Shown: positions 1 through 64,000 of the stretch, piece after piece | Layout of the letters: every line of letters starts with the position of its first letter | Numbering within the stretch: the stretch's first letter is position 1 | Source of the DNA: Raillietiella orientalis | Taxonomy: Eukaryota | Length of the DNA stretch: 64,000 nt | Direction of reading: 5' to 3' | Assembly: GCA_036172245.1 (NCBI GenBank) | Contig: JAYWIR010000056.1 | Location: 744,001-808,000, forward strand | Program-made: the position numbers and the translations under genes | Notes under the pieces: model-generated | Seen by the model: the letters and a program-made list of their open reading frames with translations, nothing else | The model's database searches: none | What the model was told of the DNA's origin: nothing

Positions 1-1210
1 GGTTCAGGAAGGGATCATCGGTTGCTGGGGGTTGTCCTCCGCATCCTTGTAGGGATGCCTGCAAGTTCCTGTTTCAAGACTCCCAGTTGGAGCCATCTTG
101 ATGCTGTCCTCATGAAGTGGACAGCCAAATAGATGAGGTCCCTGTCATCGTGGCCTCCTCTGGCGTTGCTCCATGCAGCCACGGTCCCGTGTAGGCAGCA
201 AAGTGCTGCTAGGGATGCGGCCGGTGTGGTGGCGCCGTGCTGGAAGAGGCGCTTCAGGAGGCTTCTGGGATTGCCCTTGGAGATCCTCAAGGACGCGGCA
301 AAGCGTTCTCACGGGGAGCGGAGGGCCACACGATCCACGAGCAGGTGCGGGATGGACTGTCCCTTGCCGCAACTGCCGCAGTTCGGGCTCACCTCCTCCC
401 CCGGATCCAATGGTGTCAACGGACATTGCACGAGAGGCCCCAATGCAACAGCAGGGTCGCTGACATTCCTGCCACTTTAGGGGAAGAACTGCACTTTCCA
501 GCACGCTGGGGGCTACTGTACCTCCTCTGGAGGCATTTCTAGTAGCTCTCCCCAGCGTAGCAGTCCTTTTGGAGGGACACTCGGGGGGGGGCAGCATCTG
601 TCATCTCCCGAGTTGACCACGCATTGAGATGCTTTCTTCTATTTTCGATAGTGCCCGTCACCTTCCACCTTGCTGGAAGGTAGCTGTCCCTTGCTTTCCG
701 TAGGGAGGGCAGTGCTGGGACTAGGGGGTGAACGACGTCCAAAGCAGATTCCCGGTGTTACCCAGGATGTCCCTCAACGACTCACAAGTGTATCTGCTGT
801 TTCGCAGGCAGATGAACTCTGCCCCCTCTCTCTTGCCGTTGATCTTGCCCCAGGCGAAAACTGACTGCTGCAGCCAAGTAGTCCAGTTCGCGGGAAGGAC
901 GGAGATCCAGGGATTTCGTTGTACCAAGGCAACCATTTGGCGAAGTTGAGAACCAAGATGGCTGAAAATTCGCTCGCTGGCCGCGACGACCAAAGTCTCC
1001 CTCGCGGCCGGGTGTTCGCTTGGCGAGGATTCTTGCCGGAGTGCACCAAGGCGCAGTCCAAAGCTTGGAAGGGCAGTGCGAGTTTTCGGAATCGGAGCTG
1101 GCGATCCATTCTCTCCAGCGTAAGGAGGCCCAGTCCACCATCTTACGTGGAGCGTAAAGGTCCTTTAACGGGACCTTCCTGTGGCCCACAGGGCTTTTCT
1201 GAGGTGATCT
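1..1210 (-). mobile_element. Degenerate L1/Tx1-like LINE fragment, ORF2 post-RT/C-terminal region (copy A); runs off the window start
   Basis: Frameshifted peptides DLYAPRK.DG, RQLRFRKLAL, LRQMVALVQRNPWI..LPANWT.W.Q.SV.AWGKING and PAASLAALCC align with copies at 1215-2713, 4073-5005 and 49240-49820. The LxxPxxxGGLG motif is typical of the L1/Tx1 region after the RT domain. Confidence 0.75.
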
Positions 1211-1214
1211 TCCG

Positions 1215-2713
1215 TACCCTGATTTTTGTTTGTCCCACCCCACCCAACATTAGAAAACGAACCGAGGAACTCCTGAGGAAAGCCCTTTGGGTCACAGGGA
1301 CGTCCCAAGTTCTCTTAAAACACTTGTGTGCTCCGCGTAAGGATGGTGGACCTGGCTTCCTCACTCTGGGGCGGATGGAGCGACAGCTCCAATTCAGAAG
1401 ACTCGCCCTTGCGGCGAAGTTTTGGACAGCGCCTTGCTGCGCGTCTGCACGACTCCTCACCAGAAGTGCGACCAGCTGCGAAGGATTGACCTTGATCCTC
1501 GTGGCCAACGAGACCAGCCTGAGACAATGTGACCATCACCTGCGTCAAATGGTTGCACTGATGCAGGAGAACACTTGGATCACCTGCCTCCCTGCGAACT
1601 GCACTGCCTGGTTTCAGGAGTCAGTTTCCGCATGGGGAAAGATCAACGGCTCGGGAGAAGTGGAGTACGCCTGCCTCTGGGAAGGGAGGGACGCTCGACA
1701 GCTCCTGCAGGAGATCGTGTAAAACCCCCGCAAACTGCTGTAGGTTTCGTTCATCCCTCTTGCCCCAGTGCCGCCCTCCCTTAAGAATGCTAGGGACAGC
1801 AATCATCCGACAAAGTGAGAAGTATCCTGTCTCCTTCAAGGCAGAAGGAAACTTTTACATGCTCGGACAACTCGGCAGCTAATGGACGCTGCCACCCCGA
1901 GTGTCCCGCCAAAAGTACTTGTTAGCTGGGGTGGGATGCTCACAATACCTTTGGAGGAGGTGAAGTGGTACCCAGCTTGTTGGGACAATGGCGCCCTCCC
2001 TCTTAAGTGGCAAGAGCTGGCGTTGCTGTTCTCTCATTGGACACGAGGTAGTGTGCATGCCCGTAGTGCAGAGTGCGGCGAAAGGGAGACCTTCCCGAAT
2101 CTCCTAATAGACTGTGTCGCTCTCCGTGCACTTTGGGATCGACGAGAGTCGATCCTCAAAATTCCGGTAGATCACACCAAGGGAATCTTCCGGAGCCTCT
2201 GCGTGTGTGACGCCCTGCTGCCAGCCGCATCTCTAGCAGCTCTCAGCTGTGCACACAGAATCGTGGCAAGCTGAAACGCAAGAAAAAGAAGCCAAAACAG
2301 CAGGGATATCACCAACTGGGCGAGAATCTTCTTGAAGACCTCCTCCCGATGGCCCCACCTAGGAAAAAAAAACAAACAGAACTTGTCAGCGTCCTGGACA
2401 GGATGCAGAAAACGTCTATGGGAGAACAGCGATCCCATCCTTGCTCTCCTCTCCCCAAGAAGCATTTACTCCCTTCCCCTTCTTCCCCCCCCCCCCCTGT
2501 TTGTTTGTTTTTTATGGTTTTCCCTCCCCCTTTGCCGCTGGAGCGGACCTCACCGGTCTGCGTACCGGTTTTGACAAGTCTTTCGCGCGTGGTAGGACCT
2601 AGTGTTCTATCTCGAATTTCAGTATTACCGACTTTATTATAAAAAAAATCTTTTATAATTTAATAATAAATGCCCCGTTAGCTTGTTCTTTTTTGGAATA
2701 AACGGGTGGAAAA
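1215..2713 (+). mobile_element. 5'-truncated L1/Tx1-like LINE (copy B) with 3' UTR and tail
   Basis: RKALW..G...LKHLCAPRKDGG, a zf-RVT-like stretch (ECGERETFPNLLIDCVALRALW) with stops, then a T-rich 3' UTR, CTGCGT stem-loop 2552-2569, AATAAA 2665-2670, a terminal hairpin and AAAA. Confidence 0.8.
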
Positions 2714-3700
2714 CAGCTGGCCACCCGCTATCCTATCGATATCTCGTGCCTCCTCTTCAGAGATAACTGGATCTCTTGCAGGAGCACGAGGTCGAGGGAT
2801 CGTAGGGTGGCAGCGATGTCTTGTCTCCTGACGTCGTCGCTCAGCCCCCTGATGTTCCACCAGGAGATCTGCAGACGACGGCGAGATGCAATTCCCGGTA
2901 CTGAGGCTGGGAAAGTGACGCTGCGGTTCCCTCCACCTAAGTGGATGGGAAGCTGTCAGACTGGACGGGAACCTGGAGCACCTGGTCCTCTATCCCGTCC
3001 ATCTCTCCATCTGCGCCGGCAAGTGGGACTTTCTCTGTCGACGAGTCCCGCGTTCTCTGACTCCCATTGCACCTCCGCTTTCGGAAGCAAGCTCTTCCCC
3101 TCCGTCAGGGAAGGCTTGCCTCCTGGGATTCTTGGACTTGCGTCCAGACTTAATCGGGGGTGCAACGACGAAAGACTCCCGCTTCTGGTTCCCGCTTTCG
3201 AGTCCGAGATCTCAAACCTCTTCCTGGAGATCGGACGCCTCTAGGGCTTCTTTGTCGCCTTGGTTTTTTTCTCCAGTGTGGTCGTGAGCTCCTCCGCGGC
3301 GCGTGCGAATATGCCTCGCTCCCCTCCTCCTTGTTTTCCTCGGAGGGTGGTGTGCTGGCAGCGGCGAGTTTGGTTGCCGTGCATCTCTCGGTCACGGGAA
3401 CGCGCTCAAAGATTTCGCGGCGGTCTTTCACGGAATCGCGTTTCGGCGTGTTTTCGCTGCGTTTCGCTATTTGATTCTCCTTTTTTTTCTTTTCTTCCCT
3501 GCTTCTCGCTTTTCACCTGCTGCCATCACAGCCTCCTCGCTGCTCTCCTCGCCGTTTTCAACAGTGTTTGTTGTGCCCGGAGCGGCGCTTTTCGCGACTT
3601 TTCACAGCCGCGACGCGGACGCTGGTGCAGGGCACACTTTTGGCGTGTATCCCATTGTTTGGCACACTTGACACTATATTTTGGGGCACCTTTTTTTCAG
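2714..3700 (-). mobile_element. 5' part of a LINE: UTR/ORF1 remnant and start of the APE endonuclease
   Basis: Minus strand 2880->2761 reads RRLQISWWNIRGLSDDVRRQDIAATLRSLDLVLLQEIQ, matching the WNxRGL...DxxxLQE start of LINE APE endonucleases. The upper boundary is approximate. Confidence 0.7.
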
Positions 3701-3899
3701 ATGTCCTGAAGTGTGGCAGTGCTCTCAGTATTTGGGTTTCCCCACGTACTACAGGCCCACCGGTTCTCCGGCTACTTGCAGCTTGTGGGGCCATCCACAG
3801 CCCTCATGTGCGATGATTCTCGCTGCCGTGAGCCCGCTCGGAAGCCCGTTGTGTTCCACGAAGAGAGAGGGCTTTGCCCACGGCGCGGCCGTACTTTCC

Positions 3900-6800
3900 T
3901 AATTCGCTGCGGATGGCCTCCTTGGTCATCCAAGCGTTATTCCTGAGGAGCAGCACAATCCAAGGGCAGGTGCGAGTGGAGGGTCTCCCTCTTCCCGCGT
4001 CCTCCCTCCCTAAGGGCCAGTGATGAGGGCGTGCTTCGCACGGGACCCCCTGGTACGAGACCAGCAGCGCCGGGCCTACCTCTGCCCCAAAGGGCGATTC
4101 TGAGGTAGGCCCCGAGTCCGTTTGAAGGACTTATGTGCCCCTGGTCGCGATGGAGGCCTCGGCCTCCTCACGCTGGAGCTGCTGGAACTGCAGCTGCAGT
4201 TCAGGACTCTAGCTCTAGTAGCGAAGCTATGGAGCACCAGCTGGTGCAGCCCACCTTGAGCGCATGGGCTGAGAGGACCTCCCTTGCCACGGCTCCGTTC
4301 CACCTTAGGGAGCACCTGGGCAGTAGCCATCCGGCGAAATGGGAAGTCCGGTGTAGTATCTGGAAGAGAGAGAGAGCAAGGTGGTTGGACCACGGGCCAG
4401 TTGACAGACGCTGCGACCCCAAGTGCCCCACCAAAGGGACTATTGTGCTGGGGCGAGCTGCTGAGCATCCCCATGGATGTACTCGAGTGGCCCCCGGGGC
4501 TGAAGACTACCCGGGCCCTCCCTCCCCAGAAGTGGCAGGTGTCCTTGTGCGTGACGCCCTTCGGCCTGCCGCAGCCCTTGCAGCCCTCTGCTGCCTACGA
4601 GGGATTGTGCGGCCTGGAGCACCGCCACTGGTGGACTGAACGACAGGGACATCATCTGCTCCGCCCTGTGTTTCCTAAGGACGGCAGCCAGATGGTCCCA
4701 TTTGGGGCATATGCGGACCGAACTTGCCGGCATCCTGGAAAGGATGTAGAGGACGACTCCAGCGGAATGTGATCCCTTCCCCAACTCCTCCCTGCTTTTG
4801 TAAATAGTGTTTTCTTTTTGTTTTTATTTGTCCTTTCCCCCCCCCTCCGCTGCCGAGTCGAACTCGCCAGCCTGCGTGCTTGCTACTCGGCAATTTCAGA
4901 CTCTTTATTAGAACATTTTTTAGGACGCTGTAGGGGCAATAGCCCTACACTTGCTTGTTTGTTTTTACTAAAAAAATAAACGCCCCGGCGCACCCGGGTG
5001 TAAAAGCAGCGCCGACCCCTGTCACCCGGGAAAGAGGCTGTGAATGTTCCAGAGCACCAGGGACCACTTCCGGTCTTCTCGAGGTCTTCGACAAACAGCT
5101 CGTCCCAGCATAGGAGTCCCTTGGGTGGGACGCTCGCATCAGGGATCGGTTGGCGTGAGAGATTGGAGAACCTTCAACCACCCTTCATTCCTCTGCCACC
5201 CACTGGCGATCCCGTAGGCAAATCGCCCTAGGACCCTTCCTTTATCTCCTCTGCATGCGACTGCGGAGGGATTGTCCCGATCAGCGCCGGGTGGAGTGAT
5301 CCTCACGGATCCGTCCTTCTTTCCCCTCCGACTCCTTGCACGATGCAGAGAGTCCGACCTGGCTGTCAGGGGCGCTCCTTCTGCACTGCTACCATTTCCA
5401 CGCGACCTTTGGACGAGAAAGAAGTCAACGACTACCGGTCGGCTCCCGTCGCGGAACCTCAGAACTCAGTCATGATTGTCCAAGTTGTCCTCGGCCGGGA
5501 ACCAGCGCCGGGGGGCTCCGAACTCGACGCCCGGGAAGCGAGCCAACGGCCACGCCGCTACTGGGATGGAAGTCTCTTGGAGCGCTGACCGGAGAGTCCC
5601 ATCGGCTTTTCGGGGGACGAGGCATGGGGACGAGAAGGACGAGGCCGAGACTTCCATCGCGAGTGACCTCCGCTGCCCCCCCCCCTCCCGGACGGCCTCC
5701 CTCCCACAACGAGCGGGAACGCTCGCGTGCGAGGGAGACCTCCTGCTGGCCAGTGGCGTCGGTCAGCGTGGCAACGCTGCAATTCTCTAGGACCCTAGCG
5801 ACCGCCGGAGGTTGCATTTCCGGCCCCGGGGGGGAAAAGCAGGAGCGCAGCTGCCGCCGACTCGCAGAGCCACCCGGAGGCGTGCACGGCACGGAAGCTT
5901 TGGAGCTGTTCCTCCTTCCTCCCTTCTCTTCGCCCCGTCCGCGAAGACCGAGCGTTCCCGCCACCCCTCCTCCAGCGTGCTGGGTTTCCCCCTCAGGGGA
6001 TCCTCACGCGATCCGACGGACCTTTTGGATCGGCCGGCGACGTCCGCGTCCGCTCGGGGAGGTGTCCTTCCACGATGTTCCCGGAGGAGCGGGAAAGCGC
6101 GCCTTCCCGGGAAGCCCCGTTCATGGTAGCTTGCGCAAGAGGCGGAGACGCAGAGGCTGCTGAAGAAGAACTCGACGTGGCGCCTCCGGGCGGCGACGCG
6201 AGGAAGCCTCCGCTGGAAGAACGCAGCTTTGCTGCTGCGCGTGCGCTGCGCTGCAGGGGGCGCACTCGCGAGCGCACGCGGACTGGGACAGCCGCACTCC
6301 AGAAGTCGCCCGCAGGAGGCTGCGGGCCGCGCTGGTGCGAGATGGATGCGGCGCAGTTGCCTGGTCAGCCAACCGCTCCAGGGGGACGCATTTTGATCTT
6401 GGGGGAGATGGGGTCTAGGGCTCCTTGTCGACTGCGGGTCGGTTTCACGTGTCCCTATGAGAGTGCCTTGAGGGTCGTGATTGCAGGGCGAATGCTGGGG
6501 CACGAAGAGTTGGAAAAGCGGCGACCTCTGCATGCTGAAAGGGAGAGGCCGAGAGCCTCTCCGGGATCATAGGAGATCCGTTCCTTTGAGCCTGCCTCGC
6601 ACCGAGCCCGCTCGTTCGCACCCTTTGTCGTGGGGGAAGGAGGGGAGAGGGAACCTCGTAGGGCTCCCCATTTCTCTGCCGCAGTCCGTAGCGCACTGCT
6701 TGCTCTCCCAGAGGATCGGCAGCCACGATCCTCCTTCTCCCTCCCTATCTGCGGCCGCGTCTTCGACCACTCGTTGGGTTGGCTGGCACCGGGACGGTCA

Positions 6801-7500
6801 CGACTCGATGTCTACCTTTGGGTTCCCAGCAGCCCACCCTAAGATAGGGCGTGTCCCCTGCGCAAGACCCGACTGGTTTCGGGTGAGGGAAGTCCCTGAT
6901 TTCGGGATCCTGGGTGGTGGTGCTTCCTCCCCTCCCCTCCGACTGGTCCGAGAAGGAAGATGACCGGAGCGCTAAACTTCCCTGCGGCTCTTGGCGAGAG
7001 CTGCAGCCGAGGTCGGACTATCGGTCCAGAGTCGTTCGTGGTTGCCAAGGATTCCCGAAGACGAGGGTGGGAGAGATGGGCGGGAAGCTTTCTGAGTTGT
7101 GTTCTCGGTCTGCGTAGGGGTACGAGCTCTCGAAGAGGCTGCGTCTCCTTCCCACGGGTGTCGTCCGGAAGTTCCTTCTTGCTCGCCCCTTCCCTGGCCC
7201 CTTCCTGTGAGCCTAGGAAGAAGCTCTGGCAGGCGTGGAATTCGCAGCTGCCGTATGCCCCCATCTGCCCAGCGTGGGCTGCAACAGGACTCCCTCCGGG
7301 AGCCCCTGCGATCCTGGAGGACGTCCGGTCGCAGCGATGCCCCTGCTCCCTACTCAGCCCCTCTGGCTCTTCGCGCGGCCCCTTTTCGCAGACACACCCC
7401 CTCGATCTCCAGCGCCTCCCTGGCGATCGGTTCCGCCTTAGACATCCGTCCAGCGCTTGCTCGCACTCGTCGGCGCGTTGCAAGCAGCTCCACCTCCTCT
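3900..7500 (-). mobile_element. Old degenerate LINE ORF2 (RT to C-terminal remnants), interrupted by copy C
   Basis: 3950-4072 joined to 5006-5160 aligns with copies A and D (PPKGLLCW..L and KWQG region). RT-like remnants lie near 6600-6900. 6060-6420 is an inverted paralogue of 9540-10060. Boundaries are approximate. Confidence 0.55.
4073..5005 (+). mobile_element. 5'-truncated, internally deleted LINE (copy C) with target-site duplication
   Basis: LKDLCAPGRDGGLGLLTL and DAATPSAPPKGLLCWG motifs; 3' tail with CTGCGT stem-loop, AATAAA 4975-4980, hairpin and AAAA. Flanked by GCAGCGCCG at 4064-4072 and 5006-5014. Confidence 0.85.
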
Positions 7501-9499
7501 TCGGGCCATTTCAGTTGCTCCTGCAGAGACTGTCCGCCCCTCCTCCTTTACCCTGGGATCCCGGCCTCGATCTCGCGGACGCTGACCCATGGGCGCTGCA
7601 GCACTACCAGAGGAGGGCGTGAAATTGGCATTTGGGGAAGCTCGTGGTTTCGCGCCTTCTTTTGAGCGTCGACGTGGACGCGCGCCTTGCGGGCGAGCCG
7701 CAAGCGGGGCACCAGCCGAGGGCCGCGAACGCTTCATCCTGTGTCGCCTTGGGGCAAATTCCGCAACACGGAAGCCTCGGAGGAGAGTCCGATGAGCAGC
7801 GTGAGAGGAGTCCGGCTGTGAAACGGTGACGTGCACGACCTCACGCAAAGACCTCAGTGACCATCGGGGGGGCGGGGGGAGGAAGCTTGAACCTTGGGTG
7901 TCGACGGCTAACCGTCACGCCCCGCTGCCTTCCGAGGTATCCGCACCTCAGAAGCCTGGGTGGGGCGGCGTGCGCGCTGATGCCGGAGACCTTCCTCGCG
8001 TCCTTTTCTGTGCCCATGCGGATGCCGGCGGGAAAGCGGGAGAAAAAGCGAACTTCCTCCCGCACTTTGGGCGAGGCAAGCCGGACGCACGCATTGCGCA
8101 CCCCAGGTTTTGGTCGTGCAGGTGATGGCTCCAGTCTCCGAGGAGGAAAAGGAAGAGAGGAGGGGGAGGAAGAAGGAAAGAGGAAGTAAGGGATAAGGAA
8201 GGCGACTGGTGAGTTGGAAGGCTCACATCTGCAGCCTTTCCAGAAACTCCTCTTCCTCCTCCCGTCCAGCGAAGCGTCTCGCACCACGCGAGACAGTGCA
8301 ACCAAGCCTGCATCCGCCTGGTGGCTCCGCCATCTGCGCGTTTCAGCCTTTGCAGGCTGCAAGGGCGAAGGGCCGAAGGAATCGCAAACGAGGACCGCGC
8401 GCTACGCCCGTCTACCTAGCGGACGATGAAGGCCACCGGAGAGAAGTAATGGCAGCTCGCGGATTTGGCTCCACCCGATCCATGCGCTCCCACGGGAGAG
8501 CTTTCGGCACCTCCCGCGGGCGCGGCAGCCGCAGTACAGCCGGCGCGGGGGCGGATCCCATCTGCATCCCCGAGGTGTTCCGCTCCCCCGGCTGAGCTGC
8601 GAAGATTCTCCGAGGTGTCACGACGACGGCGCACGGACCCGCCCCTAAGCAGGCAGGGGAAGAGATCCCCGCTGATGCTCCCACCTGGGCGCACCTCGGG
8701 ATCCTCTCTTCATCCACCTCTCCACGTCTTGCGGCCCGCGTGTCCCCGTCTCGTGCTGAGGTTTTAGGGCTCTCTTCGTCTCGATCTTCTCAGGAGGCGT
8801 TGGCACTCCATCACGCCTGTATTTTTCGGTTCCCAGCCAGCGTGCAGCTCATCTTGAAGCCAGGCTGGGAGGCGCTACGAGGATCTCCGAGACGTTTGTT
8901 TTTCCTCTCGTGGATGTCGCCGCCCTCCAGGCCCGTTGCTCCTTCCGTGTATCATCAGGCGGCCCCTGGAGGGATTTCAGGATTTGACCTGAGGACCTTG
9001 AAAGAAAGGAAGGCGCGTGGTGGTGAGGTGAGGAAGCCACCAGACAAGCGGTTTTCCGTCTGTAGCAGCTGCTGAGAGGAGAGACACACGCATCAGCAGC
9101 TGGCGACAGGCTGAGCCGAGAGGGGGCAGCCCGCTCGAGTTGCGACCACCTCGCCATTTGGTCACCTCGGCTTGCATATTTTCAGCCACATAAAATCTGA
9201 TCATTCAAAATAGGCATTCGAACATACTGTGCGAGTGGCAACCCTGATATTCACCGATTCTTCAGCAATGAAATTTTTTTCTCTCCCTCTGTTTCACTTG
9301 ACGCCCGATGTAGGGGGCAAAATTTACAACGCTGCCTTTGAAAGATGTGAAAGGGTGCGTTGATTTACGATGCCGCAAGTGCCGTGAGTATTAATAAATA
9401 TCCAGTGTTCTATAACGTTCTACACTACTGTGCAGAAAACTTTTATTGAATAATGGACGAGATCGAAAGAAGAATGAAAGATCACAGATTGGAAGAAGA

Positions 9500-10600
9500 G
9501 CAGGCTTCGAGCTCTCCATCTGTATTCGAAGCAGTCAGAATACTAGACTAAGCCCACAGGGTCTTCCGGGCAGTGGCGCCGCCAGGTCCTTCCTCCAGCC
9601 ACCACAAGATCGCAGCAGACTGGGATCCCTTCTGCAGGGTGGGATGAAGGGGCAACTGCGCCGTGTCCATCTCTTACCAGCCTGGTCCTCAGCTATTGGA
9701 GGACGACCTCTGTAGAGTAGCTGTCCCGGCCCGTCTGCACTCACGAGTGTGCCCCCTGAGGCGGTGCAGGGACGGATCCATCTCGGATCCCCGTTGCGGG
9801 ATCGCGAAGGCGTGCGCGGGGTGGCAGCAGAGACGGCGGCGCAGCTGCGTTCCGCCAGCAGCCGCTGCACCTCCGTCTCTCGCGCGTGATCGCGGACAGG
9901 GTTTCCCGGGAAGAAGAGGGTAACGTTGGAATGGAGGAAGTGGTGAGCACCGCCGAGGCTGGATGGGGTTCCGAAGAGTCCTCGCCCGGAGAGGCGTGCA
10001 GCCTCCTTCGCGGAGGCCACGTGCTTCCCTGCTCCTCCGGGAACGTCATGGGAAGACATTATCAGTCGATGCCTCCAGATTCGATAAGACAGGGCCGATT
10101 CCCTTAGCAGTGTGAGAGGTCATGAACAGCCAACTGCTTTTGATGAGCATCAAAGGTTGCTCTGAAGATACCTACCTAATAATCAAACAGTACCTTTCCG
10201 AAAACGCACGTTGGGTAACCCGGGGTCTGGCCAACCGGAATCACCATTCTTCAGGAACCCTCACTCTGAAGGCAATCCGATCCCTTAAGGCTCAAGACGA
10301 AAGTGCAGCCTGAATGCACTCGGTCACCCAAACAAATCTTCGGCATTTGCTCATGGGCAAGTCGCACACAAGGGAGTCCTCAGATACAAAAAGGTTGCTC
10401 CCAATGATCTTTTCGAGGATCATTTGCCAAGTGAGGAACGTAGATAAATTCCTGCGGCCCATCATGAGGTAGGAGGAATTCGTCGGTACGCAGGTGGGAG
10501 CATTTCCCAGAAGGAAACGCAAAATCAGAACAGGGTGGAAAGACGGAATCGTGACAAGGTCACGTTTGGTAATTCGCTATGGTATACCGTGAACAAAGAG
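9500..10600 (+). mobile_element. Degenerate LINE ORF2 fragment
   Basis: Inverted paralogue of 6060-6420 (the peptide HDVPGGAGK appears in both in the ORF track), followed by C-terminal-like remnants. Confidence 0.5.
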
Positions 10601-12132
10601 CGTGGAAGCGGCCCTCTTTCGAAAACCATCACTGGAGTTTCGTGGGAACGCACTAACTTTATGTTTATGAGCAAACAAAAATACGCATTTGCAATCTAAA
10701 ACTTTAGTAGTCAATTATTTCCGGTGCCATGACCATCTTTGGAACATCTCTCCGTGATACCCGTGGCCAGCGACTCATCGCTGTTCGTTTAACGTGACCA
10801 ACCTTTCATACTCCCTGGCAATTACTGCTCGTGTTGCGACTCTTGAATCGGAACCACTCAAGTCGATCGTTGCTGTTCCTCTACACCTGCATCATACACC
10901 AGTCTTCACTTCCTTGTTCATGCACACCTAGTGCCCGAGTTTATTTGAATTCTTATGATGCACCATTGCACCTAAACGCTCATAATTGTCCTGAACCTCC
11001 TAGGACTGATGATCTGAATCTTGCACGCGTCCCACAAACCTGCTTCTGACGCACTGCACCTGTGTCTTATGCCATGTTCTTTACCACCGCACATGCGGAA
11101 GAGTTGTACACTGTGTGGCTACTGAAACTGTAACACTGGTCTGACTTGCTACGAATGTACGCTGATAAATTGTATTTGGGCTTCCTGCAGGAACAGTGAG
11201 CATGCGTCTTCATGAGATCCTTTCAGTAGATCCTTTACCAGTACTCATCTCCTCCACTTCTTACCCACATTACTCGTGCTGCCGCCCCAGGAATATACGT
11301 TTCCGTCTCTCTGAACAGAGATAGAAACGCGTATCACTGGAGCAGCAGCAGCACTTTCCTTTCTCCCATCCGCATACACCGCTTTGCGAGATCATTTATG
11401 ATGCATGTTCGATTCTACAAACACGACGCCAACGACGCTTGATTGCTTTTCCCACCCACATAAGATACAAAAGTAAACGCTTCCTAACACACGTACACAA
11501 TAACTCAAAGACTTCAATCCCGAGATACAGAAGCAGCAGATTATCTTTCGCTGTTGGCGTGGGACGAAGTTTAATCGCGGCGTGGTCTGAAATCTTCACT
11601 TCACAGCTAGTCTGCTGCTGCTGGCTTTAACGTGTTCAGATGCATTCCCTCCCACAATCAGCATCTGCCACCGAGCTGCTTTCAAGAAAAAGCTACGTCA
11701 ACCCCCCCCCCCCCCACACACACACAGCCTATTGCAACTGAATGGAGCAACGGACACAGGTATGATACGGCTTATACTGTATTCGCATCGCAGACGGAGG
11801 AGGGGAGCGTTGCTACAGGGAAGCTTTATTTCAATAAATAATTTGAAACCTGGCAAACCTTCAAAGCACAGTATTATTATCATACTCTGTTCCACAAAAC
11901 CCAAGACTGAGTAAACGCTGGTTTTCCGACCTATGGCCATAAGGTCAACAACATGAAACTGAAAACCCGCCCTTGGGCTGCCAGCCTTGGCAATCCACGT
12001 ACTCACCACGACGAGCATTTACTGCCGCAGAAATGCTGGCTCAGTTATTTGGGTGCACGCGCTGAAAACATTACTACATCTCTGACCCTTGCAAAAGGAA
12101 TTTATTGCAAGAATACGTCCAAGCTAAAGTAC

Positions 12133-16454
<4,322 letters not shown>

Positions 16455-19400
16455 TATTTAATTTTCTGGAATATAAATTGAAATCATAGGTAATTAAGCC
16501 TGAATTAGCAAAGGAATCCTTTTCAAAACTGGTGATCATCCTAAAACATGATTTGTATAAAAATTGAAACATTTCTGAAAATTGAAACATTTTCAAAACT
16601 GATTGTTACCAACACACAAAGATATGCATTATTAACTAGTGCGATTCATTCAATAAAAAAAAAACAAAATTGGTACAAATGTATAATTCATCACAGCAAT
16701 TTCCAAGATACATATAAATTATACTCACAAAAAATGTTGAGCAAACCGAAGAGGTCTATTAAAAAACTTTAGCACTCTGATTTATGGAAATCACATCAAC
16801 TTTATTGTATGAATACAATTGGTACCAGCATGCACCAATTCATAAAATCATATTGATTCATTATTCAAGTACACATTGTTCATAGCCATCTAACAGATAT
16901 CCTATTACAATAGTTTTTAAAAACCTAATGAATAGCCAGTATTTTATATGATAAAATGATAAAGTCACGAGGCAGCACCATACAATAGAGTAAAATTGAT
17001 AAAAATTCTAAATTGAAATAAGAAATCACAGTTTTCAAAGATGCTGCAAACACAGATGTATTGTTAATTTTTCAAGATTAGTTTCTTGATCTCGTTTCTT
17101 ATCTGGTGAAACCATCAATTGCAATCCCCTGAATTTTCAATTGCTCTATAGTTCACATCATTATTTGCTTCTTACAAAGTCACAATGGCAATTCATTGTC
17201 ATCATTATTTCCCATAACTTCCATTTCCCCATTATGCTTTGCTTTCTGTATACCATTTAGATTGTTCTGTTAATAAACAGCCATTACCCAAACACTATCT
17301 ATGCCTAGTCATTAAGTTTGAATTCTCAGCAATTGAAACTTGCAGTCAGGCATTAGGCATACTACTTTCACTTGCTGAAACTTTCACATTTCAGCAATCT
17401 TTCTGTTTCCCAACTTTAAATAAACATCACATACATGTGATGTTATTCTGGGCATTTGGAATTCCAAACATGATTTCCAGAATATTTTTATCAAAAGTTG
17501 CTATCCAATTAACATCTTCATCAGTGAGCTCTGTTTCATCCTTAAATTACTGTTTTAAATATTTTTAAGAATATTTAAAACAGTACAAAATGCTTTTGGG
17601 ACTTGAAGATTAACCTCAGCATGGACCACGTGAAAATATTCATCCATTTTTAATGAAAACAAGCCATATCACATGGCTATTTTTGCTATTTGGAAGGCTA
17701 ATACGGAAATCATTCATTACAAGAAATCAACGATAAAATCCTTTCAAAGTTGGCTCATAATGATGAAGGTCAAATTGAGGAATACTCTGAGCTCATGAAT
17801 GTACTCATGTTTGTGCATCTCCCTTTACATTATTGAATTCATAATACATGTATTGTGTGTCATCCAAAAATGTGTGATATGTTTCACATAACTGTAAAAG
17901 GAGTTGAAGGAATCAAACATGACAGAATGTCTGAGGATAGTTTTTTTCTACAGCTGAATTTGATAACTGGAATACTCTTTACTACAAAAATAAGTGTAAA
18001 CTCACAAAAGCCAAAACTAGCTCTGCAATATGATCCACTTTCAAATATGGAAAGCAGTTCGTTTCAAACTAAACAATTCAAAAATACCCTGCCAAAATCA
18101 AGAATAATCTTGCAATATATGCTGAGTGATTAATTTCTAACAATGAATAATCAATGAACTTTACATAAAACACCAAAATAGCACCTTCCTCATGGGAATC
18201 CTTGTATGAAAAAAAAAAAAAAATGCTCTAATTTTAATGCAATTTTTCGAAACTTAATATCATTTTTGGATATGGCCTATTAAATCAATACACTTTTTTG
18301 GGAAACTTAAAATAGCACAGGAATTGAAAACACACATATTTTTACTTTGAAAATGCATGCTGTACTTATTTCTGATATCAACAAGAACATGTGGGCTGAC
18401 ACATTACAGAAAAGTATATTTAAGCAATAAGAAAAAACTGAAACACAGAGGCCATTAACACAAAAAACTTTAAAACTAGGGCAATATAACCAGAAAAAAA
18501 AAACAAAAACAATGAATAGAAAAGAAAAACATGAAATTAGAAGGAAACAAAAAGACAAAGCATGGACTTAATTTTGAAAACACTAGTTTTTGTAAATACA
18601 TGCCATGGATATGGATACCCTTGATAAACAAAAATATGCAATACTTCATGATGCTGAAAAAATGGAATGATGATCATAGTGTCTCTGATACTGAAGAGAA
18701 ACGTGCAATCCAACTTGCAGAACATTTCATGTTATGCCCCCAAGCTATACACATTAAGAACTGCTTGAAGAAACTACATGTACCAGTAATTATGTACGTA
18801 TGCACGAAACAAACAATGCAATATCAAACAAGTTCAATATAGTAAACTACTTAAGGGAGCATAATTTTAAGATCGTAATTACATTGACCGACTTTGAAAC
18901 TACATTGCTTTGGGATACTTTTAAGAATTTATTTCAAGATAGCATATTCAGAGGCATTCAGGTGCGTGGTTATGAACTCACTTAGGAACGCACTCGACAT
19001 CAACTCAGTGAAATGCATATGCTCCAGGAAACATTAATCGGAAACGGACCTTAGAATTATTGAGGGGAATTTCATTAAATTAAATTAAATTCTGATGATC
19101 ACTTTATAAACTTGTTTAAAACCATACGTACTTTAACACATACAATCGATTCCTTAGAATTTTTTGGATTCATCGACATACATTTGCGGGAGAATTACGG
19201 AAATTTAGTTCCTCAAAAATTGATTTGTAGTTTGTGAAAAGGTGCAAAAATTACATGCAACATGGAAGCCTCATCTACCGTTCATATTAAACCTTCACTT
19301 AGAATTTAGGTTAAAGGTCAAATCGAATGCAGTCTAATAGATTTGATCGGTCTGATCGATCGCTCACTTGAACTTTGAATGCACAGCAATTTTAAGTTTG

Positions 19401-21392
19401 TCTGAAGCAATGCCCGAGTCGCATCAAAATTGGTATTAGTCATTATTTATGAACACAAGATACTTGTTTTCTAATAGGCAAAGGAACCTGAGGATGCACA
19501 TGATACATAAATATGAGTTAATTAAGAGCAAATCCTCAAAATTTACTAATTTGATGAAACTTGATTCATATGAAATGCACACTTTACAATAGGCTCTTTA
19601 TAAAAATTAAATTCAAAACACAACAGTTTTAGCTGACGCTAAACCAGGATGGGGTTTTCTTTAGAAAAACGAAAATTAAACTCGGGCAATTTGGGAAAAC
19701 ATATGATATACACATAATACCTTATGAAATTTCTTATACGCTAACATCCATATCGCAATCATTTCTTCATGTGGAGAGAAGTAATACACTCAAAGCCAGA
19801 ATTATCGATAAATGCCAGGAAAAAAACAATAAAAACAAGTTCTTAATTCAATTCAGTACAACCAGCACACGAAGACAGGCACCACAGCATTCTACTCGAA
19901 TTGCATTACAAAATCAGCGTTCCAACCCCAAGAATGCAACTACTAATAAGCACCGCCCTTTTTGCTATGTTAATTTCATAAAAATAATCACATGGCAGAA
20001 TACATGCCGACTGCATTCTCTGAAGAAAGGAAAAATATTTCCCCAAAGATGTGCACATATTTTTACTAATTTCAAGAGGACAAAAAATGTACATGAAAAT
20101 TCCATCTAAATAGGCAACTGCGACTTTTCACATGCTCTGACAATATTATAGTCGTAGAAATAGCAGAGCCGTCCTATTCTGAAAATTATCAAATTTAACT
20201 TTCTTCTAACGTAGTCATTTTTCCTATTTCCTGGAAGCAATTACATTTTTGAACGCATGTATGACCTTGTATTTCATTACGACAATAAAGATCATTACAC
20301 AAACTGGCTAATGTTGCTGTTTTCAATGACGGCATTAAGATTATAAATTCTGATTCATAATCAGAGATTTAAAGAAAAATATGCATTGAGATCATTTAGG
20401 TGTTTAGCTAATGTAAAAATTGTAGTTATTCAAGTATTCGGATTTACTGCTGTGTGTAGAAAAAATACAATAGAAAAAGAAATCGAATCCTGAATAGGAA
20501 TAAAATTCTCATATAATTCAGAGCAATTTGTTCGTAAAGTTATTTATATTTTTATGAACTAATCCAGTTATGAATGCAGTATCTCTTCCCACATAACACA
20601 AATTATACTTATACTGTCGCTTGAATTGCCATTCTACGTAACTTCACTTTAAAATACCGAGTAGAGTATTTTAAAACGAATTGACTGACCACTTACTTCA
20701 AACGAAACGGTTTCTTTGAAAAAGCCTCAAAATCAAGCAAATTTCAAAAATAAATGCCATGTGCTGAAATCACCAAGTTTAGAAACCATTTTCTGTGGAA
20801 ACACAAGATCAGTCAAGGTGCAAACATGGATAATTCTTTTACAGGATATAGGCAAAAAAATTGCTCTTTGTTCCAATAGGGTTACAAATAGAACAGCAAT
20901 TAAACTCTTTGAATTAGATGAAATAGGAAACACTAAGCAAGTAGAACTATAAACTACGACATAATTAGCAGAATTATCAGGCAGGAAGTCTTCCCCCTTG
21001 TCTTTAATTGATTACTTTTCGGTGAGCTGCATTCAAAATCTGGCTTCAAACTCTCCTAATATTGTGAATTAAGAAAAAAAATTGCTACATTCTACTCATT
21101 TATAAAATCACGGTGAACATTGATAACTGAGAAAATGGGAATCATTGGCTTGTACACTCAGATGCAGTGTTTTCGGAAATCATTTACTTAGCCTTTGTAG
21201 AATTCTTTGCATCTTATCGCATAGCTTATAGTAAATGCTGATTTCCTGATGTAAAATACATTCTAAATAGCAGTCAACCATATCAAACAGAAAAACAGCC
21301 TCAAACTGCTAAAATGATATAAGCCATTATATATATAACCCAAAAAACTACTTAAACAACAGCAACAACGAAAACAAAAAAAAAACACTCAC

Positions 21393-21803
21393 GAGGAAAC
21401 ATTGCAAAAATTCTTACTTCTTTGGTGCCAAATTCCAAAAAATCACAGAGGAATTTGAATATAGAGGAAAATGATTGTAATTTCAATACATTAATCAGCG
21501 AAACTATGGAAAGTATCGAAAATGATTCTTCTTCATCCTTTTGTGTATCTATTTATTATCAAGCTTTCCTTTCACGTTTACGTGCTCTCTAGCATCCCTA
21601 GTGCCTATCGTTGTAATGTACGTATCATGACATTCTTGGTGTACAAACGATCCGATCGTCATCACGAATAACTGCCAAACTTTGAATAATAAATAATGTT
21701 ATGATACTCTTTTAGAAATATATTTCTGAGCTCGGGTTCAGCCAACCTTTTGAACTTTTTCTCCTTCAGTCTGCTTTTTCATGCCACCTTTGTCTTTGCA
21801 GAC
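21393..21803. promoter_or_regulatory. Putative bidirectional promoter with 5' UTR exons for SRPK (-) and Ku80 (+)
   Basis: Outward-facing consensus donors: GTGAGT on the minus strand at 21392-21387 and GTAAGT on the plus strand at 21804. Both genes have an acceptor upstream of their ATG exon (16466-67; 23931-32), and CpG is locally more frequent. Inference only. Confidence 0.4.
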
Positions 21804-24014
21804 GTAAGTATTGCTTGGAACCATTGATGTCTGCACTTGAATATGAAACACATCAAACACTTCCAGCATTCAGTCTTATTTTCAACTATTTCGTTGCAAG
21901 TTGTTCCTGAAAGACGAACTCTGCTATTAGCTTTTGACATTTGGATGGTGCACTGTTTTATGGCGTTTCTTGCGTGAGCTAACTCAATGAGACAATTTAA
22001 ACGTTTTGATTAAAGCTTTCTATGAAACTAAAAATTGTATTCGAAAAATTCTATAGATTCTATCAACGGAGCTGGAGGGCATACTACAATAATGCATTGA
22101 AGATCTGATATGTTTTATGATCCTCAGATATGGAAGTCTCTATGGTTTCAAGCGTAATGAAGATCTAAAAAAGGTTCAAAAGTAAAACTGCCAGCATAAG
22201 GTGTTCCAAATGAGATAAATTTGGAATACCTTATGCCGTATAAATTCCACTATTATCTTAGAAAAAATTTTTTTTTGCTTAGGAGAGAGTGCGTACGAAA
22301 GAGTTTCGAGTAGTATAAGATTAAGAAAAGCAATGTTAAGTTTGAGGGTGTTCGTTGCTGTATCTCGAAAGGGGGAAGTTTACTAAGGCGGAAAAGCATG
22401 TGTTGGTGTTTACTAACCGAATCCTAACGGGGCTTCCTACACACAATGCACCCACCGGCAGGAACACCACTCCTTGCAAACAATTAGAATGCAATAATGT
22501 ACATAGCAGTACAGTAGAAGAATACACATAACGGTGAGCAAGAAGCAAGCCGATGTTTCAAAGTGTACAAATTCAATGCTGATAGACATTGCAAAAAGTA
22601 CAAATTGTTTATTGCTTTAATCCTTGAAAGTGATGTGTAACTTCCATGAATTTCGTAAGCAGCGGTCGCTAATAGAAAGAATTTCCGAATGAACATTTAC
22701 AAGTGCTCAGTTTGATCCATAAAAGCAAACATTTAAAAACAAGTAGCATTTTGTTCCTAAATAACTGTTAACATTCGGCAAACGAGGATGACTCAAGCAT
22801 AAGTAAGGAAGTAATCAAGGCAGAGTTTTATTCAATCCATCATCTCGCTTCCGTGGTTGGAGTATTTTTTTTTTTTTATATATATATGTTGGGAGTACAA
22901 ATGATGTCTCTTAAGGAAATATGTCAATTTACAATAAGTGCCGCCAATAAACAATAAGAAAGAACAAGGGATTTCAAGGGTCCTTTTGTAAAACATCCGA
23001 TATGAACATAACTAATCCACGCGCTAATTTGTTTTTCCTTTTTATGATCCTTCTATGTGATCACTGACTTCATGAATTGAAGTGGCGATGGATTCAAAAG
23101 CCATGTTACCCCGATTTATCGAATCGTTTTGTAGCATTTGAGATGTGAAGTTCATGATTGTTACTGAAGCAGGCATCTAAAGCAAATGTAGTGTCGTTTG
23201 AAGGAAGAAGCGGCAAACTAATATATATTTATGTTGAATGTTTTTATGGATCTGTTTTCATTTGCATTGAAAATGATGTATAATCATTTTTATGGCAATA
23301 TAGAGACATCTATGAATCGGTTGCCATCCACTATCTCCAACGTGAAACGAATGATTTCCATGATATTTTTTTTAGAAAAAAATTTGTAGTCGTTTGAGTG
23401 ATCAGTATTCATTTATGTGATGCATTTCTTTATTAGTGTGACAGTGTTAACTGAAATTCAATTGGTGACATGTAGCTCACCAAGTGGCATTCAATTGGGT
23501 TTTGCGTTTAGGTTTAAGTAATTTAGTTGAGCATCAGAGTTAAGATTTATACCAAACTTTATCGTCTTTTTTGGATTGTGCTTACCAATGAGTTTAAAAA
23601 TATGCTTTACAAAAACTGGTAATTTGTCAGTATTGTTTTTGTCTCTGTCAAAGTCGTAAATGCACACAAATTTAGAGCTAATCATTGCATTCCTCTTTTG
23701 TGTCATAATAGCAACTTCATAGGAGATGTAATGTGTGGTGCATCAGAATCAGCTGTGCTGTTTTCATTGTTTCTATGACATTTCCGTGGATCACTTTGAT
23801 TGACAAGTTCCTTGGAGTGTTGAAGTGTTCTTTGAAGTACCTGTATTCCAAAGTGCTCTATGAGTTACATGACTCCTTTGACTCTCAATTTAAATTTTGA
23901 AGTGTACGTTTGAAGTATATTACTTGATACAGGAGATGAGAAAATTTTTGATTCCAAAATAGAAATCTCTATCTCAGCTAAACCTTTGGGATCTGAATAT
24001 CAAACACAAGGAAA

Positions 24015-27000
24015 ATGGTTACTGCTTCCCAGGTATCTTTGATTTATAAACCCATGATTTATTTTGCATTATGGGAGTAAAAGTTCTGGAAAATACCGTT
24101 TTCAGTTGGTTTTTGCATTGCTATTATGTCTATGTGAATATGTTTAAACTCTTTGAAGATTCAGTTTTTAAAAATGGTTTGTAGAATGGTCTCTGCAGAA
24201 TGGAGTTGGCGAACAAAGCTCTATATTCTCATAGATGTAATCATTTTAGTGAGATACTATGATTAATGTGAATACAATAATAATCATCTTTTGGAAAAAA
24301 TGAGTGGACATTTTAAAATTGGAAAGCTCTGGTTTTTTTTCCCCACTTTCTATTGATATGTTTTAACTTTGGATTTAAGTTGTTTATCAATGAAAGTTTC
24401 ATCATAAAAGATTTTGCTTTGGCAAAGAAGTTGGTTATTTGTATTTTCACTTGATTTGAGCACAAGTGTATTTTATAAAACAGTGTCCCCATTAATATCA
24501 ATAGCTGCCTTTATGCTTTGAGTGCTAGAAATATAAATGTCAATTAAAATTTTTTGCTTACCATGTTAATTCAGATTTTTCTAAAATTCAGAATTTCAAA
24601 AAGACTTTCTTTTGTTGTCCTTGTCTTTATCAATCATTTTACATCAGTCATTAAATTGTTCCTTCCCATATATGGTTGCAAAAGCCCTGAATAAACAAAA
24701 TTGATATGTGACCATGATTACTAATCCTGTAACACAGTTATTCCTTCAGTGTTGTTTTCCATTTGAAGTGTTGTAGATTCAGTAATTCTTCTATCAGTTG
24801 GTTGGATACTGTAATGATGCAGTCATATAGCATACTTTTTGGGGAAGATGTAAACTATTTAGGGATATGGAATTCCAGATCCCTAATTTCTTTTAAAGAA
24901 ATTATGGATCTGGACTTAGAAAAATTTAACATAAGAACTTCATTTTAACTTAATTTAGAAACTTAATTTAACTTAGAGAAACTTGAGTATATTTTAAAGC
25001 TTATCTGAACACATATGCTGTTAATGTGCTGTTTCATGACATAGTAAAAGAATGCTTTAATTTGCTCTTTTTTCAGGAAGCCATTGTTCTTATTATCGAT
25101 GTGGGGTTACTTGCACATAGTGGAGAAAAAGGCGTACTTTTCTTTGAACAGTGCCTGAGTTGTGCATGCATGATTCTTCAGAGAAAAGTAATTTATCCAA
25201 GTGACTTAAGTTCTGACCTTCATTAATTTCATGTAGCTGTTTGCTGAGTCCAAAGATGATATCTGTGTGATTTTGATTGGCACTACTGAGACAAACAATC
25301 CTTTGGCTGAGGATGACCAGTATAATCACATTTCTATCATTCGCCCTTTGAGTCCTGTAGACTGGGATATTATTGAGTACCTTGTGAATTATCCTAGATC
25401 AAATACTTCATCTGCAGATTGGTTGGATGCATTGGTTGTAGCACTGGATCATATACAGCAATCTCACAAGTAACAATATGAACATGTAGAATCACCAATG
25501 TTTCCCAGGAATTACACAGGAAAAAAATTAGTATTATTTACTGATTTTGCTGAGTCTGTTTGCTGTGACCACTTTGATATTATTATCAGCAGCATCAAGG
25601 AAATGAATATAACCTTGAATGTCATGTAAGGAAAAACAGATCATGTGTTATTTTTTTTAAAGAGGTCCGAGTATTAATTTGGATGAGCAGTCATTAAGTC
25701 ATCCTTCCATGAATGAGCTGAAATATGAAAAAGGAGAGACATTAATTGCACAAATAATAAGACAGGTGACCTTGAAATTTTGTATATTATCAGTCATTAT
25801 AACTGCATTGGTTGGGTTGAGACAGTGCCATTTTTATGTAAAGTGAAAACTGACTGAGTGTTAATAAATTAGTTGAATGCATAACTTTTCGATAGAACCT
25901 CAAAGTCATGTGTTTGTTTTCAAATTTCTTCTCATTCTGTTTCTGAATTGAAATTTTTTTGTGCTGTTATAGGTTGATGGTGACATTTTTAGTTTCGATG
26001 TTGCTATTCCTCAGCTTTTGTATTATCCAAAAAAGGCAATCCGACCATCACCATGGAATGCCGTTTTGAAGCTTGGATCTTCTCTGAAGATTGCAATTTC
26101 AGGCTATATTAAGGTATGTATTTATGAAAACTTTAAACTATGTATTCATTGAAACTTGCAAAACTGGTTTGTGCAGACTAAGGAAGCTACATTGAAATCT
26201 TGGAAGACGATGCATCCTAGCCAGAGAGATGCACCTATTATTAAAGAAAAGAGTTATCATTGCATGGATGACAATCTAACAGAAATTAGTAAGGAAGATG
26301 TAATCCCTGGCTATAGATATGGAAGCACTGTGGTTCCTTTTACAGGTAAGTCAAATTTTCTAAGCAAAAGTCAAAGAAGGTTGCCTTTTTTATTTGTTAT
26401 TTGTGCCCAGAGGAAGATGCTGATGCTTTGTCATATAAATCAGGAGAGAAGGGAATTTGTGTTCTTGGATTTAGTCCCTCAGAATGCATACAGCATTACA
26501 ATTTCATAGGAAGCAGTGTTTTGTACGTGTTTTCACGTCCTGGAGATTTAGTAAGAAACTTCTGAACTACATAAATCGAAGAATAATTCTGTAATTTTTA
26601 CTTCAGGTTGCTCAAAATACTTTGTCAGCTTTGATACATGCCATGAATAAAACTCATACAGTTGCCATTGCTTCCAGGATATACAGTCAAAATGCAACAC
26701 CTAGTCTTGGTTTCCTTACAGCCAAACTGAAAGCCACTAAAGAGTATTTGATATGGATTGCCTTACCCTTTATGGAGGATGTGCGTCATTATAGTTTTCC
26801 AAGATTTCCAGAAAGCAGTTTGCCCACTGGTGAGCAGCAACAAGCCATGGATGAACTAGTAGATGCCATGGATTTAACACAAGGAGCGAGGTAGCTGTTG
26901 TGTTTTGGATATAATTTTTTGTGTATTTACTATGAAACATCTATCCAATGTTTTCTGTTCACCAGGACCAATAATCATTAATGCTGTGTGGAATATTTGG

Positions 27001-28043
27001 TGGCAGATTTCATTAAAAGCTTTTAGTTTTGCAGATAATTTTTGTATTCATTTGAAATTTTTATAATTTTGTTGAATTTTGTGAAGTGCAAAGGCCAGAT
27101 CATATGTACAAGGGATGAATCTTCTCGTGATTTTTCTGATTAAACAAAATCAATATTTGTGGACCTGGGAAGATGTTTTGATTATGACTTGAGGACAGTT
27201 CTGTATTTCAGCTTAGATGATACAGACACATGTATGGAAAGTTTGCAACCCAAGAACACAGCTAATCCTGGCCTTCAGCGTGTTTATCAATGCTTAACAC
27301 ACCGTGCATTGTATCCACAACAGAAGCTACCTGAACTGGATGATTGTTTGAAACGTTTGTTGGAGATGCCCAGTTCTATTAAGAGCAAGGTGGATGGCAT
27401 GTTAGAACCCATTAGCAAGTTGTTTCCTGTAAAATTCGTGTGCGAGAATGCAAAAAGGCAAGTAGATTTTAAATTCTTCTCAGAAGAATTTAAAATCTTC
27501 ATTATCAACAGTTCTATACTTTAGAGAAGGCTTATCATCTGGAGAGAAGCAGTCTCAGAAGAATGCAGATGATTTTCAGGGGACCACTGGTGTTTCCCTG
27601 ACATCACCATGTGAGGATTTCTTGACTTTGTTGCAAAAGCATGAAAATTGGGAAACAAGTAACTGAAATGCTGAATGCAATGCAAGTATTCATGCTGCAT
27701 AGGTTGGCAACAGTTAGCCAATGCAACATGGCACCTGTTGATGGATCAGTCTTTGTCACAGGAATCACATAAGAAACACCAAATAACCAACTGTTTACAG
27801 TTACTTCGTTCTCAAAGTCGGCTTCATAGCAATGGTCTATATGAAAGTTTTCTCAAAGATGTTAGCAGTGGTTTCCAACATTTGAACAGGAGTCACATGC
27901 TTGTGCATCTTTTAGAACAAGGTTAGTAAGGTGGGGATGCAACTTCTCTAATAAGAATTTATGAAGAGGATCTTTTCTTCATTTCATCCATGGTGCATGG
28001 AGAGCCAAGCAATTCACTTGGCACTGGGATGATGGAGCATTAA
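24015..28043 (+). CDS. XRCC5: Ku80 (XRCC5) DNA end-binding NHEJ subunit, 13 coding exons
   Basis: Exons 24015-24032, 25077-25187, 25237-25469, 25509-25625, 25663-25765, 25973-26113, 26177-26345, 26411-26550, 26607-26890, 27212-27457, 27525-27658, 27703-27921, 27967-28043 (last exon least certain). Motifs: MVTASQEAIVLIIDVG, LFAESKDD, ADWLDALVVALD, GYRYGSTVVPF, LPFMEDVRHYSF, MDELVDAMDL, NPGLQRVYQCL. Confidence 0.95.
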
Positions 28044-28156
28044 AACTGTAGCATTGATGTATGTGTGTGTTTTTTTTTTTTCAGTTATGCTAGTATTGTG
28101 TTAGCAATCCATTCTGATGATTGTTCCATTACATTGTGTTTTGGCAATTGCTAGTC

Positions 28157-28595
28157 ATGAATCAGAAAACTCCCATTCATAAGATTAAGGAGTTACATTT
28201 GCCAATCAGCAGGGTACGCACCATTATGAAGAGCTCTCCTGATGTGGAAAATGTTAGCCAGGAATCCTTGCACTTGATCACCAAATCAACGGTAAGTACC
28301 AAAAATTTCAGCAGTCCCGCTCCATTAGCTTGCTAGGAATTGTTCTTGGCTCATTTGGCACAACTGGCTTACCAGTGCAGCTGTATCCACCAAGCACAAG
28401 GTGCAGATATCACTTACAATCATTTAGCCCATGTTGTTCAGGCTAAAGAATCATTAGAGTTTTTGCATGGTAGGTTATCATTATCTTCTCTTTAGCAGCC
28501 CATCTGTTAAAGATATCATTCCCAAGAAAATCACTGGTAGAAAGTACTTGGAAATTTTAGCTACTCAAGAACAGCTAGAGGATGATTTTCAATGA
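28157..28595 (+). CDS. CHRAC1: Chromatin accessibility complex protein 1 (CHRAC15/Chrac-16 histone fold)
   Basis: Exons 28157-28291, 28337-28469, 28513-28595. LPISRVRTIMKSSPDV...ITKSTELFL..LA...ITYNHLA...EFLHDIIPKKI..RKYLE matches CHRAC1. AATAAA follows immediately after the stop. Confidence 0.93.
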
Positions 28596-28716
28596 AATAA
28601 ATTATTCAATTTCTAATCTTTAAAAAAATGTGGATTTCTGGTGGGAGGCTATTGCCATCTACCACCCCAGCAATTCAGAGTAAACATTGAACATATCCTT
28701 TAGGTACATATCGGAA

Positions 28717-29220
28717 ATGTGGAATGATCAAATCAAAATAGAGGGTGGAGTGTGGCTAAATAAATTTCTGTACATGGATGCAGAAAAAGTATATCAGGAA
28801 CACCAGAGTCACCTAAGATTTCCTGTTGCAAAGGTTTCTCAAAATTCGTCTTGCCTGCCAGCTGAACAAAAAAGCATTGCAGAAGAAATTGCTAAGGCCC
28901 GCTTAAACATTCAAAAGATCATGTCTGATCTACGTATCCTTTAGCATGTGAACTGCTAACTTTCCTTTACACAGGCAGCTAAACAAGATGACAAGCTTTT
29001 GTTGGAAAGAATCAGTTGTTTAGAAAAGGATAAAATGAATCTACAGCAAGGTCAGATGTCTTAAATTAGTGCTCGTATCTATGTGCAGCTTTCAGTGGTG
29101 AATCAGCAGCAGCATGCATTAGAAGATTTAGCTGAAAGATTAGAATCCTTAGAGAAATTTATTTGGTCATTGGAGCGTCTGACCTTCTCTTTATCTCAAC
29201 AAAATCTGATTAAACAATGA
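28717..29220 (+). CDS. Elongation factor 1-delta-like protein, N-terminal domain and leucine zipper only (137 aa, no GEF domain)
   Basis: Exons 28717-28933, 28979-29050, 29096-29220 (414 nt). VWLNKFLYMDAEKVYQE, IAEEIAKARLNIQK and LERISCLEKDKMNLQQVVNQQQHALEDLAERLESLEK match the three N-terminal blocks of EF1-delta. Confidence 0.8.
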
Positions 29221-29238
29221 AAACGAGGAACTTATTCT

Positions 29239-31284
29239 TTACTCTAAATCTTCTTCTAAGGCTTCTTGTCCCCATGATAGAAGCAAAGATTTACGCCAAG
29301 TGTTGGATTTCTGTTCCATTTGTATGCAGTAGTTTTGTAACTGGATTTTCACTTGGGCATCATCACCATACAATGGCAGTCCTGTGATCTCCTCAAACAG
29401 TTGTTCTGAAGTAGGGCACTGCACATCATGTTTCTTGAAGAACTTACAAACAGAACCTAAGATTTTTTCTGATTATTTGACTCTTACTAGGCAAATATTC
29501 CGGCAGTCTCTAAACAAAAAGTGCATTCCATTTGCTTGGTTAGGATGTACTGACTGACCCACATCAATAAAGTAAACCTGGCCATCCAGCCATAGTATGT
29601 TATATTCAGATAAATCAGCATGAATGAGATTGCAGGATTGATATAATTGCTTCATATTCTGCAAATTCGGATGTTAAGCAGAAATCACCAATGCCTATGA
29701 GTACCTGGGTCACATTATGATAGGTTAGCTCCCAGTCAGCAAGTTCCAGATGGATATCCTTCAAAGTAGGTGCTGGTTTTTGTTTATGACCAATAAAAGA
29801 CATAACAAGAACGTGTTTACGCAGCAAGATTACTTGGGGACATGGGATTTCTGCTTTAGTCATTTGTAACAGATTGCTCTTCTCTTTGCGAGCCCAACAC
29901 TGAATCCACTTACGAGAATTCTGTAAATCAAATTATCACTGCAATTTGGGGATTTCTTACCATATGAGAAGAGTACTTTGGGAACTTTTCTTGGAAGTAC
30001 TGTGTTCGGTTTTTGAATTCATTTAATGTTTTGTATATTTTGATGGCACATCCATCTGGTAGATTTGGATCACCACTGACAGCATGCAAAATTACTGCTT
30101 CCTTGCCGGTACTTATGATTCCAGTGACTTGCTCTAGGATTCCTTTATCCATTAACTTATGTAATATTAAGCGGGTTTTAACATCCAATGCTAGTTCAGA
30201 AGTTGACTTATCCATTTTATCATGTACACGATGCTGACGGTGTTGCTCCTGACAAGAATATACTTTCAGTGAATTGTACACCTATCAACACAAAGGCAGG
30301 AATGTATAATGAGAATTAAATCTTTTCTATACCTTATTTGTAAGTTGCATATCAAAATCACCTCCATCTCCAGTCTGAATGTCTGAAGAGAATTCCATAA
30401 CTTTCAACGCATTCTTTCTCTTATTGAATACAGGATCATGTTTTGTAGTGATAGTATCTCCACAGTTCCTATATCCACACTTTGGTATTGAGGCTAATTC
30501 ACGGGTTTCCTAGTTGTTGGATACATTTTGTGAAAATGCATTTTAATGCCACCTCTATACCAACCAAATTATGGCAATCTTCCTCCCATTTATCTTCTAA
30601 ATCATCCTCTTCATCTTGCTTATGATTTTCAGTAATTCTGAAGTTGTCAAAGGATACACAAACTAGTGTGAGTCATAACTTAGAGGTCTCCCCCTTTCCT
30701 CTCCTTGATATTACCTTTGGAATTCCCATTCAGTTTTCTCTCTACTCTTTCTAATTGCATATGGTGATATTCTTCATCAAACTGCAGTTGCAACATTTGG
30801 GCTAGTAAAAAATCACTGCTGGTGTCTATGCATGTAGGTGCCAGAGAAGGGTTTGTTTCTGATATTTCTCCAAGGGCAAGCAAATCCCTGCAAAATTTTG
30901 ATTTACTATGGATCCATATATTTGTTAGAAGCTGAAATGATCAATTATCTTCAACATTTACCAACAATCATTTGCCATAAGTTGAATATACATTTATATG
31001 AAATGCCATGCAGTCTGTTCCTTACATCGAATTGAATCATATAACAAAAATGAACTGAATTACTAATTCAATACTATATCAGAAATAATATAATTTTTTA
31101 CTTTCACAACAGACCACAAAGCGATTCTATACAGAAAAGAAAAATCATACTGTTCTTGTGTGTATGCTGCCAGTTCTTCTAACATAAGATCCTGAAAAGG
31201 TTTTGTATCTGTGGCATTAATTGTTCCCCAAGGATTCCTGGCTTGATTCACAGTTAAAGAGTCAACTTCCGCGATTACGCTCAT
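29239..31284 (-). CDS. RIOK3: Serine/threonine kinase RIO3, 8 coding exons
   Basis: Exons 31284-31151, 30887-30715, 30662-30553, 30509-30333, 30281-29961, 29920-29705, 29658-29488, 29442-29239. RIO3-type motifs NPWG, SDFLLAQMLQLQFDEE, TTKHD, TGDG..FDMQLTNKVYNSLK; kinase motifs STGKEA, HADLSEYNIL, FIDVGQS. Confidence 0.96.
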
Positions 31285-32356
31285 TTTTGAAAAACAATTC
31301 TGCGCGATTTCTAGAAGCATCTCATAGTTATTATCATATCACAAACAGTATATCAGTGTCACATAATCCTCCCATTAATCCAATCATCAATGTGACTACC
31401 TGAATTTCGCTTCAGCTTTGGAATACCTATTTAAACATTTCCTTAGATCTGTCATCATCGATGCCAATCTTTGAGTTTTGTCAAGGAAAACTTAGACTTT
31501 TTTCTACCAGCATCTAAGTTTACCAGACGAGTACACGTTCCTACTCGGTTTTCCAGTATGCAACACACGCTAACTTCAATCACGGACACCAACATTTCCT
31601 TTTCATGAGAACGAAAGAATTATCTGCATCGGACAGAACAATTTTTTCGATTCTCTGGGCAAACATCCCACCAATGTTTTGTTCGTCCAATCTCGAGCCT
31701 GCTTGCTTTGCTTCATTCGATTTTCCACTACACCACGGTAGCACTCCAAATTGAAAAAAAAAAAAAACACACACACACACACCAAAAAATGAAACCGTGA
31801 AAGAATTTCCGAGATATGTTGGTACTGGCTCATCATGCACTGCTTGTTATTCAATCACTCTTGCTTGCATTACTTCGCGCTTACGTCACGGCAAACGGTG
31901 TTTCCTTACGGTAGCGCACAACGTCAGCGTTCGTATTTATCTTGGATTTCGTTTTGGTGCCAGCACTCGTTTCCTTGTTTAGATAGAGTTTTCACAGGGA
32001 GACTGCGGCAAGGAGAAAAAAAAATTGTTCTGATACAAAAAACCCGTCCAGAAAATCAAAAGAGCTCGAAAGCAGGAAATCTTTAGATCTGCTGACGATC
32101 ATCTATGCACTCTTGTTTGTCTACTGACACTGGTTTCATCAGTCCACAATGATTAAGCGATTGTTATAATTGGGGCATCCAGAAGAGAAAATGATATTAC
32201 ACCTCTGCACTCCATCATCTGGAATCTGCACTCCATTGTTGAAATTGTTTCAGCATATGAATCAGAAAGCCAGATTATTTACAACGATCTTAAACACAAT
32301 AGTGTGATAGGTAGGAGAATAACGGGAACTAAAACAAACGCGGTTGCACGCCAGGA

Positions 32357-32455
32357 TTGGAACCATTCAACGATGAAGAGCAACTTCTAAAGAGAGTGAT
32401 TAAGGGTGATGAGACACAGGTACACCATCTGACCCCGGAAATCAAGATGGCAACC
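32357..32455 (+). mobile_element. Mariner-type transposase remnant
   Basis: Translates as LEPFNDEEQLLKRVIKGDETQVHHLTPEIK, resembling the mariner motif FLxRIVTGDETWVHHYxPE at the first catalytic Asp. Short, and no TIRs were identified. Confidence 0.6.
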
Positions 32456-32999
32456 ACCAATGTCTTAGCTATTAGGTAATTAAGATTGATAAACACCTCC
32501 TTATAAAAATTAGAACTCGTGGGGAAGGAACGTGTGGTGGGTCAACGTGGGTCAACCTATGCTGGTGCATGCAGGGCATCACCAAGAATCTCACGGCTGA
32601 GTCAGCAGTGTCAGAACAACGTCTCCTTCAGAGATCGCGAGCCTTTGGCACAGCATGCAAATACCCAGATAAACAAAATGGAAAAGACACTCCACATTAT
32701 CTAGAGTGCTCCACACGTACAGCACCCTTTATGTATAGGTTGCCGCTAAAGTGCCTCCAGCAAAGTATCTGGGAGCGCCTGAATGCTTTTCAGTACTTTT
32801 CACTATCACTATAAAATGAACTTTTCTACTAATAATTTCATACTCAAACCCAACAAAAATTCAAATAATTATCTTGTCGAAGGAAAGAAACGCATGATCG
32901 GAGAGGGGGTGCGCATCTCCTAGCAATCTGATTCCAAGAGATGCGCTCTTGCACAGGAATCCGGGTTCCCTAGGAACCGTCTCCCGTCCGATGATTCCA

Positions 33000-35900
33000 A
33001 GAGATGCGCTCGGAGGATGGAGATTCCGAGTTCATCTAACTGTGCACTAGCATCCGGTCTTGAGAACTTCCGGTGCGCAAGTGTTACCTGTGTACAGAGA
33101 GCAAAACGAAAGGTATGGGAGAAACTTCATCGAAAATTCGGTTTTTTCTGCGGACTGGAGTCTGCTCCCGTATTCTTTGGATTTGACTCTCTATTTAGTT
33201 TCCAAAAACAGCGATGCTCTCTCCTCGAGTCACCAAAAGGATGCGGCCATTTCTACTTAGGTGGATAGAAGCTTTCCAGTTTTCCACTATCATTGTGTTC
33301 TGAATTCTTTGGATTCCTCGGTGTCGGATTCCATGTTCAGCAGACGCCAAGGGACAGTGGAACTTGCCTCCGGAAACGTCTCCTCAACCCCTTTGCTCTT
33401 CTATGGCAACAGATCGCGCAAATGCTCTTTATAATCGTTCTAGGATCTCTTCCGGAGCCACTTGTTCCGGAGTCGCGACCTCCTGGAGAGCAGATGCGTC
33501 CTCTCATCAGGTGATGTCAAATCGCTCGTCCATTGAGGCGATTCCGAAGTCATCGAATGCACTGAGGGTGCTGAGAGCGTCAAGAGGAGTGGGAGGCTCT
33601 GGTTCATCAGGGCCTGAGAGGTTATCCAAGCGTTGTCATCGCCTGGCCATTGAAGGCATCGGTTGCCATAGCTCCTCCCTCGTTCGGAACCCAGAAACGT
33701 CACTGAGGAGCCAAGGCTTCTGCAGCCACCGTGCATCCCAAAGAAAAGTCATCTTCAAAGGTCAGTGAGCGTTCCGCGAATGTGAATGCTGGGCTTTCCT
33801 CTGCTGACGTGCTAAAGTAACTATGTGTCTACGAGCTCGGGACTCCCTCTAAGGTCTCTCGCGCGGGCTCGCGACAGTGATGAGCTCCTCTATTCCCGAT
33901 CACTGTCGGTCTCTGATGCAACCGTAAGCCTCTCTAAGGTTCCCCATATTCGCCTCCAACTCACGCGTCGCATCTTTGTCAGCTCCGTTCCGGTGCCACC
34001 CCTCAGGAAAGAGGAAATCCGGTCCGCAGAGGGAAGATTCCCCCCACCTTCATCCGCGCCCAATTGTTGACAGAGGCACTGGTGGGGAACGGCGCGTCGA
34101 AGGGATGTCGACGAGTAGGTTCGGTTGCCCCCAGAGCCTCCGCATGCTTGCAAGACCTGGATCCGATGGAACCTTTTCCGGAGAAAGGGAGGAGGAAAAC
34201 TCCTGTGCAAGAGGTTCCCGAGAAGAGGTCGAGGACTTAAGACGTGGTTAGGCAGGACACAGAGATCCTCCAGCACCCCTCTTCCGCTCCGAACGGCCGA
34301 AACGCTAACGGAACACTGCATCGCGCTCCCTGCTGGCGTCATGGCGGACGCTGGACCCGCGCCATCTGCGAAACTGAACGGAACCGTCAGGAGTCGCATA
34401 CGAGGGGAACATCCGAGGGAGCATAGCATCTGTAGGAAGGGTGCCTCCACCCGTGCAGCTCCCCAGGCCGTCAGAAGTCACCACGTGGATGCTCTTCGTT
34501 CCGGGTTCCTAGGAACCGTCATCCGCTTCGTAGCGGTGGTTGAGGATCATTGGAGCAGCTCCGGCGTTTGTTTCGCGCCCGAAGCCTTTCATCTGAAAAC
34601 AAAAAAAAATTCAGGTCAATTGCTAAAACAAAGAAGTACATCGGGGATGGCCACCGACTTGCAGACCGGCTTCTCAGAGGTCAGTAGCGGAAGAAAGGGG
34701 ATGATGAACAAACAGAAATAAAAGGCGGAAGGGTAGGGGCGGGACAGAGTCCTGGGCTTGGACCGCTCCTTCGTTCCTAAAACTAGTCTCTGCTTGGTGG
34801 TGACCTCCCGGAGGACCTCTTGTCCCAAGCGAGGCCGCCTCGCAGCCGTCCTCTTTAAGCCGGCTGTCATGTGGACGACCTTTCTTCGCTGCGTTCGAGA
34901 CTCCACTGCGGAGCGGATGCAGCATCTCGTTGCATCACGGTGCATTCCGTGGAAAATCGCCGCAGCAAATCCGAAGCGGGACGAAGGGGAAAGAGGGGCC
35001 CAGCGGATGGCGGACCACTTGAGGCTGGTCTCCGCCAAATATCCTTCAGGGTTCTGCAGTCCAGCTGCAGGTGGGGAAAGATTCCGTCATACCGCATTTG
35101 GAGCAGTCCGGAAAGGCATCTCTCCCGGAAACCGGGAGATGGCTTTGGTTGCACTGGGATCTCACTTCCCGTGCAGAAATGTCAGGACATCCAGTTTGCA
35201 CTCAAAGGGAAACACATAGGTGTCCTCACTCGGGAGAGAGATCACAAGTTCCTTGGGAGACGCACCGAGAAGGTCGTCCACCAAAGGAGATGGTGGAACT
35301 TCCCTTGGGATTCTCCCGTTTTCCCTGCTTTCTTTCCTGCTTTTTCTTTCCTTTTTTTTGGTTCTCCAGGAGTGCTGAGGAACCACTCGCCTCCTCATGG
35401 GGTGCTCACCAAGATAACGCTATCCATTCGACCCGGGAGTGCGTGTCAACTCTTCAGATTAGGGCGCAACCCCGGAAAGACCGCCCCATGAATCCAGGAA
35501 GGTCCCGGAGGAAGAGACCATTCCTCTCACGCTTGGGAGGGAACCCCGGTGGGAACTCTCTCCCTGGTTGTCTCCCAAGGGAGTCCGCGAACGGAACCTC
35601 TGCCTTATTTACTACGGAAAATCCCCCCGGAGGAAGCGATCTCCTCACTTCTGATCCGGAGGGAACACGGAAAGGATTTTTTCCTGGAATTTCTTCTCCG
35701 GAGGGATTCCTCACAAGGGAACCGCTCCCTGTTTCCTTCTTTGAAGAGAGCCTCGGAGGGATGCTTCCCAATTTCTCTGATGGGAGCTTCTGACACTCTG
35801 AAGAGGCAATTCTCGTGAAGGGTACCAACCAGCACCATGGTACGCGAGGAGGGTCCTCAATGAAGGGGGACGGCCCCATTCGCTCAACCGGAGGGGAACC

Positions 35901-37450
35901 CCGAAGGGAACCGGCTCCTCGATATCCTGGAAGGACCGGTGGATCAGCCTCCAGTTCCGGCTAGTCAACGGGAGCATCCGGCTACCACCGGCGCCGCACC
36001 CGAATGTAGGTCAACAAGCGCCATCCTGTGGGAAAGGTGAACTCGAAACCCGCGCCGCCCTCCCGCTCTTGGGATCGATCCTTCCCCGGGAGGGATTCAA
36101 ATCCGCGACGCTCGGTGCCACGCGCGGAGACCGTAGCCACAGGACCACCAGCGCGGGCCTTGGAGCTACGGCCCTAGAGTTTGTTGCAGAGATCCGTATC
36201 AGAGCTATCTCTCATCGGGGGGTGGCTGCGGAATCTGTCGTGCTAAAGTAACGAGGCTGCTCTCGGAGTGCCATCAAACAGGCAGTGGTGCAGCTTTGCG
36301 TGCGCTTCGGCTACGTCCAAGGATATCTATCCCCCGCTTTCATCCGTCATCTCGAAAGAAGACAATGAGAGGAGCAGCCAAGGCGAGAGTCGTTGTTGCC
36401 CGAGCGCGAAACAAAGGATCCGGCGGGAATGCCCCCTAGAGGAAGCTTCGTCAGAAAGCGACCTGCCAGGGAATTTCTTCCCGACGGAGCTTTCTGAGTG
36501 TCGGGGGATCGCCTGGTCCGTCCTGGAGCTCCCCAAGGACGAGCGGTGCCCCCAGTGGCCTGGACGGGAGGGTTTCTCTGGAACAAACCCCCTCTTCCCC
36601 GTTCCCATGCAGAGGCTTCGCGATTCTTCCCAACAGCTTGGGAAGAACTTGCCGCCTGCTGCTGGAGGAGCGGCGAAACTCCGGAAGTGCGTCTGGCGTG
36701 GGATCACTCCGATGCCTAGGGCGTGACGGAGCTGCCGGTGCCCGCCTCGCGCGCCACGTGCCCAGGAGGGATGTTAGGATGTGCTTGCAGCCTCGGAAGG
36801 AGAGAATGGGACGAACCCACGCGTTTCAGACGCACGGCAGGCGTCGCCGGTCCTCAAGGCACCTCCGCCATTCACCCCATGGGAGTCGTCTCTTTTCGCA
36901 GTGGCTCTCTCGGACTGAAGGAACTGGTCCACTCCCTCGTCTCCCTACGGCAGCGGAGGAGCTCCCAGGCTGGGTCACGTGACAACCTGTAGGGCGCGAC
37001 TTCCACAAGGAGAGGAGCGAGGCCACTCAGCTGGAAACGTCGGGACCGTCATGGACAAGACCGCACTTCTTTCCAGGACGCTGACTGTCACCAGGCAACG
37101 AAAGGCAGAAAGCGATTGCTCTGCCTGTGCGCCCGGGAAAGTGCGTTAAGATTCCGGTGTGTTGCCTGGCTCTACTGCCGTTGATCCGGGATGGAAGGGC
37201 AGCTAGGCGCCGTCCCAGGGTGTGGTCTTCTAAGAATCTGACGCCTCCCAGAGTCCGGCACGGGCTACTGGATGCAGGCATTGCCGCCGCCTTCACGTTG
37301 GCAGCACGTCGCAGCCGGCGGGGCACCACGAAGCCGTCCGGATGACGTCACAAGGACGGCAGGGTGGGCTCGCCGGGGCCCAAGGCGGGAGGGGAGCCTG
37401 AGGTCGAGGAGAAACGGCAACCATGCAGATCCTCATCGCCGCCTCCCCCT
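33000..37450. mobile_element. Mixed degenerate LINE remnants on both strands
   Basis: GC-rich with no conserved long ORF. A plus-strand C-terminal remnant and T-rich tail lie near 34900-35400. On the minus strand, RFLEDHTL...GILTHFPGRTG at ~37240-37120 resembles the RT YADD region. Confidence 0.4.
35290..35990 (+). repeat. Diverged direct repeat, copy 1 (paralogue at 48470-49110); probably the long 3' region of a second LINE family
   Basis: Colinear shared blocks such as ATGAATCCAG.AAGGT.CCGGAGGAAG, GCTTCCCAATTTCT, CAACCAG..CCATGGTAC and CCCGAA.G.AACCGGCTCC. Confidence 0.75.
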
Positions 37451-37765
37451 ATTGCCTCTCTCTCCCGACCACCATCCCTCCATCCAGTGCTTCCGATCCG
37501 TTTTTCCTGAGCCTTCGCGCCACCCGGCTGCTTCCAGCAGACTGCCGAGGTCTACAGAGGCCGTTCCCTCCCTCCAGTGGAGTGAATTATGGCAACTCTT
37601 CCTCTTGCATCTGTTGGTTTCGTCTCGCTCTCTGGCGCCACCGGGCGAGGAATTCCTTGGCTGCTCCTCGGTGCGCGTGCATGCATGACAGATACGCCGG
37701 ACACGGCCGTTGCTTCATTCATACGAAGCAAACATCCCTCTTTTCAGGCGGATCATTCTCGGGAT

Positions 37766-40700
37766 TTACTTCTTAAAGACGTGCTGAACTTCGAGGTCAC
37801 TCTTATCCTTGCATCTGAGTTCTAGGATTTTGATGTCATCGATCGCGTATCCTTTGTTGACCCCCGTTCCCTCGAACACAAGACGAAATGGCCCCGAGTC
37901 CATCACGGCGAACTGAGCGGGCCTCCACTTCACAGGCAGGTTGGTTGCCCACGGCTTCCAGGAGCTCGTCTGGGTCTTCCCTGGACTTGTGCTCCACAGG
38001 ACCACCTGCGGAGAACCATTCGAGCGAAGACGAAGGGGGCAGGGGAACCGGTGGACCCACCTCGCTTGGGAGCGGGTGCTTCGTGAGTGAGGAGTCGTTC
38101 TGAGGTTCCATCCGCTGCAGTACTCTCAAAGAGACGGCGTCCCCGTTGACCTGCTCCAACAGCCAGAACGTGACGCACATGTCTTTATTCGGGTCTTTCC
38201 TGATGATCGGACTGCTGAGGCGAGCGGTCCGAACGGATCTGCCACCCGTAGTCAGTTTGAGGAAAAACCCTACAAGAAACGTCCCCTGACACGGAGCCAG
38301 GAGTCCCACTTCGGGTTCGCTCCCTCCTCGCTCCACTCTGTTCTTGCAGGAGGCCAGGAGCCTCCCACGATCTGAAGCGGCTCAGTTCAAAATCCCGAAA
38401 GATTATAAAAAATAAATATATTACATGTATAACGTGTTACACACGTTACTATTACTACACTGTATGCATATAATAAAAATATATGTATGAGATCGAATGA
38501 GAAACACGTATTCATCGAAAGATCAAAATGCCGAAAATACAATTCGTCAATTGTCGTGTATTGAAAATGACAGAAAAATCAGATACCAAATCTCTTTCTG
38601 CTTTTTTGATTTGTCTACATTGAAAAAAAAAAAAATTCCACGATTTTTTATTGTCATGGCTGTTTTCTATTTTTTATAATTCGATATCCATATATTCAAT
38701 ACATATTTGTTATATATTGAAATTTATATGTAATAAACGTATGCGTTTATTTCTATAATCTTTAATATTAATATTAACAATATGTTAATGCATATTGGTA
38801 ATCATGCCAATAAGATGTGCTAATAAATATTAATCAACATATGTTAAAATAATATTAATATTAATAATATCTATGCTCATATAAATTTATCTGTTAAGGC
38901 ATATATGAATATATGTATTAATATACTGATATATATTTATATGTATATAAATATATTAATATATATGTATTAATGTACATAATAGGCATATATATTCGTT
39001 TTTTTAATAACCTTTATGATATATATTGATCTCTCTATAAAAAATACATCAATATATATCATAAATACATTATTAATTACAGAAATATATACAAGAAACA
39101 TTTATATTCATTTTTAATAATCGTTCGGGGTGTGGATGGGCACCCCGTTACTCCCGTGGCTACGTTGCCTATTCTCCCTGGGAGCGCGTTCCTCTACCAG
39201 CGGTTACCGCGGGCGGTTGGCTGTACGCGCTGCAAGAAGTGCTCGTGCCTCGTGGCTGCGCAACTTCAAGAAACCAGGTGATTTCCGGTCGCTGCGCCCC
39301 CCCCCCCTCCAAGCAACACCCGCATGCTGTCCTCCGAGACTCAATTTCAACAGCGGAGGGAATGCTTTTGCTGCGCCTTCCTCCTCCTCCCTATCAAGTG
39401 TGGCGTCGACGGGAAACGCATCTACGGAAGCCTACGCGGGAAAGATGGAGTCTCCGAGGGAATTCACCTGGACGGCCCCGGGTGCGGCGGCGGAGGCGCA
39501 CAGCAAGGCGGGTTACCAGAACGCGGAAACCCTTGCTGGCCGTGTCTCTCAAGTCGCAGGGACCGGATGTTCAAGAAGGACACGCCCGGAGGAGTTTCAC
39601 AGAAGCCAAAGGTCGGCTCAGAGGCTGCGGATGCGCGCATCCGCCGAGGGCGCTACGCAAGCGGGCCCTCGTCGGAGGGTTCTTTCGTTACCAGACGACA
39701 ATCCCTCGGGCATATGCGAGAGAAGGGGACGCTCACTGCCCGACAGGGCCCGGCCACTTCCGAGCGATCAGGTGATTCCCTTCACAGCCCCCTCACCCGG
39801 CCACTCCCTGCTCTCCTTCCAGCTGAGTCTCTCTATCCTCGGAGAGCTCTTCTCCCACCCGCAGTGCACGTCCTCGGAGTCGCTGCTGTATCCGCACAGA
39901 TCCTCGTCGTAGTCGAAGTTGCAGTCTCCGACGTGGACCTCGGACTCGGGGGGGAAGGCTGGAAGATGGAGGCACTCGCCGACGCGACCCTTGGCAGGTG
40001 GTGCGCCTTACTCTGACAGTCTCCTTGCGAAAGCACCACATCGTCGATGGCGAAGGTGGTGTTGCCCCTCACGGAGTTGAAGACCGCTTCCATGATTACC
40101 TAGACGGGAGAGGGTGGGGTGTCAAGTCGCGCGACCACGCTTCCGGTCGCCCACATACATAACCCTCGCCAAATCCCCTTCCCTATTCCTCCACAGCCAG
40201 AGACCTGGCGCGGCAAAGAAGGAGACTCCAATGTTCCCAGGCGAACGCACCCTCTCGCAGAGCCACTTTGGGACTTTTCCAAATGGGAGCCCTCAGAGAC
40301 GGGTTCGGTTGCTGCGTTGCTCTTGCGGGTGCCATTTTTTTTCCCCAACGAAAGTCCTTCTTCAGTTGAGCTCTTCCGGGCTTTTCACAGGTGCTTGCAA
40401 CGAAGCACTCGACTCCCATGCGGAGCGGACGAAGCTTCCTGAATCCTCCTTCTTCCCCTTCGTTCTTTCTTACTCCTCCTTCTCTCTGCACCCCCCACCC
40501 CCTCGCCAGTCTTCTCCCGCCCGCGCCGCCATCGCTCTATGGCTTCTTTCCTTGTCCTTCCTCCGATGCCTTCTTGCTTACCTTCCCGCCCGCTCCCTAT
40601 TTTCACCCTCCTCTCTTTCTGAGGCTTCGCCTCTTCTGCTGGCTCTCCTGCTCTCCCTCCGACATCGCGAACGACGATGTTCGTGGACGGAAAAGGAGAG

Positions 40701-43700
40701 GGACGAAGAAACCATCCAAGACTCTCCTCCCTCCTTTCCACTCTTGCCTTCTTCTTCCTCTTCCTCTGCTTCCTTCTCCTCCTCCTCCTTCGGGCGATTG
40801 CAAGCCCCAGTTTCGGGAGGTCGCACTCCATCAATTGGCACCATCGTGGGCGGGTAGGTGAGAGGGCAGAATCCGTCGCCTCCGACGCCGCCACCTCCCA
40901 CGAGAAAAGGCGCGCGTTACCTCCTGCCGGAGGCTGGAAAGGAGAAGAAAAGGGAAGCATCTCGTGAGCTGCCGTCATCCTCCGCGCACGTGCCAGGTGG
41001 GCGATTCCCTTCGGTAGCTTTCGATCTTCCTTAGGTGGCTCGCTGTTGCTAGAAGGAACAGGGCCACGCGGGGAAGGAGCGGGAGCAGCGGGAGAGGAAT
41101 TCGGCGTCCCCAAGGACGCCGAAGACTTCGAGAAACCACGAGCTCGCGGCGCAAGGAGAAAGGGCGCATGCGGGACCTACAAAATTTCCCGCATTTGAGT
41201 CCCTGGTTCTTCTATAACTCCAGGTACTTCCGCTTCCTGGTGGCTGGAGAGGGATCCCGGGACAAAACGGCCTCTCGGGATCCCTGGTCAGATCTTCGAA
41301 GGTGCTCCGTTCTTAGAAGAGGAGGAAGGGAAGCGAAGGGCAACTATACTGCTGCCGAGCCCTTGCGCTGGTGGACCGCAGCGGTCACGCTGCACTCGCC
41401 GTCTACTGCGGTGCCTTCGGCAGCGTCCCACGCCTCGAGAGTGTCGGGACCAGTCGCCTCCGAAATGTCTCCTCTCCGAAGGAAACCGCGAGGAACGGCG
41501 CCACTTGGTCTCGAGGAAGGCTGACAAAGAGCTTCCGCGCCGCGAGGGCACCTCCCAGAGAGAAGGGGAACCATCGTCCTTGCGAGAGCCTTCTTCCGCG
41601 AACAGCCCCTTTCCGTGTGGCCGTGCGTTCGCGGTCGCCGGCGGCTTTCACGCGCAACCCGGAATCGAGTCTCCGCCCGCCCGAGGGAGTCTGCATCTGC
41701 ACCTCCGTCCTCTCCCGGGGAACTGCTGGCCGGTCGTGAAGGCGAGCGCATCTGGAAGCGATACTTGGACGGAACTCGTGGCAGAGAAAAGGGAAGTGCC
41801 GGACCGCTGCAGGGGAGGAAGAAGGTAGGTCTTCCAGCTCAGGCCGGACGGGCTCTTCCGCAAGCGATCCTTGAACGACCGCGAACGTGCCATTCTGCCT
41901 CACCCGAACTGGACTTGAGCCGGCGATCCGCACTTGGGCAGGCATCCATATGGGGAGCTGCAGGGTGGTCGTGGACCAGACGGGCAGCACGTGGGTCTCA
42001 TTGCCCTCCTCATGCTGGAACAGCACCCGGATGTCTCCAGGGTTACTCGAGCGGGGTTGCGTATCATAGCGGTAAAACCAGAATGACAGGCAGAGGGCGC
42101 CGCCGTCCTCCACGTGGATCTCCTTGGAAATCAGGCAGGCACTCATCCCCCAGTGCTCCTCGGCTGGCTGCTCGACGGAACAGAAGGATCCTGAAGAGGA
42201 GCGTCAGCGCATATGGGGCGCTCTAGGGCTTTTCCTTGCCATCTTCGCTGCCGAAGGTGTGGTCCAGGTGGAGGGAGGGGTGATTCTTCCCGGAGACGCG
42301 CTCCCAGCTCAGAGCGCACCATTTCGAATCGTAGTTGGAGTTCCTCCACCTACTCTGGGTCAGGAGCTTGCCCCCGTCCTCCTCCTTCTCGGGCCCCCTC
42401 CACCCGCACTCGTCCCCCTCGAAGTCGCAGTCCGTCTGCGCCGATATCATCCAGTGCGGAAGAGCTGGAAGAGAAGCGGGCGGACTTCCATCTTTCCCCC
42501 GGGTGAGCAGCGCGTGGTACCGGCACACATCCGGTTAGTCATAGAGATGTCATCAAGGGCGATGTCGCTCAGGTGTGACCTGCCGATCCTCCCCTCGAAA
42601 ATCAGCTGGGCACGCCAGCAGGTTCGACCCGTCGGACTCTCCGCCACTCACCGTGAACTCGTCCCGGTAGCGCAGGGTCACCTGCGCCGGGAACCAACCT
42701 CCTGGAACCTTCGTCTCCATGGACCAGACCAGTTTCATCCGCCCGTCGGCGTCTCTCACCAGGACCCGCAGAGAGCCCCCGCCCACACCCACCATGTGCG
42801 CCTGGAACCGCAGGCATCTCCCTTCTGGAAAAAACGCACGGGCGTTATCGGGCACGAGGGGAACGTGGCTGAGGCGGCGGAAGAGGAGAGCGAGAACCTC
42901 CTGCTTGTTCCTTCTCCGGGAAAGAGGACGCTGCGTTCCGCTCGCGCCCCTGGAGGGCGCAGCAGTTGCCACTCACCCAAGGCGTCGTCGCTGGCTGGAT
43001 CTCCTGGGATGACAGCCAGCAGCTGGGCTCTGTCCCCCGGGAGTGCAGGGAAAGCGCTGCGGAGTGACGCGAACCATCCCGAATCGGAGCTCCGGGAGTC
43101 GTGCCTCGGCGACGAATCTGGGAAATAACTGCCGCGGCTCTGCGGGAAGGTAAAGCAGCCCTAGGGGACTTCCTCCCCCTTCCGCTCTCACCAGCACCCA
43201 GTGGAGCTGATGGCCGCTTCGATCGCTGTGGTACATGCAGAGATCTCCGTCGTCGAAGCTACAGTGGCCGACGCATTCGGAGCGGCTCCGCACCTGCACG
43301 CCGTCGACGGCGAAGAGATTCCGGAGGTCCCAGTGGCTTTTGTGCAGCGTGCTGAGCTCGCCCTCGATGACCACCTGAGAGATGGCGCCGCGGTCGAGAG
43401 GAAGGAGCTGCGCGCGCAGCCGGTTCGCGCCCTCGGAACTCTCGGAGTCGGAATAGGGGTTGGTTCCAGGCGCGACCCCCAACCATGCCTTTCCCATATA
43501 CGCCTCTAGAAGCGATGCTAGGCTCTGTCCGTCTCCAAGGCTGCGGAGGAAGGACCCCGGAAGCGAGCAGCCTCTGCCTCTTGCAGCGCAGATCCGGGGA
43601 CGCTTCCTTCCTCCGAGCAAGGAGAACGTGACAGAAAGGCTGCTGGCGGACGGACTACAAAGCTCGCGCGCTTCCATGGGGCGGACGCCTCCGCACGTGC

Positions 43701-43905
43701 TCGAACAACCCTGTCCGAGGTGGGCCCATCAAAATCTCCAAAGCCGGAATCCCATAAGATCACGAAAATAAATATATATATATGTGATATAAATATATAT
43801 ACATTACAATAAATATATATACATTATATATATATATGTGTGTGTGTGCACCTGTGTCTGTGTGTACTTACATATCCATATATGCATATCCAGATATCTC
43901 TCTCT

Positions 43906-43962
<57 letters not shown>

Positions 43963-46900
43963 GGAGTCTTTCCCGGAGAGGCTGGCGGGTCCATCTCTTG
44001 CTCCCTCCTCAACCAAGTTTAGTCCCCTCCCTCGGGAAGAACGCCGTGGCCAAAAGCGGAGCGGCCACCCGCGAACGCAGTCGAGCGTGGCCGCTGGTCC
44101 AGCCACAGCACGTCTTTGTTAAAGTTTATTTTTTACTAAACCCCCCGGCGAAACCCGGGTGAAAATCGAGCGTGGTCGCTGCAGCTCGACTCTTCGTCTC
44201 TGCCGTCCCCGTCGCTCAGCGGAAGACGCCGCTGCTTTCAGTAGTCTTTCGTGTACACATAATATTAGTAATATGCTTATTATATATAAGAGATTATAAA
44301 ATGAATATACATGCTTATAAACATGCGCATATGAATACATATGTAGAAACATAAATACATTCACATATATGTGTGTGAGTGTGTGTATCAATATATATAT
44401 AAGTATTGATATATATACATACTGACATATATATATATTAGTACATGTATCAATAATACATATATAAATCAATATATACATATGCATGCATGTATTAATA
44501 TGTATCAATATATATATATATATTGATTATATATATAATATGATATATATGTGTGTCAGTATGCATATATATCAATACTTATATATATATTGATACACAC
44601 ACTCACACACATATATGTGAATGTATTTATGTTTCTACATATGTATTCATATGCGCATGTTTATAAGCATGTATATTCATTTTATAATCTCTTATATGTA
44701 ATAAGCATATTATTAATTATACTTATAACATATATTTGGACGTATGCTTATGTATATATGTTAAAATACTATTACTATTTATAATAGGTATGTGAATAAA
44801 TATTAATAGTATGTTAAAAGAAATTTGTATATTAATCTATAAATAGATATGTATATTAACATATGCGATAAACATGCACATTTTTTTAATAACTCTAAAA
44901 ATACATATTAATCTATATATTGAAATATATAATAAAAATATTATTACATTTATTAATACTAGATAGGTTAGAAATATAAATGCATATGTGGGCTAAAATA
45001 ATATTACTATCTATGATATCTATGTAAATAAATATTAATAACTATGTATGTTGAAAGGAATTTGCATACTAATCTATACGTAAGTATCTACTACATCAAT
45101 GAGCGTAATGAGTATATGTATTCATCTTTTACGATCTTTCGGGATTTCAAGCCGTAACTCTCCACCTGATTGGCGGACGCCTCTCCTCCTCGATTGAGGC
45201 GTTCTACACGACCGAGGAAGAGGTCATGAATCCGAAGCCCGTGGCATTTGCGCCAGGAAGCTCGCCTGGCGTGCCAGCTCGTGGCTCTCCGGGAAGAGGG
45301 GTTGACCCTTTGGGCCCACGCCACGAACGTGTGAACTGGATCCGAAAAAGGCGACTGCAAAACGGCCAGCCCTCCTCAGCCCTCTACGACATTCTAGCAG
45401 GGGTCCCAGTAAAAGGCGGTCGCTCCTAGCGGCTTCCCACAGAGACCTGGTTGCGTCGCGAATTCCAAGAGTCCCCCCTGCGTGTATCTGGGATCTCAGA
45501 CTTGCAGAACCTGCCTTCCTTCGTTGGCTTGGAAACGGGAACTGCACCCGACTTCTCTGAGGGAAGTCTCAGAGCCCTTCGGAGGCGTGCGCTTCCCTGC
45601 GCCAGCGCGCGAGGAGCATAGCATCTCTTCCGAGAGCACGTAAGAGCGGACCGAGAGAGCCGCACTGCGGGGTCGGCAAGGTCGTCTCATGGGAGAATGC
45701 CAGCGAACAACGCGCCAACCAAAACATCTCGTCCTGCGGGCAGCCCCACTGGCCCACGACGCTGGGCACCTGCCAAGTGCTAATGACTACCGGGAAGTAG
45801 ACTCGACCTCCAGGGTGATACCGCCAGAGATCCCTACCAACCGGCTCACCTTCCTCTGTGGGAGGAGCAAAGGCTTAGATGTCCGCGAGATGCCTCCCTT
45901 CTCGTCGGTTTCCAACGCGACGTTTGCACTTACCATGTGAGGTTCCGCATGTCTCCATAGAAACTGAACTGTCTTCCATTTCCCATTGGTCGTATCGCGG
46001 GTCTTCCAGAGGATTTTCTCGTTCGTGTTGCGTGTTTCGAGAAGCACCACCCTCAGGGAGGATGCCCTGATTCCGATGGAGGCGTACCTGGAAGGGAGGT
46101 GTCGGTAAGCAGCTGCTTGCGTGCTGCAGCAGGGGCGGCATCCGAAATACATCGCGTGATCGTTTCGGTCGAGCCATCAGAGCTGCTCTCCCTTAGGCGT
46201 GTGGTCACCGTGGTTCTCCTCCTCCTCCACAGAGCGCTCCGAGAGATCGAAGCCAGAAAGGCCGCTACTGAAAGGCTGGGGATCTGTAGGAGATCGCAAC
46301 GCCCGTGCGCCCTTGAAGAGGAAGTGCAGCGGCGCCGCTCTTTTCGGCGTCACGGCTTGCGGGAACGAGGGGGAGGAGGAAGGCAGGAACTCCCGGACAG
46401 CGGCCGAAGACCTTGGATCGCCCTGCTCACTGCCCTCACCAGCTCCGACAAGGCGGAAGAGCACCGCGTGTTCTCTCAAGACCCTCTTAGGTCCGGCAGA
46501 GGAGCACGTGCATGGGAGTGCCTCCAACTGAACGCGCATGGAGAAGGAAAGTTTATCTTTGAGCGAGATGGATAACTTTTGGAAAGGCACCCCCCTGGTC
46601 TCTTGCGAGGACCCAACTGCGTTTGTCTGAGGGACTGTGGGTTCGAAACCCCGAACGATCACAATCCCACATGTCCGAATGGCGAAAGATCATAAACATC
46701 CATGTTCATTGTGCATATTAATGCATTTATTTATAGAGAGAGCAATATATATTATAACGATTATAGTATAAATATACATGCATTTGTTTATTATGAATAT
46801 TAATACATATATGGATATATATTCATATGCACATTAAGCAGGAACGTCTTTCACATGTATATTTGTTAATATTTCTACTGATAACATACTATCGTTAATA

Positions 46901-47802
46901 GTAATGTGACCTTGACACGGAAAGATTATAAAAAATAAATATATGTCAACATACATAATAAAAATACATATTGTTTATATTTGTCATATTTGTTTAATCG
47001 TTTATATGTACGTTAATAATCTATCAATGCATATTGTGAATTATATTAATTCTAGGTATGTGGATCGGTTTTTATAAATAAGCATATCAAAATATTAATC
47101 TGTGTGTCGACATATTCATACAATGAATTCATGTGTTTCGTTTCTCATGATCTTTCGAGTATTCAGCGTTGGAGATTTCGATGGCTCCCGGTTCCGAGGA
47201 AACCTCGGTCGCCTGGCAACGCGCGCGGTCTCCGTTAGCGGAGGAGGCACGTGCTTCTGCGGCCCCTTCGGGTAGCCACGCAAATTCCGTGGGGAGATCC
47301 CTGCTGGCCGTACCCCGAGAGGATGGCACGTGTGCGCCGTACGTTCATTTCGTCGTTGTGTCCGAGGGGGTGCGGATTCGCGCTCGAGGGAACGGCGGAC
47401 GAGTAGCCTGGCAACCCACGGAACCGGGAGTCTCACGGAGCTGTTTCCCGGGAAGGCTGGCGGGTCCGCTCCCTTGTTTGTCAGAAAAGTTTCGTCCCCG
47501 CCCACGGGAAGAACGACGTGGCCAAAAGCGGAGCGGCCAACCGCGAACGCAGTCGAGCGTGGCCGCTCCGGCTCGACTCTTTGTCTCTGCCGTCCCTGTC
47601 GCTCAGCGGGAGGCGCCGTTGCTATCAGTAGTCTTTCGTGTACGCATTACCGCTCCGCTGGAAGATGGCGGAGTGGGTGGTAGGGCCCACCTGAACTGGA
47701 AGCAGTGAGAAGCGTTGCGGTCGTCAAACTGCAGTTCTCGGCTTACGAGACGGGCGATACCGCTGTGAAAATCAGGTGACGTTACGAACACTCCTTGCGA
47801 AC
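37766..47802 (-). CDS. Tandem MAM-domain protein (four MAM repeats, MAMDC2/MALRD1-like architecture); 5' end unresolved, candidate signal-peptide exon at 50498-50445
   Basis: Exons 47802-47691, 46087-45934, 43374-43192, 43139-42977, 42824-42652, 42605-42521, 42464-42240, 42190-41904, 40099-40012, 39958-39797, 38269-38061, 38005-37766 join in phase with no stops. MAM motifs: CSFDDGDLC, CDFEGDECGW, CNFDYDEDLCGY, DHTFGSEDGSF, ARLSSP, CLSFWFY, LIFEG...DIALDDI, YAIDDIKI. Confidence 0.88.
38389..39131. mobile_element. AT-rich MITE-like element A (in MAM-gene intron)
   Basis: Imperfect terminal inverted repeats AATCCCGAAAGATTATAAAAATAAATAT ... ATATTCATTTTTAATAATCGTTCGGGGT bound an abrupt AT-rich island. 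Confidence 0.6.
43908..43957. repeat. (TA)n microsatellite
   Basis: Uninterrupted TA run of about 50 bp. Confidence 0.95.
44097..44165 (+). mobile_element. 69-bp extreme 3' end of the LINE family, inserted with a 16-bp TSD
   Basis: TCGAGCGTGG(C/T)CGCTG at 44081-44096 and 44166-44181. The insert ends TAAACCCCCCGGCGAAACCCGGGTGAAAA. An empty-site paralogue lies at 47553-47567. Confidence 0.85.
44269..44712. repeat. Near-perfect inverted repeat, arms ~44269-44434 and ~44547-44712
   Basis: The arms are reverse complements with only a few mismatches. The ORF track shows essentially the same peptide on both strands (44119..44508 - and 44551..44784 +). Confidence 0.92.
46677..47164. mobile_element. 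AT-rich MITE-like element C
   Basis: Ends GAATGGCGAAAGATCATAAA and ATGATCTTTCGAGTATTC, plus an internal end-like copy GGAAAGATTATAAAAATAAATAT at ~46919. No TSD seen. Confidence 0.6.
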
Positions 47803-48469
47803 CTGTGGATGGATGTCTTCCCCCTCAGGCCAAGGATTTCTTACCGTAGCAGAAATCAGAAGAACCTCTAGGAGCTTCGGGAAGTTCTAAGAAACTGCTG
47901 ACGCCTGCAACAATCCATCTGTTGCCTGTTTGCGGAGACCTCCAGAAACAGGACTCTGAGAATTTGGAGGTATCCTTGTCTCCACAGACGCAAGCCACTA
48001 TGAGACAGATATCATTAGTCCACATGTGGTCGCTTAAAAGCTGCTTTCTTACTTTCCGGTCTCTCGTGACCATAGTAGGCGTGAGCGAAGGTTTCATTTG
48101 CATCGTACCCTAGGAATCTGGCGATATGGACCTACGGAAAAGCTCTAAGAAGGAAGCAGAGATATCTGGAACGTTTCCGAGCGCCGAGAAACAAATACGC
48201 ATCCTGATCTCGGCGCAAACCTGGGTTCTCTCGAAGAAATCGACATCAGTTGTGTGCAGCATCCCGGTGGCCGAAGCTTGGAGGAAGAAACCCTACATCT
48301 TCTCTACTCCAGAGCTCTTTGGTATAAGCGAGGAGACGTTGAGTGACTGTTGTGGGGCAAAGAACTTTCTGGAAACCTGATGGAGTTGCTAGGTGCTGGT
48401 TAGATGTGAGGCAGTGCCCATCAGCATTCCCAAGGCTGACAATTCCCGAGGATCCATTAATATGGATCT

Positions 48470-49110
48470 TCTGGAAATGGAAGGAATTCTGGAGGAATCC
48501 CTCTGTCGTCACTGCTTCCCTTCCAGCTTTTCTTTGCTTTAGGTTTTTTTCCTTTTTTCGTTAGTCTGTCGAGTGCTAAAGAACTGTTTGCCTCCTCAGA
48601 GGACGCTCACAGAGCTTTCACACTCCCTGAGGGTGCGTGTAACTCTTAAAGTTATAGGATAATCTCATAGGGACCACCACCCTATGAATCCAGAAAGGTT
48701 CCGGAGGAAGGAGTCCGTTCATCTTACGCTTAAGAGGGGAGGGAACTCTTCCTTATTCTTTCCGGAGGGTTCTGCTTTGCTGACATTAGTCTCCCCTTTC
48801 CTGAGGGACCACTGGCAGAGAACCACTCCTTTTGGGTTCCTCCTCTGAAGAGAACCCAAAAGAGACGCTTCCCAATTTCTTTGAAGAGCGCTCTCCAAAG
48901 AGAGCAGCGGAGAGGCAACCCCCGAAGACGGTATCAACCAGTTCCATGGTACTCGATGGAGGATCATCCCGATAGGGGGATGGCTCGATTTTCGCAACCG
49001 GAGAGGAGCCCGAAAGAAACCGGCTCCTTGGTTCCTGGAAGGACCCCAGAGGGTCAACTTCCAATCTCAGTCGGTCAAGGAAGCATCCGGTTTCTGGTTT
49101 CCACCAGCGC
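48470..49110 (+). repeat. Diverged direct repeat, copy 2 (paralogue of 35290-35990), preceded by a LINE C-terminal remnant from ~47900
   Basis: Same colinear blocks as copy 1; a T-rich tract follows a Trp-rich ORF2-like end (WIFWKWKEFW). Confidence 0.75.
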
Positions 49111-49239
49111 TGCCCTCCCTAAGGGAGCACATGAGCAGCAGCCTTACGGCTAGATGGGAGGTTATGTGGAAAGGATCTCCGGAAGGAGAAAAGGACTGAG
49201 CGATTGGACGGCGGGCCAGCTCACTGACGCTACGACCCC

Positions 49240-49820
49240 GAGTGCTCGACCTCGTGGACTTTTGCGCTGGGGCTTGCTACTGGGTATTTCGGAGGAAGAC
49301 CTACAGTGGTCCCGGTGCTCATGAACACCCGTACCCTCTCCTTAAAGTGGCAGGGGTCGGCATTGATGCTGCTGCATTGGGGCCTCCCGTGCAACTCCCG
49401 TCGGCATCTGTGGACACGGTGTGTGTGTGAACCCAAACTGTGCAAGGTGTGGGAAGCGGGAATCCTTCCCGCACCCCCTAGTGAACTGTGTTGCCCTCCG
49501 GCCCCCTTGGGAACGCTTGGCCACGACTCTTGGAACCCCCGGAGGCAACGCCAGAGACGTAAAACACCTCTTGCTACGCGACACCCTCATGCCGTCCGCA
49601 TCCCTAGCAGCAGTTTGCTGCCTACGCAGGATCATGGCCACATGGAGCAACGCCAGAGAAGGCCCAGAACGACAGGGACGCCATCTATTTTGCTGTACCC
49701 TTCATGGGGACAGCGTCAAGATGGCATCATCGGGGAACCATAAAACAGGGACTTGCAGGCATCCTTACAAGGATGCAGCGGACGCCCTCCAGCACACAGT
49801 GATTCCTTTCCAAGAGTAGG
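49240..49820 (+). mobile_element. LINE ORF2 C-terminal fragment (copy D)
   Basis: LKWQGSALMLLHWGLPC, PNCARCGKRESFPHPLVNCVALRPPW (zf-RVT-like) and PSASLAAVCCLRRIMATWSNAR align with copies A and B. Confidence 0.8.
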
Positions 49821-50799
49821 TGACGAGCGCTATACGGAAACGCGTACGTATTTTGTACCGTAAACAGAGGCTGCAGCATTCTTTGGGATTGCCGTGGAAG
49901 CACGCGGGCGGGACCGGGAGGGAAATGCTCATCTTCTGCGGGAGGAGCAGCCGATACTTTTTGTCCCGGTCCATTCCCAATTGTCATCTGCTACCCCTCA
50001 TCCTCCCTTCATAGCAGCAAGCTGAAGGTAAATACCGACAAAAGCAGTAGGAACGCCTTGAGAGTGCGTGGCCACACCGATTCCTGTAGGTGGCCTTAGG
50101 GCTTCTTATTCTGTAGAGATGAAGAAGCCCTAATGCCACCCACATGAATAGTTTGGAGAAAAGGGTGCAACCGCTAGAGGGCAAATCGCCAGGGGATGGG
50201 TGGGGATGGCAACGTCTTCCGTTGGCGGAAGCGGAAGAGCAGGCGGAACTACCAGTAGGGTCGGCGCGTAGAGTCTTCGACTTGAAAGGTGCTTCTTGAA
50301 GCAAGGAGTCTCGCGCTCGAGTTGGCAGCGGGCGGGGGGGAGGGGTCGAAGGAGTGGGACGCGTGGAAACTGCGCCGCCATCTCGTCCACGCGGTGGAGG
50401 GATGGCAAAGAGGTCGCCCTAGAGGCCGCCGATCCTTCACTCACCTTTCCGTCCGCCGACAGCAGGAAGCACAGCAGGAAGGGCACGGTCACCTTCATCC
50501 TGTCTGAGCGAGAGGAGGAGGTAAGTCACGCAACACCGGTGAGGAATGCGAGGAAGAGTCGTCCGACTCACTCCTGAGGCGGATGACTTCCTGCTGTGCT
50601 GACATGCACCGATATGAGACAGGCGCGGTGCGGCTGGCTCTCAGACCTCCGTCGAGAGGGAATCCAGTTGTCAAGAGTTCCTAGAAGACCGGAAACCGCT
50701 AGCACTCCTGCTGAAGCAGCGACCACCCGAGGAGGTCGTCCCGCGTTCATGAGCAAAGCGCCCTCCTCTTCCACAAAAACGCCCTCGCAACACGGGAAC

Positions 50800-53274
50800 C
50801 AACGTCAGCAAAAGCGTGCTTCTCGGATGCTTCCTGCAGTACGGGTGTCTTCGCAGCATTGAATTTCCTGCAAAGGTCGCTGCGAAATTGCCTCCGGTAG
50901 CATCTTCGGGAGCGCCATTCTCCTCGTAACGTCGAGGAGAAGCAACACGCTCTCGAAGCGGATGGGGGATCTCTTGGAACCTCTAACGCCAAGAGTTGGT
51001 GAGGCTCTCGGATTACCGGCAGTGCTGCTGAAGTTCACGGAGCCGTGAGAACCAGCGCTGGCTGCTAGAGGCAGATAAAACTTCAAGGACGAGCCGGTCA
51101 CCGGAGACGCTTGACCGGCGGCCGTTCTTTTTCGGTCCAGCACGTTCGTCTTTTCGGTCGTGCTCTGATGGGATTCGGTTGATGGGATTCGGAAAACGTG
51201 ACAGTGAAGGGGAGGAGGAGGTTGAATGCGTAACGTCGACCACCACCAGGGTCTCCTGGTGCAGCGATTTCCTTGCAGGCCGTGCACCCGCCGCTGCGAT
51301 GTGTTAGTCAGGCGCAGCCGTCTGAGGCAGTCGCGGATCGAGGGTGGAGGGGGTCTGGTCGTCGCAGTGAGCTTGGCTCATCGACGAGCAGCCGCCTTCT
51401 TCTTCTCTGATGCGCCCTCGAGAGGGATTTGGGACATGAGGGAGTTCAGCGGCAGCTGCGTGCGCCTCAGAAAAAGCCAGGTCAAATTTGGGCCGTCTGT
51501 CGCCGGTGCGATCCCGTTCTCTGATCCTTCGATGCCGAAGACACAACCCCAGCAGAGAGATCGAACCCATCCTGGGGTGGTCATTTCTGGAGATGGCCAT
51601 CTCTCGACTGATCTGCTCCGAGAGAAGACGGGTTAGGCGCCGAGACTCCGCCCGTGCGCGCTCATCTCGCTTGTCCTCAGTCTGTGCCTACATCTTTACT
51701 CCCACTCCGTCAGATGACAGACGTCTCCACGTCTCGAGTGCTTTTCTGGGGCATACGCGACGTTGACGCTTTGAAGGATCTGTAGGTGGCTGGAACGATA
51801 TACATTCCCTCCGCGCCTCTCCTGTCCTTTCAGTAGCTCCGCCAGGGAACCGCTGCACACTTCATCTCCTTTTTTCCAGGAGAAAAGCGCCATCCCGAGG
51901 AAGGAGAAGGGCACCACGGTATCAGGGGAAGTCTGAGGGTCGCCAGATGCGCGTCCTGACTGCCCCGTACGTGCTCCCGCACTCTCTCTTCCCAATTGGT
52001 CCTTCCTGCGGCGGCCACCGGGTCACCCACGTTCCTCCGTTTCGCTCCGGTCATGGAGGGTGCAAGAGCCATGATGTCTTCCTACCTCCAGTGACTGGCA
52101 GGGCAAGATTCCTCCCCTCCCTCAGCCCTGTTCCTTCTCCCGTCGAACGTCCTCCACCAGCGATGTCTCCAGGAGCGGAATTTATTGTAGCTTCTCTTCA
52201 AGCTGAAAACGCCGCGAGCCCGCCCGGGACGAGCGACATCAGAGACACCCCCGACCACTCTCCAGCCAGGAAATGTACAGAGACATCCCCGCCGTGATAG
52301 TCTCATGCATCAAGCTGCCACCACCCATCAGCCGCACCGCCATCTTCGCACGGCGCGGGGACCTCCTGGAAGCAGATACGTCCGGAGGCATCGCGTCTGG
52401 AGGCACAGAGAGCTCCGGTCCGCGCGGACGGGTGACCACTCAAGGCGAACTTCTTTCGCAGGTGGTCACCTTCCTCCTCCTCCGTCCCGCCTTTCCCCAG
52501 ACTGCACCCCGGTTCGATCCCGAGGCGTGGTCTCCCAAGGTAGGAAAAGCTCCGTCGCTTCCTCGGCGACCCCCACGGCGGGGATGCCAACCGTCAGTCG
52601 ACTTGTCCCTTGGCCACTCTCCACCCCTTGAGGAAGTAGGGCTGGTCACACCCGACGTCCTCTGGAGATCCACCAACGCCGTCTCGTGGGATCCACCTCA
52701 CGGAATCCGTCGGCCCTTTGGGAAGGAACTTCCCGGAAGCGTCTACACAGAGACTGGCTGCTGCTCTTCTGCACGATGGGACGCTGCTGAGGATGGAGAC
52801 GAGCCCAGAGGGAGGCTGACTTCGGTTGAGCCGACTCTCTTCCACAGGGTCGACCGAGGACCGATCCTGGGAATGCGACCGGCTGGCTCTGCGGGGAGGA
52901 GCGTTGCCATGGAGATCCGGAGACCAGGATTCCGGCGAGGTCTTCCCTCGGAACCTTCGCCACTGTCCTGCTCTCCCGGGAACTGCCCCTCCCCTGGCCA
53001 GGGTCTCCAGCGAGGTGCCCTCCAACACACAGTGATTCCTTCCCGAACCCCCTCTTTCCTCCTTTCATCTTTTTTGACTGTTGTTTTTGTTTTGTTTCTC
53101 TCTTTTTTTTTGCTTTCCCTACCTGTGTGCTGACGAGGCGCACCCTACTGGCCTGCGTGCCAGATCCTGGCAGGTTCATTTTCGCATTCATAAGTAAGGT
53201 GGCAGTATCAAACATCCTGCCATAGAATGTAGGTTTATTTTAGAAATAAACGCCCCGGCGTGACCGGGTATCAA
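50800..53274 (+). mobile_element. Degenerate LINE ORF2 plus 3' tail (copy E)
   Basis: RT-end remnants (SCVRLRKSQV, THPGVVIS); 3' tail with CTGCGT stem-loop 53148-53163, AATAAA 53245-50 and terminal hairpin. The 5' boundary is approximate. Confidence 0.65.
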
Positions 53275-53744
53275 CCAGTGCTGCACCTGAAGCCCGTTGG
53301 CCAACTAGCGTCATCCTGGGGGAAGAATAGAAACCCACAACGCACCTCTAGTTCTCAGCACTCATCCTTCCTTGGGTGGGATCCCAACCTTGAAAGCTTG
53401 GTTCCACGCGCGGAGTCCACAGCCACACGGCCACCTTCTAGGAGGCAAGGTGACCTGACAGTCCCCGCGATCCAGTGAAGGCCAGCGGGGAATGGAAGCT
53501 TTTAGACCCGTGCGGAGGGCATGGCAGTTGGTGCGCCAGCGAAGCCACTCTTCAGGTGGCGAAACCGAAATCCACTGACGATGGGGCCTCTCACGTCTTT
53601 TTCTGGGACGCGTCCGTCCGCTTTTACGCTGGGTCTCCTTCTCTCTGGACGCCACGTTAGCTCCCTATCTCGGCCGACCTCAGCGGTGCCACATTTTCCC
53701 GACCGGTCACCCCGCAGCAGGCTACCTCACGCGTCTTCAGGCAA

Positions 53745-54440
53745 GAAAGTCCTCTCTTGGAACAACGCCGTCCTTTAGATGAATATGCGGAAGGAAACTG
53801 AGCTCTCCTGAGCTCGTGGAGAGTTCCGGATATCCATCGGTCCAGGAAACATCTCGGATATCCAGCCGAGTCATTTCCATGAATCCCGGTGTTGACGGTG
53901 CCCTCGAGCTGCTCATCCGCTCGTTCATAAAAGATGAAGGCAGGTAAAGAATCAGAAGTGTGATGAAGTGAAGCAAGATGAAGTGGCGACCCGCTGTGTG
54001 CTGGCTCTGAATCCTTTCCATTCAGCTATTCAATTGCCTTTGGGAAATGAGAGCGTTCTTGATCGATCCGGGTAGAGAATGTCTGAGGGAAAATTTCCGG
54101 AGAAACATGCACAAGATAGCTGGAGTGCAATTCCCCAGCTTCCTGGTTTTCATGCACTCGGAGTTCCTGAGACGACGGGTCGCACCCAGGCAGGTCCTCT
54201 TGTACGAGCTATGCGCCGAGCTAGCCACAGCCTTCTTCCCTCTTTCTGGAGTCCTCCAAGGCTACGGAAGGGAATTCCTCTGCACTGGATGTGGCACCAA
54301 GAACTCATTGGTCGTTTCGCAGAACAAGGGCTGGTTAGAGACTGGTATCTGTCTTGGGGGCCGGTTGGTAAGTGCTTAGTCCCCAGTCTGCTCTTGCCGT
54401 TCTTTTTACCTTTGCCCCCCGCTTCTTCATGGCGGTGAGC
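53745..54440 (+). mobile_element. Deleted LINE remnant (endonuclease start joined to a C-terminal/3' piece)
   Basis: KVLSWNNAVL followed by a frameshifted DI...QET resembles the APE start; ends in a pyrimidine-rich tail. Confidence 0.4.
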
Positions 54441-54800
54441 TGTTGCTTGGCATCCGAGAGCGTATTGGCTTTGAAGACTACTTTTGTATTTACTTGACCA
54501 GAAAGCAGTTCTGGTCAAGTAAATACACTTTTGAAATGTGACTTGTAAATGAGAAGGAAGGAAGGAAATTTTTGATCCATATTTTCATTTCAGTTCCAGG
54601 GATTTGAAGTTCCTCATTTTGCTTTCGTAGTTTCGTATCCTCTTGATCGGTCTTGTGTCTAAATCTCAAGTTAACTATGTATTTGTTGAAATTACTGATT
54701 TGTGCGATAAAGCGATATTTTTGCCGATATGTCACTAAAATGTTTTAAACTTGTGGTAACCCTTACAGACGTGTTTTTCTGTGAAACTTGAAAATGCCTG

Positions 54801-57800
54801 ATGGACCCAAACCATTGCAACATGATCGCTAAGGAGCAGCCGAAAGATCCTTCCGCAACAATTGAAGTAATTATTATTAAAATGTTTATGTTTAATCATT
54901 GTCCACTAATAAGAATGTGCTTTCTAAGAAAGCATGTGGAACTCTACACCTTCATAAACCCCTATTTGCATCTATATTTATAATTTGAAAGGTGGACACA
55001 AAATATATTTTTTTCCAGTAAAGCCATGGTGTTAAGTGAATGAATAAACTGAATCTGTTTTTATATGTAGATTGATTTGCTGAATAAAATCGGAGTTAAG
55101 GCAATCAGCCATACCAATATCGAACGAATAGCACATGAAAAATTAGAAGCCTCAATAAGTAAAGCTAAGCAGAATGTTTTGCTGAAGAAAGTAGAGGATC
55201 TTAACAATGATATAAGGTTACGTGTTTTCCATAACTACTTGTTAAGTTAATTAGAATTTCTATTAGATTTATAAAATTAACTAGTGTCAACTGCAAGGAT
55301 ATAACTTTACAATTAAATGAATACAATATTTTTTAGGAATCTAAAGGATAGAATTGCTGACAAGGAGAAGCATTTGAATCAAGGTGCAGGGACTGTAAGA
55401 AGATTTGAAACTCTTACTTCGCAACTAGTGAAGCTTCAAACAAAATTAAAAGAATTGGAAACTACAAAGAATGAAATCAATAAAATCTTGGAAAACCAGG
55501 TAGTCTGTTTATTATAAACTCTGCATGACTCTGTATAAAGACGTTGATATGATTACTTATGTTTTCAAAATATTTTCTTGCTAATTTCATCAGAGTTGCA
55601 AAAATTCTGCAGGACTTGTGATTTTTGAATGTGTAACATGAACTCAGCACATCATTTAACAAATACTCTAGCAAATGCCTTCTGTTTACTGGCATATAGA
55701 GACATATTTTGCATGAGCATTGAGTTGAGCAAAACACAAGATCTATTGAATAATATCTCATAGTATAGAAAATTCCTTTGTTTTAATGATTTTACAGGAA
55801 AAATATGGTGTGAGAAAGTAGAATAGTTATTCTTAGATCATGCTTACTTTATAAAAAATGCTTTGACTCTTTGAAAAGTGTAATGACAAGCTTTTGTGTC
55901 GAGCTCATTAAAATTGTACTTGAGAAATTTGCATCCTTGATTGCAAATAAGAAAAGTTTATTAAATCATGAGCAAAGTCTGAGATGGCAACTTCCTGAAG
56001 AAACTATTATGCTGTAATGTACGAGGCAGAAAATTTCGATTTTGACTTTATCATCACCATAATCTTCAGCTTAATATGGCATGCTGTGTAAAGCAATGTT
56101 CATACAAATAGCAAATTAGAAAGAATTGTATTTTACAGGATGCAGTGAAATTTTTAGGCTTAGGTTCTCAAAAATTTTTAAATTTAGGTTCTACAAATTG
56201 TATGAATTTCAAAAGAAAAAAGACATTTAAGAAAACATGCAAAACCCCTGAAATGTGCTGTAGAACTGAAACAATCATAGTTGCTCAAAAAAGCGTAAAT
56301 AAAAGAGGTGAAATAAAATAGTTCTGAGAAACAGGAAAAAACTGAAAATTAAGGTTAATTTTGAAAATGCTATCCTTAAGTTTTAAAAACAATGATAATG
56401 TCAAATAAAAGCAATTTTCTATAATGGAGTGAATTAATATCATAAAATTCTTTGAAAGTTCAAAAGAACTTTATTAGAAAGTGGTTGAAGTCAAGGTGAA
56501 GTGGTTGATGGAAAAAGTATTAAGTTTTATTTTATCTTTGGCATTTACATCAACTTTATGAATACTTCAAAATCTAGATCATAATTAAACCTTATTATAA
56601 TCATAATTGGGATTCACTGAATTTAGTAATCTATTATGAACAGGACCATATTTTTAGGTGTACATTCTGAGTTTTGAGGATGATATTTTTATTTTATTGT
56701 TTTTAGCTACAAGAGTGGTGTGCAAGGGAAATCCTTTTTTGCAAACAAATTTAAATGTCACAACAAGATTCTTTTGAATAATAGTTTGTGATATCAATGT
56801 CATGAATGCTTTAGAATTTTAAAGAGACTTCTTTCATGACATTGATTAGCTGGTAGCAAATTACAAGATCTTTATATAATGATCAAAAAATGAGTGATGA
56901 AAAAACTAAGCTATTTAGAACTCATTGTGAATGGCATACTAAATAGATATGCTGTCAAAAATCTGGAATGTCTGTTGGTGATGCAGAGAATGCAGTGGAA
57001 ATTGCAAATTTGTATCCCTTCATCCTGTGCAATTGGAGTTAACTATGTTCATTGACGATAAGGCTTTGAATTACGAAGAAAAAATTACTTTGCCAAGTTT
57101 TTGTTATTGAGCTCTTTATTTTTCATTATGTGCAGTCATTTATGAACATATGTTTAGATTGAGGTTGAACTTTTAGATATTTTTAATTCATATTGTAATA
57201 TTTTGCTCATATTTTCAATTCCTTTATTGCTTTCTTCCTTTATGATTTATGCAGATATTTGCAATTGATGCTTTTTCTGTGCAAGATTATACAAAGCATT
57301 TTTGAATTCTGTTATGGGTTAACTGTAACTGTGAAATTAAACTAGTGATAAAATTGCATGATTTCATATATTCCATAATAAGTTTATTGTTTTGATTTTT
57401 CTGATTTTCAATTCAAGTAGACAATAATAGTAATAGTAGTGGTAACTGAAAGTGTATTTTGTTTTCTATCTTGTAATTTTGAGGTATTTAATTTTGAAAA
57501 ATTACTTTGTAAAAACAATTGAATTCAGATTAAAAGGAATTTTTGTAGCTATCCACATCCAAAGAAGACAGGGGACAATTGAAGTTTCCGTCCTGTGATG
57601 AAAGGTATGCATTTTTACACTTCTGTATCTGTATATAGAGTGACAAAAAATATTCTAGCTTTATTTCTAGAAAGTGTTTGATTTTATCTTCAATTACTTG
57701 AACTCACATTTTTAAAAGTCCTGTTTGTTTGTTATTCTTTATTCCTTTCTTTGAAGTTATGTTCAAGTTTAGGCAAGCATAACTTCAGGCATTCTCTGCT

Positions 57801-60800
57801 TTGGTTATGCATTAGGATCAAGTTAGAATTTCAGTTACATCATTATAAGTTCAATAATCTTTATGTCTCATAATATGAATTCCATTATTTCTGTTATCTA
57901 TATTTCATCTAGTAAGTGTGATTATTTTGATTACAGACCCAAACAAATCAAATTTGAAGGTCATTGTAGATGTAGACAGTTATTGCTTGAAGCAAACATA
58001 ATTGATACTGTACTCATTCAGGTGTTAACATTTTGTTCAATTTGTAACTTTTACAGAATTACTTCCTCCACAGTTCACCATATTTTAACTTAAGAAGTTT
58101 GATAAGTGGATTCTTTTTAGCAGGCATAGTTTATTACTATTGAAAGGCCACTTAAATCTTTGCAAAGGGATAGCCTTACTCAAATGTATGCATTCATAAA
58201 TCCATGAATGTTATAGTCTTCGGTTTTCATTTTTATTTTTAGTGTGCCGTGGAAATCCAAAAACTCGGTTTTCCTTATGATGTTAGCAATACTCTTTTTT
58301 GATATCTCAAGTTATGCAGACTTTTTAAAGAATATTGTTTTATGATGAGTGTAGTTTCATTGCAAAAATTGTTGTGTACCATATTCTACCATGTTTTATG
58401 AAAAAGTAATGCATTGTTAATTTTCTCCTCTTGTTGTGGGAAACTGATATAGATATTGTTTTGAGCGTTTATTTTCGTATTCCGAACATCATTATAAGTT
58501 CAACATTTGATTAAGTTGACAGAAAATAATGTGTTGAAAAATGTGTTTTTTGTGCCTAATAAGTATTGTTTTTCATGTTTTCATCATTAAATGAAATAAA
58601 AATCGAAATAATGTTCTCCAAGCATTCATATTAATAAAAAGATTTGGAATGGTAATTTTAGCAAGAAGTATATTTAATGTGTAACTATATCTTTGAAACA
58701 TTCACTCATGATTACACAGAGATTTTTATCGTATCCTGTTAAGAGAAACATTTCACTTGTATGAAAGGAAAACATTACTGCTGCTTCAAGTGTAATCATC
58801 AGGAGAGAATGCTAATAAAATGTGAAGTTGCTAGGATTACAATTTTTCATTTCAGTGGTACTTGGGATGCTGTTCACTTCAGTTTGATTAAAAAGTGTGT
58901 TTACTTGAACATATTCAGTCTCAGTGAAGTGTGAAGTGTCTTAGCAAATATTTAAATTTTGCTCTTACAAGGTGTGCATACCAAGGAAAGAGCAGCTGAC
59001 TAAAACCTGCAAAAGTTATTAATTTGGATGGAGAGGGTGTTTGTTTTCAAACTGCTTTATTCCTGTTTTCAAATTTTTATGGAGTTAACATTCGTATCAT
59101 TAGAATGAATATTTAAAAATCATAATTCTTGTGATGTTTGTTGTTGCCCATGGTGCAAATCATGCAGGATTCACTTTCAGGAACACACATATATTAACTA
59201 TTAGCGTACTTTGCTAATACTTTAACTTATTCTTTTTATTAACTCTAATGGGATATCAGTGAAGAATTTCAGTAGGCATCCATATGTGCTTTTAATCAAA
59301 TTCGTGAAGCATGTATTGGTTTGAATTCTAAGTCAATGTATCTTTGTCTTTAGCAGAACTGTGGTATCAGAGCAGTAATTATGCTCTGCTGCCACAATCT
59401 TTATGTTAGCTTTTTTGTGAAGGGAAAGAATTTCTTCAAAGTTTTTTAAATAATACCAGGTTTTGCATGCTGTGTTTTCAAATGATTATTATAAGTAGAT
59501 TCACACAGTTTGTTTTTTTTGTATGTTTTTGTATATTTGAACCTTACATTTTAGGTCCTTTTGTTCACCATCATTCCAAACAATCTCTAGTAAAAATGTG
59601 TTACAAAAAGAGTTTGACTATAAAGATGAAATTGAGTCACAGTCCACAGATGGAAGTGAAACTGAATATGAAGCTGTCTCTGATGGCAGTGAACTCTCAG
59701 ACTTCTCATCAAATGAGGAAGGTAGACTTCTTTTGCATATGAAATAAAGTAATCATAGAAGTATTTCATGATATTGAATTTGAACTTTTCTACTGAATAT
59801 GAATGTTGAGTTTTAATTGCTGAATGAAAAAATGACTACTTGATCCCACTTTTCTGCCTACAATAAAGCTGTTATCATGCCTCAGTGTTATAATTGGTAT
59901 CATGTTTATAACTAGAGCCATCAGTTCTTATAAGTTTTTGCTTTACTTAACTTGCTTTCTTTTATTCATAATTCATTGCTTTATTCGATTTGAAGTCGTA
60001 ATATAATTTGTAATATACATTTTTTTTCTTTCCATGATCCTTTTCCACTACGTAATTGCATTCCAATTGTCGTATAGTTCCGTGTTTTATGATACAAATT
60101 CTTTTTAGCATTCTGTCTAAATTGATTTTCATAAGTTCAAAAGAATATGGTATTTTATTCAAGTGAAAATGTTGCCACAGCATTTGTATTAAATCTACTA
60201 AGAAATTAGATGGAATTTTGATGAAATATTAGTTGTAAGTTAGGTATTATTACCTTACCAATGACCGAAAATTCATCTTTGAAGATGAAATTTACCAATA
60301 AATAATAAAACTGTTAAAGTCTTAAAAAAAAAAAAAGACCAGCTATTGTTTATTGTCTTTAATCAGTAACTTGGAATATCTGATCGCATTCCATTTCAAT
60401 CTAAGAAAAGTCCTGGTGAGAATGAATATTACAAAAAAATCCAAGAAAGTCGTTTCAGGAAAATAGATAGAAAGTATAAAATGAGAGACATTTTCTTATA
60501 AATGCAGAAGTACGAGTTTTTCACATACGTGTTCAGAGCTATAAGAAATCGATAGGATTAAGCGAAATATGACATTGTTAAAGATTTTGCATGTAGTAGC
60601 ACAATAGAAAAATTTGAACATGTTGTCACAATCCAGTTTGTCTTAACATATGATCAAGTGCTTGCAAATGGTTTATGCTTTAAACGTCCAAAAAAGAAAA
60701 TATTTTACACGGAACTTCTGTGTACAGCTTGTCATTCAGAATACAAATGACAGAACATGTTATCACTTAGTAGTAAAAGATTGCTTCTTGGGAGAAAATA

Positions 60801-63171
60801 GGATTAATCCATCCTACATAGTTCTGTTATGGATGTATCAATAGGTCTTTTATATTAATGTTTCTGCAAAAGATCTTACAAATTTCATAAATGATGTAAC
60901 CCAGTATTTTTGAATGCATATTGATCTCCAGGAAAAGAGACCAATTATAATAAAGTAATGCTTCAAATCGTGATTCCAAGGTATTTCTCTTGAATCATAA
61001 TTACATGATGTTTTCAAAATAGTCTTCATCGTTTGGAAGAGCCATGTAATCACTGTGTACCAGGAAAATCAGCCTTAGTTCAATCACTTTCATTTTAGGA
61101 TTTGGTGTTACTGCATCTAACGATATTTCAAAGTAGCTCCTAGGAAAAGGAAAAGTGTTCCTTGCATACACTTTGCAGCAGAAATGTGCTCTTAATAGAT
61201 GTGAGTGATATAAATTTTATGAATAGAAGCTTTGTTGTAGACCAAAGTACTTTAAATTTATTTGTGGCAATAGCATTAGTATTATATTGATTTCAAAAAA
61301 TCTCATGGCTTAGCCAAAAAAGTGGATTGACAAGCAATTGGGAATAAGAGAATCATGTTCCCAAAAGAATGCAGTTTCAGTGAAAAGCAGCTGTTTAGTT
61401 AAAATTCTGGCTTCTTATTTGGATTAGTGTAAAACTAGAAGTAGTGCCTAGACTTTATATGTGTGGGAAGATGGCTAATGCCATGTTTTTATTGTTTGCA
61501 TGCTAAGTTTGAAGAACTGAGATTTTTAATAAAAAGTTTAGCATCTCATGTGCGAGTGGTAAACTGGAGCAGGAAGGTGTAGATATAATTTAAACAGTCG
61601 TCCAGTCGATTCATAAACAAAGTATTGCAAATAGGATTGCACAGTAACTGGAAATCAAGGTTACACTGGGATTCACCAATGATACCTCTCTATTTATTGA
61701 ACGAGTGATACAATCAGCTCAGTAGTTTTTGATTAAAATTCAAGCTGTCATATTTTGCTTTGACTGTGACTGGTGTGATCTAACTGATGTAAAAATTTGA
61801 ATTCCTGAACATGAAGTGACTTATAAAAAACTGCTTATAATGGGGATTTTTGTGGACAGCTAAAGAGGAATTCCGAACCTCGACTCATAGAACTCTGGCA
61901 TGGACAGCATCTCATTTTAACCAAAGGAAAACTGACAGAATCGTTAATGAACGTGGATACAACCCCACAGAATTCAACATCCAGAAGATGAAAGCACTTG
62001 ATTTTCATTAATTGTTTTATTGTGTCCTTGAATGAAATTTCTCTTTTAATTATAGAAATATTACAAAATCAATTAGAGCGAAGATGAAGAGCGAGTTTCT
62101 TCATTGATATGCAGAGTAGCACTTCTCAGATCCGGATTTTCAAGTCAGTGCTTAGTAAATACTCAAATAACAATTCAAATCATTATGCAGAGAATGATTT
62201 GAAGCTGTCGCGAGCTTGGAAAAAAAAATATGATTAAATAGCAGTTGGCAATTATTTTCGTTTGTACTTTGTTTTTACCTTTTTTTTTTTTTCATATTTT
62301 GTGTAAGTAAATTACTGGTGTTGCATATCGTGTATAGTGTTGTAAGCCAAATAGTGAACTTCAAATGAAATTGCTAATTTCCTTTTTAGTTAAATTTGAT
62401 TGTTATTAGCATTTTCTATGTTAATTGTATTGTACTGAAACACTCAGGATTCTTATAAATTGCAGAAAGTCTGTCCTCTGGCTAAGTGGTTTTCAGACTT
62501 TAACAGATTGTAACTAATGGTATCATGTGCACAATGAATATCGATAATCTTCCCTATTATTTTTTGTGGTTGTGACAAATGCACGTTGCATCTTTTTGAT
62601 GGATGTTTTCAAATGTTTAGATGATGGTGATGAAAAGTGTTTCCGGGAAAGAATTGGCAAGATTGATAAGCAAAGGGGAAATGATGACGACTCCCAATGT
62701 ATAGAATTGTGCAAGGACTTTTGGATAACCAAATATAATTGGGAGAAGCTATATCAGTATGTGTTCTTTCATGTGTGCTCTCAGTATTCTGTACAGTTTT
62801 GAAAAAAAAAATTTCTTCCATTAGGTATCAAAAGACAGGTATTCGATGGTTGTGGGAATTGCATCAGCAGCAATGTGGGGGTATACTGTCGGATGAAATG
62901 GGTCTTGGAAAAACGATTCAAATAATTGTATTTCTACAGGGTCTCTCCCTGAGTAATAAGCTGATCGGAGCAAGGTATTGTATTCCGAGATTTTGTGCAT
63001 GCATTTTTTAATGTCTTCAGCTTAATTTCTCAAACATTTTCAGCTCTTTTGGTCTTCAGGCATCTCTTATTGTAACTCCTGCTACTGTGTTAAAGAACTG
63101 GGTCTCAGAGTTTCATAAGTGGTGGAATAAAATGAGAGTTGCATTGTTTCATGAAACTGGAACTTTTATGG
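54801..63171 (+). CDS. ERCC6: DNA excision repair protein ERCC-6 / CSB (SNF2 ATPase), 5' part; continues beyond the window
   Basis: Exons 54801-54866, 55071-55216, 55337-55499, 57549-57604, 59555-59721 (acidic), 62621-62756, 62825-62974, 63044-63171, all phase-consistent. [46 protein letters not shown] and [20 protein letters not shown]...LFHETG are CSB-like. The N-terminal exons are less certain. Confidence 0.9.
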
Positions 63172-64000
63172 GTAATTTTTGTAAAGCATGCTGGTAATGT
63201 GTACTTGAGACTCATTGAATTAACGTCCCAAATGAGTGAAACTGTGATGTTCGTTCGTTTTTGAGCTGTTGAGAAGTTTGGAGAAGTTTGGTTACATGTG
63301 AAACAATGACTATTAAACTTGTTAAACGTTTTTCAAGACTGGTACCATATCAGAATTATAATGACTTCAGATCTTCTTGCCTCCGTTTGAACTTTTTTTG
63401 TTTTGTTTTTGTAGAGCAACATTTAGGTTTTCATTCATTATCGTTGTTTTTGAGCATGGAATCCCTTTTGCTGTACAGAGTACACAAATGTTTTGGGGAA
63501 GCAAATATTGACTACCCATCAGTGATTTCCACTATCGGCTGTTGTCTAAGAATTCGGAGATTACTTTTGCACTTCTCGATGTGCATTATTTTATATTAAA
63601 AAAAAACTTGAATAGTTGGGGTTTGATGGCTCATTTTGTTTTTTGTATTCATGGACATTTGCTAGTTCACAGAAGCTCGATGTCAGATCCTCAATTTTAT
63701 GTTTAGAGCAAAGAAAAATGTGATAACGCGTTTAGTGAAATCTATTATCGAGACGAGTATAGATGAGTTTTAAATCAATCAGTTAGCATGTAGACTAGTA
63801 CTGAATGAACTGTTTTGATCCTTTGCTACCTGTGTTGTTTCCAAGCTTGTGGAGAGCCCTAGCTGCTTTTTGTTTATTTTCCCTTATGCTTTTAGGATTG
63901 TAGTACTAGATAATTGTTCCATGTAGTAGCTCATGTAATCCTCTTTAGCAGGTATTTAGCTTAAATTATATGATGAGGCTTTTATTGAACGACAGCATTA

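Follow-up and report, generated by a model that had tools for sequence, protein, structure and literature searches.

Operons resolved by spliced leaders have originated several times among animals, for reasons that are debated, and in Ciona they occur alongside gene-body methylation. To our knowledge, operons have never been described in an arthropod-related lineage. Intercistronic distances in Caenorhabditis operons are about 100-112 nt according to an excerpt of one paper (PMC7986045). In the chaetognath Paraspadella gotoi, a run of genes counted as an operon when its members lay less than 250 bp from one another and at least one of them carried a leader; 18% of the genes belong to such operons, in which housekeeping and germline genes are over-represented (PMC12460157). 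Leader splicing has been recorded in several fast-evolving animal groups, including the arthropod copepods and amphipods (PMC12460157 and the excerpt of PMC7986045), and for the arthropod groups with leader splicing that excerpt reports no operons. Chaetognaths, nematodes and ctenophores possess leader splicing and lack gene-body methylation, and the pairing of operons with strong gene-body CpG depletion was proposed as uncommon in the chaetognath study (PMC12460157).

The locus considered here lies in a 64-kb window (the whole stretch of DNA that was analysed) and consists of three intact, intron-bearing genes, for Ku80, a CHRAC1-like protein and a protein resembling the N-terminal part of EF-1delta, all on the plus strand and arranged head-to-tail. 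Stop codon and following ATG are separated by 113 nt in spacer 1 (28044-28156, plus strand) and by 121 nt in spacer 2 (28596-28716, plus strand), which is the short spacing expected of an operon; on this same-strand tandem and its spacers, gene models and coordinates agree with the preliminary description. As the most probable of the readings weighed here, though in our estimate somewhat short of an even chance, the three genes may form a polycistron transcribed from the Ku80 promoter and resolved by a spliced leader. About 4.5 kb of intergenic DNA separate the CpG-depleted body of SRPK from that of Ku80, and about 6 kb lie on the far side of RIOK3. The cluster spacers are 40-50 times shorter than these other intergenic stretches of the window, so that the genome is not compact overall, although the cluster is.

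The first gene (24015-28043, plus strand) is, judged by its predicted product, Ku80/XRCC5-like, with a Ku core barrel, a C-terminal arm and a Ku80-type C-terminal domain (Pfam Ku, E 2e-5; Ku_C, E 3.7e-8; Ku_PK_bind, a weak match at E 1e-3 and 19.5 bits, under the cut-off of 25). XRCC5 was the best solved match (E 3e-7), and XRCC5 chains ranked top. Exon 1 (24015-24032, with the ATG at 24015) is followed by intron 1 (24033-25076) and by exon 2 from 25077, and the stop is a TAA at 28041-28043. This stop hinges on the 45-nt last intron (27922-27966), as retention of that intron would end the frame at TAG 27924-27926 and lengthen spacer 1 to 230 nt. The second gene (28157-28595, plus strand) has three exons (28157-28291, 28337-28469 and 28513-28595), introns of 45 and 43 nt and a TGA at 28593-28595, and its predicted product of 115 aa matches Pfam CBFD_NFYB_HMF (E 1.2e-7). 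With exon 1 alone as the query, the best solved match was Drosophila CHRAC-16 (E 4.7e-5), against 0.02 or worse for NF-YC/HapE; as predicted from this exon, the gene is of the CHRAC1 (CHRAC-15/16) type, with an NF-YC-like histone fold.

The third gene (28717-29220, plus strand) likewise has three exons (28717-28933, 28979-29050 and 29096-29220), with two 45-nt introns and a TGA at 29218-29220, and would encode 137 aa with a probable zipper region and without an exchange domain. With an E limit of 1e-3, its exon 1 matched five proteins (the best at 4.2e-9), three of which carry EF1_GNE and EF-1_beta_acid further downstream; a word-based homology search with the same exon gave no match at E up to 0.01. 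The exchange domain (EF1_GNE) and the central acidic region had no match in the entire 64 kb, and these defining parts of EF-1delta are missing from the frame, which closes at 29220 and is followed by RIOK3 on the opposite strand. Going by the predicted product, only the N-terminal motif region resembles EF-1delta, and such a free-standing N-terminal and zipper part without the catalytic domain makes the third gene of interest by itself. The missing exchange domain and the empty word-based search would also suit a reading in which one or both small downstream frames are non-working genes, either decaying copies or exons of another transcript. We regard this as very improbable, because both frames open at their first in-frame ATG, stay intact across both of their introns, which have the modal length of 43-45 nt, retain family motifs at the right places and have a polyA hexamer at their end. 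The gene names of the preliminary description are borne out by the XRCC5 and CHRAC-16 matches and by the EF-1delta N-terminal motif (E 4e-9). Its suggestion of a functionally linked trio stands in part: ACF1/CHRAC works together with KU70/80 according to an excerpt of a review (PMC4615051), but the EF-1delta-like gene has no evident functional link.

All three stops are accompanied by polyA hexamers on the plus strand. ATTAAA at 28039-28044 overlaps the Ku80 stop codon (offset -2) and AATAAA at 28596-28601 lies directly 3' of the CHRAC1-like stop (offset +3), both where they had been placed before; a further ATTAAA at 29209-29214 lies 4 nt before the EF-1delta-like stop (offset -9). Between 23.5 and 31.25 kb, 15 such hexamers occur on the plus strand, or one per 517 nt, and among 441 stop-like triplets 25 are accompanied by a hexamer whose start lies at -9 to +3; at this background rate, three of three stops with a hexamer would be expected by chance with a probability of about 1.8e-4. 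A 3' end signal of the upstream gene at or in the intercistronic region, as an operon should have, is thus present. Because each stop has its hexamer, each gene would terminate its own message, and for the downstream genes a new 5' end would have to arise in no more than about 95 nt. The third of these hexamers had been absent from the first reading. In general 3' UTRs look short here, the SRPK hexamer lying 27 nt past the SRPK stop. The GT/T-rich tract described earlier after the first hexamer was found as a GT-rich stretch together with 13 consecutive T (28058-28086, plus strand), with TTTCAG/TCAGTT at its end. Its role could be that of a downstream polyA element, that of a promoter tract that keeps nucleosomes away, or both at once. 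About 470 nt 5' of the RIOK3 ATG there is a 29-nt copy that is 90% alike and faces that gene in the same way. Spacer 1 had no RNA family match, and its fold is not unusual.

The three genes and RIOK3 lie inside an unbroken CpG-depleted block (23400-31250, irrespective of strand), with CpG o/e mostly 0-0.4 and CpG-normal flanks. Spacers 1 and 2 contain 0 and 1 CpG, respectively, against 6.3 expected (P=0.013), and o/e is 0.19-0.20 in the 300 nt (150 nt on each side) around each downstream ATG. Upstream of the RIOK3 ATG it is 0.95-1.06, and upstream of Ku80 it is 0.22-0.39 in the nearest 600 nt and 0.87-1.15 at 600-1200 nt. CpG thus recovers only upstream of Ku80 and RIOK3 and at neither spacer, in keeping with the earlier remark that the spacers lack the promoter-like CpG of the DNA upstream of these two genes. 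The unbroken block bounded by CpG-normal DNA lends indirect support to a single transcription unit, and the CpG depletion of the gene bodies suggests that these are methylated. However, in SRPK the depletion peaks close to the 5' end and declines in the 3' direction, so that strong depletion over two small genes could mirror their own 5' ends; this weakens the block as a proxy for one unit.

Acceptor-like sites were scored with a matrix derived from 20 introns of the window; real introns here range from 39 to 65 nt, with a mode of 45 nt. TTGCTAG (28148-28154, plus strand), 2 nt before the CHRAC1-like ATG, scores 2.6, which is equalled by 34% of 311 background AGs, and CCTTTAG (28697-28703, plus strand), 13 nt before the third ATG, scores 5.3, equalled by 8% of them; the quality of the pair is matched by two random non-coding ATGs 13% of the time. 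An acceptor-like site exists before each downstream ATG, at 28154 and 28703, as had been proposed, but neither the sites nor the pair are better than chance. RIOK3, with its own CpG-rich promoter region, has an equally good site before its ATG. The accompanying claim that the spacers contain no usable donor does not hold, since donor-like sites occur in both: GTATGT at 28059 in spacer 1 scores 3.9, and GTGGGAG (28641-28647, plus strand) in spacer 2 reaches 5.45, which places it among the top 2.7% when compared with 293 background GTs, and lies 63 nt before the 28703 acceptor, within the range of real introns. With acceptors at chance level and donor-like sites present, the argument from an acceptor without a donor fails. 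No leader RNA family was found with Rfam in the 64-kb window, a scope that says little about the genome.

The neighbouring RIOK3-like gene (29239-31284, minus strand; Pfam RIO1, E 2e-21 and 8e-17) converges on the cluster. Its ATG is at 31284 and its stop at 29239-29241, leaving 18 nt between the stops of the convergent pair, and the 3' ends overlap, the RIOK3 AATAAA (29158-29163) being inside exon 3 of the EF-1delta-like gene. As this pair is equally tight, compaction is not limited to co-oriented genes. In an SRPK tree that contained no tunicate, the organism stands beside the arthropods on a long branch (1.04; SH-aLRT 98), and the best 120 SRPK matches included no nematode protein.

If the cluster is a polycistron, its promoter would be placed no nearer than 600 nt 5' of the Ku80 ATG, in DNA with normal CpG again, and the polymerase would transcribe through all three genes. 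The 3' end of each message would be set by the hexamer on its own stop codon, and a short leader RNA would be trans-spliced to the acceptor before the CHRAC1-like and EF-1delta-like ATGs, about 90-110 nt further on. Of these steps, the common promoter and the continuous transcription are deduced, and the addition of a leader most of all. In favour of the scheme are the short spacers in a window that is otherwise not compact, the hexamer-to-acceptor distances close to those of Caenorhabditis, the hexamers at all three stops, the missing CpG recovery at the spacers and the placement on a long branch beside the arthropods, among which copepods and amphipods have leader splicing. The chance-level acceptors and the donor-like sites in both spacers speak against an operon, as do the acceptor of the same grade at RIOK3 and the equally tight convergent pair of the third gene and RIOK3, which an operon leaves unexplained. 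The probable gene-body methylation is at odds with its absence in chaetognaths, nematodes and ctenophores (PMC12460157), and operons in leader-splicing arthropod groups are unreported in the excerpt of PMC7986045.

The T-run, the TCAGTT and the TATA-like run of the spacers could instead serve small promoters, although the words themselves are at chance level. Three independent genes would then be packed tightly, as housekeeping genes within one methylated domain, with each spacer holding the downstream polyA element of the upstream gene, a core promoter and a short 5' UTR, a possibility that we rate only a little below the polycistron. In spacer 1 the run of 13 T is followed at once by TCAGTT, which we take to match the arthropod initiator consensus, and spacer 2 has the TATA-like TTTAAAAAAA (28619-28628) about 90 nt before the ATG; however, the CpG-depleted block has 9 TCAGTY in 7750 nt, a density at which a 113-nt spacer would contain one by chance in about 12% of cases. 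The near-copy of the GT/T tract in CpG-rich DNA upstream of RIOK3 fits such promoters, together with the generally short 3' UTRs, the tightness of the RIOK3 pair, the 5' bias of CpG depletion in SRPK and the arthropod placement (SH-aLRT 98), arthropod operons not being on record in the excerpt of PMC7986045. Nevertheless, the approximately 95 nt from the expected cleavage site to each ATG would be a lower limit for promoter and 5' UTR, the putative starts lack the CpG recovery of Ku80 and RIOK3, and the remainder of the window is not compact.

One promoter could also serve the three genes through cis-splicing, a non-coding leader exon 5' of the Ku80 ATG being joined alternatively to the acceptor before each gene, with each message terminating at its own polyA site; the shared leader exon of the cholinergic locus is an arrangement of this type. 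Up to 600 nt 5' of the Ku80 ATG, the DNA has the CpG depletion of a transcribed body (o/e 0.22-0.39), and it holds strong donor-like sites (at 23619, with a score of 7.7) as well as acceptor-like ones (23932 and 23977), in agreement with a leader exon and an intron in the 5' UTR. The layout would be the same at all three ATGs, and no leader RNA machinery would be needed, which suits a lineage without known operons. We consider this arrangement improbable, however, as loci of this type are rare, the acceptors are at chance level, and the polymerase would need to run past two or three polyA sites, with up to 4.7 kb skipped; if Ku80 coding exon 1 were used instead, each downstream ATG would moreover be overlapped by a short upstream reading frame.

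To return to the polycistron, the broader claim that worm-style operons with spacings of about 100 nt and leader resolution exist in an arthropod-related, fast-evolving lineage, alongside heavy gene-body methylation, seems unlikely to us. Such operons would add an arthropod-grouping lineage and pair operons with strong gene-body CpG depletion, and would contradict the suggestion that leader splicing accompanies loss of gene-body methylation. If the spacers are promoters, they would be among the smallest housekeeping promoters to be expected in an animal, in methylated-looking DNA, with roughly 95 nt for 3' end formation, initiation and the 5' UTR.

Like the SL2-type operons of C. elegans and C. 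briggsae, the cluster contains co-oriented, unrelated housekeeping genes with a polyA signal for each, and its short introns, with a mode of 45 nt, resemble those of C. elegans, where the mode is close to this value. From hexamer to candidate acceptor the distances are 116 and 108 nt, against about 100-112 nt from 3' end to acceptor in Caenorhabditis (excerpt of PMC7986045), and the spacing is as given in the preliminary description. In contrast to nematode operons, leader, leader RNA gene and precursor are putative for this cluster; its 3' splice sites are mixed (10 CAG, 7 TAG and 3 AAG in the 20 introns of the window) and not uniform TTTCAG, its gene bodies are strongly CpG-depleted, and 3' UTRs are almost absent. 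Housekeeping genes are likewise found in the operons of Ciona intestinalis and Oikopleura dioica, both tunicates, where leader resolution is established, as proposed here. For Ciona the median intercistronic distance is 1 nt and for Oikopleura 31-57 nt (excerpt of PMC7986045), in contrast to about 90-110 nt here, and the SRPK tree, itself without tunicates, places the organism on the arthropod and not the vertebrate side. The spacers fall below the 250 bp used for Paraspadella gotoi, which lacks gene-body methylation (PMC12460157), unlike the strongly CpG-depleted genes of this cluster. In its T/A runs and initiator-like words, the locus also resembles the tight tandem pairs of animals without operons, in which the polyA site adjoins the next core promoter, but it differs from ordinary pairs of this kind in having two successive junctions, each with only 113 or 121 nt from stop to ATG and no CpG recovery, in a window with otherwise kilobase-sized intergenic DNA.

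The three plus-strand genes of the cluster, namely Ku80, a CHRAC1-like gene and a short gene resembling the N-terminus of EF-1delta (the third gene), are separated by spacers of only 113 nt (28044-28156) and 121 nt (28596-28716), distances that had been reported in the preliminary description and are borne out by the gene models; the ATGs of the CHRAC1-like and third genes are each the first in frame. The clearest non-random feature of the spacers is the placement of polyA hexamers, which do lie at the stop codons as originally noted: ATTAAA overlaps the Ku80 stop and AATAAA immediately follows the CHRAC1-like stop; a further ATTAAA, in addition to the two of the preliminary description, is located 4 nt before the stop of the third gene. 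Within the surrounding CpG-depleted block, which spans approximately 23.4-31.25 kb, hexamers occur once per 517 nt and start at -9 to +3 in only 25 of 441 stop-like triplets, and the probability that all three stops would carry one by chance is about 1.8e-4. Each gene therefore appears to end its own message with an almost absent 3' UTR, and a new 5' end must consequently arise within about 95 nt. Downstream of the first hexamer come a GT-rich stretch and 13 T, and downstream of the second a G/T-rich stretch. The spacers contain no RNA family, a single snoRNA match at chance level having been obtained in 27900-29300, and they fold no better than their shuffles (z of 0.17 and -0.61).

The Ku80 gene (24015-28043) starts at an ATG at 24015 with a first coding exon of 18 nt, followed by an exon from 25077, and both read like a Ku80 N-terminus. 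As for the other genes of the cluster, its family assignment rests on single-exon queries; it is confirmed by the protein atlas and by Pfam matches to Ku and Ku_C, with a weak match to Ku_PK_bind under the cut-off, and the closest solved structures are XRCC5 chains (E 3e-7). The solved-structure search with the two last exons gave no match, and a word-based homology search with one Ku80 exon found nothing. The frame runs into TAG TAA at 27924-29, and removal of an intron at 27922-27966, whose 45 nt are exactly the modal length, takes it to the TAA at 28041-43, which is taken as the Ku80 stop in this gene-model reading. The last exon (27967-28043) opens with an acidic stretch and DLFF, which resembles the tail motif by which Ku80 and NBS1 bind their kinases, although 20 more residues lie beyond it. 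Upstream of the ATG, a 600-nt stretch (23415-24014) is CpG-depleted like the gene body and contains a donor-like site at 23619 and acceptor-like sites at 23932 and 23977; a non-coding leader exon or outron is probably located there.

The CHRAC1-like gene (28157-28595, plus strand) has three exons, its introns being 45 and 43 nt long, and codes for a product of 115 aa. Its exon 1 matches Pfam CBFD_NFYB_HMF, and among solved structures Drosophila CHRAC-16 ranks first (E 4.7e-5), as compared with 0.02 or worse for NF-YC-type chains. Genes of one operon need not be functionally related. The functional link between Ku and CHRAC that was initially invoked is documented in a review (PMC4615051), but the third gene falls outside it.

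The third gene (28717-29220, plus strand, two 45-nt introns, 137 aa) was described as EF1delta-like, which holds for its N-terminal motif only. An exhaustive search with exon 1 yielded matches to five proteins (lowest E 4.2e-9), three of which carry the acidic region and exchange domain of EF-1delta further downstream; a word-based homology search with the same exon found nothing. As neither the acidic region nor the exchange domain has a match anywhere in the 64-kb window, the gene is not a true EF-1delta, and the location of exchange-domain exons beyond RIOK3, the convergent minus-strand gene, was rejected for want of any match in the window. The third gene is free-standing and encodes only the N-terminal motif and probable zipper region of EF-1delta. 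At the convergent junction (29096-29241), its stop is separated from that of RIOK3 by 18 nt, and the RIOK3 AATAAA (29158-63, minus strand) lies inside third-gene exon 3; the two messages must therefore overlap, and the predicted antisense overlap should amount to approximately 100 nt. The metagenome relatives of RIOK3 comprise 58 loci with a top identity of 69%, so none is close.

The window consists of animal nuclear DNA, and its composition forms a sharp mosaic in which the boundaries measure just a few hundred bases. AT-rich stretches at 15-19, 23.4-31.25 and 55-60 kb have 28-38% G+C and observed/expected (o/e) CpG ratios of 0.1-0.3, and the intervening blocks, which are mostly non-coding, have 55-65% G+C and a ratio of about 0.9. 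The housekeeping genes are located in the AT-rich, CpG-depleted stretches; besides the cluster and RIOK3, this compartment includes SRPK (exons 12136-14146, minus strand) and an SNF2/ERCC6-type gene near 62.7-63.2 kb. Unlike the adjoining housekeeping genes, a gene with several MAM domains (37769-43728, minus strand; Pfam E 2e-7, 1.8e-6 and 5.9e-5) is G+C-rich and belongs to the CpG-normal compartment. Repeated G+C-rich fragments at 133-600, 1819-2271, 4109-4769 and 49228-49816 translate to a cysteine/histidine knuckle resembling the C-terminus of a LINE reverse transcriptase, and among their best matches is one protein-atlas cluster in which 44% of the members carry zf-RVT. The 64-kb window contains no tRNA, and no Rfam family reached its gathering score there.

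Upstream of the Ku80 ATG, CpG reaches normal levels at a distance of 600-1200 nt (o/e 0.87-1.15), and the same is true of the 600 nt preceding the RIOK3 ATG (0.95-1.06). In the spacers there are 0 and 1 CpG versus 6.3 expected (P=0.013), and the ratio is 0.19-0.20 in 300-nt stretches with a downstream ATG at their centre, in agreement with the earlier view that the spacers lack the CpG-richer, promoter-like sequence found upstream of other genes of the window. If the depletion represents germline body methylation and promoters are unmethylated, CpG-marked promoters would be confined to these two outer genes. SRPK is most strongly depleted close to its 5' end, with the effect weakening in the 3' direction, and depletion over the two small genes could thus mark their own 5' regions; in addition, a promoter of very small size might not show up in the CpG profile.

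The preliminary description also relied on a splice acceptor before each downstream ATG with no usable donor in the spacer. Donor and acceptor matrices were built from 20 short introns of the window (12136-31284), which are 39-65 nt long and tightly grouped around the mode of 45 nt. Their acceptor ends (10 CAG, 7 TAG, 3 AAG) carry little information, and real sites average 2.0 (leave-one-out) versus 1.3 for 311 background AGs, a separation so slight that the acceptor matrix cannot carry the argument. The acceptor-like sites ending at 28154, before the CHRAC1-like ATG, and at 28703, before the third ATG, score 2.6 and 5.3, respectively. Random ATG pairs from non-coding DNA equal both in 13% of cases, or 6% when Ku80 and RIOK3 are added, and an acceptor-like site just as good precedes the RIOK3 ATG, even though RIOK3 has its own CpG-rich upstream region. 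Donor-like sites are present in both spacers, GTATGT at 28059 and GTGGGAG at 28641, the latter scoring among the best 2.7% of background GTs and lying 63 nt upstream of the acceptor at 28703. Since the acceptors are little informative and at chance level and both spacers contain donor-like sites, the argument fails as evidence, although it is not contradicted.

It is tentatively suggested, at somewhat less than even chances, that the cluster is a putative polycistron resolved by a spliced leader. This reading is favoured by two successive junctions of about 115 nt where the other intergenic stretches of the window are 40-50 times longer, by a spacing of the Caenorhabditis type as given in the available part of the literature, by the 3' end signal at each gene and by the absence of CpG recovery at the two inner genes. 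On the other hand, the lineage has no known operons in the available parts of the sources, the gene bodies are depleted of CpG, the convergent junction of the third gene and RIOK3 is just as tight, and the spacers contain promoter-like words.

These words bear on separate mini-promoters for the genes, a possible explanation that is considered only a little less likely than the polycistron. In spacer 1 the 13 T are followed by TCAGTT, and spacer 2 contains TTTAAAAAAA; initiator words are at chance level, TCAGTY occurring nine times in the 7750-nt block, a 12% chance per spacer. The composite (GT)n(T)n tract of spacer 1 (28058-28086) has a 29-nt copy, 90% alike and in the same relative orientation, at approximately 470 nt before the RIOK3 ATG (31749-31777) and a weaker one between SRPK and Ku80 (21376-21392). 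No such tract was found in 100 shuffles, and it could be promoter-associated or merely a common microsatellite. Cis-splicing of a shared leader exon appears improbable, and non-functional downstream frames, given the family matches and the hexamers at their stops, very improbable.

With regard to lineage, the best named SRPK matches, 65-69% identical, are from spiders, a cockroach, a millipede and molluscs, with vertebrates at about 60%, and the protein collection contains no close relative. A tree of 36 SRPK sequences and 602 columns, covering no nematode, tardigrade or other non-arthropod ecdysozoan, groups the window with cockroach, millipede and chelicerates (SH-aLRT 98) on a long branch of 1.04; the protein atlas gave no indication of lineage. 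The source is accordingly read as an arthropod or another ecdysozoan belonging to a fast-evolving, unsampled line. The last-exon frame of SRPK (about 12300-12400, minus strand) has some 17 extra residues relative to all arthropod and mollusc homologues; these probably represent a short intron that stays in frame and is read through. Leader splicing is present in copepods and amphipods, with operons unreported in the available part of PMC7986045, which gives intercistronic distances of approximately 100-112 nt for Caenorhabditis, 1 nt for Ciona and 31-57 nt for Oikopleura. In chaetognaths, which are described as without gene-body methylation in the available part of PMC12460157, operons were called at <250 bp; a chaetognath origin of the window was rejected on account of this lack of methylation. 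The spacers of the putative polycistron are of the same type as the intercistronic distances of Caenorhabditis operons.
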